NCBI GenBank assembly: GCA_905480435.1
Contig: CAJQQK010000104.1
Coordinates: 5,523-69,522 of the forward strand
Direction: 5' to 3'
Length of the DNA stretch: 64,000 nt
DNA from: an uncultured Hyphomicrobiaceae bacterium
GTDB lineage: Bacteria; Pseudomonadota; Alphaproteobacteria; Rhizobiales; Hyphomicrobiaceae
Part shown: in pieces, positions 1 through 64,000 of the stretch
How the letters are laid out: each line of letters opens with the position of its first letter
How positions within the stretch are numbered: position 1 is the first letter of the stretch
The notes under the pieces: generated by a model
Database searches by the model: none
What the model saw: the letters and a program-made list of their open reading frames with translations, nothing else
What the model was told of the DNA's origin: nothing
Translations under genes and position numbers: made by a program

Positions 1-50
1 GCCGAACAGCTACTCGACGTGGTGGTCAAGTTGAGAAAGACAGGCACACA

Positions 51-1108
51 ATGAGACTTGGGCTAGCGATCGGATATTCGAACGGCACAATGGAACTGCC
101 GGTTGAACGCGTCCAACGCGCGGAAGAACTCGGCTACGATTCTGTGTGGACAGCGGAGGCCTATGGGTCTGATGCTGTGACGCCACTCGCCTACCTTGCA
201 GCCGTGACATCGCGGATCAAACTTGGCACCGCGATCATGCAGGTTGCCGCTCGCACACCGGCCAACGCTGCCATGAGCGCCGGCACGATTGATGCCATGG
301 CCGGCGGTGGACGTTTCATTGCCGGGCTTGGCGTCTCAGGCCCTCAGATCGTCGAAGGTTGGTACGGAGAGCCATGGGGCCGTCCTTACTATTGGCTCAA
401 AGACTACGTCGAAATCATGCGCAAGGTGTTTCGGCGCGAAGAAGGCCTGACGCATGACGGCAAACAGATCCAACTGCCATACACAGGCGACGGTGCACTT
501 GGTGTCGGCAAGCCGCTCAAATCCATTTTGCATATGAACCCGAACATCCCGATCTATCTGGGGGCTGGCAACGAAAGCACAGTGCGTTTGTGCGCTGATG
601 TTTGTGACGGCTTGTTGCCGCTCGGCTTCACACCCGGCACTATGCATGAATACCTACCCTGGCTCGAACAAGGCTTTGAGCGTGCCCGTGGGCGCGGCGA
701 AGACAAAGGCATGCACAATTTCGAAATCCAGGCGTCCGTGCACGTAGAGGTCAATGAAGACATCTCGGCGGCACTCGACAAGCTCAAACCTGAAGTCGCG
801 CTTTATGTCGGCGGCATGGGGCATCGCAATAAAACTTCCACAAAGAGATGATGATCCGTCGTGGCTTTGGCGATGCGGCTGAGCGCATCCAGGAACTCTA
901 TCTCGCCGGACACAAAGCCGAGGCAACCGCTACCGTTCCTGATGAATGGGTTGACGCCAAATCACTGGTTGGCCCACCGGCCCGCATCAAAGAGCGCTAT
1001 CAAGCCTGGGAGAATTGCGGGGCAACAGCACTGTCTGTGCGGACAAAGCAGGACGAGGCCGTCGAAGTCATGGCGCAAGCCGCAAGGCTGAACGTCGGCA
1101 GCAATTGA
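51..1108 (+). pseudogene. LLM-class (luciferase-like, F420-type) flavin oxidoreductase, split by a 1-nt frameshift in the A-run at 831-834
   Basis: ORFs 51..851 and 848..1108 read as the N- and C-terminal parts of one luciferase-like oxidoreductase (AEELGYDSVWTAEAYGSDA..., ...AERIQELYLAGHKAEATATVPDEWVD...). In the second frame, codons 833-847 give NFHKE, which joins the halves seamlessly. Confidence 0.7.
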
Positions 1109-1115
1109 TTTGGTT

Positions 1116-2039
1116 TTAGTCCGACAGAAACCCGTTTCTATCGATCACCCGGAGCAGCTGTTCGAGGCTGCCATCTAACGTCTGCCCTGATGTGTTGACG
1201 CTGGCGGCTGCCCGCGCGTAAAGCGCCTCGCGGCTTGTCAGGATCGTACGAAGTTGCTCCATGGCATTCGGATTGCCAGCCATCGGGCGCTCATCGCCTT
1301 GCTCGCGCACGCGGGCCATATGCTCTTCCGGCGCCGCCTTCAGCCACACAGTATGATAGTGCCCCAGCAAGTAATCATAAGTGTCCGGATCCGAGACAAT
1401 GCCGCCCGCAACCGCAAGCACTATCTGATCGTGCTTGCCCGCCATGCGCTCCAGGGCATCATGCTCCAGGTGGCGATAGCCTTCCTGGCCGTAAAGCGCC
1501 ATCACCTCTTCCACCGCCATGCCGCTTGCTTGCTCAATCTCGCCTTTCAACTCGAAAAACGGCACACCAAGCCTTTCCGCGCTCAGGCGTCCAAGTGTTG
1601 ATTTACCGGCACCGCGCAAGCCGATCAATGCAATACGGCGCGCACGCTGCTCGGTTGGATGTTCCGGCGCGAGGATTGTGAGCACGCGGGTCAGTTGCTC
1701 TTTCGTTGCCGATGCCAGCAGCGTCGCAATCTCCCCGATATCTGCCTGTCGAGGGTCACGCGCAGCGATCAGCCATTCAATCTGCATGTCGAGCGCATCC
1801 GCGATACGCATCAAAAGCCCGATCGAAATGTTGCCCTGACCGGTTTCGAGCTGGGCGATATAGCGCTGTGACACGCCCGAGTTCTCAGACAATTCCCGGC
1901 GCGAAAGCCCTAGTCCCTTGCGCGCGCCGCGCACACGCTCGCCGACCGTCATCAGCAACGCGCTGATGCGTTCCTGCTGCCCGGCAGGCGCTTTGTCAGT
2001 CGCAGCATCGTCGCTGCCATATGTAACGATGCCGGCCAT
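1116..2039 (-). CDS. boxR: BzdR/BoxR-type regulator: XRE helix-turn-helix domain fused to a shikimate-kinase-like domain
   Basis: N-terminal HTH (LSRRELSENSGVSQRYIAQLETGQGNISIGLL) and C-terminal P-loop GLRGAGKSTLG. ATG at 2039 follows AGGAG and lies 11 nt after the boxA stop. The longer ORF to 2183 would overlap boxA. Confidence 0.85.
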   Translation of the reverse strand: MAGIVTYGSDDAATDKAPAGQQERISALLMTVGERVRGARKGLGLSRRELSENSGVSQRYIAQLETGQGNISIGLLMRIADALDMQIEWLIAARDPRQADIGEIATLLASATKEQLTRVLTILAPEHPTEQRARRIALIGLRGAGKSTLGRLSAERLGVPFFELKGEIEQASGMAVEEVMALYGQEGYRHLEHDALERMAGKHDQIVLAVAGGIVSDPDTYDYLLGHYHTVWLKAAPEEHMARVREQGDERPMAGNPNAMEQLRTILTSREALYARAAASVNTSGQTLDGSLEQLLRVIDRNGFLSD

Positions 2040-2050
2040 TCTCCTGAGCC

Positions 2051-3253
2051 TCAATACGTTTCCACGTGATACCGTCCACTCTCGCGCATGGTGTTTTTGA
2101 TCTCTTGCCAGTTCAACCCGGCGCCGCGGGCGATGTCTTCGAATGCCTGTTCGACACCAACTTCCATGGCCTTCAAGCCACACACGTAAATGTAAGTCGA
2201 AGCATCCAACAGCATCGGCGCGAGCTCATCGCCAGCCTGCCGCAACCGATCCTGCACATAGACACGCGGCAGGTCGGCAATTCGACTGAACGCGAAGTGC
2301 GTGGCCAGAAACTCTTGTGGCATTTTGTTGAGCGGCCCGAAGTACGGCAGCGATTGCGGCGTCCGCGCGCCAAAAAATAACATCAGAGAGTTGCTGATAT
2401 CGGGCGACGTCCGCTGGCGGCGTATTGTAAAAGCCCTGAACGGCGCAGAACCGGTTCCCGTACACACCATGATGAGTTTGGCATCGCGATCATTGGGCAT
2501 CAGGAACGTCGAACCGAACGGCCCTGATAATTGGACCTTGTCGCCCTTCTGCAGGTCGCAAACGTAGTTGGAGCAAACGCCCTGCTCTTCTCGCTTAACC
2601 GTCAAGGATAGGTTGTTTGTGTTCGGTCGTTCGCCATCTCTCGGGCTCGATATCGAATATAGTCGCGGCACAAACGGCTTGCCGTTGCTGTCGATCCCCG
2701 GTGGGTTAATCCCGACACTTTGTCCTTCCAGTACCGGGAAGACTGTGCTGCCGAGATCCAGAATAATGTGCCGCACTTCGGAATCTGATTCCTCGGTCGT
2801 CAGCCGATAGCTGCCTTGCACGGTTGCTTCAACCGGCTTGCCAGGACTGAAGAGATTAACCGAAGCTTTCGAAGCCGACGCAGGCGCCAGCGAACGCCCA
2901 CCGGCGCCCTGATGCGCCTCGGCCAGCAACGCGTGCACGGCATCATCGAGCGCTTCTATCGTGGCGCCCGCGCCATCACCGCCGTCGCTCAGCTCTTCCT
3001 GTTCGGGCAAGTCCATCCAGGAGAACTGCTCTTCCAACGAGTAGGCTGTCTTGACCACGCGCCAGTTGTCGATCGAGCCCGTCGGGCACGGCGAAATACA
3101 CGCCATGCAGTAATCGCACTTCGACGCATCAACCACGACATTGTCATCGTTGTGCGTTATCGCATCGATCGGGCATGCTTCTTCGCACGTGTAACATCTG
3201 ATGCAAATCTCGGGATCGATCAGATGCTGTTTGATAAGCTCAGCCATGATCAA
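2051..3253 (-). CDS. boxA: Benzoyl-CoA 2,3-epoxidase reductase component BoxA (2x[4Fe-4S] ferredoxin plus FNR-like domain)
   Basis: Two Cys clusters (CIRCYTCEEACP, CDYCMACISPCP), then a flavodoxin-reductase-like C-terminus (RLYSISS, MVCTGTGSAPFRAF). 4-nt overlap with boxB. Confidence 0.9.
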   Translation of the reverse strand: MIMAELIKQHLIDPEICIRCYTCEEACPIDAITHNDDNVVVDASKCDYCMACISPCPTGSIDNWRVVKTAYSLEEQFSWMDLPEQEELSDGGDGAGATIEALDDAVHALLAEAHQGAGGRSLAPASASKASVNLFSPGKPVEATVQGSYRLTTEESDSEVRHIILDLGSTVFPVLEGQSVGINPPGIDSNGKPFVPRLYSISSPRDGERPNTNNLSLTVKREEQGVCSNYVCDLQKGDKVQLSGPFGSTFLMPNDRDAKLIMVCTGTGSAPFRAFTIRRQRTSPDISNSLMLFFGARTPQSLPYFGPLNKMPQEFLATHFAFSRIADLPRVYVQDRLRQAGDELAPMLLDASTYIYVCGLKAMEVGVEQAFEDIARGAGLNWQEIKNTMRESGRYHVETY

Positions 3254-4701
3254 GCCATGTGCAACTGGACATACTCGAAGTCACCCGGCTTGTTGTCGAT
3301 ACCCATCCGAGGTGGGGCGATCCAGCTGGCATATTTGCCAGGCTCCGTTACCGGCACCATCAGCGATTTTACGAAATCTCCATCAGCAGTTGTCGGCAAC
3401 CAATCGTTCTTGCGGGCCTCCCACTCTTCGCTGGAAATAATGTCGCCTTCTGGCGTGATGGAAGCCGCTTTGAATTCACCAATCTGACGGTGAAAGCCTT
3501 CGTGTGGCAACGTCATTTCAAACTCAACGCCGGTCTTCTTGATCATATGGTTCCAGCGCTTAACACCGCCCGAAGCATCCTTGACGTAGTCGTCACGCAG
3601 GCGAAGGTTGATCGCTGAAAGCGCCGGAACGGATTCCTCGACAATTCCATCCTTGGTGAAGCGCCGAACCGTATACTGGTCGCCCTGCAGCTTATGATCA
3701 TCGTCGATCTTTGCTTCCATGAAGCGACCTTTGATGCCGGCGTTGAACGCGTTGGCGGCATTGGTCGAAACCTCTGAGCCAAACAAATCCAACGACAAGC
3801 TGTAATGCAAATTGGCTTTCTTCTGAATGGTCGGCAGATCAATCACGCCCAAATCGCGGATCGCATTGATGTCATACGGGTCCGTAATGCCCGCTTTGAC
3901 CATGGCTTCGCACGTCGCCTGGATCGTACGCCCGACGCCCGTTTCACCGACAAACATATGATGCGCTTCTTCGGTGATCATGAACCGACAAGTGCGGCTC
4001 AATGGATCGAAGCCAGACTGCGCCAAGCTCTCAAGCTGCATCTTGCCGTCACGGTCCGTAAAATACGTGAACATGAAGAACGACAGCCAGTCAGGTGTTG
4101 CTTCGTTGAAGGCACCCAACATGCGTGGTGCCTCTTCCGAACCTGACGAGCGGCGCAACAAATCATCCGCCTCCTCGCGGCCATTTTTGCCGAAATATTT
4201 ATGCAGCAGATAGACCATCGCCCAGAGGTGACGACCTTCCTCGACATTCACTTGAAACAAATTGCGCAGATCGTAAAGCGACGGCGCGGTCAGTCCGAGA
4301 TGCTTCTGTTGTTCGACAGATGCGGGCTCCGTATCGCCCTGAATGACCACCAGCCGCTGCAGCATTGAGCGATATTCGCCCGGCACTTCCTGCCACGCCG
4401 GTTCGCCGGCATGCTCGCCACACGGAATTCGGCGATCTTCCACTTGAGGTGCAAGCAAAACGCCCCAGCGATACTCCGGCATTCTGACATAGTCGAACTT
4501 CGCCCAGCCCTGCGGATCGACACCAATCGCCGTACGCAAATAGACGTTACTCTTCTGGAATTTTTCCGGAATGAGCTGGTTCCACCAATTCAGATAGCCC
4601 GGGTGCCATTTTTCAAGCGCTCTCAGAACGCGCCGGTCACTGGACAGGTCAACGTTATTCGGAATCTGCGTGTCATAGTTGACACTCAAAGGATCAGACA
4701 T
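3250..4701 (-). CDS. boxB: Benzoyl-CoA 2,3-epoxidase oxygenase component BoxB (di-iron)
   Basis: 483 aa from MSDPLSVNYDTQIPNNVDL. ATG at 4701 is preceded by GAGGAG. Position between boxC and boxA and overall similarity to BoxB as I recall it. The upstream ORF extension to 4968 overlaps boxC and is rejected. Confidence 0.9.
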   Translation of the reverse strand: MSDPLSVNYDTQIPNNVDLSSDRRVLRALEKWHPGYLNWWNQLIPEKFQKSNVYLRTAIGVDPQGWAKFDYVRMPEYRWGVLLAPQVEDRRIPCGEHAGEPAWQEVPGEYRSMLQRLVVIQGDTEPASVEQQKHLGLTAPSLYDLRNLFQVNVEEGRHLWAMVYLLHKYFGKNGREEADDLLRRSSGSEEAPRMLGAFNEATPDWLSFFMFTYFTDRDGKMQLESLAQSGFDPLSRTCRFMITEEAHHMFVGETGVGRTIQATCEAMVKAGITDPYDINAIRDLGVIDLPTIQKKANLHYSLSLDLFGSEVSTNAANAFNAGIKGRFMEAKIDDDHKLQGDQYTVRRFTKDGIVEESVPALSAINLRLRDDYVKDASGGVKRWNHMIKKTGVEFEMTLPHEGFHRQIGEFKAASITPEGDIISSEEWEARKNDWLPTTADGDFVKSLMVPVTEPGKYASWIAPPRMGIDNKPGDFEYVQLHMA

Positions 4702-4727
4702 TTTAGTCTCCTCAATGCCGCGCGCAA

Positions 4728-6401
4728 TTATACGCGGCGCATGTCGTAATCGCCACGGATACCAGTCCCATAGCGCTGCAACGCACCCGTTTCGCCGACG
4801 GCATTTGGCCTCTGGAATATCCAGTTCTGCCACGCAGTCAGGCGGCCGAATATGCGCGTTTCCATTGTCTCGGGACCAGCAAAGCGCAGGTTTGCCTCCA
4901 TGCCCGTCATGGCATCGGGCGAGTAACTTGCGCGCTCTTCGAGAAACAGCCGGATTTCGTCTTCCCAATCGATGTCGTCAAATGCGAACGTTACCAGACC
5001 CAGCTCACTCGCCGCTTCTGCTTCCAGGGCCTTGTCTTTGTGCTCTGCCAGCTCATCGACACGCGCTGGCTCACCCAGGAACCGCGTCTGCAGCCGGGTC
5101 AGATCATTCGACATCGGGTAGAGACCAAAGTTGGCATCGCTCAGTGTGATTGTCGCCGGTGGACGATTATCACCCTCGAATGCGCCATCGGCCATATAGG
5201 ATCGATCGACGGCGAACAGGATTTCAGCAAGCGTGCCCGCGAAGTTCGAACCCGGCTCGGCCAGCGCAACCAGCGAACGCGATGTCAAATCGATCCGCTT
5301 CAGAACGCGCCTCCAATACAGCAGGATCTCGTTGGCAAACCAATCATCCCGGTTGTCGAGCAGCAGTCGCTCGTGCGCCAAAAACTGATCAGCCTCGCCG
5401 GAGGCCTTGAAGGTCAGCACGCCCGTTTCAAGCTCATTCGCACGCAGATGCAGAATAGCGTCATCCAGCTCGCGCGCGCAGCGCAGCATCCACGTCTCAG
5501 CGCCAGCCACATGCAACTCCTCAACGTAGGCCGCCGCATCTATGATTGGCATCGAAATCTCAATCGACGCTGTTCGACGCTCGCGATCGACATGAACATC
5601 AACCGCCGAATATCGCACAGACCCGGCATCTTCAAACGTGCGCTGCAGCGGCGTCAACGCGATACCTTTAGCATCCGACGGACGCTTCGATTTGTCAGTG
5701 AACTCCGCTGCGCGAGCCGCGACAGTTTCCTCAAACTTACTGTTCGCCACAACATCATCGACGAGATTCCAATCGAGCGCGCGCTTACCTTTGACGCCCT
5801 CTTCAACCGAACAGAATACGTCGGCCAGATCGCGTCGCACTTTTCGTTTATCGGTGACACGCGTCAAACCACCCGTGCCGGGCAGCACGGCGAGCAGCGG
5901 CACTTCAGGCAACGACACGTTCGACGAACCGTCGTCGGTCAAGATGATGTGATCACAAGCCAACGCAAGCTCATAACCGCCGCCAGCGCAGGCCCCTTTG
6001 ATGGCGCACAGATAATACTGGCCGGAATCGCGACCGGCGACTTCGTATGTATTGCGGGTTTCGTTGGTAAACTTGCAAAAATTGACTTTGTGCGCGTGCG
6101 TCGCGCTACCGAGCATGCGGATATTGGCGCCAGCGCAGAACACGTTGTCCTTGCCCGAACGCAGTACGACCGCTTTGACTTCCGGGTGCTCAAACCGCAT
6201 GCGTTGCACAACGTCGGCAAGTTCAATATCGACGCCCAGGTCATACGAGTTCAGCTTCAACTCATAGCCGTCAAACAATCCACCGGCCTCATCAACATCC
6301 ATATAGAGTGTCGCGACCGCGCCGTCGTACTCAACGCGCCAATGGCGATAGCGGGAAGGGAACGTCTGGAAATCTATGATGTGGTCAGTCGTCAGGGTCA
6401 T
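4728..6401 (-). CDS. boxC: 2,3-epoxybenzoyl-CoA dihydrolase BoxC (crotonase superfamily)
   Basis: 558 aa from MTLTTDHIIDFQTFPSRYRHWRV. Enoyl-CoA hydratase-like core (VFCAGANIRMLG, ACAGGGYELALACD). First gene of the boxCBA run. Confidence 0.9.
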   Translation of the reverse strand: MTLTTDHIIDFQTFPSRYRHWRVEYDGAVATLYMDVDEAGGLFDGYELKLNSYDLGVDIELADVVQRMRFEHPEVKAVVLRSGKDNVFCAGANIRMLGSATHAHKVNFCKFTNETRNTYEVAGRDSGQYYLCAIKGACAGGGYELALACDHIILTDDGSSNVSLPEVPLLAVLPGTGGLTRVTDKRKVRRDLADVFCSVEEGVKGKRALDWNLVDDVVANSKFEETVAARAAEFTDKSKRPSDAKGIALTPLQRTFEDAGSVRYSAVDVHVDRERRTASIEISMPIIDAAAYVEELHVAGAETWMLRCARELDDAILHLRANELETGVLTFKASGEADQFLAHERLLLDNRDDWFANEILLYWRRVLKRIDLTSRSLVALAEPGSNFAGTLAEILFAVDRSYMADGAFEGDNRPPATITLSDANFGLYPMSNDLTRLQTRFLGEPARVDELAEHKDKALEAEAASELGLVTFAFDDIDWEDEIRLFLEERASYSPDAMTGMEANLRFAGPETMETRIFGRLTAWQNWIFQRPNAVGETGALQRYGTGIRGDYDMRRV

Positions 6402-6670
6402 ATGTGCCTGCTCTTGTTGATCACTGCTTCTCCCGAATTCCTGATGCCTCGACGAGAGAAACACAACAATGCCGGATAGTGCGTATTTATTTTGTGTAAT
6501 GCAAAATAATGCGCTACACAAGCCCGATTGGCAGACATAAAGTGCAATATGTAAGATCAACTCCGTCCTATATGTGTTGATGGCACATGTGCCGGCTGAG
6601 CAGACAATCCAGGTCGACGAACAATAAGAGATCGAGGCCGACAAAGGCCCTCCAAAGGAAGGAAACCCGA

Positions 6671-7867
6671 ATGAAACTCATGAATTCTCGTGCAGCCATT
6701 TTCGCCGTTGCCGGATTGGCAATGACAACGAGCGGCGCTGTCGCGGCCGATACTGTCAAGATCGGTTTTGTGACGACCCTGACGACACCTGCCGCCGTGA
6801 TCGGCAAGGACATGCAGGATGCTGCCAACCTCGCGATGGCGCACATCGGCGGCAAAATGGGCGGCAAAAAAGTTGACCTGATATTCGAAGACGACGGATT
6901 CCGCCCTGAAGGCGGCAAGCAAAAGACCGACAAACTTGTCAAACAGGACGACGTTGATTTCGTCACCGGATTCATCTGGAGCCACGTGCTGCTCGCGTCG
7001 CGCAAATCCGTGCTTGATGCCGGAAAATTCCTGATCTCAGCCAACGCTGGTCCGTCGCCTGTCGCTGGCAAACTGTGCCACAAGAATTTTTTCTCAACAT
7101 CCTGGCAGAACGACCAGACGCCGATGGCGATGGGTGAAGTGCTCAACCAAAAGGGCGTCAAGTCGCTCTACATCATGGCGCCGAACTATGCCGCTGGCAA
7201 AAACATGGTCGCTGGCGTCAAGCGCACGTTCAAGGGCAAAATCCTTGGCGTCGACTTCACCAAGTGGGGCAAAGACGCCCAACTTGATTTCTCTGCCGAG
7301 CTTGCCAAAGCAAAAGCGTCCGGCGCTGAAGGCATCTGGGTTTTCTATCCAGGCAAAGCCGGTGGTGCTTTCATCAAGCAGTACCAGCAGGCCGGTCTGC
7401 AGGGTAAAATTCCACTGTACACAAGCTTTACTGTCGATGCGATTGCGTTGCCGAAGCTGCAGAAAGCCAACCTTTCCGGCGTTCTTGGTTCGGAAAATAC
7501 ACAGCAGTGGAGCCCTGATATGGACAACGCTGCGAACAAGAAGTTCGTTGGCGACTTCAAGAAGAAGCATGGCCGTTACCCATCGTTCTATGCCGCTCAG
7601 GCCTATGATGCGATCATGCTGATCAAGTCTGCGGTTGATGCCGTCAAAGGCGATACCAAGAACATGGATGGCATGCGCGCTGCGATGAAGTCAGCGAACT
7701 ACGCGTCAGTTCGTGGCAAGTACACCTACGGCAACAACCACATGCCGATCCAGAATTTCTACCTGCGCAAAGTCGTCAAAGACGTCGATGGCAACTGGAC
7801 CACGAAGATCACCAAGACGGTCTACACCAACCATCAGGACGTCTACGCAAAAGACTGCAAAATGTAG
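6671..7867 (+). CDS. ABC transporter periplasmic substrate-binding protein, LivJ/branched-chain-type family; likely aromatic-acid uptake, inferred from context
   Basis: Signal peptide MKLMNSRAAIFAVAGLAMTTSGAVAADTVKIGF. ATG 6671 after AAGGAAGGA. Divergent from boxC. Confidence 0.85.
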   Translation: MKLMNSRAAIFAVAGLAMTTSGAVAADTVKIGFVTTLTTPAAVIGKDMQDAANLAMAHIGGKMGGKKVDLIFEDDGFRPEGGKQKTDKLVKQDDVDFVTGFIWSHVLLASRKSVLDAGKFLISANAGPSPVAGKLCHKNFFSTSWQNDQTPMAMGEVLNQKGVKSLYIMAPNYAAGKNMVAGVKRTFKGKILGVDFTKWGKDAQLDFSAELAKAKASGAEGIWVFYPGKAGGAFIKQYQQAGLQGKIPLYTSFTVDAIALPKLQKANLSGVLGSENTQQWSPDMDNAANKKFVGDFKKKHGRYPSFYAAQAYDAIMLIKSAVDAVKGDTKNMDGMRAAMKSANYASVRGKYTYGNNHMPIQNFYLRKVVKDVDGNWTTKITKTVYTNHQDVYAKDCKM

Positions 7868-7878
7868 TCAAGTCTATC

Positions 7879-7914
7879 AGCCGGCGTTCATTTTCGAGTG
7901 AGCGCCGGCTTTTG
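7879..7914 (+). terminator. Hairpin plus short T-tract after the binding-protein gene (attenuator/terminator)
   Basis: AGCCGGCG (7879-7886) pairs with CGCCGGCT (7903-7910), followed by TTTG. Lies 12 nt after the stop codon and before the permease genes. Confidence 0.55.
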
Positions 7915-8015
7915 CTTGCGCCAGTTCCAGTACTGCCATAACCAGTGTGCGCGTATCAAACTAAGCCATCTTTGCAGGGGGAGCATCGCGCCAGTCGCGA
8001 TGAACTAGGGAAGGC

Positions 8016-8939
8016 ATGGATTTCTCGTTGTTTGTCGTGCAGCTCTTGAACGGACTGCAACTCGGGATACTTTTATTCCTGCTGGCTTCCGGCCTGACGC
8101 TCACCTTCGGCATCATGGATTTTGTCAATCTCGCTCACGGCTCTTTCTACATGGTCGGCGCGTTCATCTGTGCAACGCTGACATTTGCCACGGGCTCCTT
8201 CATCTGGGGCGTTCTGCTCGCCATACCACTTGTTGCCGTGGTTGGGCTGGCGACCGAATGGATCGTCATTCGCAATCTCTATCCGCGCGACCATCTCGAC
8301 CACGTACTCGCCACCTTCGGGCTTATTCTGGTCTTCGACACGCTCGTGCAGATCGTCTGGGGCCCCGCCGGCATCGTCGTGCCTCTGCCAGCGTGGCTTG
8401 ATGGGCAGGTCACACTGCCGGGCGACATCGTCTTCCCGACGTTTCGCTTGATGATCATTTGCGCTGGCCTGCTCATCGCTGGCGGGCTCTATTACCTCGT
8501 CAATCACACCCGCCTTGGCATGCTGATCCGCGCCGGTGCTTCGAACCGCACCATGGTCGGCGCGCTCGGCATCGACATCAAAACGCTGTTCTCGGGCGTC
8601 TTTGCCCTCGGTGCCGTTCTTGCCGGAATCGCTGGCATGCTGATCTCGCCGATCACCGAAGCATCGATCGGGATGGGCAACGAAATCATCATTACAGCGT
8701 TTGTCGTGATCATCATTGGCGGCATCGGCTCGATGAAAGGTGCCTTCGCGGCGGCCCTCTTGATCGGATTGATCGATACGATGGGCCGCTCGTTTCTCGA
8801 CGATATCTTCAAGATCGTGATGTCATCGGAAGCCGCTGAAACCGCTGCCCCTGCGATTTCCGCCATGCTGATTTACATCTTGATGGCCGTCATCCTTGCC
8901 GTCCGCCCGCAAGGCCTCTTTCCACCGAAGGTGCGATGA
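8016..8939 (+). CDS. ABC transporter permease, LivH-like
   Basis: 307-aa polytopic membrane protein with typical LivH-like sequence. 4-nt overlap with the next permease gene. Confidence 0.85.
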   Translation: MDFSLFVVQLLNGLQLGILLFLLASGLTLTFGIMDFVNLAHGSFYMVGAFICATLTFATGSFIWGVLLAIPLVAVVGLATEWIVIRNLYPRDHLDHVLATFGLILVFDTLVQIVWGPAGIVVPLPAWLDGQVTLPGDIVFPTFRLMIICAGLLIAGGLYYLVNHTRLGMLIRAGASNRTMVGALGIDIKTLFSGVFALGAVLAGIAGMLISPITEASIGMGNEIIITAFVVIIIGGIGSMKGAFAAALLIGLIDTMGRSFLDDIFKIVMSSEAAETAAPAISAMLIYILMAVILAVRPQGLFPPKVR

Positions 8940-9988
8940 GCATGACGGAGCAGATCGCACCCAAGGAACAGTCGGCTCAGTCAGAGGCCAATACCGCAGC
9001 GCGAAGATCACGCCGCCTGCCCCCCAGCACTTTGATCATGGCTGCCGGGCTCCTGTTCCTGGCGATCGTGCCACCACTCGCATATTTCACCGGCAACGAA
9101 TTCTGGCTGAGCATCTTCACCCGACTAACGATCCTGTCGATCGCAGCCGTCAGCCTCAACCTCGTGCTCGGTTACGGCGGCCTTGTCTCCTTCGGTCACG
9201 CAGCCTTTCTCGGCCTTGGCGCCTATGCCGTCGGCATACCGGTCCACCACGCCATCAATGGCGAATTCGAAAGCATCGCCACAACGAACGGCCTATTCCA
9301 CATTCCCATGGCGGTTGGCGTCTGCGCCCTCTACGCTCTCATAACCGGTGCGATCAGCCTCAGAACGCGCGGCGTGCACTTCATCATGATCACCATGGCA
9401 TTCGGTCAAATGGTGTTCTTCGCGATCGTCTCGATCGAGACCTACGGTGGCGACGACGGCCTCACGATCTACGAACGCTCCAGCCTACCGGCCATCAGCC
9501 TCGACAACCCATTAACGCTCTATGCCGTCTGCTTCGTTTCGCTGCTGCTCGCACTCTATCTCGTCCACCGGATTGTAAATTCCCGGTTCGGCATGGTGAT
9601 CCGGGCTGCCAAAGGCAACGAAGAGCGGATCCGCGCACTTGGCTTCAACGCCTATGCCTACCGCCTCCTCGCCTATGTCATCTCAGGCTCGATGTGTGGC
9701 TATGCCGGTGCGCTGCTTGGCAACTTCACGACGTTCATTTCACCTGAGATGATGGACTGGACGCGATCGGGCGAATTGATGTTCATGGTCATCCTCGGTG
9801 GCGCCGGCTCGTTGTTCGGGCCTGTGCTCGGTGCATCTGTGTTTCTTCTGCTCGAAGAAGTGATGTCCGATTTTACCATTTATTGGCATCTCCCATTCGG
9901 CATCATGCTGATCCTTGCCGTGCTTTTCGTACGTGGCGGCATCAGCGGTTTTGCCGATCGTCTCCTCGGAGCAAAGCGCGATGACTGA
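8936..9988 (+). CDS. ABC transporter permease, LivM-like
   Basis: 350-aa polytopic membrane protein. Overlaps the ATPase gene start (ATGACTGA at 9981-9988). Confidence 0.85.
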   Translation: MSMTEQIAPKEQSAQSEANTAARRSRRLPPSTLIMAAGLLFLAIVPPLAYFTGNEFWLSIFTRLTILSIAAVSLNLVLGYGGLVSFGHAAFLGLGAYAVGIPVHHAINGEFESIATTNGLFHIPMAVGVCALYALITGAISLRTRGVHFIMITMAFGQMVFFAIVSIETYGGDDGLTIYERSSLPAISLDNPLTLYAVCFVSLLLALYLVHRIVNSRFGMVIRAAKGNEERIRALGFNAYAYRLLAYVISGSMCGYAGALLGNFTTFISPEMMDWTRSGELMFMVILGGAGSLFGPVLGASVFLLLEEVMSDFTIYWHLPFGIMLILAVLFVRGGISGFADRLLGAKRDD

Positions 9989-10727
9989 GCCATTGCTGCG
10001 CGTACAAGGACTGCAAAAACGTTTTGGCGGCGTCCACGCAACCGACGACGTTAATCTCAATGTCATCCCCAGTGAGACACACGCGATTATTGGGCCAAAC
10101 GGTGCCGGCAAGACGACGTTGATCTCACAACTCTCCGGACAGATTCTACCTGACGCCGGCAAGATCCTTTTCGATAACCGAGACATCACCCGCCTGCCTG
10201 CCTACCAGCGCGCGCACGTCGGCATCGCGCGATCATTCCAGATTACTTCTTTGTTTATGGACATGACCGTGCAGGACAACGTCGCGTTGGCTGTTCAAGC
10301 CCATCAAGGCCATTCGTTCCGGCTGTGGCGCCCCGCGAGATCCGACGATCACCTGCGCGCACCAGCGCTTGAGCCGCTCAAGACTGTTGGCTTGCACGAA
10401 CGCGCCGATTGGACCGTATCCGAGCTATCGCATGGCGAACGCCGCCAGCTTGAAATGGCGATGGCGCTCGCAGTGGCCCCGAAACTGATGCTGCTTGACG
10501 AACCGATGGCTGGCATGGGGCATGAGGAATCGATGCAGATGGTCGACACGTTGAAATCGCTCGGAGACCAGACAATCCTGTTGATCGAGCACGACATGGA
10601 TGCCGTCTTCGCGCTTGCAGACCGGATATCCGTCCTCGTCTACGGACGGATCGTTGCCACCGGCACACCTGAAGAAATCCGATCCAACGATGAGGTGCGC
10701 CGCGCCTACCTCGGCGAGGCTGCGTGA
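9981..10727 (+). CDS. ABC transporter ATP-binding protein, LivG-like
   Basis: Walker A GPNGAGKTT, signature LSHGERRQLEMAMAL. Start MTEPLLRVQGLQKRFGG at 9981. Confidence 0.9.
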   Translation: MTEPLLRVQGLQKRFGGVHATDDVNLNVIPSETHAIIGPNGAGKTTLISQLSGQILPDAGKILFDNRDITRLPAYQRAHVGIARSFQITSLFMDMTVQDNVALAVQAHQGHSFRLWRPARSDDHLRAPALEPLKTVGLHERADWTVSELSHGERRQLEMAMALAVAPKLMLLDEPMAGMGHEESMQMVDTLKSLGDQTILLIEHDMDAVFALADRISVLVYGRIVATGTPEEIRSNDEVRRAYLGEAA

Positions 10728-11428
10728 TGCTGGACGTCAAAGACATCGAGACGTTCTACGGCAGCAGTCAGGCGCTGTTTGGCATGACATTGAACGTCCA
10801 AGCCGGCGAAGTCGTGACGCTGCTCGGGCGCAACGGGATGGGCAAGACAACCACCATCAGTTCGATCATGGGCATTTTGCAACCACGCAACGGCACAGTC
10901 ACTTTCAACACCACCGCGATTGCCGGTGCACCATCGCATCGCATCGCCAAGCTCGGACTTGGTCTGGTCCCCGAAGGTCGACAGGTCTTCCCAAATCTCA
11001 CCGTTCACGAGAATCTTGTCGCGACAGCCAGCAACCGGCGCGGCGATCCAACGCCATGGGATGCTGACCGCATCTACGCGCTCTTCCCTGCGCTACAGCC
11101 GCGCCAATCGTCGATGGGCAATCTACTATCCGGCGGCGAACAGCAGATGCTCGCCATTGGCCGGGCGCTTATGACCAACCCGAAACTGCTGATCCTCGAT
11201 GAAGCAACCGAGGGGCTGGCCCCGCTCACCCGCGAAGAAATCTGGGCCTGCCTGACGCGGATCAAAGACGACGGCATGTCGATCCTGATCGTTGACAAGA
11301 ATATTGCAGATCTCGTGCGGCTTGCCGATCGGCATTACGTCATCGAGAAAGGCCGGGTTGTATGGTCCGGCTCATCACCCGAGCTCTTGGCGAACCCAGA
11401 GATACAACATCGCTATCTCGGCGTCTGA
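10724..11428 (+). CDS. ABC transporter ATP-binding protein, LivF-like
   Basis: Walker A GRNGMGKTT, signature LSGGEQQMLAIGRAL. 4-nt overlap with the preceding gene. Confidence 0.9.
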   Translation: MMLDVKDIETFYGSSQALFGMTLNVQAGEVVTLLGRNGMGKTTTISSIMGILQPRNGTVTFNTTAIAGAPSHRIAKLGLGLVPEGRQVFPNLTVHENLVATASNRRGDPTPWDADRIYALFPALQPRQSSMGNLLSGGEQQMLAIGRALMTNPKLLILDEATEGLAPLTREEIWACLTRIKDDGMSILIVDKNIADLVRLADRHYVIEKGRVVWSGSSPELLANPEIQHRYLGV

Positions 11429-12654
11429 CCGGATAAACCTGACTGCTGCATCGTCGCTTCTGTCTCGCTTTCAATGCGACCGAGATAAAGACCCGCGAGC
11501 GCCGTCAAAGCAGCCATGGGCAGCAGATAATAGAGTGACCAACTCCAATTTCCGCCGCCAACGCTGACGAGATATGTCGCGAGCGCTGGCCCGACAAATT
11601 GACCGATCGCTACCCCTTGCAGCATGAGCCCATTGACGGTTGAGATATGCGCCGGGCTTGGTGCGTGATGGCGCACGCCGGCAAACAGTGCCCCCGGAAT
11701 GAGGCCGCCAAAACACGAGAAACAAACCGCCCACGCCAATCTCGCTTCCACCGGCAACACATCACTCATGACCATGCAAGCCCCGCCGGCCATCGCTACC
11801 GCCGCAACCAAAATCAGTGTTGCCCGGCGAAAGCCTTTATCCAGCAGCAATCCGGCTGCGACATTGCCGATCGCGTTGATCATCATCACCCCTGCTGCGA
11901 CAGCTGCCGCCATCGGCAGCGACCAACTTGCTTCCTCGACCAGGATGAGCGGCACGAAAGCCGTGAGTGCGAGATACTGCCCCGAGTAACAGCCGAATGT
12001 GACGGCTAACATGACCGGCCCGCGGGCCCGCGCGGTCGTGGCAATTGTTTTCGCAATCGCCTTACTGGGTGCCGCCTTGTCCCGGCGCGGGGGACGCGGC
12101 GCTGCCCACAACAGCACCGCCAGCATAGCGGCCTGCGCGCCTGTAATCATCAGCCACAACCCTCGCCAACCAATTTCGGCGATGACAACACCACCGATCA
12201 GCAGTATGAGTCCTGCCCCAAATGGCAGATAGCCGCCCCAGAGCCCCATCGCGGATTGACGACGCCTGCCGTCCGAAAGCTGGATGACCAGCCCTGGCAG
12301 CGAGACCGACATCATGAAGAAGCCAATGCCTTCAACCGCACGGCCGACCAGCAACTGCATCGGGTCTGCAGCTAACGCACCACCAATGCCCCCCACAACC
12401 GAAACGACAATCCCGGCAATGGCCGTCCGGCGCAGTCCGGATGTCTCTGCGAGCGCACCGATCAACACACCACCCAATGCCGCCACCAACGACATCATTG
12501 ACACCAACAGGCCTGCTTCAAACAGCGTCAGATTCATCTCGTTGCGCAAAACGGGCAACGCCGCTGGCACCTTGCCGACCAGAAATGCAGCGGAAACGCC
12601 GACAGTAAAAACCGCGAACACGCGTGGCCAGCTATGCTGTTCTGCGTCACTCAT
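11413..12654 (-). CDS. MFS transporter
   Basis: About 413-aa protein with roughly 12 hydrophobic segments. ATG at 12654 about 10 nt after GAGG; alternative GTG at 12669. Confidence 0.8.
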   Translation of the reverse strand: MSDAEQHSWPRVFAVFTVGVSAAFLVGKVPAALPVLRNEMNLTLFEAGLLVSMMSLVAALGGVLIGALAETSGLRRTAIAGIVVSVVGGIGGALAADPMQLLVGRAVEGIGFFMMSVSLPGLVIQLSDGRRRQSAMGLWGGYLPFGAGLILLIGGVVIAEIGWRGLWLMITGAQAAMLAVLLWAAPRPPRRDKAAPSKAIAKTIATTARARGPVMLAVTFGCYSGQYLALTAFVPLILVEEASWSLPMAAAVAAGVMMINAIGNVAAGLLLDKGFRRATLILVAAVAMAGGACMVMSDVLPVEARLAWAVCFSCFGGLIPGALFAGVRHHAPSPAHISTVNGLMLQGVAIGQFVGPALATYLVSVGGGNWSWSLYYLLPMAALTALAGLYLGRIESETEATMQQSGLSGQTPR

Positions 12655-12768
12655 GCCGACCGGCCTCACAACTTATTGCTATGATCGATTTAGGAATCTC
12701 ACAGCTGTCAAATGGCATGACAAGAGACGCAAATCCTAGACGCTGACTAGTCCTTAATTCACCCAGGT

Positions 12769-14055
12769 TCAAGCCACACGACTAAGTGGCACGACATAGG
12801 GCCCCTCCGGAATAATCGCGACATCCGGATCGCCGTGTTTTGCGATACTGGCCGAGATGGCAGCTGACAGATCAGTCACACGCGCTACACCGGTCACGCT
12901 GAAATCATCCGGGCTCAGTCCATCTGTAAACAGCTGAACGGTGCCAACGCGCATCGGCTTCAGCTGCATCTCGGTTTGCCACTCATCGACATCAGCAAAG
13001 CTCTTGGCGAGCAGCGTATCCAAAAACGCATCCGGCCCGAGCCGCACAAGTTTCTCTTGCGACGCCCGAAAATGATCCGAGCCAATGCCTTCGGCACACT
13101 GCGATGCGACGATCAGCGTGCCGCCCGGCTCCAGAATATCCAGCGGCGTGACCATCCCTTTGACCGTCTGATAGTAGGTCTGATCCAGCGGATAACCAGC
13201 AGCCGACGTCACAACCGTCTTGAACCGACGCCCGACGGGGATCTCGGTAAAGTCTTTGACAAACGCGACGGCTGCAAGATGGCTTTCAATGATCTCGCCA
13301 AACGACGTGAACACCAACCGACGCTTGTCATCGATCACAGTATTGAGCGCGTAAACCTCACCGAGCATGCGGATGATTTCGAGCTGCTCTTCATGCAGCG
13401 GGTTCGCCGCCAGATTGCATTCGCGCGCAGCCGGGTCTTCCATAAACCGCGCCGAGTGGAATGTGCGTATCGTCTCATGGTGCGCGACGCCTGGCGCCAC
13501 AACTTTGCGCCCGCCGGAATATCCGGCCATGAAGTGTGGCTCGACCAAGCCCGTTGCAATTCGCAAATCAGCCTCGACAAACCGCTTATCAAGCTTGACC
13601 GGCACTCCCCGTCCGACCGTTGTTCCAAGATCAACATGATCGTCATCATTCATGGCAAAATGGTTTTCAACGCGGACATTTTCGAGCACCCACGGATCAC
13701 CAACCAGCTCGACCAACTCATTGCCTTCGTTCGGACGATGCAGCCCCGTCGCCACCAGCACCGAAATTTTCTCTTTCGCGATACCAGACGCCATCATCTG
13801 TTCTATCATCGGGCGCAGGAACAACCCATTCGGCACCGGCCTCGTAATGTCGCAAATCAAAATGCAGGCCGAAGACCGGCCCTTTGCCAGTTCCCTGAGC
13901 GGCGGGCAGCCCATCGGCACGTCAAATGCGGACGTGATCTGCTGCAATGGGTCGGCGATGCTTGGAAACGCCGGTTTCTCGATCAGATGAACTCGGGCAT
14001 CATCCGGCACGTCGCACGTCAGGCCATCGCGGCCATACAGCAGTTCAACTTTCAT
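12769..14055 (-). CDS. larA: LarA-family nickel-pincer-cofactor-dependent 2-hydroxyacid racemase/epimerase homolog, substrate unknown
   Basis: MKVELLYGRDGL... with the motifs ATGLHRP, EPHFMAGYSGGRK and a following HH. As I recall, these correspond to the catalytic His and NPN-tethering Lys regions of lactate racemase. ATG 14055 after AGGAAAG. Confidence 0.85.
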   Translation of the reverse strand: MKVELLYGRDGLTCDVPDDARVHLIEKPAFPSIADPLQQITSAFDVPMGCPPLRELAKGRSSACILICDITRPVPNGLFLRPMIEQMMASGIAKEKISVLVATGLHRPNEGNELVELVGDPWVLENVRVENHFAMNDDDHVDLGTTVGRGVPVKLDKRFVEADLRIATGLVEPHFMAGYSGGRKVVAPGVAHHETIRTFHSARFMEDPAARECNLAANPLHEEQLEIIRMLGEVYALNTVIDDKRRLVFTSFGEIIESHLAAVAFVKDFTEIPVGRRFKTVVTSAAGYPLDQTYYQTVKGMVTPLDILEPGGTLIVASQCAEGIGSDHFRASQEKLVRLGPDAFLDTLLAKSFADVDEWQTEMQLKPMRVGTVQLFTDGLSPDDFSVTGVARVTDLSAAISASIAKHGDPDVAIIPEGPYVVPLSRVA

Positions 14056-14198
14056 GACAGTACTTTCCTGCTTGGTGCGCAACTCAATGGAGTGATCACG
14101 ACCCTAACACTTTTGGATAGCGAGACGACATCAAGATTGCCACTGCACACGGGCGATCGCGAATGGCCAGCAGCAGGTGCCGCGATCCAACCTGGGTG

Positions 14199-15761
14199 CT
14201 AACCAACGTTGCGCTCGTGCCCTTCCCAATGCGGCGCCCGCAACTCGAACTTTTGAATTTTACCTGCACCTGACTTTGGCAACGGCTCATTGCGGATTTC
14301 AACGGAGCGCGGACACTTAAAACCGGCGATACGCTCCCGGCAATGCGCAATGATCGCGTCAGCATCCGGCACCGCACCATCGCGCGGCACCGCAATCGCG
14401 TGCACCGCCTCGCCCCACTGATCATCAGGGATACCGATCACGGCACACTCAGCCAGCCCCGGATACTGCATCACGGCATTTTCAACCTCTGCTGAATAAA
14501 CATTCTCGGCGCCAGTGATGATCATGTCCTTCACACGGTCGACAATGTAGATGAAGCCGTCTTCATCCATGTAGCCGCCATCGCCGGTGTGGATCCAGCC
14601 GTCTTTCATGGTCTCAGCGGTCTGCTCGGGCTTATTCCAATAGCCAGCCATATTGTTGGCGCCACGCGCGCGCACCTCACCGACAGTGCCACGCGGCACT
14701 TCGCGGCCTTCGTCATCAACAACTTCGACTTCGGTGGCGATAACCGGCAAACCAACAGATTGGATTTTCGATGCCTTCGGCCCTTCCAGCACATGGTACT
14801 CTGCGCCCAGCAACGTCACGAACGGCGCCAACTCGGTTTGGCCGTAGGCATGAATGAATTTCGTCTCGGGCATCTTTGCCATCGCCTCAGTGAGGATTGC
14901 TTGCGAGATCGGCGAAGCGCCATACACCATGCGCGTCAAGCGGCGCGTATCTGTGCTCTCCAGATCAGGGTTCTGCAGCAGCATGCCAATCATCGTTGGC
15001 ACCAGCAGCGAAATCGTTGGCCGGCGCTTTTCTAGCGCACGCAGGTAAGCGGATGCCTCGAAGCCCGGAATAATCGCATGTGATCCGCCAAAGGTGGTCA
15101 CTGCAAACAGCATCGCGCTGCCAGCAATATGAAACAGCGGCGCTGCCTGCAGGTTTCGATCCGTTGCAGATAGAGCCGCCGCGCCCGCACCAAAACTCAT
15201 CGCGCTCGACCAGATCGCTCGATGAGGCAGCATGACTCCCTTTGGGAAACCGGTCGTGCCACCGGTATAGAAGATGCCTGCGAGACCCTCACCGTTACGA
15301 AAGGCATCGCCAGCCGGTTGCGCATTGTCGATCAAGTCATCGAAACTGAGCATGCCAGCCGGCGCCGATTTCCCGCCTGCGTAAATGATGAACTCTATGG
15401 AAGAGCATTGTTTGGCAATTTCGGGCGCGATCTCGGCAAAATTGTCGTCAACGATCAAAAACCGCGCACCGGAATCATTGATCGAATAAATATGCTCCGG
15501 CACCGCCCAGCGGATGTTCATGGGCACAACGAGACCGCCAACCCAGAATGTGCCGTAATAGTAAATCGCATAGCGGTCTGAATTGAACGAAAGCATCGCG
15601 ACCCGATCTTCCGTTTTGAGACCAAGCTCATGCAGCCCGCCCGCCAAGCGTGCAACACAGTCTTGAAACTGGGCGTGGGTCAGGCTTCGCTCATCAGAAA
15701 CGAATGCGGCTTCATCGGGCGTCAATTTGGCGGCTCGACGCACGCCTTGTGTCATGTACAT
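14199..15761 (-). CDS. AMP-forming acyl-CoA synthetase (class I adenylate-forming enzyme)
   Basis: AMP-binding motif YTGGTTGFPKGV; C-terminal GKIQKFELR. Confidence 0.85.
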   Translation of the reverse strand: MYMTQGVRRAAKLTPDEAAFVSDERSLTHAQFQDCVARLAGGLHELGLKTEDRVAMLSFNSDRYAIYYYGTFWVGGLVVPMNIRWAVPEHIYSINDSGARFLIVDDNFAEIAPEIAKQCSSIEFIIYAGGKSAPAGMLSFDDLIDNAQPAGDAFRNGEGLAGIFYTGGTTGFPKGVMLPHRAIWSSAMSFGAGAAALSATDRNLQAAPLFHIAGSAMLFAVTTFGGSHAIIPGFEASAYLRALEKRRPTISLLVPTMIGMLLQNPDLESTDTRRLTRMVYGASPISQAILTEAMAKMPETKFIHAYGQTELAPFVTLLGAEYHVLEGPKASKIQSVGLPVIATEVEVVDDEGREVPRGTVGEVRARGANNMAGYWNKPEQTAETMKDGWIHTGDGGYMDEDGFIYIVDRVKDMIITGAENVYSAEVENAVMQYPGLAECAVIGIPDDQWGEAVHAIAVPRDGAVPDADAIIAHCRERIAGFKCPRSVEIRNEPLPKSGAGKIQKFELRAPHWEGHERNVG

Positions 15762-15857
15762 CGATGCCGCCCCACCCTTTTTCTACTAGTCCATTCTGCC
15801 CGGCGACAATTACAATATCGAGCAACCGGCCCGGGTCAAGCTGGCTTGCAGAACGCA

Positions 15858-17051
15858 CTATCCAGCGGTTTGCAAGCGCGCCAAAGGTCGGTCGCTGATC
15901 GGCCAATGGAACGCGGCCGATATCAACCCCAACGCAATTGAGATCATCCACATCAGATCGTACGAACCAGTTACATCGTATATGCGTCCGCCAAGCCAGG
16001 CGCCGGTAAATCCACCCAACTGGTGGCTCATGAAAACGATCCCGAATAGAAACGAGAAATGCGCTGGCCCGAACACCTGAGCAACAATGCCGCTCGTCAG
16101 CGGCACGGTGCTGAGCCAGACCAATCCCAAGCACGCACCAAATGCGATCGCCGTCACATCGGTCAACGGCATGATCAACATCACTGTCATTAATGCGGCA
16201 CGTAGCAGATAGATCACTGTCAGCACGCTTTTCTTGCTGTAGCGGTCGCCAAGCGCACCAAACAAATAAGCCCCCAGAACATTGAAGAGCCCAATCACAC
16301 CAAACGCATACGAGGCGGCCGCTGGTGACACATTATTGTCTGACAGGTAAGCCGGGAAATGCGTGCCAATAAACGTCACGTGAAAACCGCAAACGAAGAA
16401 GCCCATTGTCAAAAGCAAATAACCGCGATGGCGCAAGGCTTCACGGGCTGCATCACGCGCCGACTGCTTAGCCCCACCGCCTGCAGCAACTGGTGGAACG
16501 CGCAAGCCAAGAGCAAACAGCGGTGCCAGCATGATGAGCATCGCCATCGCAACCATGGTTGGGCGCCAACCGACCTGATCCAGGAACTGCTGTGCTGCTG
16601 GCACGAAGAAGAACATGCCCAATGAGCCAGAGGCGATGACAGTACCAAAGACGATGCCGCGCCGCTCGCTTGGCACAACCTTGCCAATCGCGCCGAGCAC
16701 AATGACATTGGTCGCGCCGCTGAGCCCCAGTCCAACCATCAGACCCAGTGAGATATAAAGATCGAGGGCGCTGGCCGCCAAGCTCGTCAGCCACAACCCG
16801 GCACCATAAACCAGGGCACCGACGGTGATAACGCGCAACGCGCCGTATCTGTCTGCCAACAAACCCGCGATCGGTTGGAACGCACCATACAGCAGCGCCT
16901 GCAGTGCGATCACCAGACCGAACGTTTCGCGGCCGATACCAAGGTCAAGCGAGATGGGTCGCAGAAAGACGCCAAAACTCATGCGCAAGCCATTGCCGAC
17001 AAGCACGACCGCGACGCCGCACAGCAGCATAATCCATAAACGGCGTGTCAC
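15858..17051 (-). CDS. MFS transporter
   Basis: 397-aa polytopic protein with an MFS-like loop (ADRYGALRV). Confidence 0.8.
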   Translation of the reverse strand: MTRRLWIMLLCGVAVVLVGNGLRMSFGVFLRPISLDLGIGRETFGLVIALQALLYGAFQPIAGLLADRYGALRVITVGALVYGAGLWLTSLAASALDLYISLGLMVGLGLSGATNVIVLGAIGKVVPSERRGIVFGTVIASGSLGMFFFVPAAQQFLDQVGWRPTMVAMAMLIMLAPLFALGLRVPPVAAGGGAKQSARDAAREALRHRGYLLLTMGFFVCGFHVTFIGTHFPAYLSDNNVSPAAASYAFGVIGLFNVLGAYLFGALGDRYSKKSVLTVIYLLRAALMTVMLIMPLTDVTAIAFGACLGLVWLSTVPLTSGIVAQVFGPAHFSFLFGIVFMSHQLGGFTGAWLGGRIYDVTGSYDLMWMISIALGLISAAFHWPISDRPLARLQTAG

Positions 17052-17165
17052 TATCGTTCCCCCAATTCATATCGCTCTTGGCATAGGTCGTCCAAAAAGA
17101 CTGACCAGAAGACACTACTGGATGTCATCATTGATATGCAGCTTCACGGTGCCTCAACCAAGCCT

Positions 17166-17834
17166 TCAACCAAGCTTGGCTCTTCCGAGAATTCGCAATG
17201 CCGCACAGGCCGCGCCATAACCATTGTCGATATTGCAGACCGTCACTCCTGACGCGCACGAAACCAGGCTCGCTGCAAGCGCCGTCTCGCCGTTTCGTGC
17301 AGCGCCATAGCCCGTCGACGTCGGCACCGCGATCAGCGGTTGAGCGACAAGTCCGCCGAGCACGCTGACCAATGCTGCGTCCATACCGGCGACCGCAATG
17401 ATAACGTCATGCTGGCGGATCTCCTCAAGGCGCTCCATCAACCGCCAGAGGCCAGCGACACCGACATCGAAAATTGCCGTGGCATTGACGTCATTGAATG
17501 CGAGCGTGCGCAACACTTCGTGCGCCGCCCCTGCATCGGACGTACCAGCCGCCACGACTGCCACTTGTCTTCCCGCTGAACTGCCGCTCGCGACAAAATC
17601 GAAGAAAGCCGTCCCTGAAACCGGGTCATAGTCCAGTCGCTCAGCCAACTCAGGTCCGAGCTCGGCGTATTGCGTCGCGCTCAATCGGGTCAGCAACAGG
17701 GGGGCACCGGCATCGCCTGCCAGCTCAAGAATGCGCCCAATCTGAGCAACCGATTTCTGCTGACAGAAGATCGCCTCCCCAAAGCCGACGCGCTCACTGC
17801 GCATCAAATCGAGTTTGATTTCCTCGTCGGTCAT
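17166..17834 (-). CDS. larB: LarB, nickel-pincer cofactor biosynthesis carboxylase/hydrolase (PurE-like)
   Basis: VAVVAAGTSDAGAAHEV... IAVAGMDAALVSVLGGLV... PTSTGYGAA pattern typical of LarB. ATGA overlap with larE. Confidence 0.9.
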   Translation of the reverse strand: MTDEEIKLDLMRSERVGFGEAIFCQQKSVAQIGRILELAGDAGAPLLLTRLSATQYAELGPELAERLDYDPVSGTAFFDFVASGSSAGRQVAVVAAGTSDAGAAHEVLRTLAFNDVNATAIFDVGVAGLWRLMERLEEIRQHDVIIAVAGMDAALVSVLGGLVAQPLIAVPTSTGYGAARNGETALAASLVSCASGVTVCNIDNGYGAACAALRILGRAKLG

Positions 17835-18673
17835 GAAACGATATTTCTGTCGCCAACAAAGGCACTACCACGCTGATAGTCCGCCAGGGCTATGTTGACG
17901 TCTGCCAGACCATCAACTTGTTTTCTCAGGTCTTGCATCACATCCACACGGCGTGATCCAGTCAGACGCGCGTGCGTTTCAGCATCCAACTCGATCACCA
18001 TCCCAAGCCGACGCAGACGGCAGCGCACAACCTCTGGCGTAAGGTGTTCGCGACACCAAGCTTCAACGGCGTCAATCAGCACCAGATCTTTAGCCTCGAT
18101 CGGAATGCCGGTTTCCACCCGACTGGAGAGACACGGCGAAGATGGCAGAGCTGCATACTCGGCCAAACCCATTGCTGCCGCCAAAGCCCGCACGGCGTTC
18201 TTGTCGATGCCAGCTTCGACATAAGGATGCCGGACGTTGTGATTTCGCGCAGCCTCAAGCCCGGGTCTGTAATCACCGAGGTCATCGCAATTGGTGCCAG
18301 ACAATACTGTGCCTTCGGACATCGCACTCAACGTCCGGTACAGGTTTGATTTGCAGAAAAAACACCGATTGATCGGATTGGCACGATATTCAGGATCGGC
18401 AAACTCGCCAGCATCGACGACATCGAGATGCCAGCCTTCTCGGTGAGCCAAATCACGGATACGACCGGCAGCATCTCCCGGTACAGCCGGCGACGTGGCA
18501 TGCACCATGCGCACGACATCACTTCCGAGCTGGCGATGTGCGAAGCAGGCCAGCGTCATGGAATCGACACCGCCTGAAACCGCTATCGTGACAGGGCCTG
18601 TCGACGCAAGCACAGCGGCAAGGCGCTCAGAGTGTGATGTCACGATACCCTCCGAGACTGTTTCATTCATCAT
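17831..18673 (-). CDS. larE: LarE, ATP-dependent sacrificial sulfur transferase (PP-loop ATPase)
   Basis: PP-loop AVSGGVDSMTLA. Position between larC and larB. Confidence 0.9.
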   Translation of the reverse strand: MMNETVSEGIVTSHSERLAAVLASTGPVTIAVSGGVDSMTLACFAHRQLGSDVVRMVHATSPAVPGDAAGRIRDLAHREGWHLDVVDAGEFADPEYRANPINRCFFCKSNLYRTLSAMSEGTVLSGTNCDDLGDYRPGLEAARNHNVRHPYVEAGIDKNAVRALAAAMGLAEYAALPSSPCLSSRVETGIPIEAKDLVLIDAVEAWCREHLTPEVVRCRLRRLGMVIELDAETHARLTGSRRVDVMQDLRKQVDGLADVNIALADYQRGSAFVGDRNIVS

Positions 18674-19994
18674 CTTGATCTGGGTCTAGCACAGATCTTT
18701 CTGCGCGTCCGCGTGCCCGCTGACGTCCGGCGTGGGTTGCAATACCCGACAGATCATCCGCCTCTGCCTTGGCGGTCATGCCAGACGGACGGCTGGCAAG
18801 CTTCACGTGAATGTCATCCGAACTGGTGATTTTGCGCTCCACGGTGTCGCGAGCAGCAATCGCCCGTCGCACACCGAGCGTCGTCGTTTCATCAAGTATC
18901 AGGCGGGCAACTTCCGAGCCGCCGTCTTGCCGGACCAGCACCTGAATGGCGATCGCCATGCGGCCCTTCTTGGCAAACACCGGCCATTGACAGACATCGA
19001 GCACGCCATCGCTGTCCCGGATATTATCGAGCGCGATGGCGAGATCCTCCGGCGTCTGGTCGTCAATCTCGCAGCGCAGAACTTCGACGACATCCGCGGC
19101 CGTCTCAACTGATGCCGGCGCGGCAGTATAGAGCGTGGCACGCAAGATGTTGCTGCGCCGTTTCAAGCGTTTGGTGCCAAATCCCGTGCCTGTTGTCAGC
19201 AATTGACGCGGCATCAAATCAGCCGACTGCGAAGGCGCCAGATAGCTCAGGATCGCGGCGCCGGTTGGCGTGATGCGCTCGCCGTCCTCGCCGTCATCGT
19301 GCAGGGCATAGCCCTTTAGGAGTTCCACCGTCGCCGGTGCCGGCAGCGGCAGCATTCCATGCGCCGACTTGACCAATCCACGCCCACGCGGCAATGACCC
19401 GACCGACCATTTGGCATTCGGAAATTGCGCAATGATGGCGGCAGCCGCAACGATATCAACGATCGAGTCCCACGCACCAACCTCGTGGAACGACACATCA
19501 TCGACGGCTATTCCATGCACCGCAGCTTCGGCGATCGCCAACCGGGTGAAGATCCCAATGGCGGCCTCACGCTCGCCGTCCGATAAGTGGGCAGCCTCAA
19601 TGCGTTGTCTGATCTGCCGCCACGGATGATGCCCCGCGCCGTCCCCCGGTCCGTGTTCATGATGATCGTGCGCATGGGAGTGGTCGTGGGAGTGGTCGTG
19701 CTCATGTTTATGATCGTTGCCAGATGCGTCGTCGTGCCCCGCATGATCATGATGCTCTTCGACGCCTGCGACGTGAAACTGTCGGCCTGTCAAAACCCCA
19801 TCGGTGTACTCGGCAACCGACGCCTGCACCTGAGCCGGCGGCGACATCGCCGCGATAGCACGTTGACAGACCGACCAAGTCGTCGGCAGCGCGTCGAGCA
19901 AGGACGCGACAAACATGTCGCCGGCGATCCCGCCAACAGCATCCAGATGAATTGCGGTCACCGATTTTACAGATGGTTCCTCAATGTCCGCCAC
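18663..19994 (-). CDS. larC: LarC, nickel insertion (CTP-dependent cyclometallase) protein, single ORF
   Basis: N-terminus IHLDAVGGIAGDMF (DUF111-type) and a His/Asp-rich tract, HHDHAGHDDASGNDHKHEHDHSHDHSHAHDHHEH. 11-nt overlap with larE. Confidence 0.9.
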   Translation of the reverse strand: MADIEEPSVKSVTAIHLDAVGGIAGDMFVASLLDALPTTWSVCQRAIAAMSPPAQVQASVAEYTDGVLTGRQFHVAGVEEHHDHAGHDDASGNDHKHEHDHSHDHSHAHDHHEHGPGDGAGHHPWRQIRQRIEAAHLSDGEREAAIGIFTRLAIAEAAVHGIAVDDVSFHEVGAWDSIVDIVAAAAIIAQFPNAKWSVGSLPRGRGLVKSAHGMLPLPAPATVELLKGYALHDDGEDGERITPTGAAILSYLAPSQSADLMPRQLLTTGTGFGTKRLKRRSNILRATLYTAAPASVETAADVVEVLRCEIDDQTPEDLAIALDNIRDSDGVLDVCQWPVFAKKGRMAIAIQVLVRQDGGSEVARLILDETTTLGVRRAIAARDTVERKITSSDDIHVKLASRPSGMTAKAEADDLSGIATHAGRQRARGRAERSVLDPDQDDE

Positions 19995-20006
19995 GCACGC
20001 TCCTGC

Positions 20007-20846
20007 CTAGGCAATATACTCAAGGACGCTGTCGAACGTCTCTTCGCGCACCACGACCCGGCTGGCTTCATCGATGATGGGTACTTCGGCTGCCTTAGCG
20101 ATCCGACGTATCTCGCTTAGGTCGCCAACTTTTACAACAAGCGCGCCAAAGATTGATGTCCGCTCTGCCAGTGACGACGCGAGAGCACCGTAACGTCCTC
20201 TGTAAGCGGCGGACGACAGAAAACTGATCTTCGCGCCATCCAGTTTGACACTCAGCTGATCACCCGCGCCTTCAACATCGGCGCGCAGCAGCTTGGCCAT
20301 GTCTTCCGCCTCGCCGCGATGATTGTCGGACGCCACAACGAACTCCGGCAACGCGAGAGCGCCATTGCCATGGCTTTGCCATTCCGGACGCCAGACCAGC
20401 TCGGGCGTGCCATGCTCGCAAAAATATACGCGCCCACCAGGGAACGCATCATGGCGCACATGTACGGTTCGGAAGCACGCATCAAACGTACCGTCTGGCA
20501 ACTTAACAGGGCGCGAGAACGATTTTGGCGGATCACCCGCCATGCCGACCGCCTGGAGATGCGCATACGTCTCGTCGACATCGGATGTCTTGAACACAAG
20601 CCCGTTGATACCGTATGCCGCGTTCTCAATATCCGGCCTGCCCGACTGCTTTTCTTTGGCGTCAGCTGGCAGCCCGATCAACTCCAGATAGTCACTGCCG
20701 AACATCATAAGATGGTTGATCGAACCGAGCGTGTGATAACCACGCTCGGTCAAATGGAAACCTAACGCGCGGAACCGGTCAGCTGCCTGATCCATCTCGT
20801 AGCGGACATTGATCACGGTATGATCGAGCTGTACCAGTTGCGCCAT
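20007..20846 (-). CDS. VOC/glyoxalase-like domain protein
   Basis: LDHTVINVRYEMDQAADRFRALGFHLTERGYHTLGSINHLMMFGSDYLELIG resembles the glyoxalase-like fold. Stop is only 12 nt upstream of the larC start. Confidence 0.6.
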   Translation of the reverse strand: MAQLVQLDHTVINVRYEMDQAADRFRALGFHLTERGYHTLGSINHLMMFGSDYLELIGLPADAKEKQSGRPDIENAAYGINGLVFKTSDVDETYAHLQAVGMAGDPPKSFSRPVKLPDGTFDACFRTVHVRHDAFPGGRVYFCEHGTPELVWRPEWQSHGNGALALPEFVVASDNHRGEAEDMAKLLRADVEGAGDQLSVKLDGAKISFLSSAAYRGRYGALASSLAERTSIFGALVVKVGDLSEIRRIAKAAEVPIIDEASRVVVREETFDSVLEYIA

Positions 20847-20894
20847 TGTCGTTTCCTCTATCTGTCAGGCAATCTGCGTTTCAACTTCTGTGAC

Positions 20895-21722
20895 CTAAAC
20901 CGGCCGATCCCCCTTGACCGTCACACGATAGCCGGAGCGGGTGTTCGGAAAATAATCCCAGATCGCAAGGTGCTGTACTGCCCGGTTGTCCCAAAACGCC
21001 ACCGAATTTGGCTTCCACCGAAAACGCACATGAAAATCTGCATTAGCGCAATGCTCATGCAGCATCCGTAAGATGCTTTCACTTTCGAGACGTGGCACGT
21101 CGTTAATGCGCATCGTAAAGATCGGGTTGACGAACAGCGCCTTGCGGCCCGTCTCTGGATGTGTGCGAACCACCGGATGGTCGGCGCTCGGGTACACCAT
21201 GCGGCTGTCATCGGAGACCATATCTTTGTATCGGCCGCGATATTGCTGCTCACCATCGTGCCGAGCCGTGAGACCATCAAGGTATGCCTTCATGCGATCC
21301 GAAAGCGCATCGTAGGCGGCACACATGTTGGAGAACAGCGTGTCGCCACCAAACTCAGGAACCGTGTGCAAATGAAGAATGGAGCCGAGCGGCGGCTCCT
21401 CATCGCACGACACATCCGAATGCCAACGCTCGCCTGCAATATACGTTGAAGTCTTATCCGCGTGGATCGGCAAGATCTCTGGATGCCCTTCTGGCCCTGG
21501 TATCGCCGGGTGGACGTGCAGCTCACCAAACAACCGGCCAAACGCCTTGTGGCTGTCATGATCAAGTTCCTGGTCGCGAAAGAAGATCACGCAATGCTCT
21601 TTGAGCGCCTCGTGTACTTCGTGTGAGGTTCGATTATCCAACGGTTTGGTCAGATCAACGCCTTCGATTTCCGCTCCGATCCGTGCCGTCATCGGATTGA
21701 CCTTGATGACTTCGTATTGCAT
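20895..21722 (-). CDS. TauD/TfdA-family Fe(II)/2-oxoglutarate dioxygenase
   Basis: ARIGAEIEGVDL start region, HxD motif WHSDVSCDEEPP, SILHLHTVPEFGGDTLF, and C-terminal WDNRAVQH. Confidence 0.9.
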   Translation of the reverse strand: MQYEVIKVNPMTARIGAEIEGVDLTKPLDNRTSHEVHEALKEHCVIFFRDQELDHDSHKAFGRLFGELHVHPAIPGPEGHPEILPIHADKTSTYIAGERWHSDVSCDEEPPLGSILHLHTVPEFGGDTLFSNMCAAYDALSDRMKAYLDGLTARHDGEQQYRGRYKDMVSDDSRMVYPSADHPVVRTHPETGRKALFVNPIFTMRINDVPRLESESILRMLHEHCANADFHVRFRWKPNSVAFWDNRAVQHLAIWDYFPNTRSGYRVTVKGDRPV

Positions 21723-21831
21723 GTGCCGTTCCCTCTATCTTGTGATCGCTGCAATGGCGCCTTGTTCGACGTCCACCTTAGGTATTGACCTGTTTCAGCG
21801 TCAATTTTGGATGCGATGACTGCGCTGCATC

Positions 21832-22719
21832 CTAATCTATTCGACCCAATTGGTCTTGTTTGATCGGAATCTGCATCCGATCCTCGCCCCAGATGATCGT
21901 ACCGCCATAGATCGCGCTCATCTCAGCGATGATTTTCTCGCGCAGGCCCGGTGCATCGATCTGCTCGGTCATGTGCGTCAGGACCACCGAGCCGACGCCA
22001 GCCTGCTCGGCGACGTGGGCCGTGTCGATGTGATTGCCACAGAACCGACGGTAGGCTTCATTCGGTTCAGAACCGGAATAATAATGGTTCATGTGCACCA
22101 GGACGTCACAGCCTTTCGCTAGCTTGACGATCGCCGGGCACACACCGCCACTGTCGCCGCTATAGCAGATCGACCCTGTGTCGCTTTCAAAGCGGAAGGC
22201 GAGACAATTCAGATACGGCTGCGCATGCCAACCGGAACCGACTGTGACGCGCCAATTATCCGTCTCAATCTTATCGCCGTCCTCAAGCTCCCGGACAACA
22301 GGTGCTGGCGGCAGACGTGGCAGCACGCCACCTCTGGCCTCATAGATATCCAAACTTGCGGTGTGCTCGGTGCGCGCCTTGATGTCAGGTCCATAGATAC
22401 CATCGGGGCCAATCAGCTGGTTGGTAATGCGCTCGATCGGACTTGGCCCATAAACCTGCAGCGGCGGCAGCTTGCCACCGCTTTGATCCCAGCGCGTCAT
22501 CAACAGGCGCGGATAGTCCATGAAATGATCGTAGTGCAGATGACTGAGGAAACAGTGCGTCACCTCGGTTGCCTGCCGGCCCAATTCGAGAAATCGATGA
22601 TGCGCGCCTGGACCATGATCGATCACGATGACGTCGTCGCCAATCTCCAGCAGATACCCCGACGACATCCGCTTCAGCGACGGCCCCGGTGTGCCGGTGC
22701 CCAGCAATGTGAATTTCAT
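21832..22719 (-). CDS. MBL-fold metallo-hydrolase
   Basis: MKFTLLGTGTPGP..., HxHxDH motif (SHLHYDH). Confidence 0.85.
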   Translation of the reverse strand: MKFTLLGTGTPGPSLKRMSSGYLLEIGDDVIVIDHGPGAHHRFLELGRQATEVTHCFLSHLHYDHFMDYPRLLMTRWDQSGGKLPPLQVYGPSPIERITNQLIGPDGIYGPDIKARTEHTASLDIYEARGGVLPRLPPAPVVRELEDGDKIETDNWRVTVGSGWHAQPYLNCLAFRFESDTGSICYSGDSGGVCPAIVKLAKGCDVLVHMNHYYSGSEPNEAYRRFCGNHIDTAHVAEQAGVGSVVLTHMTEQIDAPGLREKIIAEMSAIYGGTIIWGEDRMQIPIKQDQLGRID

Positions 22720-22841
22720 AATGCACTCCTCTGCGCGACGCTTTGCAGCCTCACAAATTCAGACGTGATTGGCAGAACCTCGCTTTGATGCGAACGTGCC
22801 GCTCGGCAAACACTGCAAAATCTCTACAGGAAAACGGAACC

Positions 22842-24146
22842 ATGCACGATCCAGCACGACGAACAATCACGGAGTTGGCAGCGGCCCTCGGTTCAGGCGA
22901 GCTAAAGCCATCCGAGGTCATTGACGCTTGTCTTGCGCAAGCCGATGCGTGCGAAAGTGACGTCCGTGCCTGGGCGCACCTTGGTGCCGATAATGCTCGG
23001 ATGGCAGCCCGACTGTTGGACCAGATATCGTCAACAGGTCCCCTTTATGGCGTTCCCTTCGGCATCAAAGACATCATCGAGACGAGCGACATGCCAACCG
23101 GCTATGGCACGCCGATCTATCACCATCACCAGCCAGCCAGAGATGCAGCCTGTGTCGCCCTGCTGCGAGAAGCCAGCGGCGTGTGTCTCGGCAAAACCGT
23201 GACAACCGAGCTGGCCCACTTTCATCCAGGCAAAACCCGCAACCCGCATGGCCTGACACACACGCCGGGCGGCTCCTCAAGCGGCAGCGCCGCAGCCGTT
23301 GCCGCATGTATGGTCCCCGTCGCTCTTGGCACCCAAACAACGGGCTCCGTACTGCGGCCTGCCTCATACTGCGGTGTCTATGGCTTCAAGCCGAGCTTTG
23401 GCGATGTCAGCCGCTCCGGCGTCATGGAGTGCGTTTCCAGCTTTGACACGGTCGGCTGGTTTACACGCAGCGTTGCTGATGTCGAGATCGTTCGCCAAGC
23501 CTTAGTCCGCATCCCGTTCGTGCCATTGCAAAAGCCTGCAACAACAAGCCTTCGCGTCGGACTTTTTCGCGGACCGGACTGGGCTGAGGCCGAAGACTAC
23601 ACCAAGGAACTGCTTGAGGGAGCCGCAAGCAAGCTCGCCAAAGCCGGCGCCAATGTTTCGGACGTAGCCTCACCAGATGGTTTCGGAGACATCGCAACCC
23701 ATCACAGAACCATCGCCGGTTATGAATTTGCCCGCGCCATCACCTGGGAGCGAACACAACGCGCGCCACTGCTTAGCCCCAAACTGGTAGACGGTCGCTG
23801 CGCCGATGGCCTCGCTTCAACCTACGAACAATACGCCGAAGCACAGAGCGCGCTGGTCCGGCAACGCGCGCAATACGCCCAAATGATGGAAGCATACGAT
23901 GTCTTGTTAACGCCATCAGCACCCGGCGAAGCCTGGTCGGGCCTCGGCGCAACCGGTGTCCCAACCTTCAACACCGCATGGACCGCTTTGCATGTTCCGG
24001 CACTTAGCGCACCCGCGTTCAGCGGCCCTTCCGGCATGCCGGTCGGCTTGCAATTGGTTGGCAAATTCCGTCAAGACGCGGCCTTGCTCGGCGCCGCCGA
24101 AACGGTCTGTGCAGCCTTGGACGTCGAGATCGTTCGCGGCGTGTAA
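22842..24146 (+). CDS. Amidase (amidase-signature family)
   Basis: GGSSSGSAAAVA signature and FGIKD motif. ATG 22842 chosen; the ORF track starts at 22743. Confidence 0.9.
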   Translation: MHDPARRTITELAAALGSGELKPSEVIDACLAQADACESDVRAWAHLGADNARMAARLLDQISSTGPLYGVPFGIKDIIETSDMPTGYGTPIYHHHQPARDAACVALLREASGVCLGKTVTTELAHFHPGKTRNPHGLTHTPGGSSSGSAAAVAACMVPVALGTQTTGSVLRPASYCGVYGFKPSFGDVSRSGVMECVSSFDTVGWFTRSVADVEIVRQALVRIPFVPLQKPATTSLRVGLFRGPDWAEAEDYTKELLEGAASKLAKAGANVSDVASPDGFGDIATHHRTIAGYEFARAITWERTQRAPLLSPKLVDGRCADGLASTYEQYAEAQSALVRQRAQYAQMMEAYDVLLTPSAPGEAWSGLGATGVPTFNTAWTALHVPALSAPAFSGPSGMPVGLQLVGKFRQDAALLGAAETVCAALDVEIVRGV

Positions 24147-24179
24147 AACTGCGTACCGTTACAACCGACCACAAAAAAA

Positions 24180-24199
24180 GGCGGGTCCCGAGACCCGCC
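24180..24199. terminator. Bidirectional hairpin terminator between the convergent amidase and TRAP genes
   Basis: GGCGGGTC-CCGA-GACCCGCC, flanked by AAAAAAA upstream and TTTAT downstream. Confidence 0.75.
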
Positions 24200-24228
24200 T
24201 TTATATTCTAAATCCGCGTTCACGTGCT

Positions 24229-25512
24229 TTAGTTGAAGATCGATACCACTGCCATGCTCGGCAGCCAAAGTACGAGTATCGGGAACAACATGCACAGGAT
24301 GAGCACGCACCCGTCTGTGCACAGGAACGGGAATGAGCCTTTCATCACTGTCGTCACCGGCACCTTGGTGGTGCCGCTGACCGCGAACAGATTGAGACCG
24401 ACCGGCGGGATCACCGCGCCCATCTCGATGCAAAGCGCAAACAGAACGCCAAGGTGGATCGGGTCGATGCCAAGCGAGATCGAAACCGGGTGAATGATCG
24501 GCACGATCAACACCAGAATGGCAACGCCCGTTAGGAACATCGACAGCAGCAACAGGACAACCATCAGCAACGCCAGGAAGCCGAGCGGCGAAAGCCCCAT
24601 GCCGGTGACCCATTCCGCGATGTCCTGTGGCCAGCCTTGGTTGGCGAGCAGAAACTGGAAGATGCCAACGCCGCCGAGTAGGAAGAACAGGATCGCCGTC
24701 AAGTTCACCGCACGCGACGTGGCCGCCAACATCTGCGGATAGAAATCCTTCTTCATCGACAGGAAGCCATAGACCATCGCGTAGGCACACGCCCCAGCGC
24801 CCGCCTCCGTCGGTGTCATGACACCACCATAGAGCCCGCCGAGCACGAAGACCGGCATCAACAGTGCCGGCAATGCCGCGACCCCAGCCGACTTGAATTC
24901 GGTCCAGCTGAATTGATTGGCCGGCAATTTGATGATCAGCGCCATTGTCATCACGATGATGGCGTCACTGAACGCGAGCATCAAACCCGGTACAATGCCG
25001 GCAAAGAACAGCTTGATGATCGATTCGTCCGTGAGCACGCCATAGAGGATGAGCGTGATACTCGGCGGAATGAGAATCGCGATGCCGCCGCCGGTCGCGA
25101 TCACGCCAGCGGCCATCCAGGTCGGATAACCGCGTTTGATCATTTCCGGAAAGGCCACGACGCCCATTGCAGCGGCCATCGCGGTACTCGAACCCGAAAT
25201 CGCACCGAACATCACGGCCGCCAGGATCGTTGCGTAGGCAAAGCCGCCGGGCACCCAGCCAATCATGGCATCGGCGAAGCGGAAGAGTTTTATGATAAGG
25301 CCGGTTCGTTCCATCAGGAAGCCGGCGTAGATGAAGAACGGGATCGCCATCAGCGTGTATTTGTTTACGAAGCTGAAGAACGACCGGAAGATCACCGCTT
25401 CCGACATAGACGGATCGTAAACGATAAAGCCGACTGTGGCGGCGATCAGCGCAAGCGCGATCGGCGCACCGAGTGCCAGCAGAGCAAGGAGTGCGGAGCC
25501 AAGAATTCCCAT
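24229..25512 (-). CDS. TRAP transporter large permease (DctM family)
   Basis: 427-aa polytopic protein with typical DctM sequence. 2-nt gap to the small-permease gene. Confidence 0.9.
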   Translation of the reverse strand: MGILGSALLALLALGAPIALALIAATVGFIVYDPSMSEAVIFRSFFSFVNKYTLMAIPFFIYAGFLMERTGLIIKLFRFADAMIGWVPGGFAYATILAAVMFGAISGSSTAMAAAMGVVAFPEMIKRGYPTWMAAGVIATGGGIAILIPPSITLILYGVLTDESIIKLFFAGIVPGLMLAFSDAIIVMTMALIIKLPANQFSWTEFKSAGVAALPALLMPVFVLGGLYGGVMTPTEAGAGACAYAMVYGFLSMKKDFYPQMLAATSRAVNLTAILFFLLGGVGIFQFLLANQGWPQDIAEWVTGMGLSPLGFLALLMVVLLLLSMFLTGVAILVLIVPIIHPVSISLGIDPIHLGVLFALCIEMGAVIPPVGLNLFAVSGTTKVPVTTVMKGSFPFLCTDGCVLILCMLFPILVLWLPSMAVVSIFN

Positions 25513-25514
25513 GA

Positions 25515-26072
25515 CTAGATGTCAATCCCTTCTTCGACGGGCGCCCAGGTGAAGACGTCCTTGCCCATCAGGGCGCGAATGTCCTGGTAGAGCTGGAAGA
25601 GGCACACAATTGCCAAGAGAAAAAAGGAAACAGCGAGAACTGCCTGAAACGGCCAAATTTCGAGAACCATGCTCTGGGTCTTGCGGCCCATCAACATGGA
25701 ACGCTCGATCGTCGGCATGCCCCACCAGGCAATGGCACCATAGACGACGACAGACATGCCAGTTATGACTGTGCGTATGTAGAGGATCGTGCGTTTATAG
25801 CCGCGGTTATCAAGCATATCAACGGCAGCACTCATGCGCAGATGCGAGCGTTTTGCTTGTGTCACGGCGAAATACAAGAAGAGCGAGCCAACCATGCCGT
25901 ACGTCACAGCATCCTGCCCCCAATCAAAGACCACGCCGAAGATGTAGCGCCGCGCAACCTCAGAGATCGCGAGCCATGTGCCAAGGAACATAGCGAGCAT
26001 CGCAACGTAGGCGACAACGTAATCGAGCAGGAATCGGAACCCGCGATAGAGTTTGTCGACAATCCAGTCCAT
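25515..26072 (-). CDS. TRAP transporter small permease (DctQ family)
   Basis: 185 aa, four hydrophobic segments, located between the DctP and DctM genes. Confidence 0.85.
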   Translation of the reverse strand: MDWIVDKLYRGFRFLLDYVVAYVAMLAMFLGTWLAISEVARRYIFGVVFDWGQDAVTYGMVGSLFLYFAVTQAKRSHLRMSAAVDMLDNRGYKRTILYIRTVITGMSVVVYGAIAWWGMPTIERSMLMGRKTQSMVLEIWPFQAVLAVSFFLLAIVCLFQLYQDIRALMGKDVFTWAPVEEGIDI

Positions 26073-26194
26073 CAGTAGGCTCCCCCGGCCCTCGGCAAAG
26101 ACGACGCATGTCGCGAAGTCCCGCCAGTCAGACGATCAAAAACCGGCCAGTCTGTTGCCAAACCAGCCGGTCTCTTATTCTTCAGTTTCCGATG

Positions 26195-27370
26195 TTACTT
26201 CGCTTTTTTCTTCTTCACGTATTTCATGAACATCGGCTCCATGGCCTTGCAGTCGGTTTTTTCAAGTTCGCTCGAACCCATTGGGTTGGCAGCAACAGCT
26301 GCCTTGGCTTCTTCCGCAAACCTGTCGACCCACTTGTCGGCTTCTTTAGGCGTGTTCTTCTTGATCCAGTCTGATGTCGCCGTACCGAGCTTGGTTGCCA
26401 GAACCTTCGCTTCAGCTGGCTTCATGATGTAGATGCCAGGCTTCGACGGGTCCTTCGTGCCATAGGCATCGATCAGACGTTTGTCGTTGCAGTAGTTGGC
26501 GCGCTTCGCCCATGGCAGCACATCTTTGACCATGATATTCTGAATGATCTTCTGGTGCTCAGGCTTCAGTTTTGCCCACCACTTGTTTGATGCAGCAATG
26601 TAGTAGTAGTCGCCAACGATGCCGTTGATGCCGGCTACAGTGTAGAACGGTGCTTGTTCTTTCACTTTGTTGAAGCCGCCAAGGCTGGTCAGCAGACCGT
26701 CGATGACCTTGGTTTCAAGTGCCGGTGGCACATCGCCAAACGCCATAGTCGTTGGGTTTGCACCGAAAGCACGCAACATTGCGTTTTCAGCTGGGCCCAT
26801 CGAGCGCATCTTCTTGCCTTTGAAATCGGCAGGTGAAATCAGGCGCGAACCTGAACCAGCACCCATGTAGAAGCTCAAGTGCGCCGAGCCGAAGATTTTG
26901 ACGCCGTGGACTTTGTCAAAGCGCTTTTGGAGCATCTTGAACGTGTCAAAGCCGTCGATCGCATTGATCGCGCCTGGCGTCGTTAGCAGCATCGGGCCAA
27001 CAACAACATTGGTGTATGGATCGAGAATGGCAGTTTTACCAAACTGTCCCCAAGCCATTTCGAGGTTACCCTCAGTCATGGCTTCAACAGCTTCTGGGTT
27101 CTTGTAGAGCGATGAAGAAACGTAGATGCGGACCTTACTGCCCGGAATCGCCGCTTCGACTTTCTCTTTCATGATTTGCATCGCGATGCCGGCCGGGTGT
27201 GGCGGGCCAACGGTGTCGGACGCAATTCGGATCGTGACGCCTTGCGCCATCGCACTTGAGGTTGCAACAGCTGCGGCCAGTGCGACGGTTCCGCCGAGAA
27301 GGCCAACCTTTCGCGCTCGCTCAGCTATAAATCGATTTCCAAACATTCGTATGTCACTCCCTTGTTTCAT
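26195..27370 (-). CDS. TRAP transporter substrate-binding protein (DctP family)
   Basis: Signal peptide ...GTVALAAAVATSSAMAQG and DctP-like body. Alternative start at 27346 (MFGNRF), preceded by AAGGGAG. Confidence 0.85.
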   Translation of the reverse strand: MKQGSDIRMFGNRFIAERARKVGLLGGTVALAAAVATSSAMAQGVTIRIASDTVGPPHPAGIAMQIMKEKVEAAIPGSKVRIYVSSSLYKNPEAVEAMTEGNLEMAWGQFGKTAILDPYTNVVVGPMLLTTPGAINAIDGFDTFKMLQKRFDKVHGVKIFGSAHLSFYMGAGSGSRLISPADFKGKKMRSMGPAENAMLRAFGANPTTMAFGDVPPALETKVIDGLLTSLGGFNKVKEQAPFYTVAGINGIVGDYYYIAASNKWWAKLKPEHQKIIQNIMVKDVLPWAKRANYCNDKRLIDAYGTKDPSKPGIYIMKPAEAKVLATKLGTATSDWIKKNTPKEADKWVDRFAEEAKAAVAANPMGSSELEKTDCKAMEPMFMKYVKKKKAK

Positions 27371-27540
27371 TCGTCCACGCCTGCTTCATTCACAGTTCTT
27401 CGCGCGTAAGACTCAGCGTACTCAAGATATTGCGCCGATGTAACTCTTTTTTTAATCCAACGGACTATATCTCCTTCGTGCTCCGTTTGCCCAACATTTG
27501 TCTACGGACAATTACAACTGCCTAGCTCGGCACGTTAACC

Positions 27541-27915
27541 TTACTGCGGCTCACCTTGAAGATAATACCAGCGCTCATTCTCTCGGACGAACTGGGAGCG
27601 TTCATGCTGCACTTGCGAACGACCATTGATTCGTGAGCTGGCAGTGAATTCAACGGTTGCTTGATCGCCGTCTGACTTGGTTGCGATGATGCGCAATAAC
27701 AGCCACTCTTGGTCCGGAGTAAAGCCGACGCGCTCGACCCGTGTTGAAGGATGCCAGCTCGCAATCAGATAGTCTTCATTTTGCAGTGCGAAAGCTGAAT
27801 AGCGAGACCGCATTAACGCTTCCGCTGTCGGTGGAATTTGCGCGCCAGTGTGATACGGCCCGCAGCAATCGCTGTAGTCGGACGATTCACTTTTCTTGCG
27901 GCATGGACAACGCAT
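27541..27915 (-). CDS. YchJ-family (UPF0225, SEC-C-motif) protein
   Basis: MRCPCRKKSESSDYSDCCGPYH... RSRYSAFAL pattern. Start at 27915 avoids overlap with the upstream dehydrogenase gene. Confidence 0.75.
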   Translation of the reverse strand: MRCPCRKKSESSDYSDCCGPYHTGAQIPPTAEALMRSRYSAFALQNEDYLIASWHPSTRVERVGFTPDQEWLLLRIIATKSDGDQATVEFTASSRINGRSQVQHERSQFVRENERWYYLQGEPQ

Positions 27916-27934
27916 CACAGCCTCACGTCCCCGT

Positions 27935-28927
27935 TCACGAACGCAGAATGATTTTTGCCGTTGCCACGGACCCATCGCGCAATTCACGGAATGCCTCGGC
28001 ACCTTCGCTCAACGGGCGCTGTTCGACCCAGTCGATATCGCCAAAAGTGCCCGCTGCAAGGCCTGCCATGGTCTCACGGAATTCGACCATCGTGTAAGTA
28101 TACGTGCCGATAAATGCGATTTCCTGTAGCGTTAGTTTTCGGATATCCAATCCACCCGTGCCAGATGCGAGACCAATGTGGATAATCGCCCCGCCAGGGC
28201 GCGCCAGATTGCAGGCAGCCTCCCGAGAGCGCTCTCCACCATAGGCATCAATTACCAGATCCACGGTCGATGCCGCCGGCTCATCGGCTGTGCCTGGCAT
28301 GTAGGATTGGAATGTTCCGGCGGCTTGAATAACACCGCGACGCAACTCGCTCATCTCGGCTATTCTGACATCGTGTCCGCCACGCGAACGCACAATGTGG
28401 GCTGCCCCCATGCCGATTGCTCCACCGCCCAGGATGACGATCCGAGCAGCCGTCAGTGGCATCGACAGTGCGCGCTCCGCAAGATTGACCGCATGATAAG
28501 AAACCGCCAATGGCTCCGTCAGCGCCGCCGTTTCGTACGACATTCCCTCGGGCAGTTCGATGATATTGGTCTGTGGGACCGTCAACAGTTCGGCAAACGC
28601 ACCAGGCCGCGGCATCATTGAGATGATCTGACGGCTACTACAGAGGTTTTGCCGACCGCCGAGACACGCATCACATGTCCCACACGTCACCAGCGGATTG
28701 ACCGCAACGCGTTTGCCGGCCATGGGCCCATCAAGCACTTCGCCCGCCGCTTCATGCCCAAGAATCAAAGGCGCGTTGCGGCGCTCGTCGTGACCGAGAT
28801 AAGCATGCATGTCGGAACCGCAAATGCCACACGCGGCAACCTTAACCATAACATCCGCGTTGCTGACCGGATCAGGCTCGTCGCGATATTCGAGGCTCAC
28901 AGGCCCAGTATAGACAAGCGCTTTCAT
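27935..28927 (-). CDS. Zinc-dependent alcohol/polyol dehydrogenase (MDR family)
   Basis: CGICGSDMH and GHEAAGEV zinc motifs, GGGAIG Rossmann motif. Start MKALVYTGP at 28927. Confidence 0.85.
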   Translation of the reverse strand: MKALVYTGPVSLEYRDEPDPVSNADVMVKVAACGICGSDMHAYLGHDERRNAPLILGHEAAGEVLDGPMAGKRVAVNPLVTCGTCDACLGGRQNLCSSRQIISMMPRPGAFAELLTVPQTNIIELPEGMSYETAALTEPLAVSYHAVNLAERALSMPLTAARIVILGGGAIGMGAAHIVRSRGGHDVRIAEMSELRRGVIQAAGTFQSYMPGTADEPAASTVDLVIDAYGGERSREAACNLARPGGAIIHIGLASGTGGLDIRKLTLQEIAFIGTYTYTMVEFRETMAGLAAGTFGDIDWVEQRPLSEGAEAFRELRDGSVATAKIILRS

Positions 28928-29312
28928 TCGTCCCCACTTCGCGATGCCGCAAGCATTCACTGAGTAATGTGTTCGATTACGAACACTTGCGACATGATAT
29001 CAGGCGTTGCCAAGCATCAAACAGGCCCGATAACATCTAAAATCAGACACACCGTTCAACGCAGTCATGGCCAAGAATTATCATTCAATTCGTGCCCTGG
29101 CACCAGCAACTTTGCCAACAGGTTGCACCAGTTAAAACTCAGCACAAATCCTGCCCAACTTGGAGTTGCACAATATTTGTGCGATCTATGCCGCTGCGCG
29201 CGTCAGACAATCAGTTGTTCGTCTGCGCCACGTCTTACGGCATGTTGATGCCGCAAAAGAACGCTACAAGAACATTTCTTAGCAATATCAACAACTACGG
29301 GAGGCATAGAAT

Positions 29313-30281
29313 ATGCGGAAAATCACAATCGGGCTGGCTGGAGCACTGAGCGGCCTGGCAATGATGTCAACTTCAGCACAAGCGTGCGGTCAAGTTACCA
29401 TCACTGAAATGAACTGGGCGTCATCGCAGGTCGTAACCGCCGTCGCTAAATTCATTATGGAGCAGGGCTACGGCTGCAAAGTAAAGAAAGTGCCGTCTGC
29501 GACCGTTACCGCCGTTGCGTCTATGGCTGAAACCAATCAACCGGATATCGCCACAGAAGTCTGGGTCAACTCTGCTGCGCTTTATCCGAAGCTCGTCAAG
29601 CAAGGCAAAGTCAAAACGCTCGCTAACGTCCTGTCAGACGGTGGCGAAGAAAATTGGTGGATTCCAAAATATCTGGCCGACAAGCACCCTGAGTTGAAAA
29701 CCATCGACGGCGTGCTCAAGAACCCGAAACTGGTTGGGTCTATGTTCCACAACTGCCCAACAGGTTGGGGTTGTCGGATTGCCAACGACAATCTGAAAGT
29801 TGCCTTTAAACTTGAAGAAAACGGCGTCAAAGTATTCGATCACGGCTCTGGTGAGACGTTGTCAAGTTCCTTGGCATCTGCATATGCCGACAAAAAACCT
29901 TGGTTTGGCTACTACTGGGCGCCAACGGCGGTTCTTGGCAAATACGCAATGGTGAAGGTCGACATGGGCCCGCACAATGCCGAGTACCATAAGTGCAATC
30001 AGAAAAAAGACTGCGCGACGCCACGCAAGTCGTCTTATCCGTCAGCTCCTGTTCTGACAGCGATCACGACTACGTTCGCCAAACGCGAGCCTGCCATTGC
30101 CGAACTGATGAGCAAAGTATCGTTCACGAACGCGCAAATGGGCGAAATGCTGGCTTGGAAAAAAGACGGCAAGAAAACATCTGATGAAACCGCTGTGTAC
30201 TTCCTGACCAAGTACAAGAGCATTTGGGGCAATTGGCTGAACGCTGACGCCAAGAAGAAACTTTCTGCTCTACTTAAGTAG
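29313..30281 (+). CDS. proX: Glycine betaine/quaternary amine ABC transporter substrate-binding protein (ProX-like)
   Basis: Signal peptide, ITEMNWASSQV, WWIPKYL and YYWAPT aromatic-box-like motifs. RBS GGGAGG before the ATG. Confidence 0.85.
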   Translation: MRKITIGLAGALSGLAMMSTSAQACGQVTITEMNWASSQVVTAVAKFIMEQGYGCKVKKVPSATVTAVASMAETNQPDIATEVWVNSAALYPKLVKQGKVKTLANVLSDGGEENWWIPKYLADKHPELKTIDGVLKNPKLVGSMFHNCPTGWGCRIANDNLKVAFKLEENGVKVFDHGSGETLSSSLASAYADKKPWFGYYWAPTAVLGKYAMVKVDMGPHNAEYHKCNQKKDCATPRKSSYPSAPVLTAITTTFAKREPAIAELMSKVSFTNAQMGEMLAWKKDGKKTSDETAVYFLTKYKSIWGNWLNADAKKKLSALLK

Positions 30282-30297
30282 GTTTACTCAGTGCAAC

Positions 30298-30330
30298 GCA
30301 GGTGGGCGCCAGCATTCCGGCCCCACCTGC
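30298..30330 (+). terminator. Intercistronic hairpin between proX and proW (attenuator or mRNA-stabilising stem)
   Basis: GCAGGTGGG (30298-30306) pairs with CCCACCTGC (30322-30330). No clear T-tract. Confidence 0.4.
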
Positions 30331-30453
30331 AGCCCGTCCAAATTTGCATATCTGATGACAACGGGTAAACTGCAATCAAAGATGCCAAAAGGCCAATGAC
30401 GATATTGAAGGCCGGCACCCTTGTTGGCCCAAGGGGCGGGAAACAGCACGCGA

Positions 30454-31485
30454 ATGGCTTATTACGACTGGTTTTTTGACGGACTTGGCTTGCGCACCTG
30501 GTGTGACGGAGCCGAGAAAACTGGCTCAATGAGCATGGCCGAACTCATGGCCAAGGCCAAGGGCACCAGTGTCGAAACGCCATGGTGGGACGTTCCGTTT
30601 CCGTCGTTGGATAATCTCCACAAAGCCTGCGGCTCAATCGCCCGTAGCGTCGATATGACAAGCGGCGTGGAAGAAGCATTTCTCTATATCAAGGGCGGGC
30701 TAAAAGCCGTTCTGGATCCGATCACAGAACCTCTCAGTTGGTTGCTTGATGGGTCACTGGCGCTCTTTGTTGGCATGCCCTGGTGGCTGCTCATTCCGAT
30801 TCTTCTCGCCGGTACCTACTATGCGTCACGCAACGTCGGTGTCACGATCTTCGTTGCTATCTCATTCCTCTTCCTGGCCTTCATCGACCACTACAGCTAC
30901 TCGATCGAAACACTATCGATTATCTTCGTGTGCACAGTACTTTGTATCCTGCTTGGTGTGCCGATTGGCATTGCGATGTCGAAGAACGACACCTTGCAGC
31001 GGATGACGATACCGGTGCTCGATATGCTGCAAACGTTACCGGCCTTCGTTTATCTCATACCGTTGATCTTCCTGTTTAGTGTGACGGAATCCAAGCTCTA
31101 TGGCATCGCGATCATCATGTACGCTATCGTACCGGTGATCCGCCTAACTGACCTTGGCATTCGACTGGTCGATAAGGATGTCATTGAGGCGGCAGACGCC
31201 TTCGGGATGACCAATCGGCAAAAACTGTTTGGTGTCGAGATTCCGCTGGCGATGCCGAACATCATGGCCGGCGTCAATCAGACGATCATGATGGCGCTTG
31301 CGACCGTTGTTATCGCGTCGCTGGTGTCAGCCCCCGGGCTTGGCACGTTGGTGTTGCGCGGCATTCGCAACCTCGAGCTTGGCGTTGGGCTCGTCTCTGG
31401 CTTCGGCATTGTGCTGCTCGCTGTTATTCTCGATCGCGTGAGTAAGGCCTCGTTGGCGCGCATTAACACCACCCAACGAGGTTGA
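30454..31485 (+). CDS. proW: Glycine betaine/proline betaine ABC transporter permease (ProW-like)
   Basis: Polytopic protein with the EAA-type loop region (DKDVIEAADAFGMTNRQKLFGVEIPLA). Start is uncertain: TTG 30421, ATG 30454 or ATG 30529. Confidence 0.85.
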   Translation: MAYYDWFFDGLGLRTWCDGAEKTGSMSMAELMAKAKGTSVETPWWDVPFPSLDNLHKACGSIARSVDMTSGVEEAFLYIKGGLKAVLDPITEPLSWLLDGSLALFVGMPWWLLIPILLAGTYYASRNVGVTIFVAISFLFLAFIDHYSYSIETLSIIFVCTVLCILLGVPIGIAMSKNDTLQRMTIPVLDMLQTLPAFVYLIPLIFLFSVTESKLYGIAIIMYAIVPVIRLTDLGIRLVDKDVIEAADAFGMTNRQKLFGVEIPLAMPNIMAGVNQTIMMALATVVIASLVSAPGLGTLVLRGIRNLELGVGLVSGFGIVLLAVILDRVSKASLARINTTQRG

Positions 31486-31494
31486 GGACGAGAC

Positions 31495-32568
31495 ATGACA
31501 GACAAAAAACTCAAAGTTGTCATCCGCGATCTGTATAAGATCTTCGGTCCCGATCCGGAATCTGTGCTGGATCATGCCCGCAACGGTATGAGCAAAACGG
31601 ATCTGCTTGAACAGCACGGTCACGTGCTTGGTCTGCGCGACATCAATGTCGATATGGCCGATGGTGAAATCACCGTGATCATGGGGCTTTCAGGCTCTGG
31701 CAAATCAACGCTGATCCGTCACTTGAACCGCTTGATCGACCCGACCGGTGGTGAAATTCTTGTCGATGGCACCGACGTTCTGGCGTTCTCGGAAGAAAAA
31801 TTGCGCGAGCTGCGCCAATTGACGATGTCGATGGTGTTCCAAAAATTCGCGCTGCTGCCGCACCGCTCCATTGTTCAGAACGCCGGCATGGCGCCGCGTG
31901 TACGTGGCGAATCGGATGCAGAAGCCGATGCCGAGGCACAAAAGTGGCTCGACCGCGTCGGACTTGGTGGTTACGAGAACCATTATCCGCACCAGTTATC
32001 GGGTGGCATGCAGCAACGCGTCGGCATCGCCCGCGCGTTAACGTCGAACTCGCCAATCATGCTGATGGATGAGGCTTTCTCGGCACTTGATCCCTTGATC
32101 CGGACGGACATGCAGGACCTCTTGCTTGAGCTGCAAAAGGATCTGCACAAGACGATCATTTTCATCACCCACGACCTTGATGAGGCTCTGAAGCTGGCCG
32201 ACCATCTTGTCATTTTGAAAGATGGCGCAATCGTCCAGCAGGGCGAACCACAACACATCTTGCTCAATCCGAACGATCCGTACATCGAGGATTTTGTCAG
32301 CGACATCAACCGTGCTCGCGTGCTCAAGGTGCGCTCAATCATGGCGCCGCTTGGTTCGGCCAATCGTGACAATACCTTTGGCGAAGTGGATGGTGACAGC
32401 ACGCTTGAGGGCGTCATCGCGCAGTCGGGCGGCGACACAACGCACAACTATCTGGTTGTCAAAGATGGCGAGCCAATCGGCGTCCTGGACATGAAGGACC
32501 TGGTCCGCGCGCTAGTGCCTCGTACTGCGTCCGAGCAAGGCATTCGTGGTCAGGCTTCAGCAGCCTAA
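31495..32568 (+). CDS. proV: Glycine betaine/proline betaine ABC transporter ATP-binding protein with C-terminal CBS region (ProV-like)
   Basis: Walker A GLSGSGKST, signature LSGGMQQRVGIARAL, and a roughly 90-aa C-terminal extension. Confidence 0.9.
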   Translation: MTDKKLKVVIRDLYKIFGPDPESVLDHARNGMSKTDLLEQHGHVLGLRDINVDMADGEITVIMGLSGSGKSTLIRHLNRLIDPTGGEILVDGTDVLAFSEEKLRELRQLTMSMVFQKFALLPHRSIVQNAGMAPRVRGESDAEADAEAQKWLDRVGLGGYENHYPHQLSGGMQQRVGIARALTSNSPIMLMDEAFSALDPLIRTDMQDLLLELQKDLHKTIIFITHDLDEALKLADHLVILKDGAIVQQGEPQHILLNPNDPYIEDFVSDINRARVLKVRSIMAPLGSANRDNTFGEVDGDSTLEGVIAQSGGDTTHNYLVVKDGEPIGVLDMKDLVRALVPRTASEQGIRGQASAA

Positions 32569-32658
32569 AGCACGTCGCGTTTAATTGGAGCCTTGAATCG
32601 CCCAAAGATTGGGTGTTTTAGAGCGCACTATGAATCCGTTAAAACGCGACATGCTGTA
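32566..32658. repeat. Self-complementary intergenic repeat element, copy 1 (about 93 nt)
   Basis: Matches the reverse complement of 60988..61080. In the 85-nt core 32570..32654, 72 of 85 positions are identical without gaps by hand count. The termini GCACGTCGCGTTTAA and TTAAAACGCGACATGC are inverted repeats. Confidence 0.85.
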
Positions 32659-32689
32659 ATGTCAGTGCATTGGAGCTGACGGAGAACGT

Positions 32690-33313
32690 TCAATCGTTAT
32701 CCGTCAGCCCGGCTCCGGCCCCACTGATACGTGACTGTTCGCTTGCCGGCACATAGGTTTTGTAGGCAAGCGCACCAAGCTTCTCCCAGCCGTTGTCTCC
32801 AACAGCCACTGGATCGTATCGCGTCGCAAGATCCGAAGCGGCTTCGACTCGCTCGCTGCTTGTCAGTCCCAACATCACTGTTCCAGGCTTGATTGCGTCA
32901 AAGCCAAGTACTGCGGTTCCAACGCTCGATATGCCACCCACGTGACGCATCTCAAAACCGACATTGTGCAATTCAGCGGCAACACCTGCCAGCCCAAGCA
33001 GCAACACCGGCTCATCCAATCCTTGTAGTTCGATGGTATCGCCTAGGGTGCGAGCCAGCAGCAGATCGATGGCTGACACGCCATCGACGGATGCTCTAGC
33101 CGTTTGAAATGTCACGACCTGCGCTGCACGATCGATCGCGCTCTCTCGCATGCCACGACCAATTGATCGAGCAACAAGATCGCAAACCGGGACACCGCGA
33201 CGCGCCAGCCAGACACCGGCCTCCGATATTGCAACGCCATGCCCCGTTGGAAATCCAGCCCCCATGGCGGCTTTCCTGAGCAAGCCTGCAAGCTCGTTGA
33301 GTGAATACGTCAT
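32690..33313 (-). CDS. Conserved protein of unknown function (DUF3726-like, from memory)
   Basis: 207 aa from MTYSLNELAGLLRKAAMGAGFP. ATGA overlap with the upstream 568-aa gene. No catalytic motif recognised. Confidence 0.55.
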   Translation of the reverse strand: MTYSLNELAGLLRKAAMGAGFPTGHGVAISEAGVWLARRGVPVCDLVARSIGRGMRESAIDRAAQVVTFQTARASVDGVSAIDLLLARTLGDTIELQGLDEPVLLLGLAGVAAELHNVGFEMRHVGGISSVGTAVLGFDAIKPGTVMLGLTSSERVEAASDLATRYDPVAVGDNGWEKLGALAYKTYVPASEQSRISGAGAGLTDND

Positions 33314-35016
33314 CCGGACACATCCAGGTTTGGCAGCACCGGCAACCACCAGTCATCGGCCTCTTCGGGGCTCAGTTCATCAAACAGCGGAGCACCCTGA
33401 TAGAGCGTAATGCGCGTCCACCGGTCTGACCGGGGATCAAATTTTGACGCACCAAAGAACGATAATTTCAAGCGCAGCATATCGATCGGCAAGCATTGGT
33501 CCGAGATGAGATTGTCGCGGATCTCGCTATAAGAATACTTCGCAGCGGTCTGCACGCGCGCGATAGCGTAACGGTGCCCAGGATGCCGCAACAGGAATTC
33601 TGCCACGGTTTCATTGCCATCCGTTTGCGCCAGGTCGCGCGCGAGTGCCTGCACCTGCCGGGCGATATCCAGGGGCATTTCCAGTTCGGCGCCATCTTCT
33701 TCGTAGCGCGCACCAAGCCGCGGCTCCAGCTTCTCCTCTGATACGTACCAAAATTGCGCCGTCTGATCGCGCGCGCCGAAATCAATATTGTTCGCAAAGC
33801 CGAATGCCTCATTGAGGCACTTGGTCAGTTCTGCGGCGCGCATTTTGGAATTCAATGCCGGCTCAATACGCCATGCCATTTCGCGTTCAAGATCATCGAT
33901 CAGCTCGCCATGCGGCTCCAGAACCAATGCAACCACAAGCTCCTGACACTCTAACGAATACGGTTTTGACGCCGCGATTACCACATCCCAGGGTTGCGCC
34001 TGTTGTGACCAATCAAGCTCTTTCAGACGTTGCACAAGCTCCCGCACTTCGCGGCGCAACACTTCGATCCGCTGCATCTGCTGTTCGTCATCAACAGACC
34101 ACTGGTCCAAATGCAGCACAACGCGGGCTAGTAATTGGCCTATTTTCTCGACACTGCCAGGCCCTGCCACCGGCAACGCGCGAACACGAGCCAACGCTGT
34201 TTCGCGTGCCATGATCCAGTTGTTGAGCAAAATCGGATGGCTGACCAGAAACGGCGCCATGCCAAGCCCCGTCGAATTGCCGATGCCAAGATAACGTTTC
34301 AAGCGCCGGTCGAGCGGCACGAAGGTTTCCGAGTTGCGTCGCTGCGCAACATGCTCAACCAGATCATGTGTGAATCCTCGGATCAGCCAAACGAGCAGCA
34401 TTTCAGCGCGGAACGGACCATCCAGTCCCGGCCTCGCCGCAATAACCTCCCGATCAGCAATGCCGAATTTTCCGTTGCCATAAACGGCTGTCGTGCGCAT
34501 CAAATAGCCAGTTGCGCGGATAAGATCGATGTCCGGCTGTCGTCCATTGGCCAGACTCTCAACCACATGCGAGAACAACCGCACCGATTTATTGGCACGG
34601 CTCAGGATCAGGTCGCACTCGTCAAATCGGCCTGCTTCCTGCAGCGGCGCATTGGCTGCAAGGCGGTCGATATCCTGCGCGTTCGGTATTCCGTCGAATA
34701 GGACATAACTCGTGTCCCACGCTTCAGCGATGACACGATCGGTACGCTTGTCGGGCTCCAGCTCCGTCGCAAAAGCCACCAGATTATATATGTGAGTGCC
34801 AAGCTGTACCTGATAGACGGCGCGGCCATAGCCTTCATCGTTGATCTGCCACAACGGCCGCGATACCGAAGCGCCTTCGCGCGACACAAACCGCAACAGC
34901 GATCGCATAAAGCTGAGCCGGGTCGGAAACGCAGATCCCATCCGGGCAAGCCGCATCACCTCATCCGGCGAGCGTAGTTCGGCACATTCGTGCTGTTGCT
35001 CAGCCGCCTGCTTCAT
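33310..35016 (-). CDS. Hypothetical 568-aa soluble protein, no family recognised
   Basis: Long uninterrupted ORF with coding-like composition. ATGA start/stop overlaps on both sides (35013-35016 and 33310-33313). Confidence 0.7.
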   Translation of the reverse strand: MKQAAEQQHECAELRSPDEVMRLARMGSAFPTRLSFMRSLLRFVSREGASVSRPLWQINDEGYGRAVYQVQLGTHIYNLVAFATELEPDKRTDRVIAEAWDTSYVLFDGIPNAQDIDRLAANAPLQEAGRFDECDLILSRANKSVRLFSHVVESLANGRQPDIDLIRATGYLMRTTAVYGNGKFGIADREVIAARPGLDGPFRAEMLLVWLIRGFTHDLVEHVAQRRNSETFVPLDRRLKRYLGIGNSTGLGMAPFLVSHPILLNNWIMARETALARVRALPVAGPGSVEKIGQLLARVVLHLDQWSVDDEQQMQRIEVLRREVRELVQRLKELDWSQQAQPWDVVIAASKPYSLECQELVVALVLEPHGELIDDLEREMAWRIEPALNSKMRAAELTKCLNEAFGFANNIDFGARDQTAQFWYVSEEKLEPRLGARYEEDGAELEMPLDIARQVQALARDLAQTDGNETVAEFLLRHPGHRYAIARVQTAAKYSYSEIRDNLISDQCLPIDMLRLKLSFFGASKFDPRSDRWTRITLYQGAPLFDELSPEEADDWWLPVLPNLDVSG

Positions 35017-35999
35017 GACGCCGGCACAAGCGCGCTGTCGTAAAACCGGATCCAGTTGGCCCCCATGATGCCTTTGACATCATCTTCACTAAATCCGACC
35101 TGACGCAGGCCAGCCGTAATCTTCGGAAAGTCAGCGTTCGATGCAAACCAATCCGTCGGCGCCGGGAACTGCGCGCCGGGCTCTGCTGTGCCTCGTGCCG
35201 GCAATTGCTTGCGCCAGCGGCCATCGCGCATCCACTGGACCACTGTGTCAGGCCGGTTCTGGCACAGATCCGAGCCAATCCCCAGCATCTCGGCGCTGTG
35301 CTTCTCGGCGACCTTTGCGACCATCTCGCAAAACGCTTTCAACGTGCATGCCGAGCCACCGGCCAGATGGTGCGGATAAAGCGAAAATCCGAGCATGCCG
35401 CCACTGTCCGCCAGCGACTTGATGACATCGTCAGAAACATTGCGCAACTCATCGCGCCAAAAGCGCGGATTGGCATGGGTCACTGTAATCGGGCGGCCGG
35501 ATATCTCAATCGCCTCCAGCGTCGTGCGCTCGCCGGCGTGGCTCATATCGATGGCCATACCCAGACGGTTCATCTCCCCAATGACCTCGCGACCGAAATT
35601 GGTGACGCCACCATCGCGCGGTTCATACCAGCCAGAACCTGTCAGCGACTGATTGTTATACGTCAGCTGCATAAAGCGCGCGCCAAGCGTGTGGCAGATC
35701 TCAACCATGCCGATGTCGGCTTCGATCGGCGCCGGGTTCTGGAACCCAAAAAAGATCGCGGTACGGTCTTCCTTGATAGCGCGGCGGACGTCGTCACCAG
35801 TCCGTCCCATGAAGATCAGATCCGGGAATGCTTGAAACCAGCCATTCCACTCCTCAATGTTATCGATCATCTCCCGAAAATTCTCGTGATACGCGATAGT
35901 TGCATGCACAGCGCTTACGCCACCGGCGCGCATCTCGCGGAAGACTTCTTCCGACCAGTTTGCGTACTGCAGGCAATCAACGACAGGGACTTTTTCCAT
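35013..35999 (-). CDS. Membrane-dipeptidase (peptidase M19, renal dipeptidase) family protein
   Basis: VVDCLQY..., FFGFQNPAPIE, ARFMQLTYNNQS, DMSHAGERT, VTHANPR motifs typical of M19. Start MEKVPVVD at 35999. Confidence 0.8.
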   Translation of the reverse strand: MEKVPVVDCLQYANWSEEVFREMRAGGVSAVHATIAYHENFREMIDNIEEWNGWFQAFPDLIFMGRTGDDVRRAIKEDRTAIFFGFQNPAPIEADIGMVEICHTLGARFMQLTYNNQSLTGSGWYEPRDGGVTNFGREVIGEMNRLGMAIDMSHAGERTTLEAIEISGRPITVTHANPRFWRDELRNVSDDVIKSLADSGGMLGFSLYPHHLAGGSACTLKAFCEMVAKVAEKHSAEMLGIGSDLCQNRPDTVVQWMRDGRWRKQLPARGTAEPGAQFPAPTDWFASNADFPKITAGLRQVGFSEDDVKGIMGANWIRFYDSALVPAS

Positions 36000-36209
36000 C
36001 AGCGTCTTCCAAAGTTGGCTCGAACGGTGCAGCAACACCCTATTTCGCATACTGATCAAAGAACGCAATATCACAAGCAAAAACACCAATTCGCGATAAA
36101 GTGCTGACACGCCCACATCGAATTGCTTAGAGTGCGTTTGGAACAGTTGCGATCAACCGGAGGCCCGACCATTTCAGCGCTAGATCAAAAAACCGCCGCG
36201 ACCACTGCC

Positions 36210-37295
36210 ATGAAGGGCGGAGGGTATTACAGCCAGAGCACACGTGGCGCCAAGGACGTGATCGACAACGCCTCGAGCATGCTGATCGATGCCGTCGCAG
36301 CCTTGCCGGCACCTCAGAACGGTCGACCGATTAATATTGCCGACTACGGCGCGGCAGATGGCGGGACATCAAAGAAATCGATACGCGACACCGTCGCCGC
36401 CCTGCGTGGTCGGTTTACTAATCAGCAGATCCTCGTCACGTACACGGACCTTGCCAGCAACGACTTCTCGACGTTGTTCAAATCCATGCAAGGCCTCGAT
36501 GGCGACGCTGACAACACCTATTACAACGAGTTCGACGGCGTGTTCGTGCACGCCTGTGGCATCGGCTTTCACCGCCAACTCATACCCGACGGATCGTTGA
36601 GCCTCGGCTTCTCAGCAACCGCGATGCACTACATCTCAGAAAAACCGTGTGAAATTCCAGATCATGTCCACATGGTCGGTGCCAGCGGCGCGGCCCTGCA
36701 AGCCTATGCCGATCGCGCGGCGAAAGACTGGGAAAACATCCTGCTCGCACGCGCCAACGAACTCGTATCCGGCGGCCGCCTGGTATTCATGAATTTCGGC
36801 AAAGACGAGCAAGGCCGCTATCTCGGTGGCACCGACGGCATCGATATGTTCGATACGTTTGACAGTTTGTGGAAGGAACTGGCAGCCGAGGGGCGCATTA
36901 CGCAGGACGAATACGTCAACGCTAGCTTCTCTCAGTTCTACCGCACCAAGGAAGAGTTCTCGGCACCACTGCTTGATACTGCATCGCCTGTCCATGCGGC
37001 TGGCCTGCGTCTGATCTCTGCCCACACCGGCGTCGTCAAATGTCCGTATCGCGCCGCATTCGAAGCGGCCAACGGCGCCATGAGCGCGCGTGAGTTCGCT
37101 GTCTCCTATATCCCGACGCTGCGTTCATGGAGCGAGACGGTGTTTGCGACCGCGCTTGATCGCGGGCGCCCCGCAGATGAACGCGCCGCAATCGTCGATG
37201 ATTTCTTCCAGCGCTATGAAGACCGCGTCGCGACCAATCCTGACGGGCACGCAATGGACTACGTTCACTGCTACCTCGCCATCGAAAAGGTTTAG
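36210..37295 (+). CDS. SAM-dependent methyltransferase of the plant SABATH (Methyltransf_7) type
   Basis: MKGGGYYSQST..., IADYGAADGGTS, YTDLASNDFSTLF and SATAMHYIS parallel the SABATH blocks M.GG.G..SY, ADLGCS.G.N, DLP.NDFN..F and S.SLHWLS. Start is uncertain: TTG 36123; in-frame ATT 36171, 7 nt after GGAGG; or ATG 36210. Confidence 0.75.
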   Translation: MKGGGYYSQSTRGAKDVIDNASSMLIDAVAALPAPQNGRPINIADYGAADGGTSKKSIRDTVAALRGRFTNQQILVTYTDLASNDFSTLFKSMQGLDGDADNTYYNEFDGVFVHACGIGFHRQLIPDGSLSLGFSATAMHYISEKPCEIPDHVHMVGASGAALQAYADRAAKDWENILLARANELVSGGRLVFMNFGKDEQGRYLGGTDGIDMFDTFDSLWKELAAEGRITQDEYVNASFSQFYRTKEEFSAPLLDTASPVHAAGLRLISAHTGVVKCPYRAAFEAANGAMSAREFAVSYIPTLRSWSETVFATALDRGRPADERAAIVDDFFQRYEDRVATNPDGHAMDYVHCYLAIEKV

Positions 37296-37555
37296 GAAAC
37301 CTCTGAACAAGTGAACGCTCTTTTGAACGTTCTTGGCAAATACTTCTCTATCTTGCTTCGCCGGAAAATGCGTCAGCGTCTATCCGGGGCCTTTAACACC
37401 TAACGGCAATACTCTGTTGTTGCCGGAAAAGTGCAAAGACCCTGGATCTCTGCTTCGCTCCGTCCACAGCATCAGAACGAGAAGTATGCGACCTGTAATA
37501 AAGTTGGTCAGATTTCCTTAGGGCATAATGCGAGCTCGAAAACAACGGAATCGAT

Positions 37556-38710
37556 ATGACGGAATTTGCTAATCTAACGCCGCAGCAATTGGCCCTGCTG
37601 CAACAAGTCCGCACGTTTGCAGATGACGTTGTGGCACCTGCGGCACCTGAGTGGGACCGCAACCGCGCTTTCGGTCGCGATGCCATCGGCGCTGCCGCCA
37701 AGCTTGGTCTCACCGGCTTGCAGGTGCCTGTCGCAATGGGCGGCTTGGGTCATTCGTTTTCCTGCAAAGCTCAAGTCACCGACATCGTTGCCGGCGCTGA
37801 CTTCGGCTTCGCCATGTCGCTCATCAACACGCAGAACGTCGCCTATAAACTGTCACGCGATGCGTCGCCCGAGGTTGCCCAGCGCTACATTCCCGCTCTG
37901 CTCTCCGGCGACCGGCTTGGCAGCACAGCCCTGACGGAACCACATGCCGGTTCCGATTTCGCCGCGATCACGACGCTCGCTACTCCCAATGTCGATGGTT
38001 GGAGCGTGACCGGCAAAAAGGCATGGATCATCAACACCGTTGCCTCAGACATTATGGTGCTTTACGCGCAGACCGAAGCTGGAAGCGGCGGCGCTGGCAT
38101 CGCAGCCTTTCTGATTGATGGCACGCGAGACGGCTTCGTGCGCTCCGACCGCTTCGAGATGACGGCGCAGCACACTATTGGCGCTGGTGGTTTCGAATTG
38201 CGCGACTACCAAATCCGCCACGACGAACTGCTGCAACCAGCTGGTGAGGCGTTCAAAGTGGCACTGCGCGATATCAACGGCGCGCGCATATATGTTGCAG
38301 CAATGTGTTGTGGCATGGTCGATGCCGCCTTGCAGGTCGCTGCCAACTACGGTCGCAATCGCAAAACATTTGGCCGCCGGCTTGGTGAGCACCAAGGATG
38401 GCGCTGGACGCTCGGCGAAGCTGATGTCGATCTCAGCGCCGCACGCCAAATGGTCGGCCACGCATCCGGCATGATCGACCGCAATGAAGACGCTCAGTTT
38501 GCAGCCGCCAAAACCAAGATCTTCGCAACGCGCATGGCCGAGCGTCATCTGCCCGCACTTGCCCAACTGATGGGCGCCGAAGGCCTGCAGGACAAACATC
38601 CATTCGGCCGGCACCTGATCGGCGCGCGAATTGCTGGCTTTGTTGATGGCTCCACTGAAATGCTGCTTGAGCGCCTGACCGGCACCTATGCACGAGAAGC
38701 GAAACGTTGA
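37556..38710 (+). CDS. Acyl-CoA dehydrogenase
   Basis: 384 aa with typical ACAD organisation (LTEPHAGSDFAAI, KAWIINT, C-terminal helical domain). Confidence 0.9.
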   Translation: MTEFANLTPQQLALLQQVRTFADDVVAPAAPEWDRNRAFGRDAIGAAAKLGLTGLQVPVAMGGLGHSFSCKAQVTDIVAGADFGFAMSLINTQNVAYKLSRDASPEVAQRYIPALLSGDRLGSTALTEPHAGSDFAAITTLATPNVDGWSVTGKKAWIINTVASDIMVLYAQTEAGSGGAGIAAFLIDGTRDGFVRSDRFEMTAQHTIGAGGFELRDYQIRHDELLQPAGEAFKVALRDINGARIYVAAMCCGMVDAALQVAANYGRNRKTFGRRLGEHQGWRWTLGEADVDLSAARQMVGHASGMIDRNEDAQFAAAKTKIFATRMAERHLPALAQLMGAEGLQDKHPFGRHLIGARIAGFVDGSTEMLLERLTGTYAREAKR

Positions 38711-38712
38711 GC

Positions 38713-40251
38713 ATGTCGGCCATGCTCTATCCGATGGCGCCTGTAGTCCAGGAACCGAACAAGGTCGCCTTCTGCATCTCCGAGACCGGAGAATCCGTCA
38801 CCTTCGACCAGCTCGAACGGCGCTCCAATCAAGCCGCGCAACTGTTTCGCTCATGTGATGTACAAGCCGGCGACCACATTGTTTTGCTTGCCGAGAACTG
38901 CCGGCAATATTTTGAAATCTGCTTTGCAGCCGATCGTGCTGGAATCTACTACACGGCGATCAGCACCCACGCCACAGCCGACGAAGCGGCCTACATAACA
39001 GCGCACTGCGGCGCCAGCCTGATCATCGTTTCCGAGGCCAAGTCGGCAATTGCCGCAACCATCCACGATCAACTGCCCGATATCAATCATCGCTTCATGA
39101 TTGGCGAATCCATCGCCAGCTATCAAAGCTGGGACGCAGCTGTTGCCGCGCAGCCCGAGGCGCGCGTTGCCGATGAAATGCAAGGCCTCGACATGCTCTA
39201 TTCGTCCGGCACCACCGGGCGTCCCAAAGGCATTCGATGGCAGCAGGCAGACACGCCACCCGGCCAAAAGACGATGCTCGTCAAACTGCTCGGCTCATTG
39301 TTCGGTTACAGTGTCGACGCGCGCTACCTGTCGCCGGCACCGCTCTATCACGCAGCCCCATTGCGGCACTCGATGACCGTGATCAAGCTTGGCGGCACGG
39401 TCACGGTGATGCAACGCTTCGATGCTGAGCGCGCATTGCAATTGATCGAGACCCATCGGATCACCCACAGCCAGTGGGTGCCGACGATGTTCGTGCGCAT
39501 GCTCAAGCTGCCAGATGATGTCCGCACCAAATACGATTGTAGTTCCCAGCAAGTCGCGCTGCATGCCGCCGCGCCCTGCCCGCTCCAGACAAAGGAGCAG
39601 ATGCTGGAATGGTGGGGGCCTATTCTGCACGAGTATTATGCCGGCACCGAAAACAACGGTTTTTGCGCGATCACGAGCCCCGAATGGATTGCGCACAAAG
39701 GCTCGGTTGGGCGCGCACTGCTCGGCACTCTACGGATTTGTGATGACGATGGCCGCGAACTACCATCCGGCTCAACCGGCACCGTGTATTTCTCTGACGC
39801 GCACCCGTTCACCTATCACAATGATCCGGAGCGCACCGCTGACAGCCGCAACGATCTCGGCTGGACCACACTTGGCGACATCGGTCGCCTTGATGAGGAC
39901 GGCTACCTCTATCTGCTCGACCGCAAGGCCTTCGTCATCATTTCAGGCGGCGTCAACATCTACCCGCAGGCAACCGAAGACCTGCTGATCAACCACCCAA
40001 AGGTTCTCGATGCCGCCGTCTTCGGCATCCCGAATGAAGACTTCGGAGAAGAGATCAAAGCCGTCGTCCAACTCACCGACCCAACTAGCGACACGTCTGC
40101 ACTTGAAGCTGAACTGATCGCCCATTGCCGCGCACATCTATCGTCCCTCAAGTGCCCAAAAACCATTGACGTAACGGCTGAACTGCCGCGTCACGCCAAC
40201 GGCAAACTGCTGAAGCGCCAGATCCGCGACCGCTATTGGCCGGCGGAATAG
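38713..40251 (+). CDS. AMP-forming acyl-CoA synthetase
   Basis: AMP-binding motif YSSGTTGRPKGI, GWTTLGDIGRLDEDGYLYLLDR, C-terminal GKLLKRQIR. ATG 38713 lies 2 nt after the ACAD stop; alternative TTG at 38707. Confidence 0.9.
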   Translation: MSAMLYPMAPVVQEPNKVAFCISETGESVTFDQLERRSNQAAQLFRSCDVQAGDHIVLLAENCRQYFEICFAADRAGIYYTAISTHATADEAAYITAHCGASLIIVSEAKSAIAATIHDQLPDINHRFMIGESIASYQSWDAAVAAQPEARVADEMQGLDMLYSSGTTGRPKGIRWQQADTPPGQKTMLVKLLGSLFGYSVDARYLSPAPLYHAAPLRHSMTVIKLGGTVTVMQRFDAERALQLIETHRITHSQWVPTMFVRMLKLPDDVRTKYDCSSQQVALHAAAPCPLQTKEQMLEWWGPILHEYYAGTENNGFCAITSPEWIAHKGSVGRALLGTLRICDDDGRELPSGSTGTVYFSDAHPFTYHNDPERTADSRNDLGWTTLGDIGRLDEDGYLYLLDRKAFVIISGGVNIYPQATEDLLINHPKVLDAAVFGIPNEDFGEEIKAVVQLTDPTSDTSALEAELIAHCRAHLSSLKCPKTIDVTAELPRHANGKLLKRQIRDRYWPAE

Positions 40252-40410
40252 GCGGCCCAAAGGGCGGTCGCAGCCCGTCATCCCATAAGTAATGTCTGTA
40301 CCGCTACGATCAGCAGACCACCGTCTCTGGCTTGCAGGCGCGCGTCCCTCATGAAACAATTTGCTAGAGTGCAGACTTTGGCACTTCTGGCAGACGAAGG
40401 AGACGTTGCG

Positions 40411-41514
40411 ATGGATGTCGGCTTTATGATGCTTTTCGCCAGCTACGGCTGGGAGAATTGTTCCGATGCTCAGACCTGGCACGAAGAGCTGAGGCTTGCT
40501 GAACTGGCGGCCGATTCCGGCTTCGACGTGATGTGGTCAACTGAGCACCACTTCGAAGACTATTCGTTTTGCCCCGACAACATTCAGCTAATGACCCATC
40601 TCGCGGCGAAACACCCGCACATCGATATCGGCACCGCCGCCGTCATTCTGCCCTGGCATGATCCGCTACGTGTTGCCGAGCAAATTGCTGTGCTTGATTT
40701 CCTCAGCGAAGGACGGCTGCGATTCGGCATGGGTCGTGGGCTTGCCCGCCGCGAGTTCGAAGGTTTTCGCATCCCAATGGACGAATCACGCGGGCGCTTC
40801 GATGAGGCCGCTCCAATGATCATCAAGGCGCTGGAAACCGGCTTCATCGAAGGCGATGGCAAGTTCTTCAAACAGCCGCGCGTTGAAATCCGTCCGCGCC
40901 CGCAACACTCCATGGCGGGTCGCCTCTATTCAGTCGCGACCAGCGAAGAATCCGTCGAGTCGGTGGCCAAGCTCGGCGACGTCCGGATCGTCATGTTTGC
41001 CGACCGGCCTTGGGAACTGCGCGCACCGATCATTGATCACGGTCGCGCCCTGCATCTAAAACACCATGGCCGCCCCGCGCCGCCACCAATGCTCACGGAT
41101 TTCGCGATTTGCGCGACGTCAAATGATCAAGCCGAAGAGTGGGCTCGGCAATATCAAGGCATGTTCACCGAGAGCAATTTTCATCACTACGAATTCCTCG
41201 GCGAGCATTTCAAATCCGTCAAAGGCTACGGCGGCTATCAGCAAAAGGCCGAGTTTGCGCGCAAAACCGGCGGCGATCTATCAGGTGCCGTCGACAACTT
41301 CATGAAGGCTGCCAGCTGGGGCACACCCGATCGTATCTTGCGCGAACTTGAAAAGCGCCGCGAGCTGGTCGGTGACTATGAACTCAACGTCGCCTTCCGC
41401 TTTGGCGGCACGCCGATGAGCGTCGCAGAAGAAGGCCTTAAACTTTTCGCCAAAGAAGTGCTACCTGTTCTCAAAACATGGAAGGCGGCAGATGCCACAG
41501 CCGCCGCAGAATAA
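40411..41514 (+). CDS. Luciferase-like (LLM class) flavin-dependent monooxygenase
   Basis: MDVGFMMLF... WSTEHHFEDYSFCP... FGMGRGLARREFEGF pattern resembling LuxA-like monooxygenases. ATG 40411 after GAAGGAG. Confidence 0.85.
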   Translation: MDVGFMMLFASYGWENCSDAQTWHEELRLAELAADSGFDVMWSTEHHFEDYSFCPDNIQLMTHLAAKHPHIDIGTAAVILPWHDPLRVAEQIAVLDFLSEGRLRFGMGRGLARREFEGFRIPMDESRGRFDEAAPMIIKALETGFIEGDGKFFKQPRVEIRPRPQHSMAGRLYSVATSEESVESVAKLGDVRIVMFADRPWELRAPIIDHGRALHLKHHGRPAPPPMLTDFAICATSNDQAEEWARQYQGMFTESNFHHYEFLGEHFKSVKGYGGYQQKAEFARKTGGDLSGAVDNFMKAASWGTPDRILRELEKRRELVGDYELNVAFRFGGTPMSVAEEGLKLFAKEVLPVLKTWKAADATAAAE

Positions 41515-41525
41515 GGCGCTCAACT

Positions 41526-42107
41526 GTGCAGATTGCCATCACGAAGTTTGCTCTGAGAAACTGGGAGCCTGGCAAGAGCAGCACCCGCATTGAGGGCCTA
41601 AGCCCGGCTGAACTAGTCAATCAGTGCAACCAAGCGATGGCAGCCGGTGCCGATCTGGTGCCGGGTTACGCGCCGTTCTGCAAGCACCTGTTTCTCGAAA
41701 ACGGATCGCCGACACGCTGCGGCTTTGCCCCGATCACGCCTGCCAATCAGCATCTTCTGCGATCCGGATACCACGCCCGCCGCGATGGCGAACTCGCCGT
41801 TTTGGAGCGCTGGTTTGAAGGCCTCAAAGCGCTGCCAGCCAAACACCTCGATGTCATCTTGTATAGCCACGATCAGCTCGTCAAAGAGGCTGCCGGCTTT
41901 ACCGAGGAAGAATCTGACGTGCCAGATTGCGATTGGGGCATCGTCAGCATTATTGGCACGCTGACACCGACCGAACCGCCGATGCCGCCAATCACCCAGT
42001 TGCGTAATGCGCTTGGTACTGCCGAAGGCGGATCGGGCGCAGCGCTTGATCCTGAAGCCTATGCCGGCGCCGTCGCGTTTTGGGATAAGCACGCTGGGAT
42101 CAAATAG
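41526..42107 (+). CDS. Conserved protein of unknown function (DUF3228-like, from memory)
   Basis: 193 aa from a GTG start (VQIAITKFALRNW...), 11 nt after the LLM stop. No catalytic motif recognised. Confidence 0.5.
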   Translation: MQIAITKFALRNWEPGKSSTRIEGLSPAELVNQCNQAMAAGADLVPGYAPFCKHLFLENGSPTRCGFAPITPANQHLLRSGYHARRDGELAVLERWFEGLKALPAKHLDVILYSHDQLVKEAAGFTEEESDVPDCDWGIVSIIGTLTPTEPPMPPITQLRNALGTAEGGSGAALDPEAYAGAVAFWDKHAGIK

Positions 42108-42212
42108 TATTTATTTTGCTCAGTTGACCAAACGCGCTAGGTAAGCGTCATGATCGCCGGGCCCCCTGCGAATTGAGCCCATTGCGTCCTGACGATATCC
42201 TCATTCACCTAA

Positions 42213-43109
42213 ATGAAAGCCGATCAATCCATGAACGATCCAGCATCTTACGAGCCAGCCAAGGTATGGAAATGGGAGGCGCAGAATGGCGGCGCCTTCG
42301 CCAACATCAATCGTCCGATCTCTGGCGCAACAAGCGAAACGAAACTGCCTGTCGGCAAGCACCCACTTCAGCTGTATTCGCTGGCAACGCCAAACGGCGT
42401 CAAAGTCACGGTGATGCTCGAAGAGCTGCTGGCGCTTGGCCACAGCGGCGCTGAATACGATGCTTACGTCATAAATATTCGTGATGGCGACCAGTTCGGC
42501 AGCGGCTTCGTTGACATCAATCCGAACTCGAAAATTCCGGCGCTGATGGATCACAGCACCTCGCCGCCAACACGTATTTTCGAATCCGGCGCGATCCTCC
42601 TTTACCTTGCCGAAAAGTTTGGCGCCCTGCTGCCAAGCGATCCCGCCAATCGCGCCGAGTGCTTGTCCTGGCTGTTCTGGCAGATGGGTAGCGCACCTTA
42701 TCTTGGTGGTGGCTTCGGTCATTTCTACGCCTATGCGCCGCACAAGATCGAGTACTGCATCGACCGCTTTACGATGGAAACCAAACGCCAGCTTGATGTG
42801 CTTGACCGTCGTCTGGCTGACAACAAATTCATGTGCGGCGATGAATACACAATCGCCGACATCGCGATCTGGCCCTGGTACGGCGTACTGACGACGAACG
42901 CCCTCTACGGCGCTGCTGAATTCCTTGACGCGCAGACCTACAAGAATGTCGTCCGTTGGACCAAGGAGATTGCAGCACGCGACGCCGTCAAGCGCGGCCG
43001 CATGGTCAACCGCATCAACGGTCCTCTTGAAGAGCAACTGCACGAGCGTCACGACGCCGGCGATTTCGATACGAAAACGCAAGACAAAGTCGAAGGCGCG
43101 AAGGACTAA
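42213..43109 (+). CDS. Glutathione S-transferase, YghU-like (Nu class)
   Basis: LQLYSLATPNGVKVTVMLEELL..., INPNSKIPAL, ESGAILLYLAEKFG, and a long N-terminal extension as in YghU. Confidence 0.85.
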   Translation: MKADQSMNDPASYEPAKVWKWEAQNGGAFANINRPISGATSETKLPVGKHPLQLYSLATPNGVKVTVMLEELLALGHSGAEYDAYVINIRDGDQFGSGFVDINPNSKIPALMDHSTSPPTRIFESGAILLYLAEKFGALLPSDPANRAECLSWLFWQMGSAPYLGGGFGHFYAYAPHKIEYCIDRFTMETKRQLDVLDRRLADNKFMCGDEYTIADIAIWPWYGVLTTNALYGAAEFLDAQTYKNVVRWTKEIAARDAVKRGRMVNRINGPLEEQLHERHDAGDFDTKTQDKVEGAKD

Positions 43110-43115
43110 CAATTA

Positions 43116-43151
43116 GACCGGCCGCAGGACGTCGTCTGCCTGCGGCCGGTC
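43116..43151. terminator. Bidirectional hairpin between the convergent GST and Rieske oxygenase genes
   Basis: GACCGGCCGCAGG (43116-43128) pairs with CCTGCGGCCGGTC (43139-43151), a 13-bp perfect stem. Confidence 0.65.
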
Positions 43152-43158
43152 AACCAAA

Positions 43159-44304
43159 TTACTTGCCGTATTGCGATGCGATCCAGTGATGGAAGCAATG
43201 TGTCGGGCCATCCATCACAGGCGAGAACTTGCCACCGTCAAAGCCCCTCGCATGGCGCCCCTGCTGCATACCTTCGACGACAAAAATGTCTTCGGCAAAA
43301 ATACCTTTCCAAAGCACAGCATTCTTCTCGCGCAGATCGGCCATCGGTTCGTCGGTCATATCCGGCGCGGCGTAGTAGATCTCGATATGCTCGCGCGTCG
43401 TGGTTTGATCAACAGCTTCTAGCAGGATGGCATAGACATGATCGCGATGGACGCCGAACAATAAGTTCGGATAGAGCGCGATATACTCCGCACCACTATC
43501 CCATCGCTCGGAAATGTTTTCGAAATTGGAGAACGTCCGCCCGCTGTCATCCAACTTCGGATTGTAGACGAGTGATCCTTGCCCCGAATAGAGCCCGTAC
43601 TCATTGATATTGTAGTGATCTTCAAGTCTTGAGTAACTGTTGAGGCCGGGATGCACCCAGGGCAGGTGGTAGCTCTCACAATAGTTCTCGACGGCCAATT
43701 TCCAATTGCAATTCACATCCAGCTTGAATGAGCTTTCCTCGCCACCGTGATGGATCGGCTTTGCAAAATCCTTCCACCGGTTGATCAAGTCAGCCGCATA
43801 TTCCTCGAACGGCGGTGCGGTGCCACTGATGTTGACGAATATGACGTCCTGCCAGACGTGCGCGCGCACCTCAATCAAGCCAAGCTCATCACGCTTAATG
43901 CCATCATGCGCATTGCAGTCCGGCCCGCCGACATGTGGCGTCGCCGCTAACCGGCCATCGGTTCCATATGCCCAGGAGTGATAGGGACACCGGATCACGC
44001 CCTCAATTTTGCATGGCGCGCTGACCAGCTTCATGCCGCGATGCCGACAGACGTTCATATAGACTCGGACAGCGCCCTCGCGATCACGCAGCACGAGCAG
44101 GGGCTGGCCGAGAAAGTTAATCGGTCGCGCGTCGCCAGGCTCGGCCACGTCTTTGCCAAACCCAATGCCCGCCCAATTGTCGAAGAACACCGACTGCTTT
44201 TCGCGCTCGAACGTTTCGCGGTCAACATAATGCTCGTTGGGCAGGCCGCGTGCGGTTGTTACCGGTTCAAGAACACGGTCAAGATTGTTGTCGAGCGGGC
44301 TCAT
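43159..44304 (-). CDS. Rieske [2Fe-2S] non-heme-iron oxygenase alpha subunit (GbcA/CntA/choline-monooxygenase-like)
   Basis: Rieske motif CRHRGMKL...CPYHSWAY. Start MSPLDNNL at 44304 after GGAG; the ORF track starts at 44430. Confidence 0.8.
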   Translation of the reverse strand: MSPLDNNLDRVLEPVTTARGLPNEHYVDRETFEREKQSVFFDNWAGIGFGKDVAEPGDARPINFLGQPLLVLRDREGAVRVYMNVCRHRGMKLVSAPCKIEGVIRCPYHSWAYGTDGRLAATPHVGGPDCNAHDGIKRDELGLIEVRAHVWQDVIFVNISGTAPPFEEYAADLINRWKDFAKPIHHGGEESSFKLDVNCNWKLAVENYCESYHLPWVHPGLNSYSRLEDHYNINEYGLYSGQGSLVYNPKLDDSGRTFSNFENISERWDSGAEYIALYPNLLFGVHRDHVYAILLEAVDQTTTREHIEIYYAAPDMTDEPMADLREKNAVLWKGIFAEDIFVVEGMQQGRHARGFDGGKFSPVMDGPTHCFHHWIASQYGK

Positions 44305-44446
44305 TGGGCATCTCCGATACGTCATTTGACGACTCGGAGTGGAGCAGCTTCTGCCGCAGTTGATTTGCTTGAAATCGACATGGATTGCAGCGGATTGAAC
44401 AAAATTCGAGCTACTCATCCAGAGCTGCAACCGTCACCGATTGGGC

Positions 44447-46867
44447 TCACCCCCGCAAGCGCTGCCCTTTCGGATCAAACGGCGGCTCTTTCAAGACATG
44501 GGCCCGGTGCGGCAGGCCAAGTATAGCGACATCGAAACTGTCGCTGACCGCCAGACACTCAGTTTTAATCATCGCGAGCCCCAGTGATTTGCCGACGTGA
44601 TGACCATATGCGCCGGACGTAATGCGACCGGCAGCCTCGCCATCTGTCGTGAAGATGGGCTCGCCACCAACAGCGTCGGCATTTGTGACCTCAATTTCGA
44701 GCGTCACCAGTTTTTCACGCGCAGGCTTGGCTTTGAGCTCCAGATACGCGTCGCGACCAATGAAGGTGGGCTTTTCGACTTTCACGAACCGTTCAAGACC
44801 AACCTCCTGCGGCCAGTATTCAGGCGAATATTCCCGCCCCCAGCTGCCATAGCCTTTCTCAACTCTGAGGCTCAACAGCGATCGGCTGCCAACCGGCCGA
44901 GCGCCAAGCTCAGCGCCTGCTTCGAGCAATGCATCATAGAGTGCCAGTTGATCAGAGGCTGGCGAGTAGATCTCCCAGCCGAGATCGCCTGTAAAGGAAA
45001 CCCGCAATGCCAACGCCTTGATGCCCGCAATCGTGATATCGCGCGATCGGAAAAACGGAAACGCGTCACTGCTCAGGTCCGCATTTGTCAGTCGCTCCAG
45101 CAGTTCGCGGGATTTCGGACCAGCAACATTGAAGCCAGCCAGTTCGTCCGTTCGCGAAACGAAGGAGACACTATCAGGCCGTGGGACATGATCGAAGAAA
45201 CGCTTGTGATAGCGCTCGGCCATACCTGAGCCGAACATCATGAAATGGTCGTCGCCGCGTTTTGTGATTGTGAAATCGCCAGCAATGCCGCCGCGCAAAC
45301 CAAGCAACGGCGCCAGACACGACTTGCCAACCTCTTTCGGCACATGATTAGCAACGACACTGTCGAGCCAAGCAGCAGCGCCCGCGCCCTGAATTTCATA
45401 CTTCGCGAAATTGGAAACGTCGATGATTCCAACATGATTGCGCAAAGCCTGACACTCATCGCCAACCGGGCCGAACCAGCTTTGGCGTTCAAAACCGTAT
45501 TCGTCGACGGGCTCTGTGCCCTTGCCCGCGAACCACAGCGGATGTTCCCATCCGTAGCTGAGCCCGAAAACCGCGCCCATTTCCTTTTGGCGCTCATAGG
45601 CTGGGCGCGTACGCACCGGGCGGCCGGCATCACGCTCTTCGTAGGGGAAATGAATTTTGAAGCGGTGGCTATAACAGTCGAGCGCGCGGGCCTTGGCGAA
45701 CGGCTTTGATGCCCAATCGCCGTACCGCGACATATCCCAAGGGAACATATCGAGTTCGGTTTCACCCTCAACAATCCATTGCGCGAGCAGCATGCCAAGA
45801 CCGCCCGACTGGCTGAACCCCGGTATGATGCCGTTGCAGCAAAAATAGTTTTTCAGCTCCGGCACTGGTCCGAACAATGCGGCACTATCCGGCGACCAGA
45901 TCATCGGGCCATTGATCACCCGCTTAATGCCAGCCGTCGCCAACACCGGAACGCGTGTACATGCCCGCATAATGTTTTCTTCGATCCGCGATAGGTCATC
46001 CGGCAGAAGTTCATGGCCAAAATCGAGCGGCGTTCCGGCTTCGGCCCAGAATTTTCCATCTTTCTCATAGGCCCCGACCAACAGGCCCTGGCCTTCCTGG
46101 CGCAAATAATATTCACCGTCACGGTCCGCGATCGATGGCAAGCGCCGGCCAATCGCTGCGACCTCGTCAATTGCCTCGGTGACAAAATACTGATGCTCCA
46201 TCGTCATCAACGGCAACTCAAACCCGGCGAGTGCCGCTACCTCCCGTCCCCACAGGCCGGCTGCGTTAACGACGATCTCAGCCTGTATGGTGCCTTTGTC
46301 GGTCACCACATCCCAGCCACCATCTGCGCGCGCATTAGTCTCCAACACAGGCGTGAAGCGATGAATTCTGGCCCCACGCGCACGGGCGCCTTTGGCGTAG
46401 GCGTGCGTCACACCAGATGGGTCAACGTTGCCACCATCCGGCTCCAGCATGACACAGCGCACGCCTTCAAAGTCGACCAGCGGATGCAACTCCTGCGCCT
46501 CTGCAATCGACAGCTCATGAAAATCAAAACCGAAGTAGCGCGCCTTCGCTGCCTGAATACGCAACTGGTGTTCGCGGTCCGGTGTCTGAGCCAGATACAA
46601 TGAGCCCGGCTGATACACGCCACAGCCCTGGCCGGTCTCTTCCTCAAGCTCTTTGTAGAGCTTCATTGTGTAGTACTGCAGCTTGGTGATGTTGTTGTTG
46701 TCGTGCAGGCCATGCAGGCCGGCAGCTGCATGCCATGTTGAGCCTGACGTCAGTTCATCGCGCTCCAGTAGCACGACATCCGTCCAGCCAAGCTTGGTCA
46801 GATGATACAGAATACTGCAACCGACCAGGCCTCCGCCAATAACAACAACGCGCGCATGTGTTTGCAT
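44447..46867 (-). CDS. FAD-dependent oxidoreductase fused to a GcvT/aminomethyltransferase domain (dimethylglycine/sarcosine dehydrogenase-like)
   Basis: N-terminal VVVIGGGLVGCS dinucleotide fold, about 806 aa, C-terminal folate-binding GcvT-like region. Alternative start at 46900. Confidence 0.85.
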   Translation of the reverse strand: MQTHARVVVIGGGLVGCSILYHLTKLGWTDVVLLERDELTSGSTWHAAAGLHGLHDNNNITKLQYYTMKLYKELEEETGQGCGVYQPGSLYLAQTPDREHQLRIQAAKARYFGFDFHELSIAEAQELHPLVDFEGVRCVMLEPDGGNVDPSGVTHAYAKGARARGARIHRFTPVLETNARADGGWDVVTDKGTIQAEIVVNAAGLWGREVAALAGFELPLMTMEHQYFVTEAIDEVAAIGRRLPSIADRDGEYYLRQEGQGLLVGAYEKDGKFWAEAGTPLDFGHELLPDDLSRIEENIMRACTRVPVLATAGIKRVINGPMIWSPDSAALFGPVPELKNYFCCNGIIPGFSQSGGLGMLLAQWIVEGETELDMFPWDMSRYGDWASKPFAKARALDCYSHRFKIHFPYEERDAGRPVRTRPAYERQKEMGAVFGLSYGWEHPLWFAGKGTEPVDEYGFERQSWFGPVGDECQALRNHVGIIDVSNFAKYEIQGAGAAAWLDSVVANHVPKEVGKSCLAPLLGLRGGIAGDFTITKRGDDHFMMFGSGMAERYHKRFFDHVPRPDSVSFVSRTDELAGFNVAGPKSRELLERLTNADLSSDAFPFFRSRDITIAGIKALALRVSFTGDLGWEIYSPASDQLALYDALLEAGAELGARPVGSRSLLSLRVEKGYGSWGREYSPEYWPQEVGLERFVKVEKPTFIGRDAYLELKAKPAREKLVTLEIEVTNADAVGGEPIFTTDGEAAGRITSGAYGHHVGKSLGLAMIKTECLAVSDSFDVAILGLPHRAHVLKEPPFDPKGQRLRG

Positions 46868-47364
46868 GGTCTGGATTCCGGCCTGTTCGTTCAAATTCAT
46901 TGTCTAACAGGCTGGATATTCGTCGATGCCACGACGGTCGGCTTTTGCACACACGTCAATGATTTGCAGGAATGCGCCACGCTCATATCACTTCCGGTAT
47001 TGTCTCCCGCATGTGCCCGCAGCCGAAAGCCCGCCAAGACGTTCGGATGCGGCTCCAGGAGCAGCACTGTTGTCTGCTTGAGATCGGCAAACAATTGTTT
47101 AGCAATAAATTAAGTCACGTATCGTCTTGCCCTCCCGGCCAGGCGGCGGCCGGCATGCAGCAGTACGGCACAGGTCAAGAACCGCCGCGCGAGCCGGGAC
47201 CTTTTGCGCTTGCTATTGGAGTATGGCCTCGCAAACCAAGACGGTGAAAGGCCCCGGACATCGCACGAAGGGTGCGATTCCGGGGATGCGACTTACTGGA
47301 GGTAAATCGTGCGTCGTTGCCCAAACAAGCAGGCCTTTAAACTGTGCTCTATGCAATGCAGCAC

Positions 47365-48576
47365 TCAGTTGGCTGCGAGTGTCCTGCGCAGAAAATCAAG
47401 CAAGCTGATCACGGTATAACTGCGCATCCGCTCGCGGTCCGGATACCAGATTACCGTGTCCGAATAGGTCTTCTCACCGATTGCAACGGCCATGACGATT
47501 GTTGCTGGTGCAAATCCCTCGTGAGGCTCCGGCGTGATGGCGGCAAGGCCAACGTCCGTGCCAAAATCGTTACGCGCTTTAAGTGCCAATGCCATCGCGC
47601 GAGCATCCGGCGCATCACCCGCCACCTGTCCAGGGATCGCAGCGACAGGCCAAACGCTGCCGCCGATAAACGTCTCCATATCCAGATCAGCTGCCGTCAA
47701 TCGCGACGACAAAATTCCACCCGTCAACGTCTCAATCGTGGCCATGGTCAATGAGCGCGCTCGCAGTTGTTGGATGACAGCGACTTCCATGTTCTCTTCA
47801 TCAACGCCGAAAATGGCATCACCGAGCAAGGGGCGAATAACCGCTTCTTCCGCATCCAAGGCAGCTTTCGCCGTTGCCTCGTCATCTCGCTTCACGACAA
47901 TGCGCAGCTTGATACCTTCGATGCCGCTTGCCTGAAATGCTAGCGTTGCTTCGCCGCTCTCATCCAGCGCATCAATCCGGTCGGCCAAAATCTCGGCAAG
48001 CCCCGACTCGCTCAACCCCCAAGTGCGCAAAACACGATAGCGAATGACGCCCGTGTCGCCAGCGCGTTCGCGCAAGTCATCCAGGATGGTGCCCTCCATC
48101 ATGGTCTTCATTTCGCGCGGCACACCTGGCACGGCATAGATGACCTTGTCGCCGATCGGACAAACCAATCCGGGCGCTGTTCCGGGCATCTGCTCAATCG
48201 TCCGCGCGCCAACTGGCACATCGGCCTGGCGCAGATTGTTCTCGGTCATGTGACGTCCGCGCGACTCAAACCGACGCCGGATCTCGGCGCCGATCTCGTC
48301 ATCGCGCTGCATGCCGCCGCCCATGATCTTGGCAATCACGTCGCGTGTTATGTCATCCTGTGTCGGTCCAAGTCCGCCGCAGCAGATCACCGCATCCGAG
48401 CGCTCGAGAGCTGTGCGCAGTGCTGCCTCGATTCGATCGAAATTATCACCAACCTTGACCTGGTAGAACGAGTCGATCCCGGCAAGCGCCATCTGCTCGC
48501 CAATCCATGACGAATTCGTATCGTTGATAATGCCAAGCAACAGCTCGGTACCGATCGCAACCACTTCACAGCGCAC
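47365..48576 (-). CDS. cinA: CinA-family protein (MoCF-binding domain plus nicotinamide-nucleotide amidase domain)
   Basis: VRCEVVAIGTELLLGIINDTNSSWI..., GGLGPTQDDITR. GTG 48576 after GAAGGGA; the ORF track starts at 48699. Confidence 0.8.
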   Translation of the reverse strand: MRCEVVAIGTELLLGIINDTNSSWIGEQMALAGIDSFYQVKVGDNFDRIEAALRTALERSDAVICCGGLGPTQDDITRDVIAKIMGGGMQRDDEIGAEIRRRFESRGRHMTENNLRQADVPVGARTIEQMPGTAPGLVCPIGDKVIYAVPGVPREMKTMMEGTILDDLRERAGDTGVIRYRVLRTWGLSESGLAEILADRIDALDESGEATLAFQASGIEGIKLRIVVKRDDEATAKAALDAEEAVIRPLLGDAIFGVDEENMEVAVIQQLRARSLTMATIETLTGGILSSRLTAADLDMETFIGGSVWPVAAIPGQVAGDAPDARAMALALKARNDFGTDVGLAAITPEPHEGFAPATIVMAVAIGEKTYSDTVIWYPDRERMRSYTVISLLDFLRRTLAAN

Positions 48577-48700
48577 GTAGATATCCCTTCTGAAATAATG
48601 CGGAACTGTCCCCAAATCGTTCCACCATTCATCATAGATCAATCGAGCCGATGCAACTACACTATAGATTGCAGTGCACGACATCTGACGAGGAATCACG

Positions 48701-49747
48701 ATGACATCGCTTCCAGCCTTTGGATTAAACCGTTTTGACTATACATCCCCGCAAGCTTTCGCAGCTGACGTTAAGCGTGCCGAAGATTTTGGTTGGGATT
48801 ATGCCTTCATCCCCTCGTCACCGCTGCTGCTACAAGATCCTTATGTAAATCTTGCCTTTGCAGCCGTCGCAACCAACCGGATCCATCTCGGGCCGCTTAT
48901 CGAGACGCCAATGATGCGTAATCCAGCGGTGATGGCGTCTTCCATCGCGACGGTTGATGCACTGGCACCCGGCCGGGCGCTGCTTGGTTATGGCGTCGGC
49001 GACACTGCGGTGCGCCTGATGGGCAAACGTCCATCACGTGTTGCCGAGTTGGAAGAAGCCACCGTTCTGACGCGTCGGCTACTGGATGGCGAGGACGTCG
49101 ATGTTGGGGCCGCGCGCCCGGCCAAGTTGCGCCATGCCCGCCCGGTCCCGCTTTGGATTGCAGCCGGTGGCCCACGCACATTGCGCATGTCAGGCCGTGT
49201 CGCTGATGGCGTTTTCATTCGTGTCGGGCGCCACGAAGCCAATTTGAAGACGGCGATTGATGCCGTCCGCGCTGGTGCCACTGAGGCTGGGCGCAATCCC
49301 GACGACGTCAAGATCGCGATCATCCTGCACACCATCCTGACCGACGACATGGAGCGGGCCGCCCTGATGAGCCGCGCGATGGCAGCCGGCTTCTACGAAT
49401 ACACGCCAGCCCTGTTTGATCCGCCCGGCTTCACTTGGGATGGCCCGGACGTGCACGAACTCAAGAAACAAGTATGGCCGGACTTCCATCATGCAGCCGA
49501 CCTCGAAGCCGCAGGCCGCATCGTCTCGTTCCTATCCGATGAGATCACGGAGTCGTTCGCGCTTTACGGACCGCCAGCCATGATTGCAAAGCAACTGAGT
49601 GCCGTCCTCAAACTCGACTACAAAATTGACATGGTAATCCCACATCCGGTCCCGGCCCCCGTGCCACGCGGCGCTGATCCAAGCTACATCGAACGCTTCG
49701 CCACTGAGGTCATCCCAGCCGTCAAGGCAGCCTTATCGGCTGGCTAA
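48701..49747 (+). CDS. LLM-class flavin/F420-type oxidoreductase
   Basis: 348 aa with a luciferase-like TIM-barrel pattern (AEDFGWDYAFIPSSP..., LGYGVGDTAVR). Confidence 0.8.
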   Translation: MTSLPAFGLNRFDYTSPQAFAADVKRAEDFGWDYAFIPSSPLLLQDPYVNLAFAAVATNRIHLGPLIETPMMRNPAVMASSIATVDALAPGRALLGYGVGDTAVRLMGKRPSRVAELEEATVLTRRLLDGEDVDVGAARPAKLRHARPVPLWIAAGGPRTLRMSGRVADGVFIRVGRHEANLKTAIDAVRAGATEAGRNPDDVKIAIILHTILTDDMERAALMSRAMAAGFYEYTPALFDPPGFTWDGPDVHELKKQVWPDFHHAADLEAAGRIVSFLSDEITESFALYGPPAMIAKQLSAVLKLDYKIDMVIPHPVPAPVPRGADPSYIERFATEVIPAVKAALSAG

Positions 49748-49750
49748 CTC

Positions 49751-50644
49751 TCAAGCCGCTTCGACGGCTGCGTCGCCAGCGATCGTCGTGCGGTGCATCA
49801 CGCGTCGCTCGGTTGGATCATGCGGTGTGACGTAGTGCATCGTGCAGCGGTTGTCCCACATCAAAATATCGTCCGGCGACCAGGTATGCTCGTAGACAAA
49901 CCGCTCCTGGCCGGCGAATTCAGTTAACTCCGCGATCAACGTGCCTGCCTCGTCATCACTGACACCCTCGATGGCGTCATTGTAAATTGGACTGATGTAA
50001 AGCGACTTGCGCCCGGTCACGGGATGCCGCCGCACCAGTGGTTGCCACACAGCCGGCATCGCGGCCCGCTCTGCATCCGTCGGTTTTGGCGCGCCTGTCA
50101 GCCGGCTCAGCATCTCGAAATCATGCCGCGCCTTGCGCCCCTCCACCTTCGCCTTCAGCGTGTCAGGCAACGCATCGTAGACTTCGTACATATTGGTAAA
50201 GCATGTCACGCCGCCTGTTCGGCTGATTTCAACGCCATGCAACAGTGACCCGATTGCTGGCTTCTCGCGATAACTCGAATCCGTATGCCATTTGCGTGCA
50301 CTGGATAGCTGCTGCTGAACCGGATTGGACGGCGGCATGATGTTGCCGTCCTCATCCGTATTGGCAACGCGAAAAATTTCACGCACGTATTTCGATTTGA
50401 TCCGGTCCTGATGAAAGACCTCAGGCTCGCCGAAATAGCGCGTCACCTCGACATGCTGCTCATCGCTGATCGGTTGATCCGGGAACACAAGAACCAGATG
50501 GTCGGCCCAGGCCTGTTTTACAGCATCAACGGTTTCGGCGCTGAGCGGTTTCGAAAAATCCACACCACGCACTTCGCCGCCAATCGCTGGATGCAACCGG
50601 CGCACCGTCAGGTCGCCATAGTTTGACTTTGCCAATTCACCCAT
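49751..50644 (-). CDS. TauD/TfdA-family Fe(II)/2-oxoglutarate dioxygenase (second paralog)
   Basis: LHPAIGGEVRGVDF, HxD motif WHTDSSYREKP, C-terminal WDNRCTMH. ATG 50644 after GGAGAG. Confidence 0.9.
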   Translation of the reverse strand: MGELAKSNYGDLTVRRLHPAIGGEVRGVDFSKPLSAETVDAVKQAWADHLVLVFPDQPISDEQHVEVTRYFGEPEVFHQDRIKSKYVREIFRVANTDEDGNIMPPSNPVQQQLSSARKWHTDSSYREKPAIGSLLHGVEISRTGGVTCFTNMYEVYDALPDTLKAKVEGRKARHDFEMLSRLTGAPKPTDAERAAMPAVWQPLVRRHPVTGRKSLYISPIYNDAIEGVSDDEAGTLIAELTEFAGQERFVYEHTWSPDDILMWDNRCTMHYVTPHDPTERRVMHRTTIAGDAAVEAA

Positions 50645-50693
50645 CGTCTGCTCGCTCTCCGAAATTCCCCTCAGCAAAACAACGCGTCGTTTA

Positions 50694-51644
50694 TCAATCC
50701 TCGACGAATTCAAAGCCCATCGCGCGGGCATGATAGAACAAGCCACCGTCCTGCACGATCAGGAACATTGCCCGCTCATCGCCTTCATTGTGATGCGAGT
50801 GCACTGACACCGGTGGCGTGATCGTCGTGGCCCATGGCGCCCAATCTTTCTGAACGCCATCGATTTTTGAAAAGCATTTGTCGCCCTGGATGACGAGCGA
50901 TACCGCAACCGAGTTATGCCTGTGTGGCCGCTGCACCGCGCCTGCGAGCAGCGTGTTCATCGCCAGCGTTAGCGTTGGCAGCACATTGCGCCCGTCCTGT
51001 TGTTTGTCGGACGAGAACACCAACGCCAATCCCGGCTCTTTCGGATCACGCGGGAAGCTATAGATGTGGTCGATCTGGTTATCGATTTCGGCCTGCGTGT
51101 AGTGTACCAAGTTCGTCGGTGCATTGCCTTCAGTTGGCGCTTCGAGGTTTTCGAAATTCAGTTGCGGCTCGTTCCCGCAAACCCACAGCACAGCCGCTGC
51201 ATCGGCAGCTGCGTGCGTCATCTCAATGCCACCTGGCGCGACGAACACGTCGCCCGGCTTCCACGCGATCGTCTCGGCTCCCATCTGCGTGGTGCCAGTT
51301 CCCTCGATGACGTAATGCACGACGCCACTCGCCTTCGGTGTCTCGCTCAGCTGCTCGCCCGCATTGATGCGCGCATAGCGTGCCAGCAGAAATGGCGAAG
51401 TCGCAGCAAACGCACATTGCATCTGAGCTGACGCATCGCAGTTGATGAACCCTGTTGGCGTTGCCGGGTCGAGCGCACGCTTTGGCTCATCAGCAAACAC
51501 GGCGTTCGGCACATCCGGCAGTTTGATATTGAACGCATTGCCAGAATTGAAAAACCGCGCGCGTTCTTCCGCCTTAGTCGCCGGACTGCTCGCATGTTGC
51601 GCTGGCAGATCGGACATCGTTTTCGGGCGTTCCATCGTGGCCAT
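50694..51644 (-). CDS. Bicupin protein (two cupin barrels)
   Basis: Two cupin-like segments (GVVHYVIEGTGTT...GDVFVAPGG and HRHNSVAVSLVIQGD...HSHHNEGD). Confidence 0.65.
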   Translation of the reverse strand: MATMERPKTMSDLPAQHASSPATKAEERARFFNSGNAFNIKLPDVPNAVFADEPKRALDPATPTGFINCDASAQMQCAFAATSPFLLARYARINAGEQLSETPKASGVVHYVIEGTGTTQMGAETIAWKPGDVFVAPGGIEMTHAAADAAAVLWVCGNEPQLNFENLEAPTEGNAPTNLVHYTQAEIDNQIDHIYSFPRDPKEPGLALVFSSDKQQDGRNVLPTLTLAMNTLLAGAVQRPHRHNSVAVSLVIQGDKCFSKIDGVQKDWAPWATTITPPVSVHSHHNEGDERAMFLIVQDGGLFYHARAMGFEFVED

Positions 51645-51675
51645 AAGAGATCTCCTGTTTAGGATTCAATCAATT

Positions 51676-52752
51676 CTAAAGTGTGTAGAAGCGTTTTGCG
51701 GTTTCCTTGAACAGCTGCGCTTTCTCATCTGCAGAGCTACCTGCTGCCAGCTTCTTGAAGGCATTCCAGTAATTGCCATAGCTGCCACTGATCTTGTCGA
51801 CTGGAAAATTACTTTCGAACATGCAGCGCTTGGCGCCGTACGCTTCAATGCACGTCTCAACAAAAGGCCGCCAGGCAGCCACGAGTTCGTCTGACGATGG
51901 GGCCTGCTCGCGATCCTCGAAACCGAAACCGTTGAGCTTCATGCCCATGCCACCAACTTTCATGGTGACATTCTCACACGTCGCAAGCTCAACAATCGAC
52001 TTGCGCCACGCACTGAATACTTCGTCCTTTCGGTCAGAATAATACTCCAGCCCCATGGGCCCGCCGACGTGGTTCAGCACGATCGGCTGATTGGGAAAGG
52101 CGCGCGCTAGATCAATCAGATCATCAAGCTGGGTGTGATAGAGCCACGCATCAAACGTCAGCCCCAGTTGCCCGAGCTTGGCAAAGCCTTCACGGAATTT
52201 CTTGTCATCGCGATAGAGATGTTCAGGCGGGTTGGTGTGGCTGTTGTGGATGCCGCGCGTCTTGTCTTCCCAGCCAGCCGCATGCCGGATCCCTTTGAAG
52301 CGCCCGCAACCGGCAGCAATCTGTGCCGTCAGCACTTCTTCCACTGCGGCACCTGTTGCCAAGTCTGCCCGCCCGACAATGCCCGCTGCAACCTTGGTCG
52401 GGCCATAATGTCCGCTGGCCGACATCGCCGCGATACCATTTGCGAATTCAACTTCACCGACATAGCGCATATCTTTGCCGACACCCGGCCGATAGAACAC
52501 GGCACACTCAAGGAAGACGGTTTGTTCGATGTTGTGGCCACTGCCCGCGTCAGCCAGAATATCTTCCAACAAGTAGCGATGGGATGGGAAATCCCACAGA
52601 TGGTGATGCGGATCGATAATCGGCAGATCCGGCTCCAGCGCCGACTCGGCGCTGGCCGCCAATCGCGCATCATCCAATGTCGCCATGCGCGACTCGATGG
52701 TGGCTTTATCTTTCTCGATCATGGCAGCAATCCTGTCCTGTTGACCGGGCAA
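51676..52752 (-). CDS. Amidohydrolase_2-family metal-dependent hydrolase/decarboxylase
   Basis: IIDPHHHLWDF motif and TIM-barrel-like length. Start uncertain because there are several in-frame Met codons. Confidence 0.75.
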   Translation of the reverse strand: MPGQQDRIAAMIEKDKATIESRMATLDDARLAASAESALEPDLPIIDPHHHLWDFPSHRYLLEDILADAGSGHNIEQTVFLECAVFYRPGVGKDMRYVGEVEFANGIAAMSASGHYGPTKVAAGIVGRADLATGAAVEEVLTAQIAAGCGRFKGIRHAAGWEDKTRGIHNSHTNPPEHLYRDDKKFREGFAKLGQLGLTFDAWLYHTQLDDLIDLARAFPNQPIVLNHVGGPMGLEYYSDRKDEVFSAWRKSIVELATCENVTMKVGGMGMKLNGFGFEDREQAPSSDELVAAWRPFVETCIEAYGAKRCMFESNFPVDKISGSYGNYWNAFKKLAAGSSADEKAQLFKETAKRFYTL

Positions 52753-52827
52753 AGCCTATCTCGACCGGCACACGCTGAAAAGCAATTGTCTCATCAGCCA
52801 GCGGATCAAGGCGCCCGGCGCCCATCC

Positions 52828-53718
52828 CTAACGTGTCTTCGGCATCTCGAACCCGGCGGCGCGCTCGGTGTGTTTCACGAACGTCGTGATATCCGGCTTG
52901 TTGCCATCCGTGAACACCGCGTGTTTATAGGCTAGTCGTGCCGCCTGACACACCCACATCGGCACCCCAAGGCGCTCGCCCTGCTCGATCGCTAAATCGA
53001 TATCCTTCATCAGGATGTGCATCTCGGCGCCGTAGTCAAAATTCCGCGTCAACACTGAGCGCGGGAACTTATCCATGGTCGCACTATTGCGGCCAGAACC
53101 AACATTGATCGCAGCTGTCATCACCTCGGGATCAACACCACCTTTGGCGCCCATGACATAGGCTTCACTGGTCGCCGCAAACGCGACGGCGGAAAGAATA
53201 TTGTTAGTCAACTTCAAGACTTGCGCCAGTCCAGGTTTCTCGCCGGCATTCGTAACTGGCCCCCAAAGCGAAATGACCGGCATGATCGACTGAACAGCCG
53301 CTGGATCACCCGACACCATAACAGACAGCGTGCCGGCACGCGCACCCGGCGGCCCGCCACTGATCGGACAATCAACCAGCGTGATGCCTTCAGTGGCTGC
53401 TTCAGCTGCGATCTCTTCAACCAGCGGAACACCAACCGTACATGTATTCACCAGCGTTTTGATTGCGCTGCCATGGATGACGCCGTCATCGCCAATGCAT
53501 ACCTCGCGCAGGGCTGCCAACGTTGGCACGGAAACAAACACCGTTTCGACCGTGTCCGCGATCTCACGAGCCGACTTGGCCTCGCGCGCTTGACGGGCGA
53601 TCAGCGGCGCCATGGCCTCGGCGCGCGTATCAAACACAATCAATTGATGGCCCGCATCGACGAACTGTTCCGCCATCGGCAGGCCCATATTGCCCGTTCC
53701 AATGAAACCAACTGTCAT
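52828..53718 (-). CDS. NAD(P)-dependent beta-hydroxyacid dehydrogenase (3-hydroxyisobutyrate dehydrogenase family)
   Basis: MTVGFIGTGNMGLPMA Rossmann start; 296 aa. Confidence 0.85.
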   Translation of the reverse strand: MTVGFIGTGNMGLPMAEQFVDAGHQLIVFDTRAEAMAPLIARQAREAKSAREIADTVETVFVSVPTLAALREVCIGDDGVIHGSAIKTLVNTCTVGVPLVEEIAAEAATEGITLVDCPISGGPPGARAGTLSVMVSGDPAAVQSIMPVISLWGPVTNAGEKPGLAQVLKLTNNILSAVAFAATSEAYVMGAKGGVDPEVMTAAINVGSGRNSATMDKFPRSVLTRNFDYGAEMHILMKDIDLAIEQGERLGVPMWVCQAARLAYKHAVFTDGNKPDITTFVKHTERAAGFEMPKTR

Positions 53719-53876
53719 GTCACGTTCTCCGTACCTTTAGCGTCAACAGTTTGGGCCAGACTACCCAAGCCCAACACTACCCAAGACAGCGGGGCTGTGT
53801 CATAAAACATTCGCAAGGGGTTGATATCTGTGCCGCAGGGGCGCGAGCCCCGTGAGATTTTAGGAGCGCCTGCGTT

Positions 53877-54950
53877 ATGGATCGTCGGACCTTCCTTAAG
53901 ACGACCACCGCCGCCGCCGCTGTTACGACAGCAACTGGCGTGGCCCATGCAGGGGTCAATGCTGGGACAGACATCGCTGCTCCTGCAATCGTCACCAGCC
54001 GGCAAGAACTGCGCATCGGCGTGCCGTCCGAACCGCGTCTAAAGGATGCTGCACAGCTTTTTGCACGCGAGATCGAGGCCGCCTCAGGTGGGCGCATCGT
54101 GATGCATCTGACTGATGCCTCGGGGCCAGCGCTGACGGCACTTGAGGGTCGCACAATAGATGGCGCATTCGGCCACCTTCCAGAACTGTGCGCCGCGCCT
54201 GAACTTTCGTTGTTTACCGGGCTGCCGGGCGACTTGGCGTTTTCGCCAGAAAACCTGATGACTTGGCTCAATGCCGGTGCCGGCAGCATGTTCCTGGAAG
54301 AGGCCGCCGCAACGTTTGACTTGGCAGCCCTGACCGCTGGCCATAGTGGCGCCGGAACCGGTCTTTGGGCCAACCGGCCCCTCAACGGACTTGACGATAT
54401 CGCCAACGCGCAAATCGATACACTCGGTCTCGGACGCGGGCTGCTCAACTCAATCCAATCAGCATCTCCAAGCTCATCATCGATCACCCCGCACGTGCGC
54501 CTCGTCGAAGCCGCAGCTCAGCCGATGCAGGCTTATGCCGAGTTACCGGACGCTGTCCGCCAGAACTGGTATCGCGACGGACTTCACCGCCAAGGTTTCG
54601 CGACATCGTTGGTGCTATCGCTTGCTGCGTGGCACAATCTAAGTGCCGGCGATCAGCTGTTGCTGCAAACATTCGCGCTTGCTGCCACGCATCATGATCT
54701 TGCCGCCGCCTCTACAAATAGCCGACTTGTCACGCCTGCTGTGATGGAGAGCTTACCGGTCGACGTCAGAACATTGCCTCCGATTATCGAGACCACAATC
54801 CAGCAGGCATCTACTCAACTTGTGCGTGATGCCATGGCTGCAAACGAGACAATGGACCGGGCATTTCAGGCCTACAGCTCATTTTTCGAAGCAATGACCG
54901 GCAAACCGCTTGATGGCCCGGAAAAATTCGCATCTCGGGCCCTCTCCTAA
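53877..54950 (+). CDS. Tat-signal periplasmic protein, distantly TRAP solute-receptor-like
   Basis: MDRRTFLKTTTAAAAVTTATGVAHA twin-arginine signal. The body only loosely resembles DctP/COG4663-type receptors. No permease genes adjacent. Confidence 0.4.
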   Translation: MDRRTFLKTTTAAAAVTTATGVAHAGVNAGTDIAAPAIVTSRQELRIGVPSEPRLKDAAQLFAREIEAASGGRIVMHLTDASGPALTALEGRTIDGAFGHLPELCAAPELSLFTGLPGDLAFSPENLMTWLNAGAGSMFLEEAAATFDLAALTAGHSGAGTGLWANRPLNGLDDIANAQIDTLGLGRGLLNSIQSASPSSSSITPHVRLVEAAAQPMQAYAELPDAVRQNWYRDGLHRQGFATSLVLSLAAWHNLSAGDQLLLQTFALAATHHDLAAASTNSRLVTPAVMESLPVDVRTLPPIIETTIQQASTQLVRDAMAANETMDRAFQAYSSFFEAMTGKPLDGPEKFASRALS

Positions 54951-55138
54951 GCGATTTACAGCGCCATCTGACGAATTACTTCAAAACCTTAGCTCGTTGC
55001 GCTAAAATCCATTGACTGAAGCGATTCTCATGGACTTGAGCATTGTGTCCGCAAATTTGTCGGTCACAGGGATTTCATAGCCGGCAATCATTGAAACGAG
55101 CCGGCCAAACATAATCGAAGGCTACCGGAGATCAGGAA

Positions 55139-55456
55139 ATGTCCGAACACTTAGACGCCGTGAAGAAATACGTTCCCAAATGCAACGAAGATGCAGTCGC
55201 AGGCATCATTAAGCATCTTGGCATTGCACTGCGCAGCAAAGACGCCTCGCTGGTTTCATGTTCATCAAAGGATGAGCTGGCTCGCGTCCGTGACAGTTGG
55301 TGCAAGAAAAAGCTGGCGCTGACGGATTCAGATGCTGATCTGGACAAGATGATTAAGGAAATCTGCGAGACAATGAAGGCCGACAAACGCAAAAACCGCG
55401 TGGCCTTCTACTATCTCCTTGCTGAAAAATGCAAAAAGGTCGGTGATCTGGCCTAA
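55139..55456 (+). CDS. Small conserved protein (DUF2853-like, from memory)
   Basis: 105 aa, MSEHLDAVKKYVPKCNEDAVAGIIKHLGIALRSKDASLVSCS. Followed by a strong terminator. Confidence 0.6.
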   Translation: MSEHLDAVKKYVPKCNEDAVAGIIKHLGIALRSKDASLVSCSSKDELARVRDSWCKKKLALTDSDADLDKMIKEICETMKADKRKNRVAFYYLLAEKCKKVGDLA

Positions 55457-55480
55457 CTGATCTGGCATTGATCGAGAAGA

Positions 55481-55512
55481 AAGCCCCATGCATCACGCGT
55501 GGGGCTTTTTTT
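55481..55512 (+). terminator. Rho-independent terminator
   Basis: AAGCCCCA (55481-55488) pairs with TGGGGCTT (55500-55507), which runs directly into a T-run of seven (55506-55512). Confidence 0.85.
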
Positions 55513-55721
55513 ATTGCAGCGTTTCTCTCAACCAGTCTGTGCGGAACTCAGTATTCTTGCGACCACATTTGCAATACTTGGCGCAAAAGCTTCCGGTTAT
55601 GCGGCAGATGTCGTACCTTGGGCCGAACAGTACAGTCAGATTGACCGGCGCGGCCCCGCGATTGTGGGCGTCAGCTCCAGCGCGCAATCATGGCTCCAAC
55701 TCGAGAATTCGGTGAAAAGTC

Positions 55722-58700
55722 ATGGTCAAGCACGTCGTCAGTCTTGAAGACAAATTCAATCTCTCCGAGACCCATCAAATCCTGACGGGCACACAAGCCA
55801 TCGTGCGCCTGCTGCTGATGCAAAAACAGCGTGACCGGGCAGCCGGATTGAATACCGCAGGCTATGCCACCGGCTATCGCGGCTCACCGATTGCCACGTT
55901 GGAAGCTGCTTTGCACGGCGTTGAGAAAACGCTGACTAAAAACAACATAAAATTTCAACCCGGACTGAATGAAGATCTCTCAGCCACCGCTGTTTGGGGC
56001 ACGCAGCAGACGGAGCTCTACGGCGAAGGCAAGTTCGATGGCGTCTTCGGTCTTTGGTATGGCAAGGGGCCTGGTGTTGACCGCTCCGGCGATGTTTTTC
56101 GCCATGCCAATCATGCCGGCACATCGCCGAACGGTGGCGTGCTCGCGCTGATGGGTGACGACCACACCTGCGAAAGCTCGACGACCGCGCACCAGTCAGA
56201 GTTTGCGTTCGTTGATGCCATGATGCCGATCTTTAACCCGGCCGGCGTCCAGGAGATTCTCGACTTTGGCATTATGGCCTATGCGCTATCGCGCTACGCC
56301 AGCGTCTGGGTCGGCCTCAAGTGCGTTAAGGACAATATTGAATCGACCGCGACCGTTGATGGCAATCCAGACCGTGTATCCATCACGCTACCGAGCGACG
56401 ATGAGTTCACGATGCCCGAAGGCGGCCTCAGCATTCGTGGGGAGGAGCATGCGAGCATCCGTGAAGCCCGGCTATTTGACTACAAGATGGATGCCGTCCG
56501 CGCTTTCGTGCGCAACAATGATGTCAACCGGATCGTCACATCAGGCGGACCTACGGCTAAAATTGGCATCGTCTCAACAGGCAAGAGCTACCTCGATGTC
56601 CGCGAGGCGCTCGACACGCTCGGCCTCGATGAGGTTGGGTGCAATGAGCAAGGCATTCGCATTCTGAAGATCGGCATGCCTTGGCCGCTCGATCCGCAGA
56701 TCGTCAAGCGGTTCGCCAAAGACCTCGACATGATCATTGTCGTTGAGGAAAAGCGCGCCTTGATCGAGGCCCAGATCAAAGAGCTGTTGTTCAACACAGA
56801 TCTGCGCCCCGTCGTGATCGGTAAGAAGAACGAGCACGGCAATACGCTGTTCCAGGAGAAAGGCGCACTCGAAGCCACGCAGATCGGCATCGAGATTGGC
56901 GAACGGCTCCTCAGCTGCGATCGCGGCAACGAAACCGTCTCCGATGCCGTCACGGAACTCAAACGGCTAACCGGCAACACCCCCGTCACACCGGAAGCTT
57001 TCACGCGCGTTCCGTATTTCTGCGCTGGTTGCCCTCATTCCTCCTCCACCAAGGTACCTGAAGGCTCGCGCGCTTACGCCGGCATTGGCTGTCATTACAT
57101 GGCCAAATGGATGGACCGCGAGACGTTTGGCTTCACGCACATGGGCGCCGAGGGTGCCAACTGGATTGGCGAAGCGTCCTTCACGACCCGCGATCATGTC
57201 TTCCAGAACCTTGGCGATGGCACTTACATCCACTCCGGCTCCCTCGCGATCCGGGCCGCCGTCGCAGCCGGTGTCAACATCACCTACAAGCTGCTCTACA
57301 ATGATGCCGTCGCCATGACCGGCGGCCAGGCGCTCGATGGCGGGCTGACCGTTGGCATGATGGCGCAGCAGGTGATGGGCGAAGGCGTCAAACGCGTCGA
57401 CATCGTCACCGACGAGCCCGACAAATACGGCACGGATAGCGGCATCCCCGCCAAAATCCAGATCTACCACCGCCGCGACCTGATGGAGGTCCAAAAAGGA
57501 CTGGCTGCAACGCCCGGCGTCACGGTCATGATCTACGATCAAACATGTGCCTCCGAAAAACGGCGTCGTCGCAAGCGCGGCTTGTTCCCTGATCCGGATC
57601 GTCGCGCATTCATCAACACCGCCGTCTGCGAAGGCTGCGGCGACTGTGGCGTCAAATCAAACTGCGTCGCCGTCACGCCAGAAGAGACAGCGCTTGGCCG
57701 CAAGCGCAAGATCGATCAATCGGCTTGCAACAAAGATTTTTCCTGTGTCGAGGGTTTCTGCCCGAGTTTCGTAACCGTGCACGGCGCCAAGCCAAAGAAG
57801 ATGGCGTCGCCGCAACCACAAGGCGACAAGCACGCCGGCGTCGCCGAAATGCTGACCAGCCTGCCAGAGCCGAAACAACCGGCCCTCGACAAAGCCTACG
57901 CGATGCTCGTCACCGGCGTCGGTGGCACCGGTGTCGTGACGATTTCGGCTGTGCTCGGTCAAGCGGCCTACATCGAGGGCATCGGCTTTGGCGCCATCGA
58001 CATGACCGGGCTTGCCCAAAAAGGCGGTGCCGTATCGTGCCACCTGAAATTCGCAAAGACATCTGACGACATCAACGCGATCCGGATCGGCGTTGGCGGT
58101 GCCAATCTCGTGCTTGGCGGCGATCTTGTCGTTACTGCATCGAACAGCGTCCTCAAGTCCGTCCAACCGGATGAGACCGCGATCATTGTCAATACGCACG
58201 AAATGATCACCGGCGAATTCACCAAGAACCCAGACCTGCAAGTGCCGGGCAGCGCTCTGATCGAAGCTATCAATGATCGCGCCCGCAAGGCCGACGTCCA
58301 TACCTTCGATGCCCACGCTTATGCTGTCCGGCTGTTTGGCGACTCGATCATGTCGAACATGTTCCTGCTTGGTTTTGCTTTCCAGAAGGGCCTCATCCCG
58401 GTCAGCGCTGAAGCAATCGAAGAGGCCGTCAAACTGAACGGCGCCGCGATTGAGATGAACCAGCGTGCCTTCCGCTTCGGCCGACTTGCAGCCCACGACC
58501 GCGACGCACTTGACCGTATCGCCAAGCCAGCACCAAAGCTGGTTGACCAGAATGCCACCGAGACACTCGAAGACATCATTGAGCGTCGCGCTGCACTGCT
58601 GGTCGACTACCAAGATGCCAAATTGGCCGAGCGTTACCGACAGAAGGTCGCCTGGGCCCAGGCGCTTGAGAAAGAGCATACGCCGAGCCGCAAAGGCTTT

Positions 58701-59228
58701 GCCGAAGCCGTTGCTCGCTCTTATCACAAGCTGCTTGCCTACAAAGACGAGTATGAGGTTGCCCGGCTCTACACGGATGGCGCCTTCGCGGAAGCTTTGA
58801 AGACGAATTTCGACGGCGTCCGCCGCATCGAATACCACTTGGCGCCTCCGCTGCTCGCGCGGTTCTGGAAAGACAAAACGACAGGTCATCCTCGCAAGAT
58901 CAAGCTTGGTGGCTGGATGACGCCGGTGTTCCGTTTCCTCGCCAAACGCAAAAACCTGCGCGGCACCGCATGGGACGTCTTTGGGCGCTCTTCTGAACGC
59001 CGTCGCGAGCGCGAAATGATCACTGAGTTCGAGCAACTCCTCGATCGGATCGGGCCCAAACTGTCTGACGCAACGCACGCCACAGCGACAGTCCTTGCCG
59101 GCCTGCCGATGGACGTTCGTGGCTTTGGCCATGTCAAACTTGAAAACGACCGGAAGGTGCAGTTACGCAAGGTTGAGTTGCTGCGCGAACTCGATTCACC
59201 GTCACCGGTTTCGATGGCTGCCGAGTAG
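55722..59228 (+). CDS. Indolepyruvate ferredoxin oxidoreductase family protein (fused alpha/beta, 1168 aa)
   Basis: TPP-binding GDGTYIHSG, ferredoxin-type cluster CEGCGDCGVKSNC, and the large fused architecture. Confidence 0.9.
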   Translation: MVKHVVSLEDKFNLSETHQILTGTQAIVRLLLMQKQRDRAAGLNTAGYATGYRGSPIATLEAALHGVEKTLTKNNIKFQPGLNEDLSATAVWGTQQTELYGEGKFDGVFGLWYGKGPGVDRSGDVFRHANHAGTSPNGGVLALMGDDHTCESSTTAHQSEFAFVDAMMPIFNPAGVQEILDFGIMAYALSRYASVWVGLKCVKDNIESTATVDGNPDRVSITLPSDDEFTMPEGGLSIRGEEHASIREARLFDYKMDAVRAFVRNNDVNRIVTSGGPTAKIGIVSTGKSYLDVREALDTLGLDEVGCNEQGIRILKIGMPWPLDPQIVKRFAKDLDMIIVVEEKRALIEAQIKELLFNTDLRPVVIGKKNEHGNTLFQEKGALEATQIGIEIGERLLSCDRGNETVSDAVTELKRLTGNTPVTPEAFTRVPYFCAGCPHSSSTKVPEGSRAYAGIGCHYMAKWMDRETFGFTHMGAEGANWIGEASFTTRDHVFQNLGDGTYIHSGSLAIRAAVAAGVNITYKLLYNDAVAMTGGQALDGGLTVGMMAQQVMGEGVKRVDIVTDEPDKYGTDSGIPAKIQIYHRRDLMEVQKGLAATPGVTVMIYDQTCASEKRRRRKRGLFPDPDRRAFINTAVCEGCGDCGVKSNCVAVTPEETALGRKRKIDQSACNKDFSCVEGFCPSFVTVHGAKPKKMASPQPQGDKHAGVAEMLTSLPEPKQPALDKAYAMLVTGVGGTGVVTISAVLGQAAYIEGIGFGAIDMTGLAQKGGAVSCHLKFAKTSDDINAIRIGVGGANLVLGGDLVVTASNSVLKSVQPDETAIIVNTHEMITGEFTKNPDLQVPGSALIEAINDRARKADVHTFDAHAYAVRLFGDSIMSNMFLLGFAFQKGLIPVSAEAIEEAVKLNGAAIEMNQRAFRFGRLAAHDRDALDRIAKPAPKLVDQNATETLEDIIERRAALLVDYQDAKLAERYRQKVAWAQALEKEHTPSRKGFAEAVARSYHKLLAYKDEYEVARLYTDGAFAEALKTNFDGVRRIEYHLAPPLLARFWKDKTTGHPRKIKLGGWMTPVFRFLAKRKNLRGTAWDVFGRSSERRREREMITEFEQLLDRIGPKLSDATHATATVLAGLPMDVRGFGHVKLENDRKVQLRKVELLRELDSPSPVSMAAE

Positions 59229-59266
59229 CGACCATGCAGCCAGAGCATAGTTAAGACTTTAAGACG

Positions 59267-59307
59267 CGAGGTTTGCCGCGCCCAGACGCTGGGCGTGACA
59301 AACCTCG
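59267..59307 (+). terminator. Compound hairpin downstream of the oxidoreductase gene (possible terminator, no T-tract)
   Basis: CGAGGTTTG/CAAACCTCG outer stem enclosing a CGCCCAG/CTGGGCG inner stem. Confidence 0.35.
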
Positions 59308-59516
59308 GATCACACAGATTGATCTAAGGCCACGCTTTCGACAAACGTCGCAAAAGCGCTATTCCATGTCGCTAATATCAATGCACCTGGAATCAATCCG
59401 GGATAACGGTTGCATCGATCGACGTGGATTGCTCCTAAATTTAAGCCGGACGACGCGCCGATACTCTTGATCATTATGAACTGACAATCGTCAACTCAAC
59501 TCGATGAGGTGCGGGC

Positions 59517-60902
59517 ATGCAAGGTGTCCTGCGGCCGGTAACGGCGCTCCTGCTCGCGACTGCCATTGCTATGGCTGGTCACGGCATTCTGGTCATGCTG
59601 CTGCCGTTGAAGGCCAGTGCTGCAAATTTCTCGAGCTTCGAGATCGGCTTGATGGGCTCTGGCTATTTCGCCGGTCTCGTCGCTGGCTGCCTGATTGCAC
59701 CGGCGATTATCGGTCGCGTCGGGCATATCCGGGCGTTTTCCGCATTCACTGCCTGTGCGACCGCCGTGCCGCTGCTGCATGCCCTTGCGATCGATCCTAT
59801 TGCCTGGATGTTGCTTCGAATCCTGCAAGGGCTATGCCTCGCCGGTCTCTGGTTGGTCATCGAAAGTTGGCTCAGCGCGTCTGCTGATGCCTCCACGCGC
59901 GGACGCGTGCTTGGCGCTTACACACTTGTCCAACTCGCCATGCAAACCGCCGGCATGCAACTCGCAGGCACCGTCCAGCTGGATGGGCAGCAACTGTTTT
60001 CCATCGCCGCGATCTTGCTGTCACTTTCTACACTGCCAATTGCACTTACGGGCGCCATCGCTCCCATGCCACCGAAGCGCAACAAACTACGCCTCGCTTG
60101 GCTGCTCAAAATATCGCCGGTCGCCACGCTTGCAAGCCTTCTGGTGGGCTTTGCAATTGGATCGTTCTGGATTCTGGCACCGCTATTTGCGCAGAACGCC
60201 GGCCTCTCCTCGGCTGCAAGTGCGACTTTTGTTTCGTCTGCATTGCTGGCCGGCGCCGTCGCTCAATGGCCGCTTGGCAGTCTGTCAGACGTCTTCGGGC
60301 GTCGCATCATTATCACGGGCGCCAGCGCTGTTGCGATGATCTCAAGTCTCATTCTTGGGCTCGGTGGCACTGCCAATCTGTGGTTGATATTTGCCTGCTC
60401 CATCATCTTTGGTGCCGCAAGCTTGCCAATTTATACAATTGCCCTCGCCCACGCCAACGATCTTGTCCCCTCGAAACGGGCGATCACCGTTTCCAGTGGC
60501 ATGCTCTTTATGTTCTCAATCGGCGCTGCAGTCGGCCCTCTGGTTGCCTCTGTGATCGTGGAGAGAGCGGGCTTCAATGCCCTCTTCTTGACGATTGCGA
60601 TCGCGTGCGGTCTCATCGTGCTTGTGACGATGGTTCGCATCCAAATTCGGCCACGCATTCCCACCCGCCACCGCGAAGATTTCGTCATGGTGCCTCGAAC
60701 CACACCAGAGATTTTCAACCTCGACCCACGGACAGACGATCCGATCGCAACATCAATGCCGCTGCAGTCTTTCACCGAGCCGTATCAGCCAGCCGTGCCT
60801 GACGTTATTGCGCCGGACGGTATTCTGCCTGAGACGGCCCGATACGATACTGAGGCGGAGCGAGACGAGGGCAGGGAACGGTTACCCGCAGCGGTCAGCT
60901 GA
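59517..60902 (+). CDS. MFS transporter with hydrophilic C-terminal tail
   Basis: 461 aa, about 12 hydrophobic segments followed by an acidic/proline-rich tail of about 70 aa. Confidence 0.8.
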   Translation: MQGVLRPVTALLLATAIAMAGHGILVMLLPLKASAANFSSFEIGLMGSGYFAGLVAGCLIAPAIIGRVGHIRAFSAFTACATAVPLLHALAIDPIAWMLLRILQGLCLAGLWLVIESWLSASADASTRGRVLGAYTLVQLAMQTAGMQLAGTVQLDGQQLFSIAAILLSLSTLPIALTGAIAPMPPKRNKLRLAWLLKISPVATLASLLVGFAIGSFWILAPLFAQNAGLSSAASATFVSSALLAGAVAQWPLGSLSDVFGRRIIITGASAVAMISSLILGLGGTANLWLIFACSIIFGAASLPIYTIALAHANDLVPSKRAITVSSGMLFMFSIGAAVGPLVASVIVERAGFNALFLTIAIACGLIVLVTMVRIQIRPRIPTRHREDFVMVPRTTPEIFNLDPRTDDPIATSMPLQSFTEPYQPAVPDVIAPDGILPETARYDTEAERDEGRERLPAAVS

Positions 60903-60987
60903 TCAGAGGGTGATCCTCTCGTATGGACACGTTCTGGTTAAAAGCATGCACCGAGCCGGCAGGTTGATGTGGACTGGTCGATGTGGC

Positions 60988-61080
60988 TACAGCATGTCGC
61001 GTCTTAACGGATTCACAATGCACCCCCAAACGCCCAATCTTCGGGCGTTTTACGGCTCCTATTAAACGCGACGTGCTTTA
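60988..61080. repeat. Self-complementary intergenic repeat element, copy 2 (inverted relative to copy 1)
   Basis: Its reverse complement aligns without gaps to 32566..32658. It has the same terminal inverted repeats and the same central CCCAA/TTGGG-type stem. Confidence 0.85.
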
Positions 61081-61107
61081 AGTCTGAAAGACTCGAATGC
61101 AGCGGCC

Positions 61108-62394
61108 TTACTGCTGCGGCTGAAAAGCTCTTGGCGCAAAGCCGAAAGCTTTAACGGCACGCGGCTGCGGTGCAGCTGAACGGCGGCGCCCGAGCAAACT
61201 ATCAAACACCTCGATAAACTCTTTAGCGCCTTTGTTTTTCATGCCAGCCTGCATGCGTTTTTCAAGTGCTGCCAACAATCCGCGGGAATTCTTACCGCGC
61301 ACAACCGTATTGCGATAGTAGGCGCGCCTTGAAAAGAAATTGGTGGTTGGCTTGTCGATGCCGGTTCGGCGCATCATTTCGAGACCTGTCGCAGGGCCGG
61401 CCAAATTCATCAGTTCGATCTCCGCGCCTGATAACTTTGCACGGCCTTTACGGGCCGCCATCCGTTTCAAGTCCGCTAACTTAACGACCTGCATCCATGG
61501 CCCGATGACGCCATCCATGTTCATCACGTGCAGTGCCCGGCCGCGGCTCGTCCGCGCAAACGCTTGATGACGAGACCATTTATAGGGAACGGAACGCGCG
61601 GTCTGCACCATGCCGCGCAATACATCTAACTTGGTGCCAAGCTGCCGGCGTCTCTTCGGGTCTCGTTCGCGCTGAACCATCACAGTGAGGCGCTTCACCA
61701 AGCCAGGGCCGTGCTTTGATAGGACATTGATCGAGTTTGCTGCCAGAAGTTGCGCATAACCAAGCGCGCTTGAGATTGGACGTCCCTTGCGCGTTATTGG
61801 ATTTATTCCAGCCTGCATATCGGCCGTACCGCGCCCACCCGTCTCCAGCGCGTAAACACGCACGACTTGCTCTTTCGTTAACCCGAGTGAGAGCGCCTCG
61901 CGTGCGTAACGTCGTTTGAACTCAATCTCCGGAATGCGCTCAGGCGCAAAATTGAAATGGCGTCGCGCGCTTGCCATATAGACATCCAGCCCAGGCAGTC
62001 CTTTGCGCTTCTTTGGCCGCGTGGTTGGCCGATCCGCATCACGGAATTTGCGCCACTGCCTGACCAGTGTTTTTGAGATACCTGGGCCGTCATAAACCGG
62101 CGGCAAATTGGCGACGTAATCACGATCGGTAAATTCGCGCCGCTTGCGCCGTTTCGCGCGGCGGATGCGTCTCTTCTTTGCGACGTTGGCCCAATAGGCA
62201 TCCATGGCGGCTCCATGGAAAATTTGCGCGCGATACCATGCTTCAAAACTGGACCGTTCAGTGCTCGAAAGCGACCGGGCAAAGGCATCGGCCGGTCGGC
62301 CTGCCGCCGTGGCCAAAGTGACGGAGGAGACGAGGAACACGACCGATAGGATGAGCGACTGAACACGCCGTAAGCGCCCCTTCCAATCGAACAT
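61108..62394 (-). CDS. Secreted, highly basic protein with a possible lytic-transglycosylase-like core
   Basis: Signal-anchor LILSVVFLVSSVTLATAAG, Arg/Lys runs (KKRRIRRAKRRKRREF), and ALETGG...ALGYAQLL, which resembles the E-[ST]...G-[LY]-x-Q SLT pattern. ATG 62394 after GGGGGA. Confidence 0.4.
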   Translation of the reverse strand: MFDWKGRLRRVQSLILSVVFLVSSVTLATAAGRPADAFARSLSSTERSSFEAWYRAQIFHGAAMDAYWANVAKKRRIRRAKRRKRREFTDRDYVANLPPVYDGPGISKTLVRQWRKFRDADRPTTRPKKRKGLPGLDVYMASARRHFNFAPERIPEIEFKRRYAREALSLGLTKEQVVRVYALETGGRGTADMQAGINPITRKGRPISSALGYAQLLAANSINVLSKHGPGLVKRLTVMVQRERDPKRRRQLGTKLDVLRGMVQTARSVPYKWSRHQAFARTSRGRALHVMNMDGVIGPWMQVVKLADLKRMAARKGRAKLSGAEIELMNLAGPATGLEMMRRTGIDKPTTNFFSRRAYYRNTVVRGKNSRGLLAALEKRMQAGMKNKGAKEFIEVFDSLLGRRRSAAPQPRAVKAFGFAPRAFQPQQ

Positions 62395-62675
62395 AAATAT
62401 TCCCCCTGGTTTGCCACAATCACGTCCGGACAACTCATTTGGTGCCGTCACCAAATCATCGAGCATCCATGAGATTGCTGCGAATCCGACAATTGTTTGT
62501 TCGCACGCCTCGATGCCCAAATAAAGGCTGCAACGCAGGAAAGATAACCTGATTTGTCTCAGCGAATGCAAAACGACTGGACCGATGGGATAGCGAGGCG
62601 ATCGCGAACAGGGTAAGTTCACGCTTACCACTCACCCGCGCCAACCTTCGCGGTTGACCCAATGTCTGGAACAAT

Positions 62676-63332
62676 ATGCTGATCACGTCGGAAACCCTGC
62701 GCCAGCGAGCTGCCGAGACCCTTCATCGGCAACCATCCGAACATATCTTTGATCCTCGACGTCCGGCTGGCAGTGCACGCAGCGATTTCGACCTCGATAG
62801 TGATCCTGGCTATATGAACGGCATTTCTCTTGATACCCCGGTTCGCCAAGCCGCCGTTCTCTTTGCGATCGTCGACAGAAAGGTGCCAACCGTGCTGTTG
62901 ACGCAGCGTTCGAACGATCTTCCTAGTCATCCTGGGCAGATTTCATTTGCAGGAGGCAAAGTCGAGCCTCACGATAAAGATCCACTCGCAACGGCGCTGC
63001 GCGAGACAGAGGAAGAAATTGGGCTGGCTGCGGACTATATTGAACCGCTCGGATACCTTGACAATTACCGCACCGGCACAAACTTCAACGTCGTACCAGT
63101 GGTTGCGCTCGTATCCCCGGGGTTCGAACTGACGATCGACAAGCGCGAAGTGGAAAGTGCTTTCGAAGTGCCCCTCGACTTTCTAATGAATGCCGATAAC
63201 CATGAGTTGCATCAGCGCGAATGGAAGGGCCGGACAAGGACATATTATGCCATGCCGTACGACGACTATTTCATCTGGGGTGCCACCGCTGGCATGATCC
63301 GCAATCTGCATGAGAGGCTGCTCGCGCCATGA
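62676..63332 (+). CDS. NUDIX hydrolase, CoA pyrophosphatase-like
   Basis: Nudix box GGKVEPHDKDPLATALRETEEEIGL and the preceding LLTQRS...HPGQISFAGG motif typical of the CoA pyrophosphatase subgroup. Confidence 0.85.
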   Translation: MLITSETLRQRAAETLHRQPSEHIFDPRRPAGSARSDFDLDSDPGYMNGISLDTPVRQAAVLFAIVDRKVPTVLLTQRSNDLPSHPGQISFAGGKVEPHDKDPLATALRETEEEIGLAADYIEPLGYLDNYRTGTNFNVVPVVALVSPGFELTIDKREVESAFEVPLDFLMNADNHELHQREWKGRTRTYYAMPYDDYFIWGATAGMIRNLHERLLAP

Positions 63333-63604
63333 TCCGGCTCGTTATCGAAAACATCATCCTGTTCCTCTTACCGACTCTGGCGTATGTCATTTTCGTCATG
63401 CTCAGACGGTCGCAGGAACGTGACAACACGGTTGCCCGCACGCTCGACAGTGCGCCGCTGCCGTTGCTGTTCAGCGTTGGCTTCATTTTAATGATCGCTG
63501 TACTTGGCTATTTCGGCAGCCAATCATTTGGTGGCAAACCCGGGCAAACCTATCTTCCGCCCGAAATCGTCGATGGCAAGCTCAAGCCGGGGCGGTTCGA
63601 ATAG
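63329..63604 (+). CDS. Small membrane protein (two hydrophobic segments)
   Basis: 91 aa. ATGA overlap with the NUDIX gene. MIRLVIENIILFLLPTLAYVIFV... Confidence 0.55.
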   Translation: MIRLVIENIILFLLPTLAYVIFVMLRRSQERDNTVARTLDSAPLPLLFSVGFILMIAVLGYFGSQSFGGKPGQTYLPPEIVDGKLKPGRFE

Positions 63605-63646
63605 CCGGCTCATTGCAGATCTAGCATCAACCGCCTAAATGATGCC

Positions 63647-64000
63647 ATGGACCATTCACTGCCCATAGCAGCCAGAATAACAGATGCCGACTGGATACGT
63701 TCGCCGGCAACACAGCAGGTTTTTGCTCTGCTGAACCAGCAAGGCTTCGTTGGTCGCGCCGTTGGTGGCTGCGTGCGCAACAGCCTGCTTGCGCAATTAC
63801 ACAGCCGTGGCGCAGACAGCATTGCAGCCATCACTGATATCGACTTTGCTACCACCGCCACGCCAACCGAAACGATTGACCTTGCGGCTGCTGCCGGCCT
63901 TCGCACCGTTCCAACGGGCCTTCAGCACGGAACTGTTACCGTGATTGCAGCTGGAGAGGCTTTTGAGGTCACCACGCTCAGGCGTGACGTTGCGACCGAC
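63647..64000 (+). CDS. cca: CCA-adding tRNA nucleotidyltransferase / poly(A) polymerase family, 5' part, truncated by the window end
   Basis: My translation from ATG 63647: MDHSLPIAARI...GRAVGGCVRNSLL...DIDFATTATP...PTGLQHGTVTV...EVTTLRRDVATD, the classic head-domain motifs. Absent from the ORF track because there is no stop in the window. Confidence 0.85.
   Translation, partial: MDHSLPIAARITDADWIRSPATQQVFALLNQQGFVGRAVGGCVRNSLLAQLHSRGADSIAAITDIDFATTATPTETIDLAAAAGLRTVPTGLQHGTVTVIAAGEAFEVTTLRRDVATD

Follow-up and report, generated by a model that had tools for sequence, protein, structure and literature searches.

The array of co-directional genes at 12769-22719 of the window (the whole stretch of 64,000 nucleotides analysed, from an uncultured Hyphomicrobiaceae bacterium) is regarded with moderate confidence as a lineage-specific mosaic in which a standard nickel-pincer-nucleotide (NPN) or lar system forms the sole functionally coherent core. 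The whole block was found to recur only in three close relatives (contigs L001, L081 and L083), with 65-97% protein identity. It is best read as a real, operon-like array in which an ordinary lar system for the racemisation of small 2-hydroxy acids is surrounded by genes for unrelated enzymes, an arrangement of one narrow marine lineage. The array is no demonstrated new degradation pathway. An earlier note on this DNA had assembled these genes into one undescribed route in which TauD-type hydroxylation would generate a 2-hydroxy acid that is inverted by the NPN enzyme and activated to a CoA thioester. What that note says of gene identities, operon-like packing and an intact LarA active site is correct, but a single shared pathway is not supported.

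Layout and expression of the array

Nine minus-strand genes lie within 12769-22719 in the order MBL-fold hydrolase, TauD-like dioxygenase, VOC protein, larC, larE, larB, MFS transporter (MFS1), AMP-forming ligase and LarA homolog, and the re-derived open reading frames agree with the order and positions described earlier. Ten genes had been counted; the tenth is a second MFS transporter located just outside this interval. Pfam and NCBIfam upheld the family assignments of all array genes, which had been correctly named.

1116-6644: boxR, boxA, boxB and boxC, adjacent to the array as had been stated
11413-12669, minus strand: second MFS transporter (Pfam MFS_1)
12769-14055, minus strand: LarA homolog (Pfam Lar_N and LarA_C)
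14199-15761, minus strand: AMP-forming acyl-CoA synthetase (NF004837 subfamily)
15858-17051, minus strand: MFS transporter MFS1 (Pfam MFS_1)
17166-17834, minus strand: larB (NF033503)
17831-18673, minus strand: larE (TIGR00268)
18663-19994, minus strand: larC (TIGR00299, NF052512)
20007-20846, minus strand: two-domain VOC (Glyoxalase_3) protein (Pfam PF13468, 105 bits)
20895-21722, minus strand: TauD/TfdA-family Fe(II)/2-oxoglutarate dioxygenase (Pfam TauD, 230 bits)
21832-22719, minus strand: MBL-fold hydrolase (Pfam Lactamase_B_2)
22842-24146, plus strand: amidase-signature-family amidase (Pfam Amidase, 257 bits)
24177-24202, minus strand: strong intrinsic-terminator-like hairpin (11-bp stem, T-run)
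24229-25512, minus strand: TRAP large permease DctM (TIGR00786, 330 bits against a cut-off of 268; 97% identical in L083)
25515-26072, minus strand: TRAP small permease DctQ (89% identical to a DctQ-annotated gene of L083)
26195-27370, minus strand: TRAP solute-binding subunit of the DctP family (Pfam DctP; NCBIfam TRAP_S1, 69 bits against a cut-off of 50)

The gaps measure 109 nt between the MBL and TauD-like genes, 48 nt between the TauD-like and VOC genes and 12 nt from the VOC stop to the larC start, followed by overlaps of 11 nt (larC/larE) and 4 nt (larE/larB) and by gaps of 114 nt (larB-MFS1) and 96 nt (MFS1-ligase). The longest LarA frame (12769-14082, minus strand) starts at a TTG and leaves 116 nt after the ligase. 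The ATG at 14055 yields 428 aa, the length of nearly all homologs, so that the 143 nt reported earlier for this last gap is right; all the other spacings were reproduced as well. In the same way, the longest amidase frame starts at a TTG (22743) and the ATG at 22842 fits the 437-aa homolog of L083. With this start, the amidase, which reached no NCBIfam equivalog, is separated from the divergent MBL gene by a 122-nt control region.

No terminator-like hairpin was found in any intergenic gap of the array, in agreement with the earlier note. Weak hairpin matches were not in excess (15 seen against 17.2 expected from shuffles) and those inside the array are intragenic. The only strong hairpin of the region (24202-24177) follows dctM and closes the TRAP unit just past the convergent amidase. 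An Rfam search of 11000-28500 gave no match. Since the gaps are short, terminators are absent and a Shine-Dalgarno-like motif precedes every array gene, co-transcription is plausible from the sequence. Expression would probably start in the 122-nt divergent region upstream of the MBL gene and yield one long transcript or a few.

The racemase and its cofactor

The larB, larC and larE calls were judged against the curated NCBI cut-offs (NCBIfam) and all exceed them: LarB with 238 bits (NF033503, cut-off 175), LarE with 247 bits (TIGR00268, cut-off 150), LarC1 with 174 bits (TIGR00299, cut-off 90) and LarC2 with 93 bits (NF052512, cut-off 50). LarB is the predicted NaAD carboxylase/hydrolase. LarC, in which LarC1 and LarC2 are fused and a His-rich stretch is found around residues 79-113, is the predicted CTP-dependent nickel insertase. 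The LarE translation contains SGGVDS, CFFC and SPCL motifs and is, under the published motif definition (PMC9283937), a predicted ATP-dependent sulfur insertase of the CXXC-C ([4Fe-4S]) type and not of the sacrificial-Cys type. By homology to known chemistry, LarB, the Fe-S-type LarE and LarC would make the NPN cofactor from NaAD.

The LarA homolog scores 341 bits with NF033504, under the cut-off of 460. Its best solved relative is LarA_Ip from Isosphaera pallida (PDB 9EID; 356 bits, 43% identity over 418 aligned residues), as compared with L. plantarum LarA (190 bits) and Mar2 (164 bits). LarA_Ip, also called LarAH2 or Sar (PDB 9EIA, 9EID; Desguin 2020 group 2), is a broad-spectrum short-chain aliphatic 2-hydroxyacid racemase and shares its fold families with the window protein. 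The two enzymes agree in the catalytic His pair, in the Lys and His that bind NPN and in the carboxylate contacts (Arg, Tyr, Gln and Lys), and both carry Met at the second loop position and the Trp-Gln pair. However, the first loop residue is Leu in LarA_Ip and Phe in the window protein, as in another group-2 member, and the window protein belongs to a separate clade. Its Phe-Met loop is the published SAR signature and its W359-Q360 agrees with Dataset S2.

All catalytic, cofactor-binding and carboxylate-binding residues are retained. Window residues D69, R72, H106, H174, K184, H200, Y295, Q296, V298 and K299 agree with the LarA signature positions, and R72, H106, H174, K184, H200, Y295, Q296 and K299 are invariant in an alignment of 21 clade members. 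The motifs ATGLHRP and EPHFMAGYSGGRK, which the earlier note had associated with the catalytic His residues and the cofactor-binding Lys, are both present and invariant across the clade. The homolog is no orphan type: from its score, loop and Trp-Gln pair, it appears to be a 2-hydroxyacid racemase that depends on NPN and stands close to the characterised short-chain (SAR)/lactate racemase group. The clade is highly conserved: more than 590 species representatives, mainly Alpha-, Beta- and Gammaproteobacteria, reach at least 65% identity. No characterised member of it was found.

The NPN would be tethered to Lys184 and His200, and C2 of a small 2-hydroxy monocarboxylate would be inverted, by homology, through proton-coupled hydride transfer via His106 and His174. 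Lactate, glycerate or 2-hydroxybutyrate would be the most likely substrates. Recurrent neighbours in the clade, namely glycerate 2-kinase (6 loci), a 3-HIBDH-like reductase (6), SDR (11), AKR (11) and GntR (8), fit a small central hydroxy acid. The equivalents of T353, A360 and I362 are Ala, Thr and Met in the window protein and Phe/Val, Leu/Val and Glu/Lys in published SAR sequences; these three differences in the pocket signature count against the preferred reading.

As in the L. plantarum larABCDE operon (gene roles in PMC7583248 and PMC9283937), the racemase gene of the window is clustered with larB, larC and larE and with an embedded transport gene, which is larD in L. plantarum and MFS1 here. 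Nevertheless, the L. plantarum racemase is a distant relative with a Phe-Phe loop, its LarE is of the sacrificial single-Cys type and not CXXC-C, and six genes of the window array have no counterpart in that operon.

Genes around the core

In NCBIfam, MFS1 comes closest to the L-lactate MFS transporter SfMCT (125 bits) and to the oxalate/formate antiport family (98 bits) without reaching either cut-off, and it is likely a small-carboxylate carrier of the monocarboxylate/oxalate-formate-antiporter type. It would plausibly carry the acid of LarA, in parallel to larD; LarD of L. plantarum is a lactate channel. The second MFS transporter has the aromatic acid/H+ symporter family as its best, weak NCBIfam match. 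In L001 and L081, it adjoins a divergent pobA-like FAD monooxygenase gene that the window has lost, and it is probably part of an aromatic-acid module rather than of the lar genes.

The ligase belongs to the NF004837 subfamily (485 bits against a cut-off of 476) and has as best PDB matches 8WEU/8WEV (fatty-acyl-/feruloyl-CoA synthetases), FadD8, FadD5 and FadD13. Its orthologs at 66-73% identity lie in unrelated gene contexts, none of the five loci containing lar genes; in L089-L091 a distant TauD-family gene (28% identity) adjoins the ortholog. A pair formed by the ligase and a 440-aa protein is conserved between L001 and L089 (72% identity). The gene for this protein separates the ligase from larA in L001 and L081 and is absent from the window, in which the ligase is, to judge from these contexts, the remnant of a pair that lost its partner.

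The TauD-like enzyme aligns over its full length with TauD of E. coli and Pseudomonas putida (PDB 1GQW, 3PVJ; 225-228 bits). Compared with the E. coli enzyme, and with residue roles as given in the TauD structural literature, it keeps the Fe ligands His99, Asp101 and His255, the 2-oxoglutarate contacts Thr126 and Arg266 and the sulfonate contacts His70 and Arg270, but none of the three amine-binding residues remains (Tyr73 is replaced by Ile, Asn95 by Gly and Ser158 by Gln). Conserved anion binding with lost amine contacts points to an enzyme that would act on some anionic, non-taurine substrate. Identity as a taurine dioxygenase was rejected on these replacements and on an NF007104 score of 281 bits, under the cut-off of 313. 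No tauABC genes adjoin it.

For the VOC protein, a PDB sequence search gave no match. Foldseek with its AF2 model (pLDDT 94.5) retrieved two-domain VOC folds (3P8A, HPPD/HMS) at TM of about 0.65 and about 10% identity. Outside the lineage, its relatives recur in an uncharacterised marine set of AMP-ligase, ADH, 4HBT thioesterase, VOC (Glyoxalase_3) and HpcH/HpaI genes, the VOC of which is 57-69% identical to that of the window. An AMP-ligase, a 4HBT thioesterase and an HpcH-type lyase would be its normal partners, whereas in the window lineage the gene lies between the TauD-like gene and larC and the 4HBT and HpcH partners are missing. The MBL-fold hydrolase, which stays far under the cut-offs in all its NCBIfam matches and finds its nearest solved relative in 8GYG ('arylsulfatase') at 72 bits only, is predicted to be RNase-Z-like. 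Ligase, VOC, TauD-like, MBL, amidase and TRAP genes would be neighbours, each with different conserved partners elsewhere, and their co-expression would be a product of local genome history and not of a demonstrated common pathway.

Conservation of the block and alternative readings

The window and L083 share the same order from a small YchJ-like ORF and DctPQM through larA, with flanks that differ on both sides; DctP, the first gene of this common block, is 84% identical and syntenic. The TauD-VOC-larCEB-MFS1-ligase run is contiguous in L001 and L081 too, despite other rearrangements, and the VOC-larC gap keeps its 12 nt in L081 and L083, while L001 has about 15 nt. An assembly accident is ruled out, as three independent contigs show this gene order again. 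Cohesion at 65-88% protein identity hints at selection for co-expression.

The proposed conserved linkage of TauD, MBL, VOC and ligase genes to LarA homologs was not found outside this narrow lineage in the loci surveyed. Among 80 LarA-clade loci scored for lar genes within 10 kb, 57 had larB, larC or larE, and only L001 had TauD, VOC, ligase and MFS1 near larA. A LarA 86% identical to that of the window (L082) lies in an entirely different context, which fits mobility of larA, as do the IS elements beside it in L081 and L083. None of about 90 loci of VOC relatives outside the lineage (39-73% identity) has adjoining lar genes; one 73% relative (L175) carries larCEB on the opposite strand at a distance of 5.5 kb. 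This proximity, the cohesion of the block and the TauD-family gene next to the ligase ortholog in L089-L091 count against the mosaic reading.

Of the three outcomes that the earlier note had named as refuting its route, two were observed: no linkage beyond the narrow lineage, and a LarA homolog of the characterised short-chain/lactate racemase group. These surveys weigh against the idea that all nine or ten genes serve a single route, in which an imported compound would be converted by amidase, MBL and TauD-like enzymes to a 2-hydroxy acid that is inverted by the NPN enzyme and turned into a CoA thioester by the ligase. Tight packing without terminators, the TRAP-to-larA block kept in L083 between differing flanks, the conserved VOC-larC junction and a dioxygenase pocket suited to a non-taurine acid speak for it, but we consider it unlikely: the linkage is absent outside the lineage, LarA falls in a characterised short-chain group usually linked to larBCE only, and the real partner of the ligase would be the lost 440-aa protein. 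In their established chemistry, TauD, AtsK, TfdA and RdpA act on leaving-group-bearing carbons to give carbonyl products and not 2-hydroxy acids, which also counts against this route.

Somewhat less probable again is a smaller pathway of MFS1, ligase and LarA only, by which a short 2-hydroxy acid would be imported, racemised and activated to a 2-hydroxyacyl-CoA, the TauD, VOC, MBL, amidase and TRAP genes being an unrelated unit. All four related contigs do place MFS1 and the ligase between larB and larA, and MFS1 resembles monocarboxylate carriers. However, ligase orthologs elsewhere never adjoin lar genes or MFS1, the 440-aa protein intervenes in L001 and L081, and the array is without an enzyme handling 2-hydroxyacyl-CoA (lyase, dehydratase or mutase).

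Improbable is a hitch-hiking, partly decaying island moved or reshuffled by IS elements, functionally meaningless in its composition and with some genes heading for loss. IS elements (DDE_Tnp_1, IS66) flank larA in L081 and L083, larB and MFS1 look split in L081, the window has lost the 440-aa and pobA-like genes, and its MBL-TauD gap of 109 nt compares with about 760 nt in L001 and L083. Yet none of the nine ORFs is disrupted in the window, their active-site residues are conserved, G+C is uniform with the surroundings, and the L081 splits could be assembly errors. That the VOC, MBL or TauD-like protein is a new NPN user, explaining larCEB directly after the VOC gene, is very improbable: the one point in its favour is the 12-nt VOC-larC junction, which three relatives conserve, while VOC relatives lack adjacent lar genes, the array already holds a bona fide LarA-family NPN enzyme, and the demonstrated NPN-using enzymes in the lar literature considered are all LarA homologs.

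Layout of the array and its flanks

Nine intact minus-strand open reading frames (ORFs) were found between 22719 and 12769, and Pfam and NCBIfam confirmed every family call of the earlier note. Their order, from an MBL-fold protein through a TauD-like protein, a VOC protein, larC, larE and larB to an MFS transporter, an AMP-forming ligase (ACS) and a LarA homolog, is the one that had been claimed, and so are the spacings: gaps of 109, 48 and 12 nt, overlaps of 11 and 4 nt, then gaps of 114 and 96 nt. The last gap measures 143 nt, as claimed, when the ATG at 14055 is taken as the start of LarA, which gives the 428 aa seen in almost all homologs; the longest ORF begins at a TTG at 14082. Ten genes had been announced for this interval, which holds only nine. 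A tenth co-directional gene does exist just outside it, a second MFS gene that probably accounts for the count.

12769-22719, minus strand: the nine-gene array
17831-18673, minus strand: larE
15858-17051, minus strand: MFS1, the transporter gene of the array
11413-12669, minus strand: MFS2, the second MFS gene

A Shine-Dalgarno-like motif precedes every array gene. The hairpin scan found no terminator in any array gap, in agreement with the earlier note; weak matches within the array were all intragenic and not commoner than in shuffled sequence, and the sole strong terminator-like hairpin (24202-24177) lies behind the upstream TRAP transporter genes. Short gaps, ribosome-binding motifs and missing terminators make the array compatible with co-transcription. 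No Rfam family was matched across 11000-28500 at E up to 0.1, so that no riboswitch explains the gaps. A promoter scan returned 4 sites against 7.5 in shuffles, and the one site in the gap between MFS1 and the ligase gene (15839-15812) is no evidence for an internal promoter. The G+C content is even throughout the region. When the 10-kb array was compared with PLSDB plasmids, megablast gave only two 52-nt chance-sized matches, and the array is therefore not a known plasmid.

Divergent from the MBL gene lies an amidase ORF, whose TTG start at 22743 is merely 23 nt away from that of the MBL gene. A start at ATG 22842 matches a 437-aa homolog and leaves a divergent intergenic region of 122 nt, the likely control region; no regulator gene was found near it. 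On the other side, the box genes are adjacent as had been noted (boxR, boxA, boxB and boxC at 1116-6644). Within 1116-11428, five genes for a Liv-type ABC transporter come after this complete cluster and run convergently towards MFS2.

Enzymes encoded by the array

The LarA homolog carries the Lar_N (PF09861, 182 bits) and LarA_C (PF21113, 62 bits) domains in Pfam. Both catalytic histidines are kept, H106 in ATGLHRP and H174 in EPHFMAG (His108 and His174 of LarA_Lp), together with the NPN-tethering K184, the Ni-binding H200 and the carboxylate/hydroxyl contacts R72, Y295, Q296 and K299 (reference Arg75, Tyr294, Gln295 and Lys298). These residues, whose roles were taken from the published description of LarA_Ip, do not vary across the 21 clade members that were aligned. 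Since larB, larC and larE adjoin, genes for NPN biosynthesis are present for the protein, and domains, residues and neighbours together argue for its membership of the LarA superfamily.

Lactate racemase proper (NF033504; group 1 of Desguin) is not its nearest kind: it scores 341 bits against a cut-off of 460, its active-site loop reads Phe-Met instead of Phe-Phe, and it also falls below the curated NCBIfam scores for malate racemase families. By far the nearest solved relative is LarA_Ip (LarAH2, Sar; Isosphaera pallida) with 356 bits and 43% identity, and other solved LarAs score lower (L. plantarum 190 bits, Mar2 164 bits). A Leu-Met or Phe-Met loop marks the SAR group and Phe-Phe the lactate racemases, while a Trp-Gln pair occurs in LarAH2 according to Dataset S2 (Desguin et al., PMC7583248). 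The homolog has Phe175-Met176 and W359-Q360, so that a Leu/Phe-Met loop, a Trp-Gln/Glu pair and LarAH2 as closest relative, the features of SAR (Desguin group 2), were all found. From its similarity to LarA_Ip and this loop and pair signature, the protein is predicted to fall in the characterised short-chain (SAR) group and is thus not an orphan type. In the Dataset S2 signature 17 of 20 positions fit; the equivalents of T353, A360 and I362 are Ala, Thr and Met, and the pocket is therefore not identical to SAR. LarA_Ip prefers lactate and 2-hydroxybutyrate, then glycerate (LarA_Ip paper), and Gln at the T359 position accompanies high glycerate specificity (JBC 2024 survey).

The cofactor proteins are of known kinds, with LarB, LarE and both LarC halves above the NCBI equivalog cut-offs in NCBIfam. 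LarE contains an SGGVDS P-loop and a CFFC...SPC (CXXC-C) motif, which marks it as the catalytic [4Fe-4S] type and not the sacrificial-cysteine type implied by its NCBIfam name, and LarC has the usual His-rich nickel-binding stretch.

The TauD-like protein aligns over its full length with the TauD proteins of E. coli and P. putida (225-228 bits) and stays below the cut-off of the NF007104 equivalog (280.8 against 313 bits). For the roles of its residues in binding iron, 2-oxoglutarate, sulfonate and amine we assume those of the TauD structural literature. The Fe(II) facial triad and the 2-oxoglutarate contacts are kept, with the WHSD and QH motifs, a Thr and an Arg aligning with E. coli TauD, and so are both sulfonate-binding side chains. 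The taurine-amine contacts are all replaced in the alignment to 1GQW (Tyr73 by Ile, Asn95 by Gly, Ser158 by Gln). Because of these losses and the sub-cut-off score, it is a predicted oxygenase for another anionic, non-taurine substrate. Another TauD-family gene (49751-50746, minus strand) encodes a 29% match to a TauD-family protein of L089, one of the compared loci, and the window also holds two luciferase-like monooxygenases.

The MBL protein is RNase-Z-like, and its best solved relative, an MBL-type arylsulfatase, reaches only 72 bits. No sequence relative of the VOC protein was found in the PDB; Foldseek on its confident AF2 model (pLDDT 94.5) gave no match beyond generic two-domain VOC folds, HPPD among them, with identities near 10%, so that no reaction can be assigned to it. 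MFS1 best matches a lactate transporter and oxalate/formate antiporters. The ligase belongs to a broad fatty-acyl/feruloyl-type subfamily. Its identity as the benzoate-CoA ligase of the adjacent box cluster was considered and rejected: the best-matched solved relatives are of the fatty-acyl/feruloyl type, none of the PDB matches at E up to 1e-60 was a benzoate-CoA ligase, and in two relatives (L081 and L083) the array lacks synteny with the box and Liv genes. A further pair of AMP-ligase and acyl-CoA dehydrogenase genes lies at 37556-41514.

Conservation within and outside the lineage

The full array recurs on three contigs of close relatives, with protein identities to the window from 65% (LarC) to 97% (DctM).

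L001: Hyphomicrobiaceae MAG
L081: ENA metagenome contig
L083: 1.19-Mb contig

The window and L083 share a block that runs from a YchJ-like small ORF and the TRAP genes over the divergent amidase through larA, and both flanks differ. The order of the TRAP-to-larA block is kept in four contigs with at least two different flank sets, and L081 and L083 preserve the 12-nt VOC-larC junction. The strongest case for co-expression comes from this cohesion.

In other respects the relatives show the array as a mosaic in flux. Between the ligase gene and larA, L001 and L081 encode a protein of about 440-450 aa without Pfam domains; in L089-L091 the ligase ortholog is directly followed by a protein with 72% identity to it.

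L001, 8560-9912: the ~440-aa protein
L081, 7202-8541: the ~440-aa protein
L089, 9563-10882: the ~440-aa protein

No trace of it was found in the window, where the ligase gene is present. As the same protein follows the ligase in two unrelated contexts, the two look like a conserved pair of which the window has lost the second half. In the same way, a divergent pobA-like FAD monooxygenase gene lies between larA and MFS2 in L001 and L081 and is absent from the window. This partner suggests that MFS2, which weakly resembles aromatic-acid/H+ symporters, belongs to an aromatic-acid module, and in the window it is probably what remains of a hydroxybenzoate module. The LivF end is common to the window and L001, which makes the junction between Liv and MFS2 ancestral in that relative. 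The ACS-larA and larA-MFS2 inserts of L001 were tried as IS elements and rejected, being the 450-aa protein and the pobA-like monooxygenase. IS elements do occur at these positions in L081, where they (DDE_Tnp_1, IS66) flank larA, and in L083, where they follow it. In L081, larB and MFS1 each align as two frame-shifted pieces (3374-4019 and 4321-5497), either because the array is truly decaying in this organism or through an assembly error. The MBL-TauD spacer, 109 nt in the window (21723-21831), is about 760 nt in L001 (300-1075) and L083 (8346-9103), with no convincing ORF in the longer form.

The LarA clade is large and very conserved: tblastn confirmed a relative in over 590 species representatives of GTDB. 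Most of these are Alpha-, Beta- and Gammaproteobacteria, and some are MAGs of Eremiobacterota, Acidobacteriota and Verrucomicrobia. Neighbourhoods were compared for the best 80 of these relatives (L001-L080; 65-88% identical; flanks up to 10 kb, complete in 51). Greedy longest-ORF calling was abandoned on these high-GC loci, as it chose antisense ORFs and found LarA in only 43, and a GC3-minus-GC2 ORF filter overlooked larE and the amidase in the window; the counts rest on cluster-size-guided ORF selection and direct tblastn counts. At least one of larB, larC and larE lies near LarA in 57 of the 80 loci. The wider linkage, for which the earlier note had proposed this comparison, did not hold up: TauD, VOC, ligase and MFS1 genes accompany LarA in a single locus (L001) and in none of the 51 with full flanks. 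In L082 an 86%-identical LarA has a class II aldolase as its neighbour and no lar genes around it.

Recurrent neighbours among the 80 loci are SDR and aldo-keto reductases (11 each), GntR/FCD regulators (8), glycerate 2-kinase and 3-hydroxyisobutyrate/tartronate-semialdehyde-reductase-like proteins (6 each) and a GlcD-like FAD oxidase (5), as for example in the following.

L004, L006, L009, L019, L021, L072: clade loci with such neighbours

They suggest glycerate- or lactate-type substrates for the clade. In the surveyed literature the highest LarAH prevalence is in predominantly anaerobic taxa; this proteobacterial clade, from mostly aerobic lineages, may be a physiological glycerate racemase or a racemase of glycerate or lactate type. 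Literature searches found no characterised member of the clade, no paper describing a glycerate racemase and none on LarA with acyl-CoA.

The VOC and ligase genes were likewise found apart from lar genes outside the lineage. Among VOC relatives, 80 loci from marine metagenomes (39-70% identity) contained no lar gene, and neither did the loci inspected individually (59-72% identity). The one exception in proximity is L175, where larC-larE-larB lie 5.5 kb from a 73% VOC relative, on the opposite strand; this may be the array of the window in rearranged form. L175 comes from the same JGI sample as L082. The recurrent marine context of this VOC family (Glyoxalase_3) comprises an AMP-ligase, a Zn-ADH, a 4HBT thioesterase, the VOC protein and an HpcH/HpaI-type lyase, and suggests that the family acts on an acyl-CoA or related acid.

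L175, 1594-4460 and 10001-10840: larC-larE-larB and the VOC relative
L084-L086, L098-L109, L131, L133, L173, L177: loci with the recurrent VOC context

Ligase orthologs (66-73% identity) occupy unrelated contexts, with lar genes at none of five loci. In these surveys seeded on LarA, VOC and the ligase, linkage of the kind expected from a conserved operon or pathway was observed in L001, L081 and L083 only.

Possible meanings of the array

The evidence favours a lar system that is ordinary in itself and unusual in its neighbours: lar genes and a racemase of known kinds, and a lineage-specific variant of their surroundings without demonstrated meaning. The mechanism that we favour, with a little over even confidence, is that larC-larE-larB and the SAR-type LarA would form a coherent functional unit among independent neighbours. 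MFS1 would probably be included as a carrier of small hydroxy acids, by analogy with larD of the L. plantarum operon. The TauD-like, VOC, MBL, amidase, TRAP and ligase genes would be mere neighbours, each with a history and partners of its own; in this lineage they probably share transcripts with the lar genes.

The single undescribed catabolic route that the earlier note had proposed for all array genes has the short spacings and the preserved VOC-larC junction in its favour and the absence of the linkage outside the lineage against it, and we regard it as unlikely. Rather doubtful is a version in which the TRAP-to-larA block would serve a single pathway, its substrate a marine anionic compound that has so far escaped recognition; the order kept in four contigs lends this version support. 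Candidates would be short 2-hydroxy acids in sulfonated, sulfated or ether-linked form, or amides of such acids. The amidase, MBL or TauD-like steps would set free a 'wrong' enantiomer, which the NPN racemase would channel onward. A single pathway for the whole array would be the first instance of the nickel-pincer cofactor in oxygen-dependent catabolism by a marine aerobe, and the uncharacterised TauD-like enzyme would gain a physiological substrate. Equally doubtful is a smaller route of MFS1, LarA and the ligase: the lactate-transporter likeness of MFS1 speaks for it, and the ligase's own conserved partner and its orthologs at loci lacking lar genes speak against it. A decaying, IS-shuffled island, to which the IS elements and split genes of the relatives might point, is very improbable for a window with nine intact ORFs. 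Least credible of all is a new NPN user among the unassigned proteins of the array, which already encodes a LarA homolog with its cofactor residues in place.

For the favoured lar unit among independent neighbours, the case warns that close co-directional packing, when seen in a single lineage, says little about a common pathway. Another outcome is a TauD-family enzyme that, by alignment, has lost its taurine-amine contacts. Two leads are left, the cohesive TRAP-to-larA block and the conserved LarA clade, widespread in aerobic Proteobacteria beside glycerate-kinase and reductase genes.

Follow-up and report, generated by a model that had tools for sequence, protein, structure and literature searches.

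Three adjacent genes of an uncultured Hyphomicrobiaceae bacterium raise the question of whether they encode one functional unit and, if so, on which compound it acts. The window, that is, the whole stretch of DNA analysed, is 64,000 nucleotides long (GenBank assembly GCA_905480435.1, contig CAJQQK010000104.1, positions 5,523 to 69,522). An earlier note on this DNA had described the trio as coupled genes for an M19 dipeptidase-like protein, an unrecognisable 568-aa protein and a DUF3726-like protein within a betaine locus.

Layout and conservation of the trio

The three genes are arranged as follows.

35013..35999, minus strand: M19-like gene, 328 aa from the ATG at 35999 (Pfam PF01244)
33310..35016, minus strand: gene for the 568-aa protein, apparently of an undescribed family (no Pfam, NCBIfam or PDB sequence match)
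32690..33313, minus strand: DUF3726 gene, 207 aa from its ATG (Pfam PF12525)

The proposed ATGA stop/start overlaps are present on the minus strand at 35016-35013 between the M19-like and 568-aa genes and at 33313-33310 between the 568-aa and DUF3726 genes. A GTG at 36116 would give a longer M19-like ORF, but it is an unlikely start, since 328 aa is the length that gene callers predict on identical metagenome contigs and the homologues are 321-334 aa long. DUF3726 homologues begin with MxxSxNE, which supports the ATG start of the 207-aa protein. Promoter-like and terminator-like sites inside the trio did not exceed shuffled expectation.

The same arrangement was found in related loci, mostly from marine taxa. 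The DUF3726 gene lay directly 3' of the 568-aa gene in all 85 testable loci. Among 83 related loci, which came from several phyla, the two genes overlapped by 4 nt (NTGA) in 62 and by 1 nt in 8. The M19 gene was located directly upstream of the 568-aa gene in about 66 of 83 loci, with a 4-nt overlap in 38 of 63, and was absent within 10 kb in about 10 of 83. Adjacency and overlaps held throughout Alpha-, Gamma- and Deltaproteobacteria, Acidimicrobiales and Poribacteria. Among 150 cluster representatives, at least 30 were natural fusions of the 568-aa and DUF3726 proteins. The comparative sequence data, far beyond chance, indicate that the trio is a conserved, translationally coupled module, in agreement with the earlier note, and the constant adjacency and the fusions support joint action of at least the 568-aa and DUF3726 proteins. 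A literature search found no biochemical, genetic or expression evidence for any trio member.

The three proteins

The M19-like protein matched Peptidase_M19 (PF01244) with an E-value of 2.4e-70 and 237.6 bits (cut-off 26) from profile position 35, and its PDB relatives were 2i5g (best, 1.3e-56), 3id7 and 1itq, confirming the family named earlier. The canonical binuclear zinc ligands of M19 enzymes such as DPEP1 and Sco3058 are a strand-1 His-x-Asp, a bridging Glu and two His. The N-terminal HxD is missing from the M19-like protein, which has CLQY-type residues instead (VVDCLQY), and in a residue-level alignment Gln occupies the place of the bridging Glu (GFQN versus GAEG of 3id7); three of the five canonical ligands are replaced. 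The histidines of DMSH and THAN and the Asp of GIGSD are retained. This altered site was at least 90% conserved among 70 trio-type homologues, and a signal peptide was not evident in the M19-like protein. As judged from its residues, the protein appears to combine an M19 fold with a remodelled metal site and not to be an ordinary dipeptidase.

For the 568-aa protein, searches of Pfam, NCBIfam and the PDB (phmmer) returned nothing significant; NCBIfam profiles matched none of the three trio proteins. Its AF2 model had a pLDDT of 87 and a pTM of 0.91, and Foldseek searches of PDB and BFVD returned no match at E<=0.001 (best probability <=0.15, TM about 0.1). The protein was therefore unrecognisable by sequence, as the earlier note had it, and also by fold. 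It showed no assignable cofactor motif, again as claimed, nor one for nucleotide binding. It is Arg-rich and has the conserved motifs RTDRVIAEAWD, YGNGKFG, GIGNxTGLGMAPF and FWYVSEEKLEPRLG. Relatives formed at least 8000 clusters at 90% identity, all unnamed, and 1732 clusters at 50% identity (E<=1e-3), and occurred in at least 594 species genomes. Across two paralogous families, 74 columns were at least 97% identical. These searches and the model suggest that the protein represents an undescribed family with no matching fold. It would be the core of the module.

The DUF3726 assignment held: residues 4-48 matched PF12525 with 25.1 bits (cut-off 22.1), and 63 of 71 database homologues carried the same domain. 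An iterated HMM recruited Ldh_2 proteins, and hhalign paired it with Ldh_2 at a probability of 89.9% (E 1.7e-6). With its AF2 model (pLDDT 89.6), the top 27 Foldseek PDB matches were all of the Ldh_2 family (probability 0.94-1.00), the alignments spanning about 140 residues of targets ~340 residues long. The protein thus has the fold of roughly the N-terminal half of Ldh_2, a family that includes the ureidoglycolate dehydrogenase AllD, YiaK, the sulfolactate dehydrogenase ComC and the Pip2C/Pyr2C reductase DpkA. The His of the SHG loop in the N-terminal domain of Ldh_2 is catalytic. In contrast to full-length members (PF02615, about 330-360 aa), the DUF3726 protein has 207 aa, shows a 5-residue deletion at the SHG loop region in the profile alignment, carries its own highly conserved C-terminal tail (YVPASEQSR..GAGAGLTDND) and is an obligate partner of the 568-aa protein, either as a separate protein or in one chain with it. 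Profile and model together suggest a truncated Ldh_2-type (type-2 malate/lactate dehydrogenase) fold without the catalytic SHG loop. A full-length Ldh_2 gene is often found downstream of the DUF3726 gene in trio operons.

Neighbouring genes in the window and in other genomes

The following genes lie around the trio in the window.

29313..30281, plus strand: predicted DmpX-type periplasmic DMSP-binding protein (Pfam OpuAC), convergent with the trio
30421..31485, plus strand: DmpW-like ABC permease (BPD_transp_1 on identical contigs), between the DmpX-like and ATPase genes
31495..32568, plus strand: DmpV-like ABC ATPase (ABC_tran on identical contigs; Walker A GLSGSGKST)
36123..37295, plus strand: SABATH-type SAM methyltransferase (Methyltransf_7, PF03492, E 8.8e-32), divergent from the trio
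43159..44430: Rieske/Ring_hydroxyl_A oxygenase (GbcA model 96.2 bits versus cut-off 670)

The transporter had been taken for the betaine system proXWV. Its binding protein aligned without gaps to PDB 7YLE (RnDmpX with DMSP; E 8e-120, 54% identity), and seven of the eight DMSP-pocket residues were identical (W35, T64, W84, E113, W152, Y200 and W202), the exception being A153, which is Gly. The position of A153 has been described as hydrogen-bonding the carboxyl group of the ligand, and Tyr200 as essential (PMC10030565). Published DmpX proteins bind free DMSP through its carboxylate, whereas betaine, choline, carnitine and TMAO were bound poorly (PMC10030565); the specificity tests covered only these four quaternary amines, and a close DMSP analogue may be the ligand. 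The pocket residues suggest that the adjacent transporter is a DmpXWV-type DMSP importer rather than ProXWV. Its architecture matches the DmpXWV that Li et al. (2023) described from Ruegeria, Roseovarius and SAR11. Li et al. found dmpXWV not co-localised with known DMSP catabolic genes (PMC10030565), whereas the window and many relatives have it beside the trio.

Tyr200 DmpX-like transporters were found in the same operon as the trio or within about 5 kb of it in L007, L010, L062 (SAR116), L073 (Magnetovibrio), Microbaculum, Nitratireductor and Hoeflea. In the gammaproteobacterial MAG loci L052 and L080, a DddP homologue (E 3e-103 to 4rzy/4s00/4b28) abuts the M19 gene and heads the trio operon. 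We take 4rzy and 4s00 to be the DddP of Ruegeria lacuscaerulensis. The six metal ligands defined for DddP (D295, D297, D307, H371, E406 and E421; PMC4108388) were all conserved in the L080 protein, the one that was checked. DddP, a DMSP lyase of M24 peptidase fold, offers a precedent for the recruitment of a metallopeptidase fold into DMSP catabolism; however, it has a pita-bread fold rather than the TIM barrel of M19, keeps all its metal ligands and works as a homodimer that needs no other subunits (PMC4108388). In Phaeobacter inhibens (pPGA1_262), the trio operon abuts a convergent dmdC-dmdD-dmdB-like-dmdA cluster, and in Tritonibacter a BCCT transporter gene adjoins the trio operon. The recurrent partners are the DMSP genes DmpXWV, DddP and dmdA-D, not gbcA or dgcAB, and the betaine-locus context proposed earlier calls for correction.

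An ALDH gene was found near the trio in 25 of 84 loci and an Ldh_2 gene in 17 of 84, both being present in full Hyphomicrobiales trio operons. The co-operonic ALDH was nearest to alpha-ketoglutarate-semialdehyde dehydrogenase (475 bits versus a cut-off of 770). Several points count against a DMSP reading: ALDH, Ldh_2, DddP and dmdA-D genes were all absent from the window, about 70 of 84 loci lack both a transporter and any known DMSP gene within 10 kb, ALDH and Ldh_2 are not known to act in the established DMSP routes, and soil relatives have Trp in place of Tyr200 and lie close to sox, folD and purU. The SABATH methyltransferase gene adjoins the 568-aa gene in L011 and L076 (in L076 directly upstream on the same strand) and lies 8 kb from it in L052. 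As a neighbour it recurs without being universal, and its membership of the system is uncertain.

Soil bacteria have a paralogous trio made up of these three components, found in Sinorhizobium, Pseudomonas, Paraburkholderia, Bosea and Reyranella. The operon on pSymB of S. meliloti encodes IclR, a 578-aa protein, a 23x-aa protein, an M19-like protein, an ABC transporter, an aminotransferase and ALDH. Its large protein is 31% identical to the 568-aa protein (E 2e-69), its small protein is homologous to DUF3726 (hhalign 95%) and its M19-like protein has the same altered site. It differs in that M19 comes last in the gene order and in having an SBP_bac_8 transporter of polyamine type, an IclR regulator and an omega-aminotransferase. 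Because the paralogous module uses a polyamine-type transporter and an aminotransferase, any chemistry shared by the two modules cannot be DMSP-specific.

Candidate functions of the trio

We give about even chances to the reading that the trio is a novel heteromeric enzyme with a catabolic role, its substrate being DMSP or a C3 product of it (acrylate/3-hydroxypropionate). The three proteins would form one cytoplasmic complex. Its core would consist of the 568-aa protein with its novel fold and, bound to it, the half-Ldh_2 DUF3726 protein, probably in a non-catalytic scaffold or tail-donating role. This core would usually be partnered by the M19-fold subunit with its remodelled metal site. DMSP would enter through the adjacent DmpXWV-type importer, and the module would most likely act on DMSP itself or on its C3 cleavage product, by C-S cleavage or by hydration at C3 of the propionate skeleton. 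A fuller ancestral operon may have read LysR / ALDH-M19-568aa-DUF3726-Ldh_2-DmpXWV, in which the product of the module would then be oxidised by the co-operonic ALDH and Ldh_2 dehydrogenase.

An accessory role in the demethylation of quaternary amines or N-methyl amino acids (glycine betaine, dimethylglycine, sarcosine), as for PA5396/PA5397 before dgcAB, is unlikely. M19-like genes of the trio and dgc types head operons for the (in the trio type presumed) catabolism of small methylated zwitterions, and their products share the Pfam family, the loss of HxD, the Glu to Gln replacement and the retained two His and Asp; the remodelled active site is common to all M19-like subfamilies, the dgc type included. 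DMGDH-like genes are found close to the trio in the window as well as in L048 and L080, and the operon of Shinella and Aminobacter is close to soxBDAG, a GlxA/GbdR-type regulator gene, folD and purU. With carnitine, choline and betaine, PP_0308-9 of P. putida shows significant fitness phenotypes (bioRxiv 10.1101/2021.12.09.472016), and a PA5396 insertion in P. aeruginosa phenocopies dgcB (PMC13492115), but polar effects on dgcAB may explain these results in Pseudomonas. The window protein is 34% identical to the dgc-type structure 2i5g, compared to 59-69% among trio-type relatives. The structure was deposited as 'amidohydrolase', and we take it to be PA5396. Among themselves, the dgc-type members share 69-89% identity (2i5g 89% with the Halomonas dgc-operon protein), and they are only 32-36% identical to the trio type. 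Since the window protein reaches 59-64% with its trio-type relatives, it is a paralogue of the dgc type; PA5396-type orthology was rejected on the 34% identity and on the absence of dgcA, dgcB and V4R genes from the window. In dgc operons (PA5396/PP_0308) the M19 gene precedes DUF5943/V4R and dgcAB-etfAB genes, whereas the window type precedes the 568-aa and DUF3726 genes and is linked to DmpXWV, DddP, ALDH and Ldh_2. The gene after M19 in the Ralstonia and Halomonas operons encodes DUF5943(+V4R), not DUF3726, and a profile comparison of the two gave a probability of 0.2%. The parallel to P. aeruginosa drawn in the earlier note therefore stood for the dipeptidase-like gene and failed for its partner. 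The Rieske protein, at 96 bits, is not the GbcA equivalog it had been likened to, and the binding specificity of characterised DmpX also argues against this role. An N-methyl function is conceivable only for soil-rhizobial trio variants, which have sox, folD and purU nearby and a binding protein with Trp in place of Tyr200.

It is improbable that the trio is an amide-bond hydrolase (deacylase), in which the M19-like protein would cleave an imported conjugate, the 568-aa and DUF3726 proteins would bind or activate the substrate, and ALDH, Ldh_2 or an aminotransferase would handle the freed product. M19 belongs to the amidohydrolase superfamily, and in Anderseniella (L069, L070) a histone-deacetylase-family amidohydrolase takes the place of M19 directly upstream of the 568-aa gene; this replacement, however, is confined to one genus. 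M24 peptidase-fold genes flank the trio in L083, and the polyamine-type binding protein, omega-aminotransferase and ALDH of the soil operon would fit the release of a free amine. Against cleavage by the M19-like protein stand its three missing metal ligands and the loci that have no M19 gene within 10 kb. The free DMSP bound by DmpX-type pockets has no amide bond.

A cyclic imino-acid or (hydroxy)proline-betaine type route ending in alpha-ketoglutarate semialdehyde is distinctly improbable. OpuAC-type transporters also carry proline betaines, and the Ldh_2 family includes delta1-piperideine/pyrroline-2-carboxylate reductase (1wtj, among the DUF3726 fold matches). For the co-operonic ALDH, the highest-scoring models were those of alpha-ketoglutarate-semialdehyde and 2,5-dioxovalerate dehydrogenase, but it stayed well under the equivalog cut-off. 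The trio in L031 adjoins DAO, DHDPS-family and ALDH genes, a classic hydroxyproline set, and in Sneathiella OCD/mu-crystallin and D-Ser-dehydratase-like genes lie across the LysR gene; these supporting neighbours, however, each occur in single loci. The binding proteins fit the DMSP-specific DmpX pocket, and neither an epimerase nor a Rieske demethylase is consistently linked to the trio.

Although 4-nt overlaps are common in compact bacterial operons, the view that an ordinary dipeptidase gene and two hypotheticals are unrelated neighbours with incidental overlaps is effectively refuted by the conservation across phyla, the natural fusions, the paralogous trio and the degenerate metal site.

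As for the DMSP reading, we hold it tentatively possible that the 568-aa/DUF3726 pair and the remodelled M19 protein constitute an unrecognised enzyme of the marine DMSP cycle on a new fold. If so, the trio would be a new DMSP-cleaving or -hydrolysing enzyme, or a CoA-independent enzyme converting acrylate/3-hydroxypropionate, widespread in roseobacters, SAR116, marine Hyphomicrobiales, Acidimicrobiia and Gammaproteobacteria. The soil sister module would then run an analogous reaction on an amine solute, and the trio could be an enzyme so far missing from the ocean sulfur cycle.

Three coupled genes and their products

The three genes under study lie on the minus strand of the window and are joined by ATGA stop/start overlaps, which in the minus-strand reading of the window sequence fall at 35016-35013 and 33313-33310, as the earlier note had described:

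35013-35999, minus strand: M19-like gene, 328 aa; Pfam Peptidase_M19, E 2.4e-70
33310-35016, minus strand: 568-aa gene; no significant Pfam match
32690-33313, minus strand: DUF3726 gene, 207 aa; Pfam DUF3726, 25.1 bits against a gathering score of 22.1

The Pfam matches bear out the families proposed there for the first and third genes, the DUF3726 match lying just over its gathering score, and NCBIfam has no model matching any of the three proteins. Gene calling on identical metagenome contigs and the N-termini of homologues both back the ATG starts. A promoter and terminator scan of the trio returned nothing beyond shuffled expectation. Among the metagenome contigs with the identical trio, L005 (19499-21191) differs from L004 and L006 in that three different small ORFs replace the DctM gene, which indicates that the TRAP transporter next to the trio has been rearranged at strain level.

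The 568-aa protein had been called unrecognisable and proved so. Its sequence returned nothing from Pfam, NCBIfam or a phmmer search of PDB, and its AlphaFold model (pLDDT 87, pTM 0.91) had no Foldseek match in PDB or BFVD at E<=0.001 (TM ~0.1). The protein is 60-77% identical across orders, with many invariant Arg, Asp and Glu residues, and its most conserved motifs sit in low-confidence loops of the model, such as YGNGKFG at 177-185. The DUF3726 protein changes faster (28-60% identity among homologues), and its most conserved stretch is the C-terminal tail YVPASEQSR..GAGAGLTDND. Three independent tests agree and show that it has a truncated Ldh_2-type fold: its iterated HMM recruited neighbouring Ldh_2 proteins, profile-profile comparison with Ldh_2 gave a probability of 89.9% with the catalytic SHG loop region deleted, and the 27 best Foldseek PDB matches of its model (pLDDT 89.6) were all Ldh_2 enzymes.

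In a nucleotide search this arrangement turned up on 84 plasmid or chromid records (Phaeobacter, Aminobacter, Shinella, Sinorhizobium and others), and RefSeq labels the trio, in order, 'membrane dipeptidase', 'hypothetical protein' and 'DUF3726 domain-containing protein'. The trio operon of one locus, L001 (NZ_CP084753.1), is nearest to those of Shinella and Aminobacter, so that its label 'UNVERIFIED_ORG: Roseateles sp. XES5' (Betaproteobacteria) is doubtful. Relatives of the 568-aa protein form at least 8000 clusters at 90% identity, none named and none with Pfam domains, and 1732 clusters at 50% identity. They occur at at least 594 loci in species-representative genomes; among the matches listed, the taxa are Rhodobacterales, Hyphomicrobiales, SAR116/Puniceispirillales, Rhodospirillales, Gammaproteobacteria, Acidimicrobiales, Poribacteria and one deltaproteobacterium.

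Adjacency was counted over 80 of these species-genome loci together with annotated loci, with sequence available in 85 cases. A DUF3726-like gene lay directly 3' of the 568-aa gene in all 85, and an M19-like gene lay directly upstream in ~66 of 83 loci and one gene away in ~6 more. The 568-aa/DUF3726 junction was a 4-nt overlap in 62 of 83 loci and a 1-nt overlap in a further 8, and the M19/568-aa junction was a 4-nt overlap in 38 of 63. Among the best 150 representatives of the family at 50% identity, 40 measured at least 690 aa, and at least 30 of these were natural fusions in which a 568-aa domain is followed by a DUF3726 domain in one chain. The fusion proteins measure 760-960 aa (P0318, P0320, P0322, P0324 and ~30 other representatives), the longer ones with an extra 100-150 residues without assignment; fusion to M19 or to a full-length Ldh_2 occurred in none of the 150. 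From the adjacency, the overlaps and the fusions we therefore conclude that the 568-aa and DUF3726 proteins form a single functional unit, with the M19-like protein as a frequent but dispensable third partner. The coupled set is real, and broader than first supposed.

A conserved paralogous operon in soil Alpha-, Beta- and Gammaproteobacteria comprises the regulator IclR, a 57x-aa protein, a 23x-aa protein, an M19-like protein and a polyamine-type ABC transporter, with an omega-aminotransferase and an ALDH in some members. Its hosts include S. meliloti pSymB (L088 4538-7984), Pseudomonas typographi, Paraburkholderia, Bosea and Reyranella (L088, L090-L093). Its large protein and the window 568-aa protein share 31% identity (E 2e-69), with 74 columns common to both families, and the small one is a full-length DUF3726 homologue (hhalign 95%). 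Since this operon has the same three components, the trio is a generic putative catalytic unit, placed directly behind an importer and before aldehyde- or amine-oxidising enzymes.

A probable DMSP neighbourhood

The earlier note had set the trio in a betaine locus beside proXWV. The 'ProX' at 29313-30281 is instead of the DmpX type: its gap-free alignment with RnDmpX (PDB 7YLE, a structure containing DMSP) shows 54% identity (E 8e-120), and it keeps the DMSP pocket residues W35, T64, W84, E113, W152, Y200 and W202, with A153 replaced by Gly. Tyr200 is essential for DMSP binding by DmpX, which binds betaine, choline, carnitine and TMAO little; homologues down to ~35% identity still bind DMSP, and dmpXWV was reported without co-localisation with known DMSP catabolic genes (Li et al. 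2023, PMC10030565). The surroundings of the trio point to DMSP rather than betaine.

DmpX-like proteins with Tyr200 also occur in the trio operon, or within ~5 kb of it, in a second Hyphomicrobiaceae MAG, an unclassified alphaproteobacterium, a SAR116 MAG, Magnetovibrio, Microbaculum marinum, Nitratireductor sp. and Hoeflea sp. The fullest operon consists of LysR followed by ALDH-M19-568aa-DUF3726-Ldh_2-DmpX-permease-ATPase; in comparison, the window version is without ALDH and Ldh_2 and its transporter is inverted. In two related gammaproteobacterial MAGs (L052, L080), a homologue of the DMSP lyase DddP abuts the M19 gene and matches solved DddP structures at E 3e-103. In the L080 homologue, where the six metal ligands were checked, all are conserved, and the L052 operon is flanked by MFS transporters. 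The trio operon of Phaeobacter inhibens is convergent with dmdC-dmdD-dmdB-like-dmdA, and a BCCT transporter adjoins that of Tritonibacter. M24 genes near the trio at four loci (L083, L001, L060, L045) were rejected as DddP at 21-26% identity. The YcjX/YcjF and sugar-metabolism genes that recur near the trio in roseobacters were put down to lineage synteny and discounted as functional partners.

In Shinella and Aminobacter (L001, L003, L018, L023, L025, L038), where the operon sits near sox, folD and purU, the co-operonic DmpX-like proteins have Trp for Tyr200, while the marine relatives all have Tyr. As read from the sequence, this replacement suggests a ligand switch, and the ligand may be an N-analogue such as beta-alanine betaine.

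The other genes of the window considered were as follows:

17166-17834, minus strand: AIRC (LarB-like) gene, by Pfam
18663-19994, minus strand: Ni_insertion (LarC-like) gene, by Pfam
36123-42107, plus strand: operon of a SABATH methyltransferase (Methyltransf_7, plant-type carboxyl), then acyl-CoA dehydrogenase, AMP-binding enzyme, luciferase-like monooxygenase and DUF3228
43159-46900, minus strand: adjacent genes for a Rieske/Ring_hydroxyl_A oxygenase and an 817-aa DMGDH-architecture flavoprotein (DAO-FAO_M-GCV_T-GCV_T_C)
48701-49747: second luciferase-like monooxygenase, beside the following cluster
49751-53718, minus strand: catabolic island of a TauD-family dioxygenase, bicupin, Amidohydro_2 and 3-hydroxyisobutyrate-dehydrogenase-like protein

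The acyl-CoA dehydrogenase and AMP-binding genes were rejected as DmdC and DmdB, being 26-32% identical to the Phaeobacter proteins, with the acyl-CoA dehydrogenase match spanning only 110-144 residues. The annotated relatives of the Zn-ADH beside DmpX are generic alcohol dehydrogenases, and an identity as the acrylyl-CoA reductase AcuI is not supported. A Methyltransf_7 gene recurs beside the 568-aa gene in other lineages (L011 and L076, and 8 kb away at L052); at L076 it stands in the place of the M19 gene, close to genes for an enoyl-CoA hydratase and a PhyH dioxygenase. The region at 17166-19994 looks like a nickel-pincer cofactor biosynthesis set; a 280-aa ORF between its two Lar-like genes has no Pfam match and is possibly LarE-like, and an MFS transporter, an AMP-binding enzyme and a Glyoxalase_3 protein adjoin.

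The dgc parallel and the M19-like site

An accessory role in N-methyl-amine metabolism, as the dgc operon would suggest, appears unlikely for the trio. This operon is PA5396-PA5397-dgcA-dgcB (PMC13492115), and unexplained quaternary-amine fitness phenotypes are known for PP_0308-9, the P. putida equivalents of its first two genes. The earlier note had placed an M19-like and DUF3726 pair before dgcAB in P. aeruginosa. However, the second gene of the syntenic Ralstonia and Halomonas operons encodes DUF5943(+V4R), which is unrelated to DUF3726, and on this reading the PA5397-type partner was rejected as DUF3726. The window M19-like protein is 34% identical to PDB 2i5g, which is of the dgc-operon type, whereas trio-type members share 59-69% among themselves, and the window has no dgcA, dgcB or V4R genes. 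The window and dgc-type M19-like proteins are paralogous subfamilies, and the gene pair is not shared. As for the GbcA-like oxygenase and DMGDH-like gene said to lie nearby, the DMGDH architecture is present; the Rieske oxygenase was rejected as a GbcA equivalog (96 vs 670 bits), and no partner reductase gene was identified for it at 43159-46900.

In Anderseniella (L069 8929-9957, L070 3-677), the position of the M19-like gene, immediately before the 568-aa gene and overlapping it, is taken by a histone-deacetylase-family (acetylpolyamine-amidohydrolase-like) gene, an apparent non-orthologous displacement. The reading of the trio as a true deacylase is improbable. The site of the M19-like protein is without the N-terminal HxD and has Gln for the bridging Glu, while the two distal His and the Asp are kept; it is conserved in 70 trio-type homologues and occurs also in PDB 2i5g, the Ralstonia and Halomonas dgc-operon proteins and the S. 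meliloti paralogue. Judged by the loss of HxD and the Glu-to-Gln change, the M19-like protein is not a canonical binuclear dipeptidase. A place of the trio in an imino-acid/alpha-ketoglutarate-semialdehyde route is very improbable.

Proposed role and significance

We regard as evenly balanced the proposal, drawn from gene neighbourhoods as to its chemistry, that the trio is a heteromeric cytoplasmic enzyme, the marine type of which would have as its substrate DMSP or the C3 product left by DMSP cleavage. The key step would be carried out or organised by the novel-fold 568-aa subunit with its half-Ldh_2 DUF3726 partner, a hydrolase- or lyase-type site would come from the remodelled M19 barrel, and Ldh_2 and ALDH of the same operon would take over the product. 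That the gammaproteobacterial operon includes DddP favours a post-cleavage step, for example acrylate or 3-hydroxypropionate conversion. Direct action on DMSP fits equally well with those alphaproteobacterial operons whose genes are limited to DmpXWV, the trio, ALDH and Ldh_2.

DMSP is among the largest reduced sulfur and carbon fluxes of the surface ocean and is the precursor of DMS, a climate-active gas. To our knowledge, the known bacterial DMSP enzymes (DmdA-D, Ddd lyases, DmpXWV) leave part of the observed turnover unexplained. DUF3726 and the trio are mentioned in none of the literature searched, and the 568-aa protein is covered by neither a curated model nor a solved structure and has no name in databases dated up to 2026. 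This unannotated family, present in hundreds of mostly marine species, is repeatedly tied to a DMSP importer, a DMSP lyase and demethylation genes, which makes it a concrete candidate, open to testing, for a step still missing. Collectively, these results make the trio, with its undescribed fold, a candidate for a component missing from marine DMSP metabolism. DUF3726 would gain its first functional context, with the folds of half a dehydrogenase and of a dipeptidase with a degenerate metal site reused as subunits. Through the related dgc-operon proteins the trio would also have a bearing on PA5396/PP_0308, genes of choline catabolism in Pseudomonas that have long gone unexplained.
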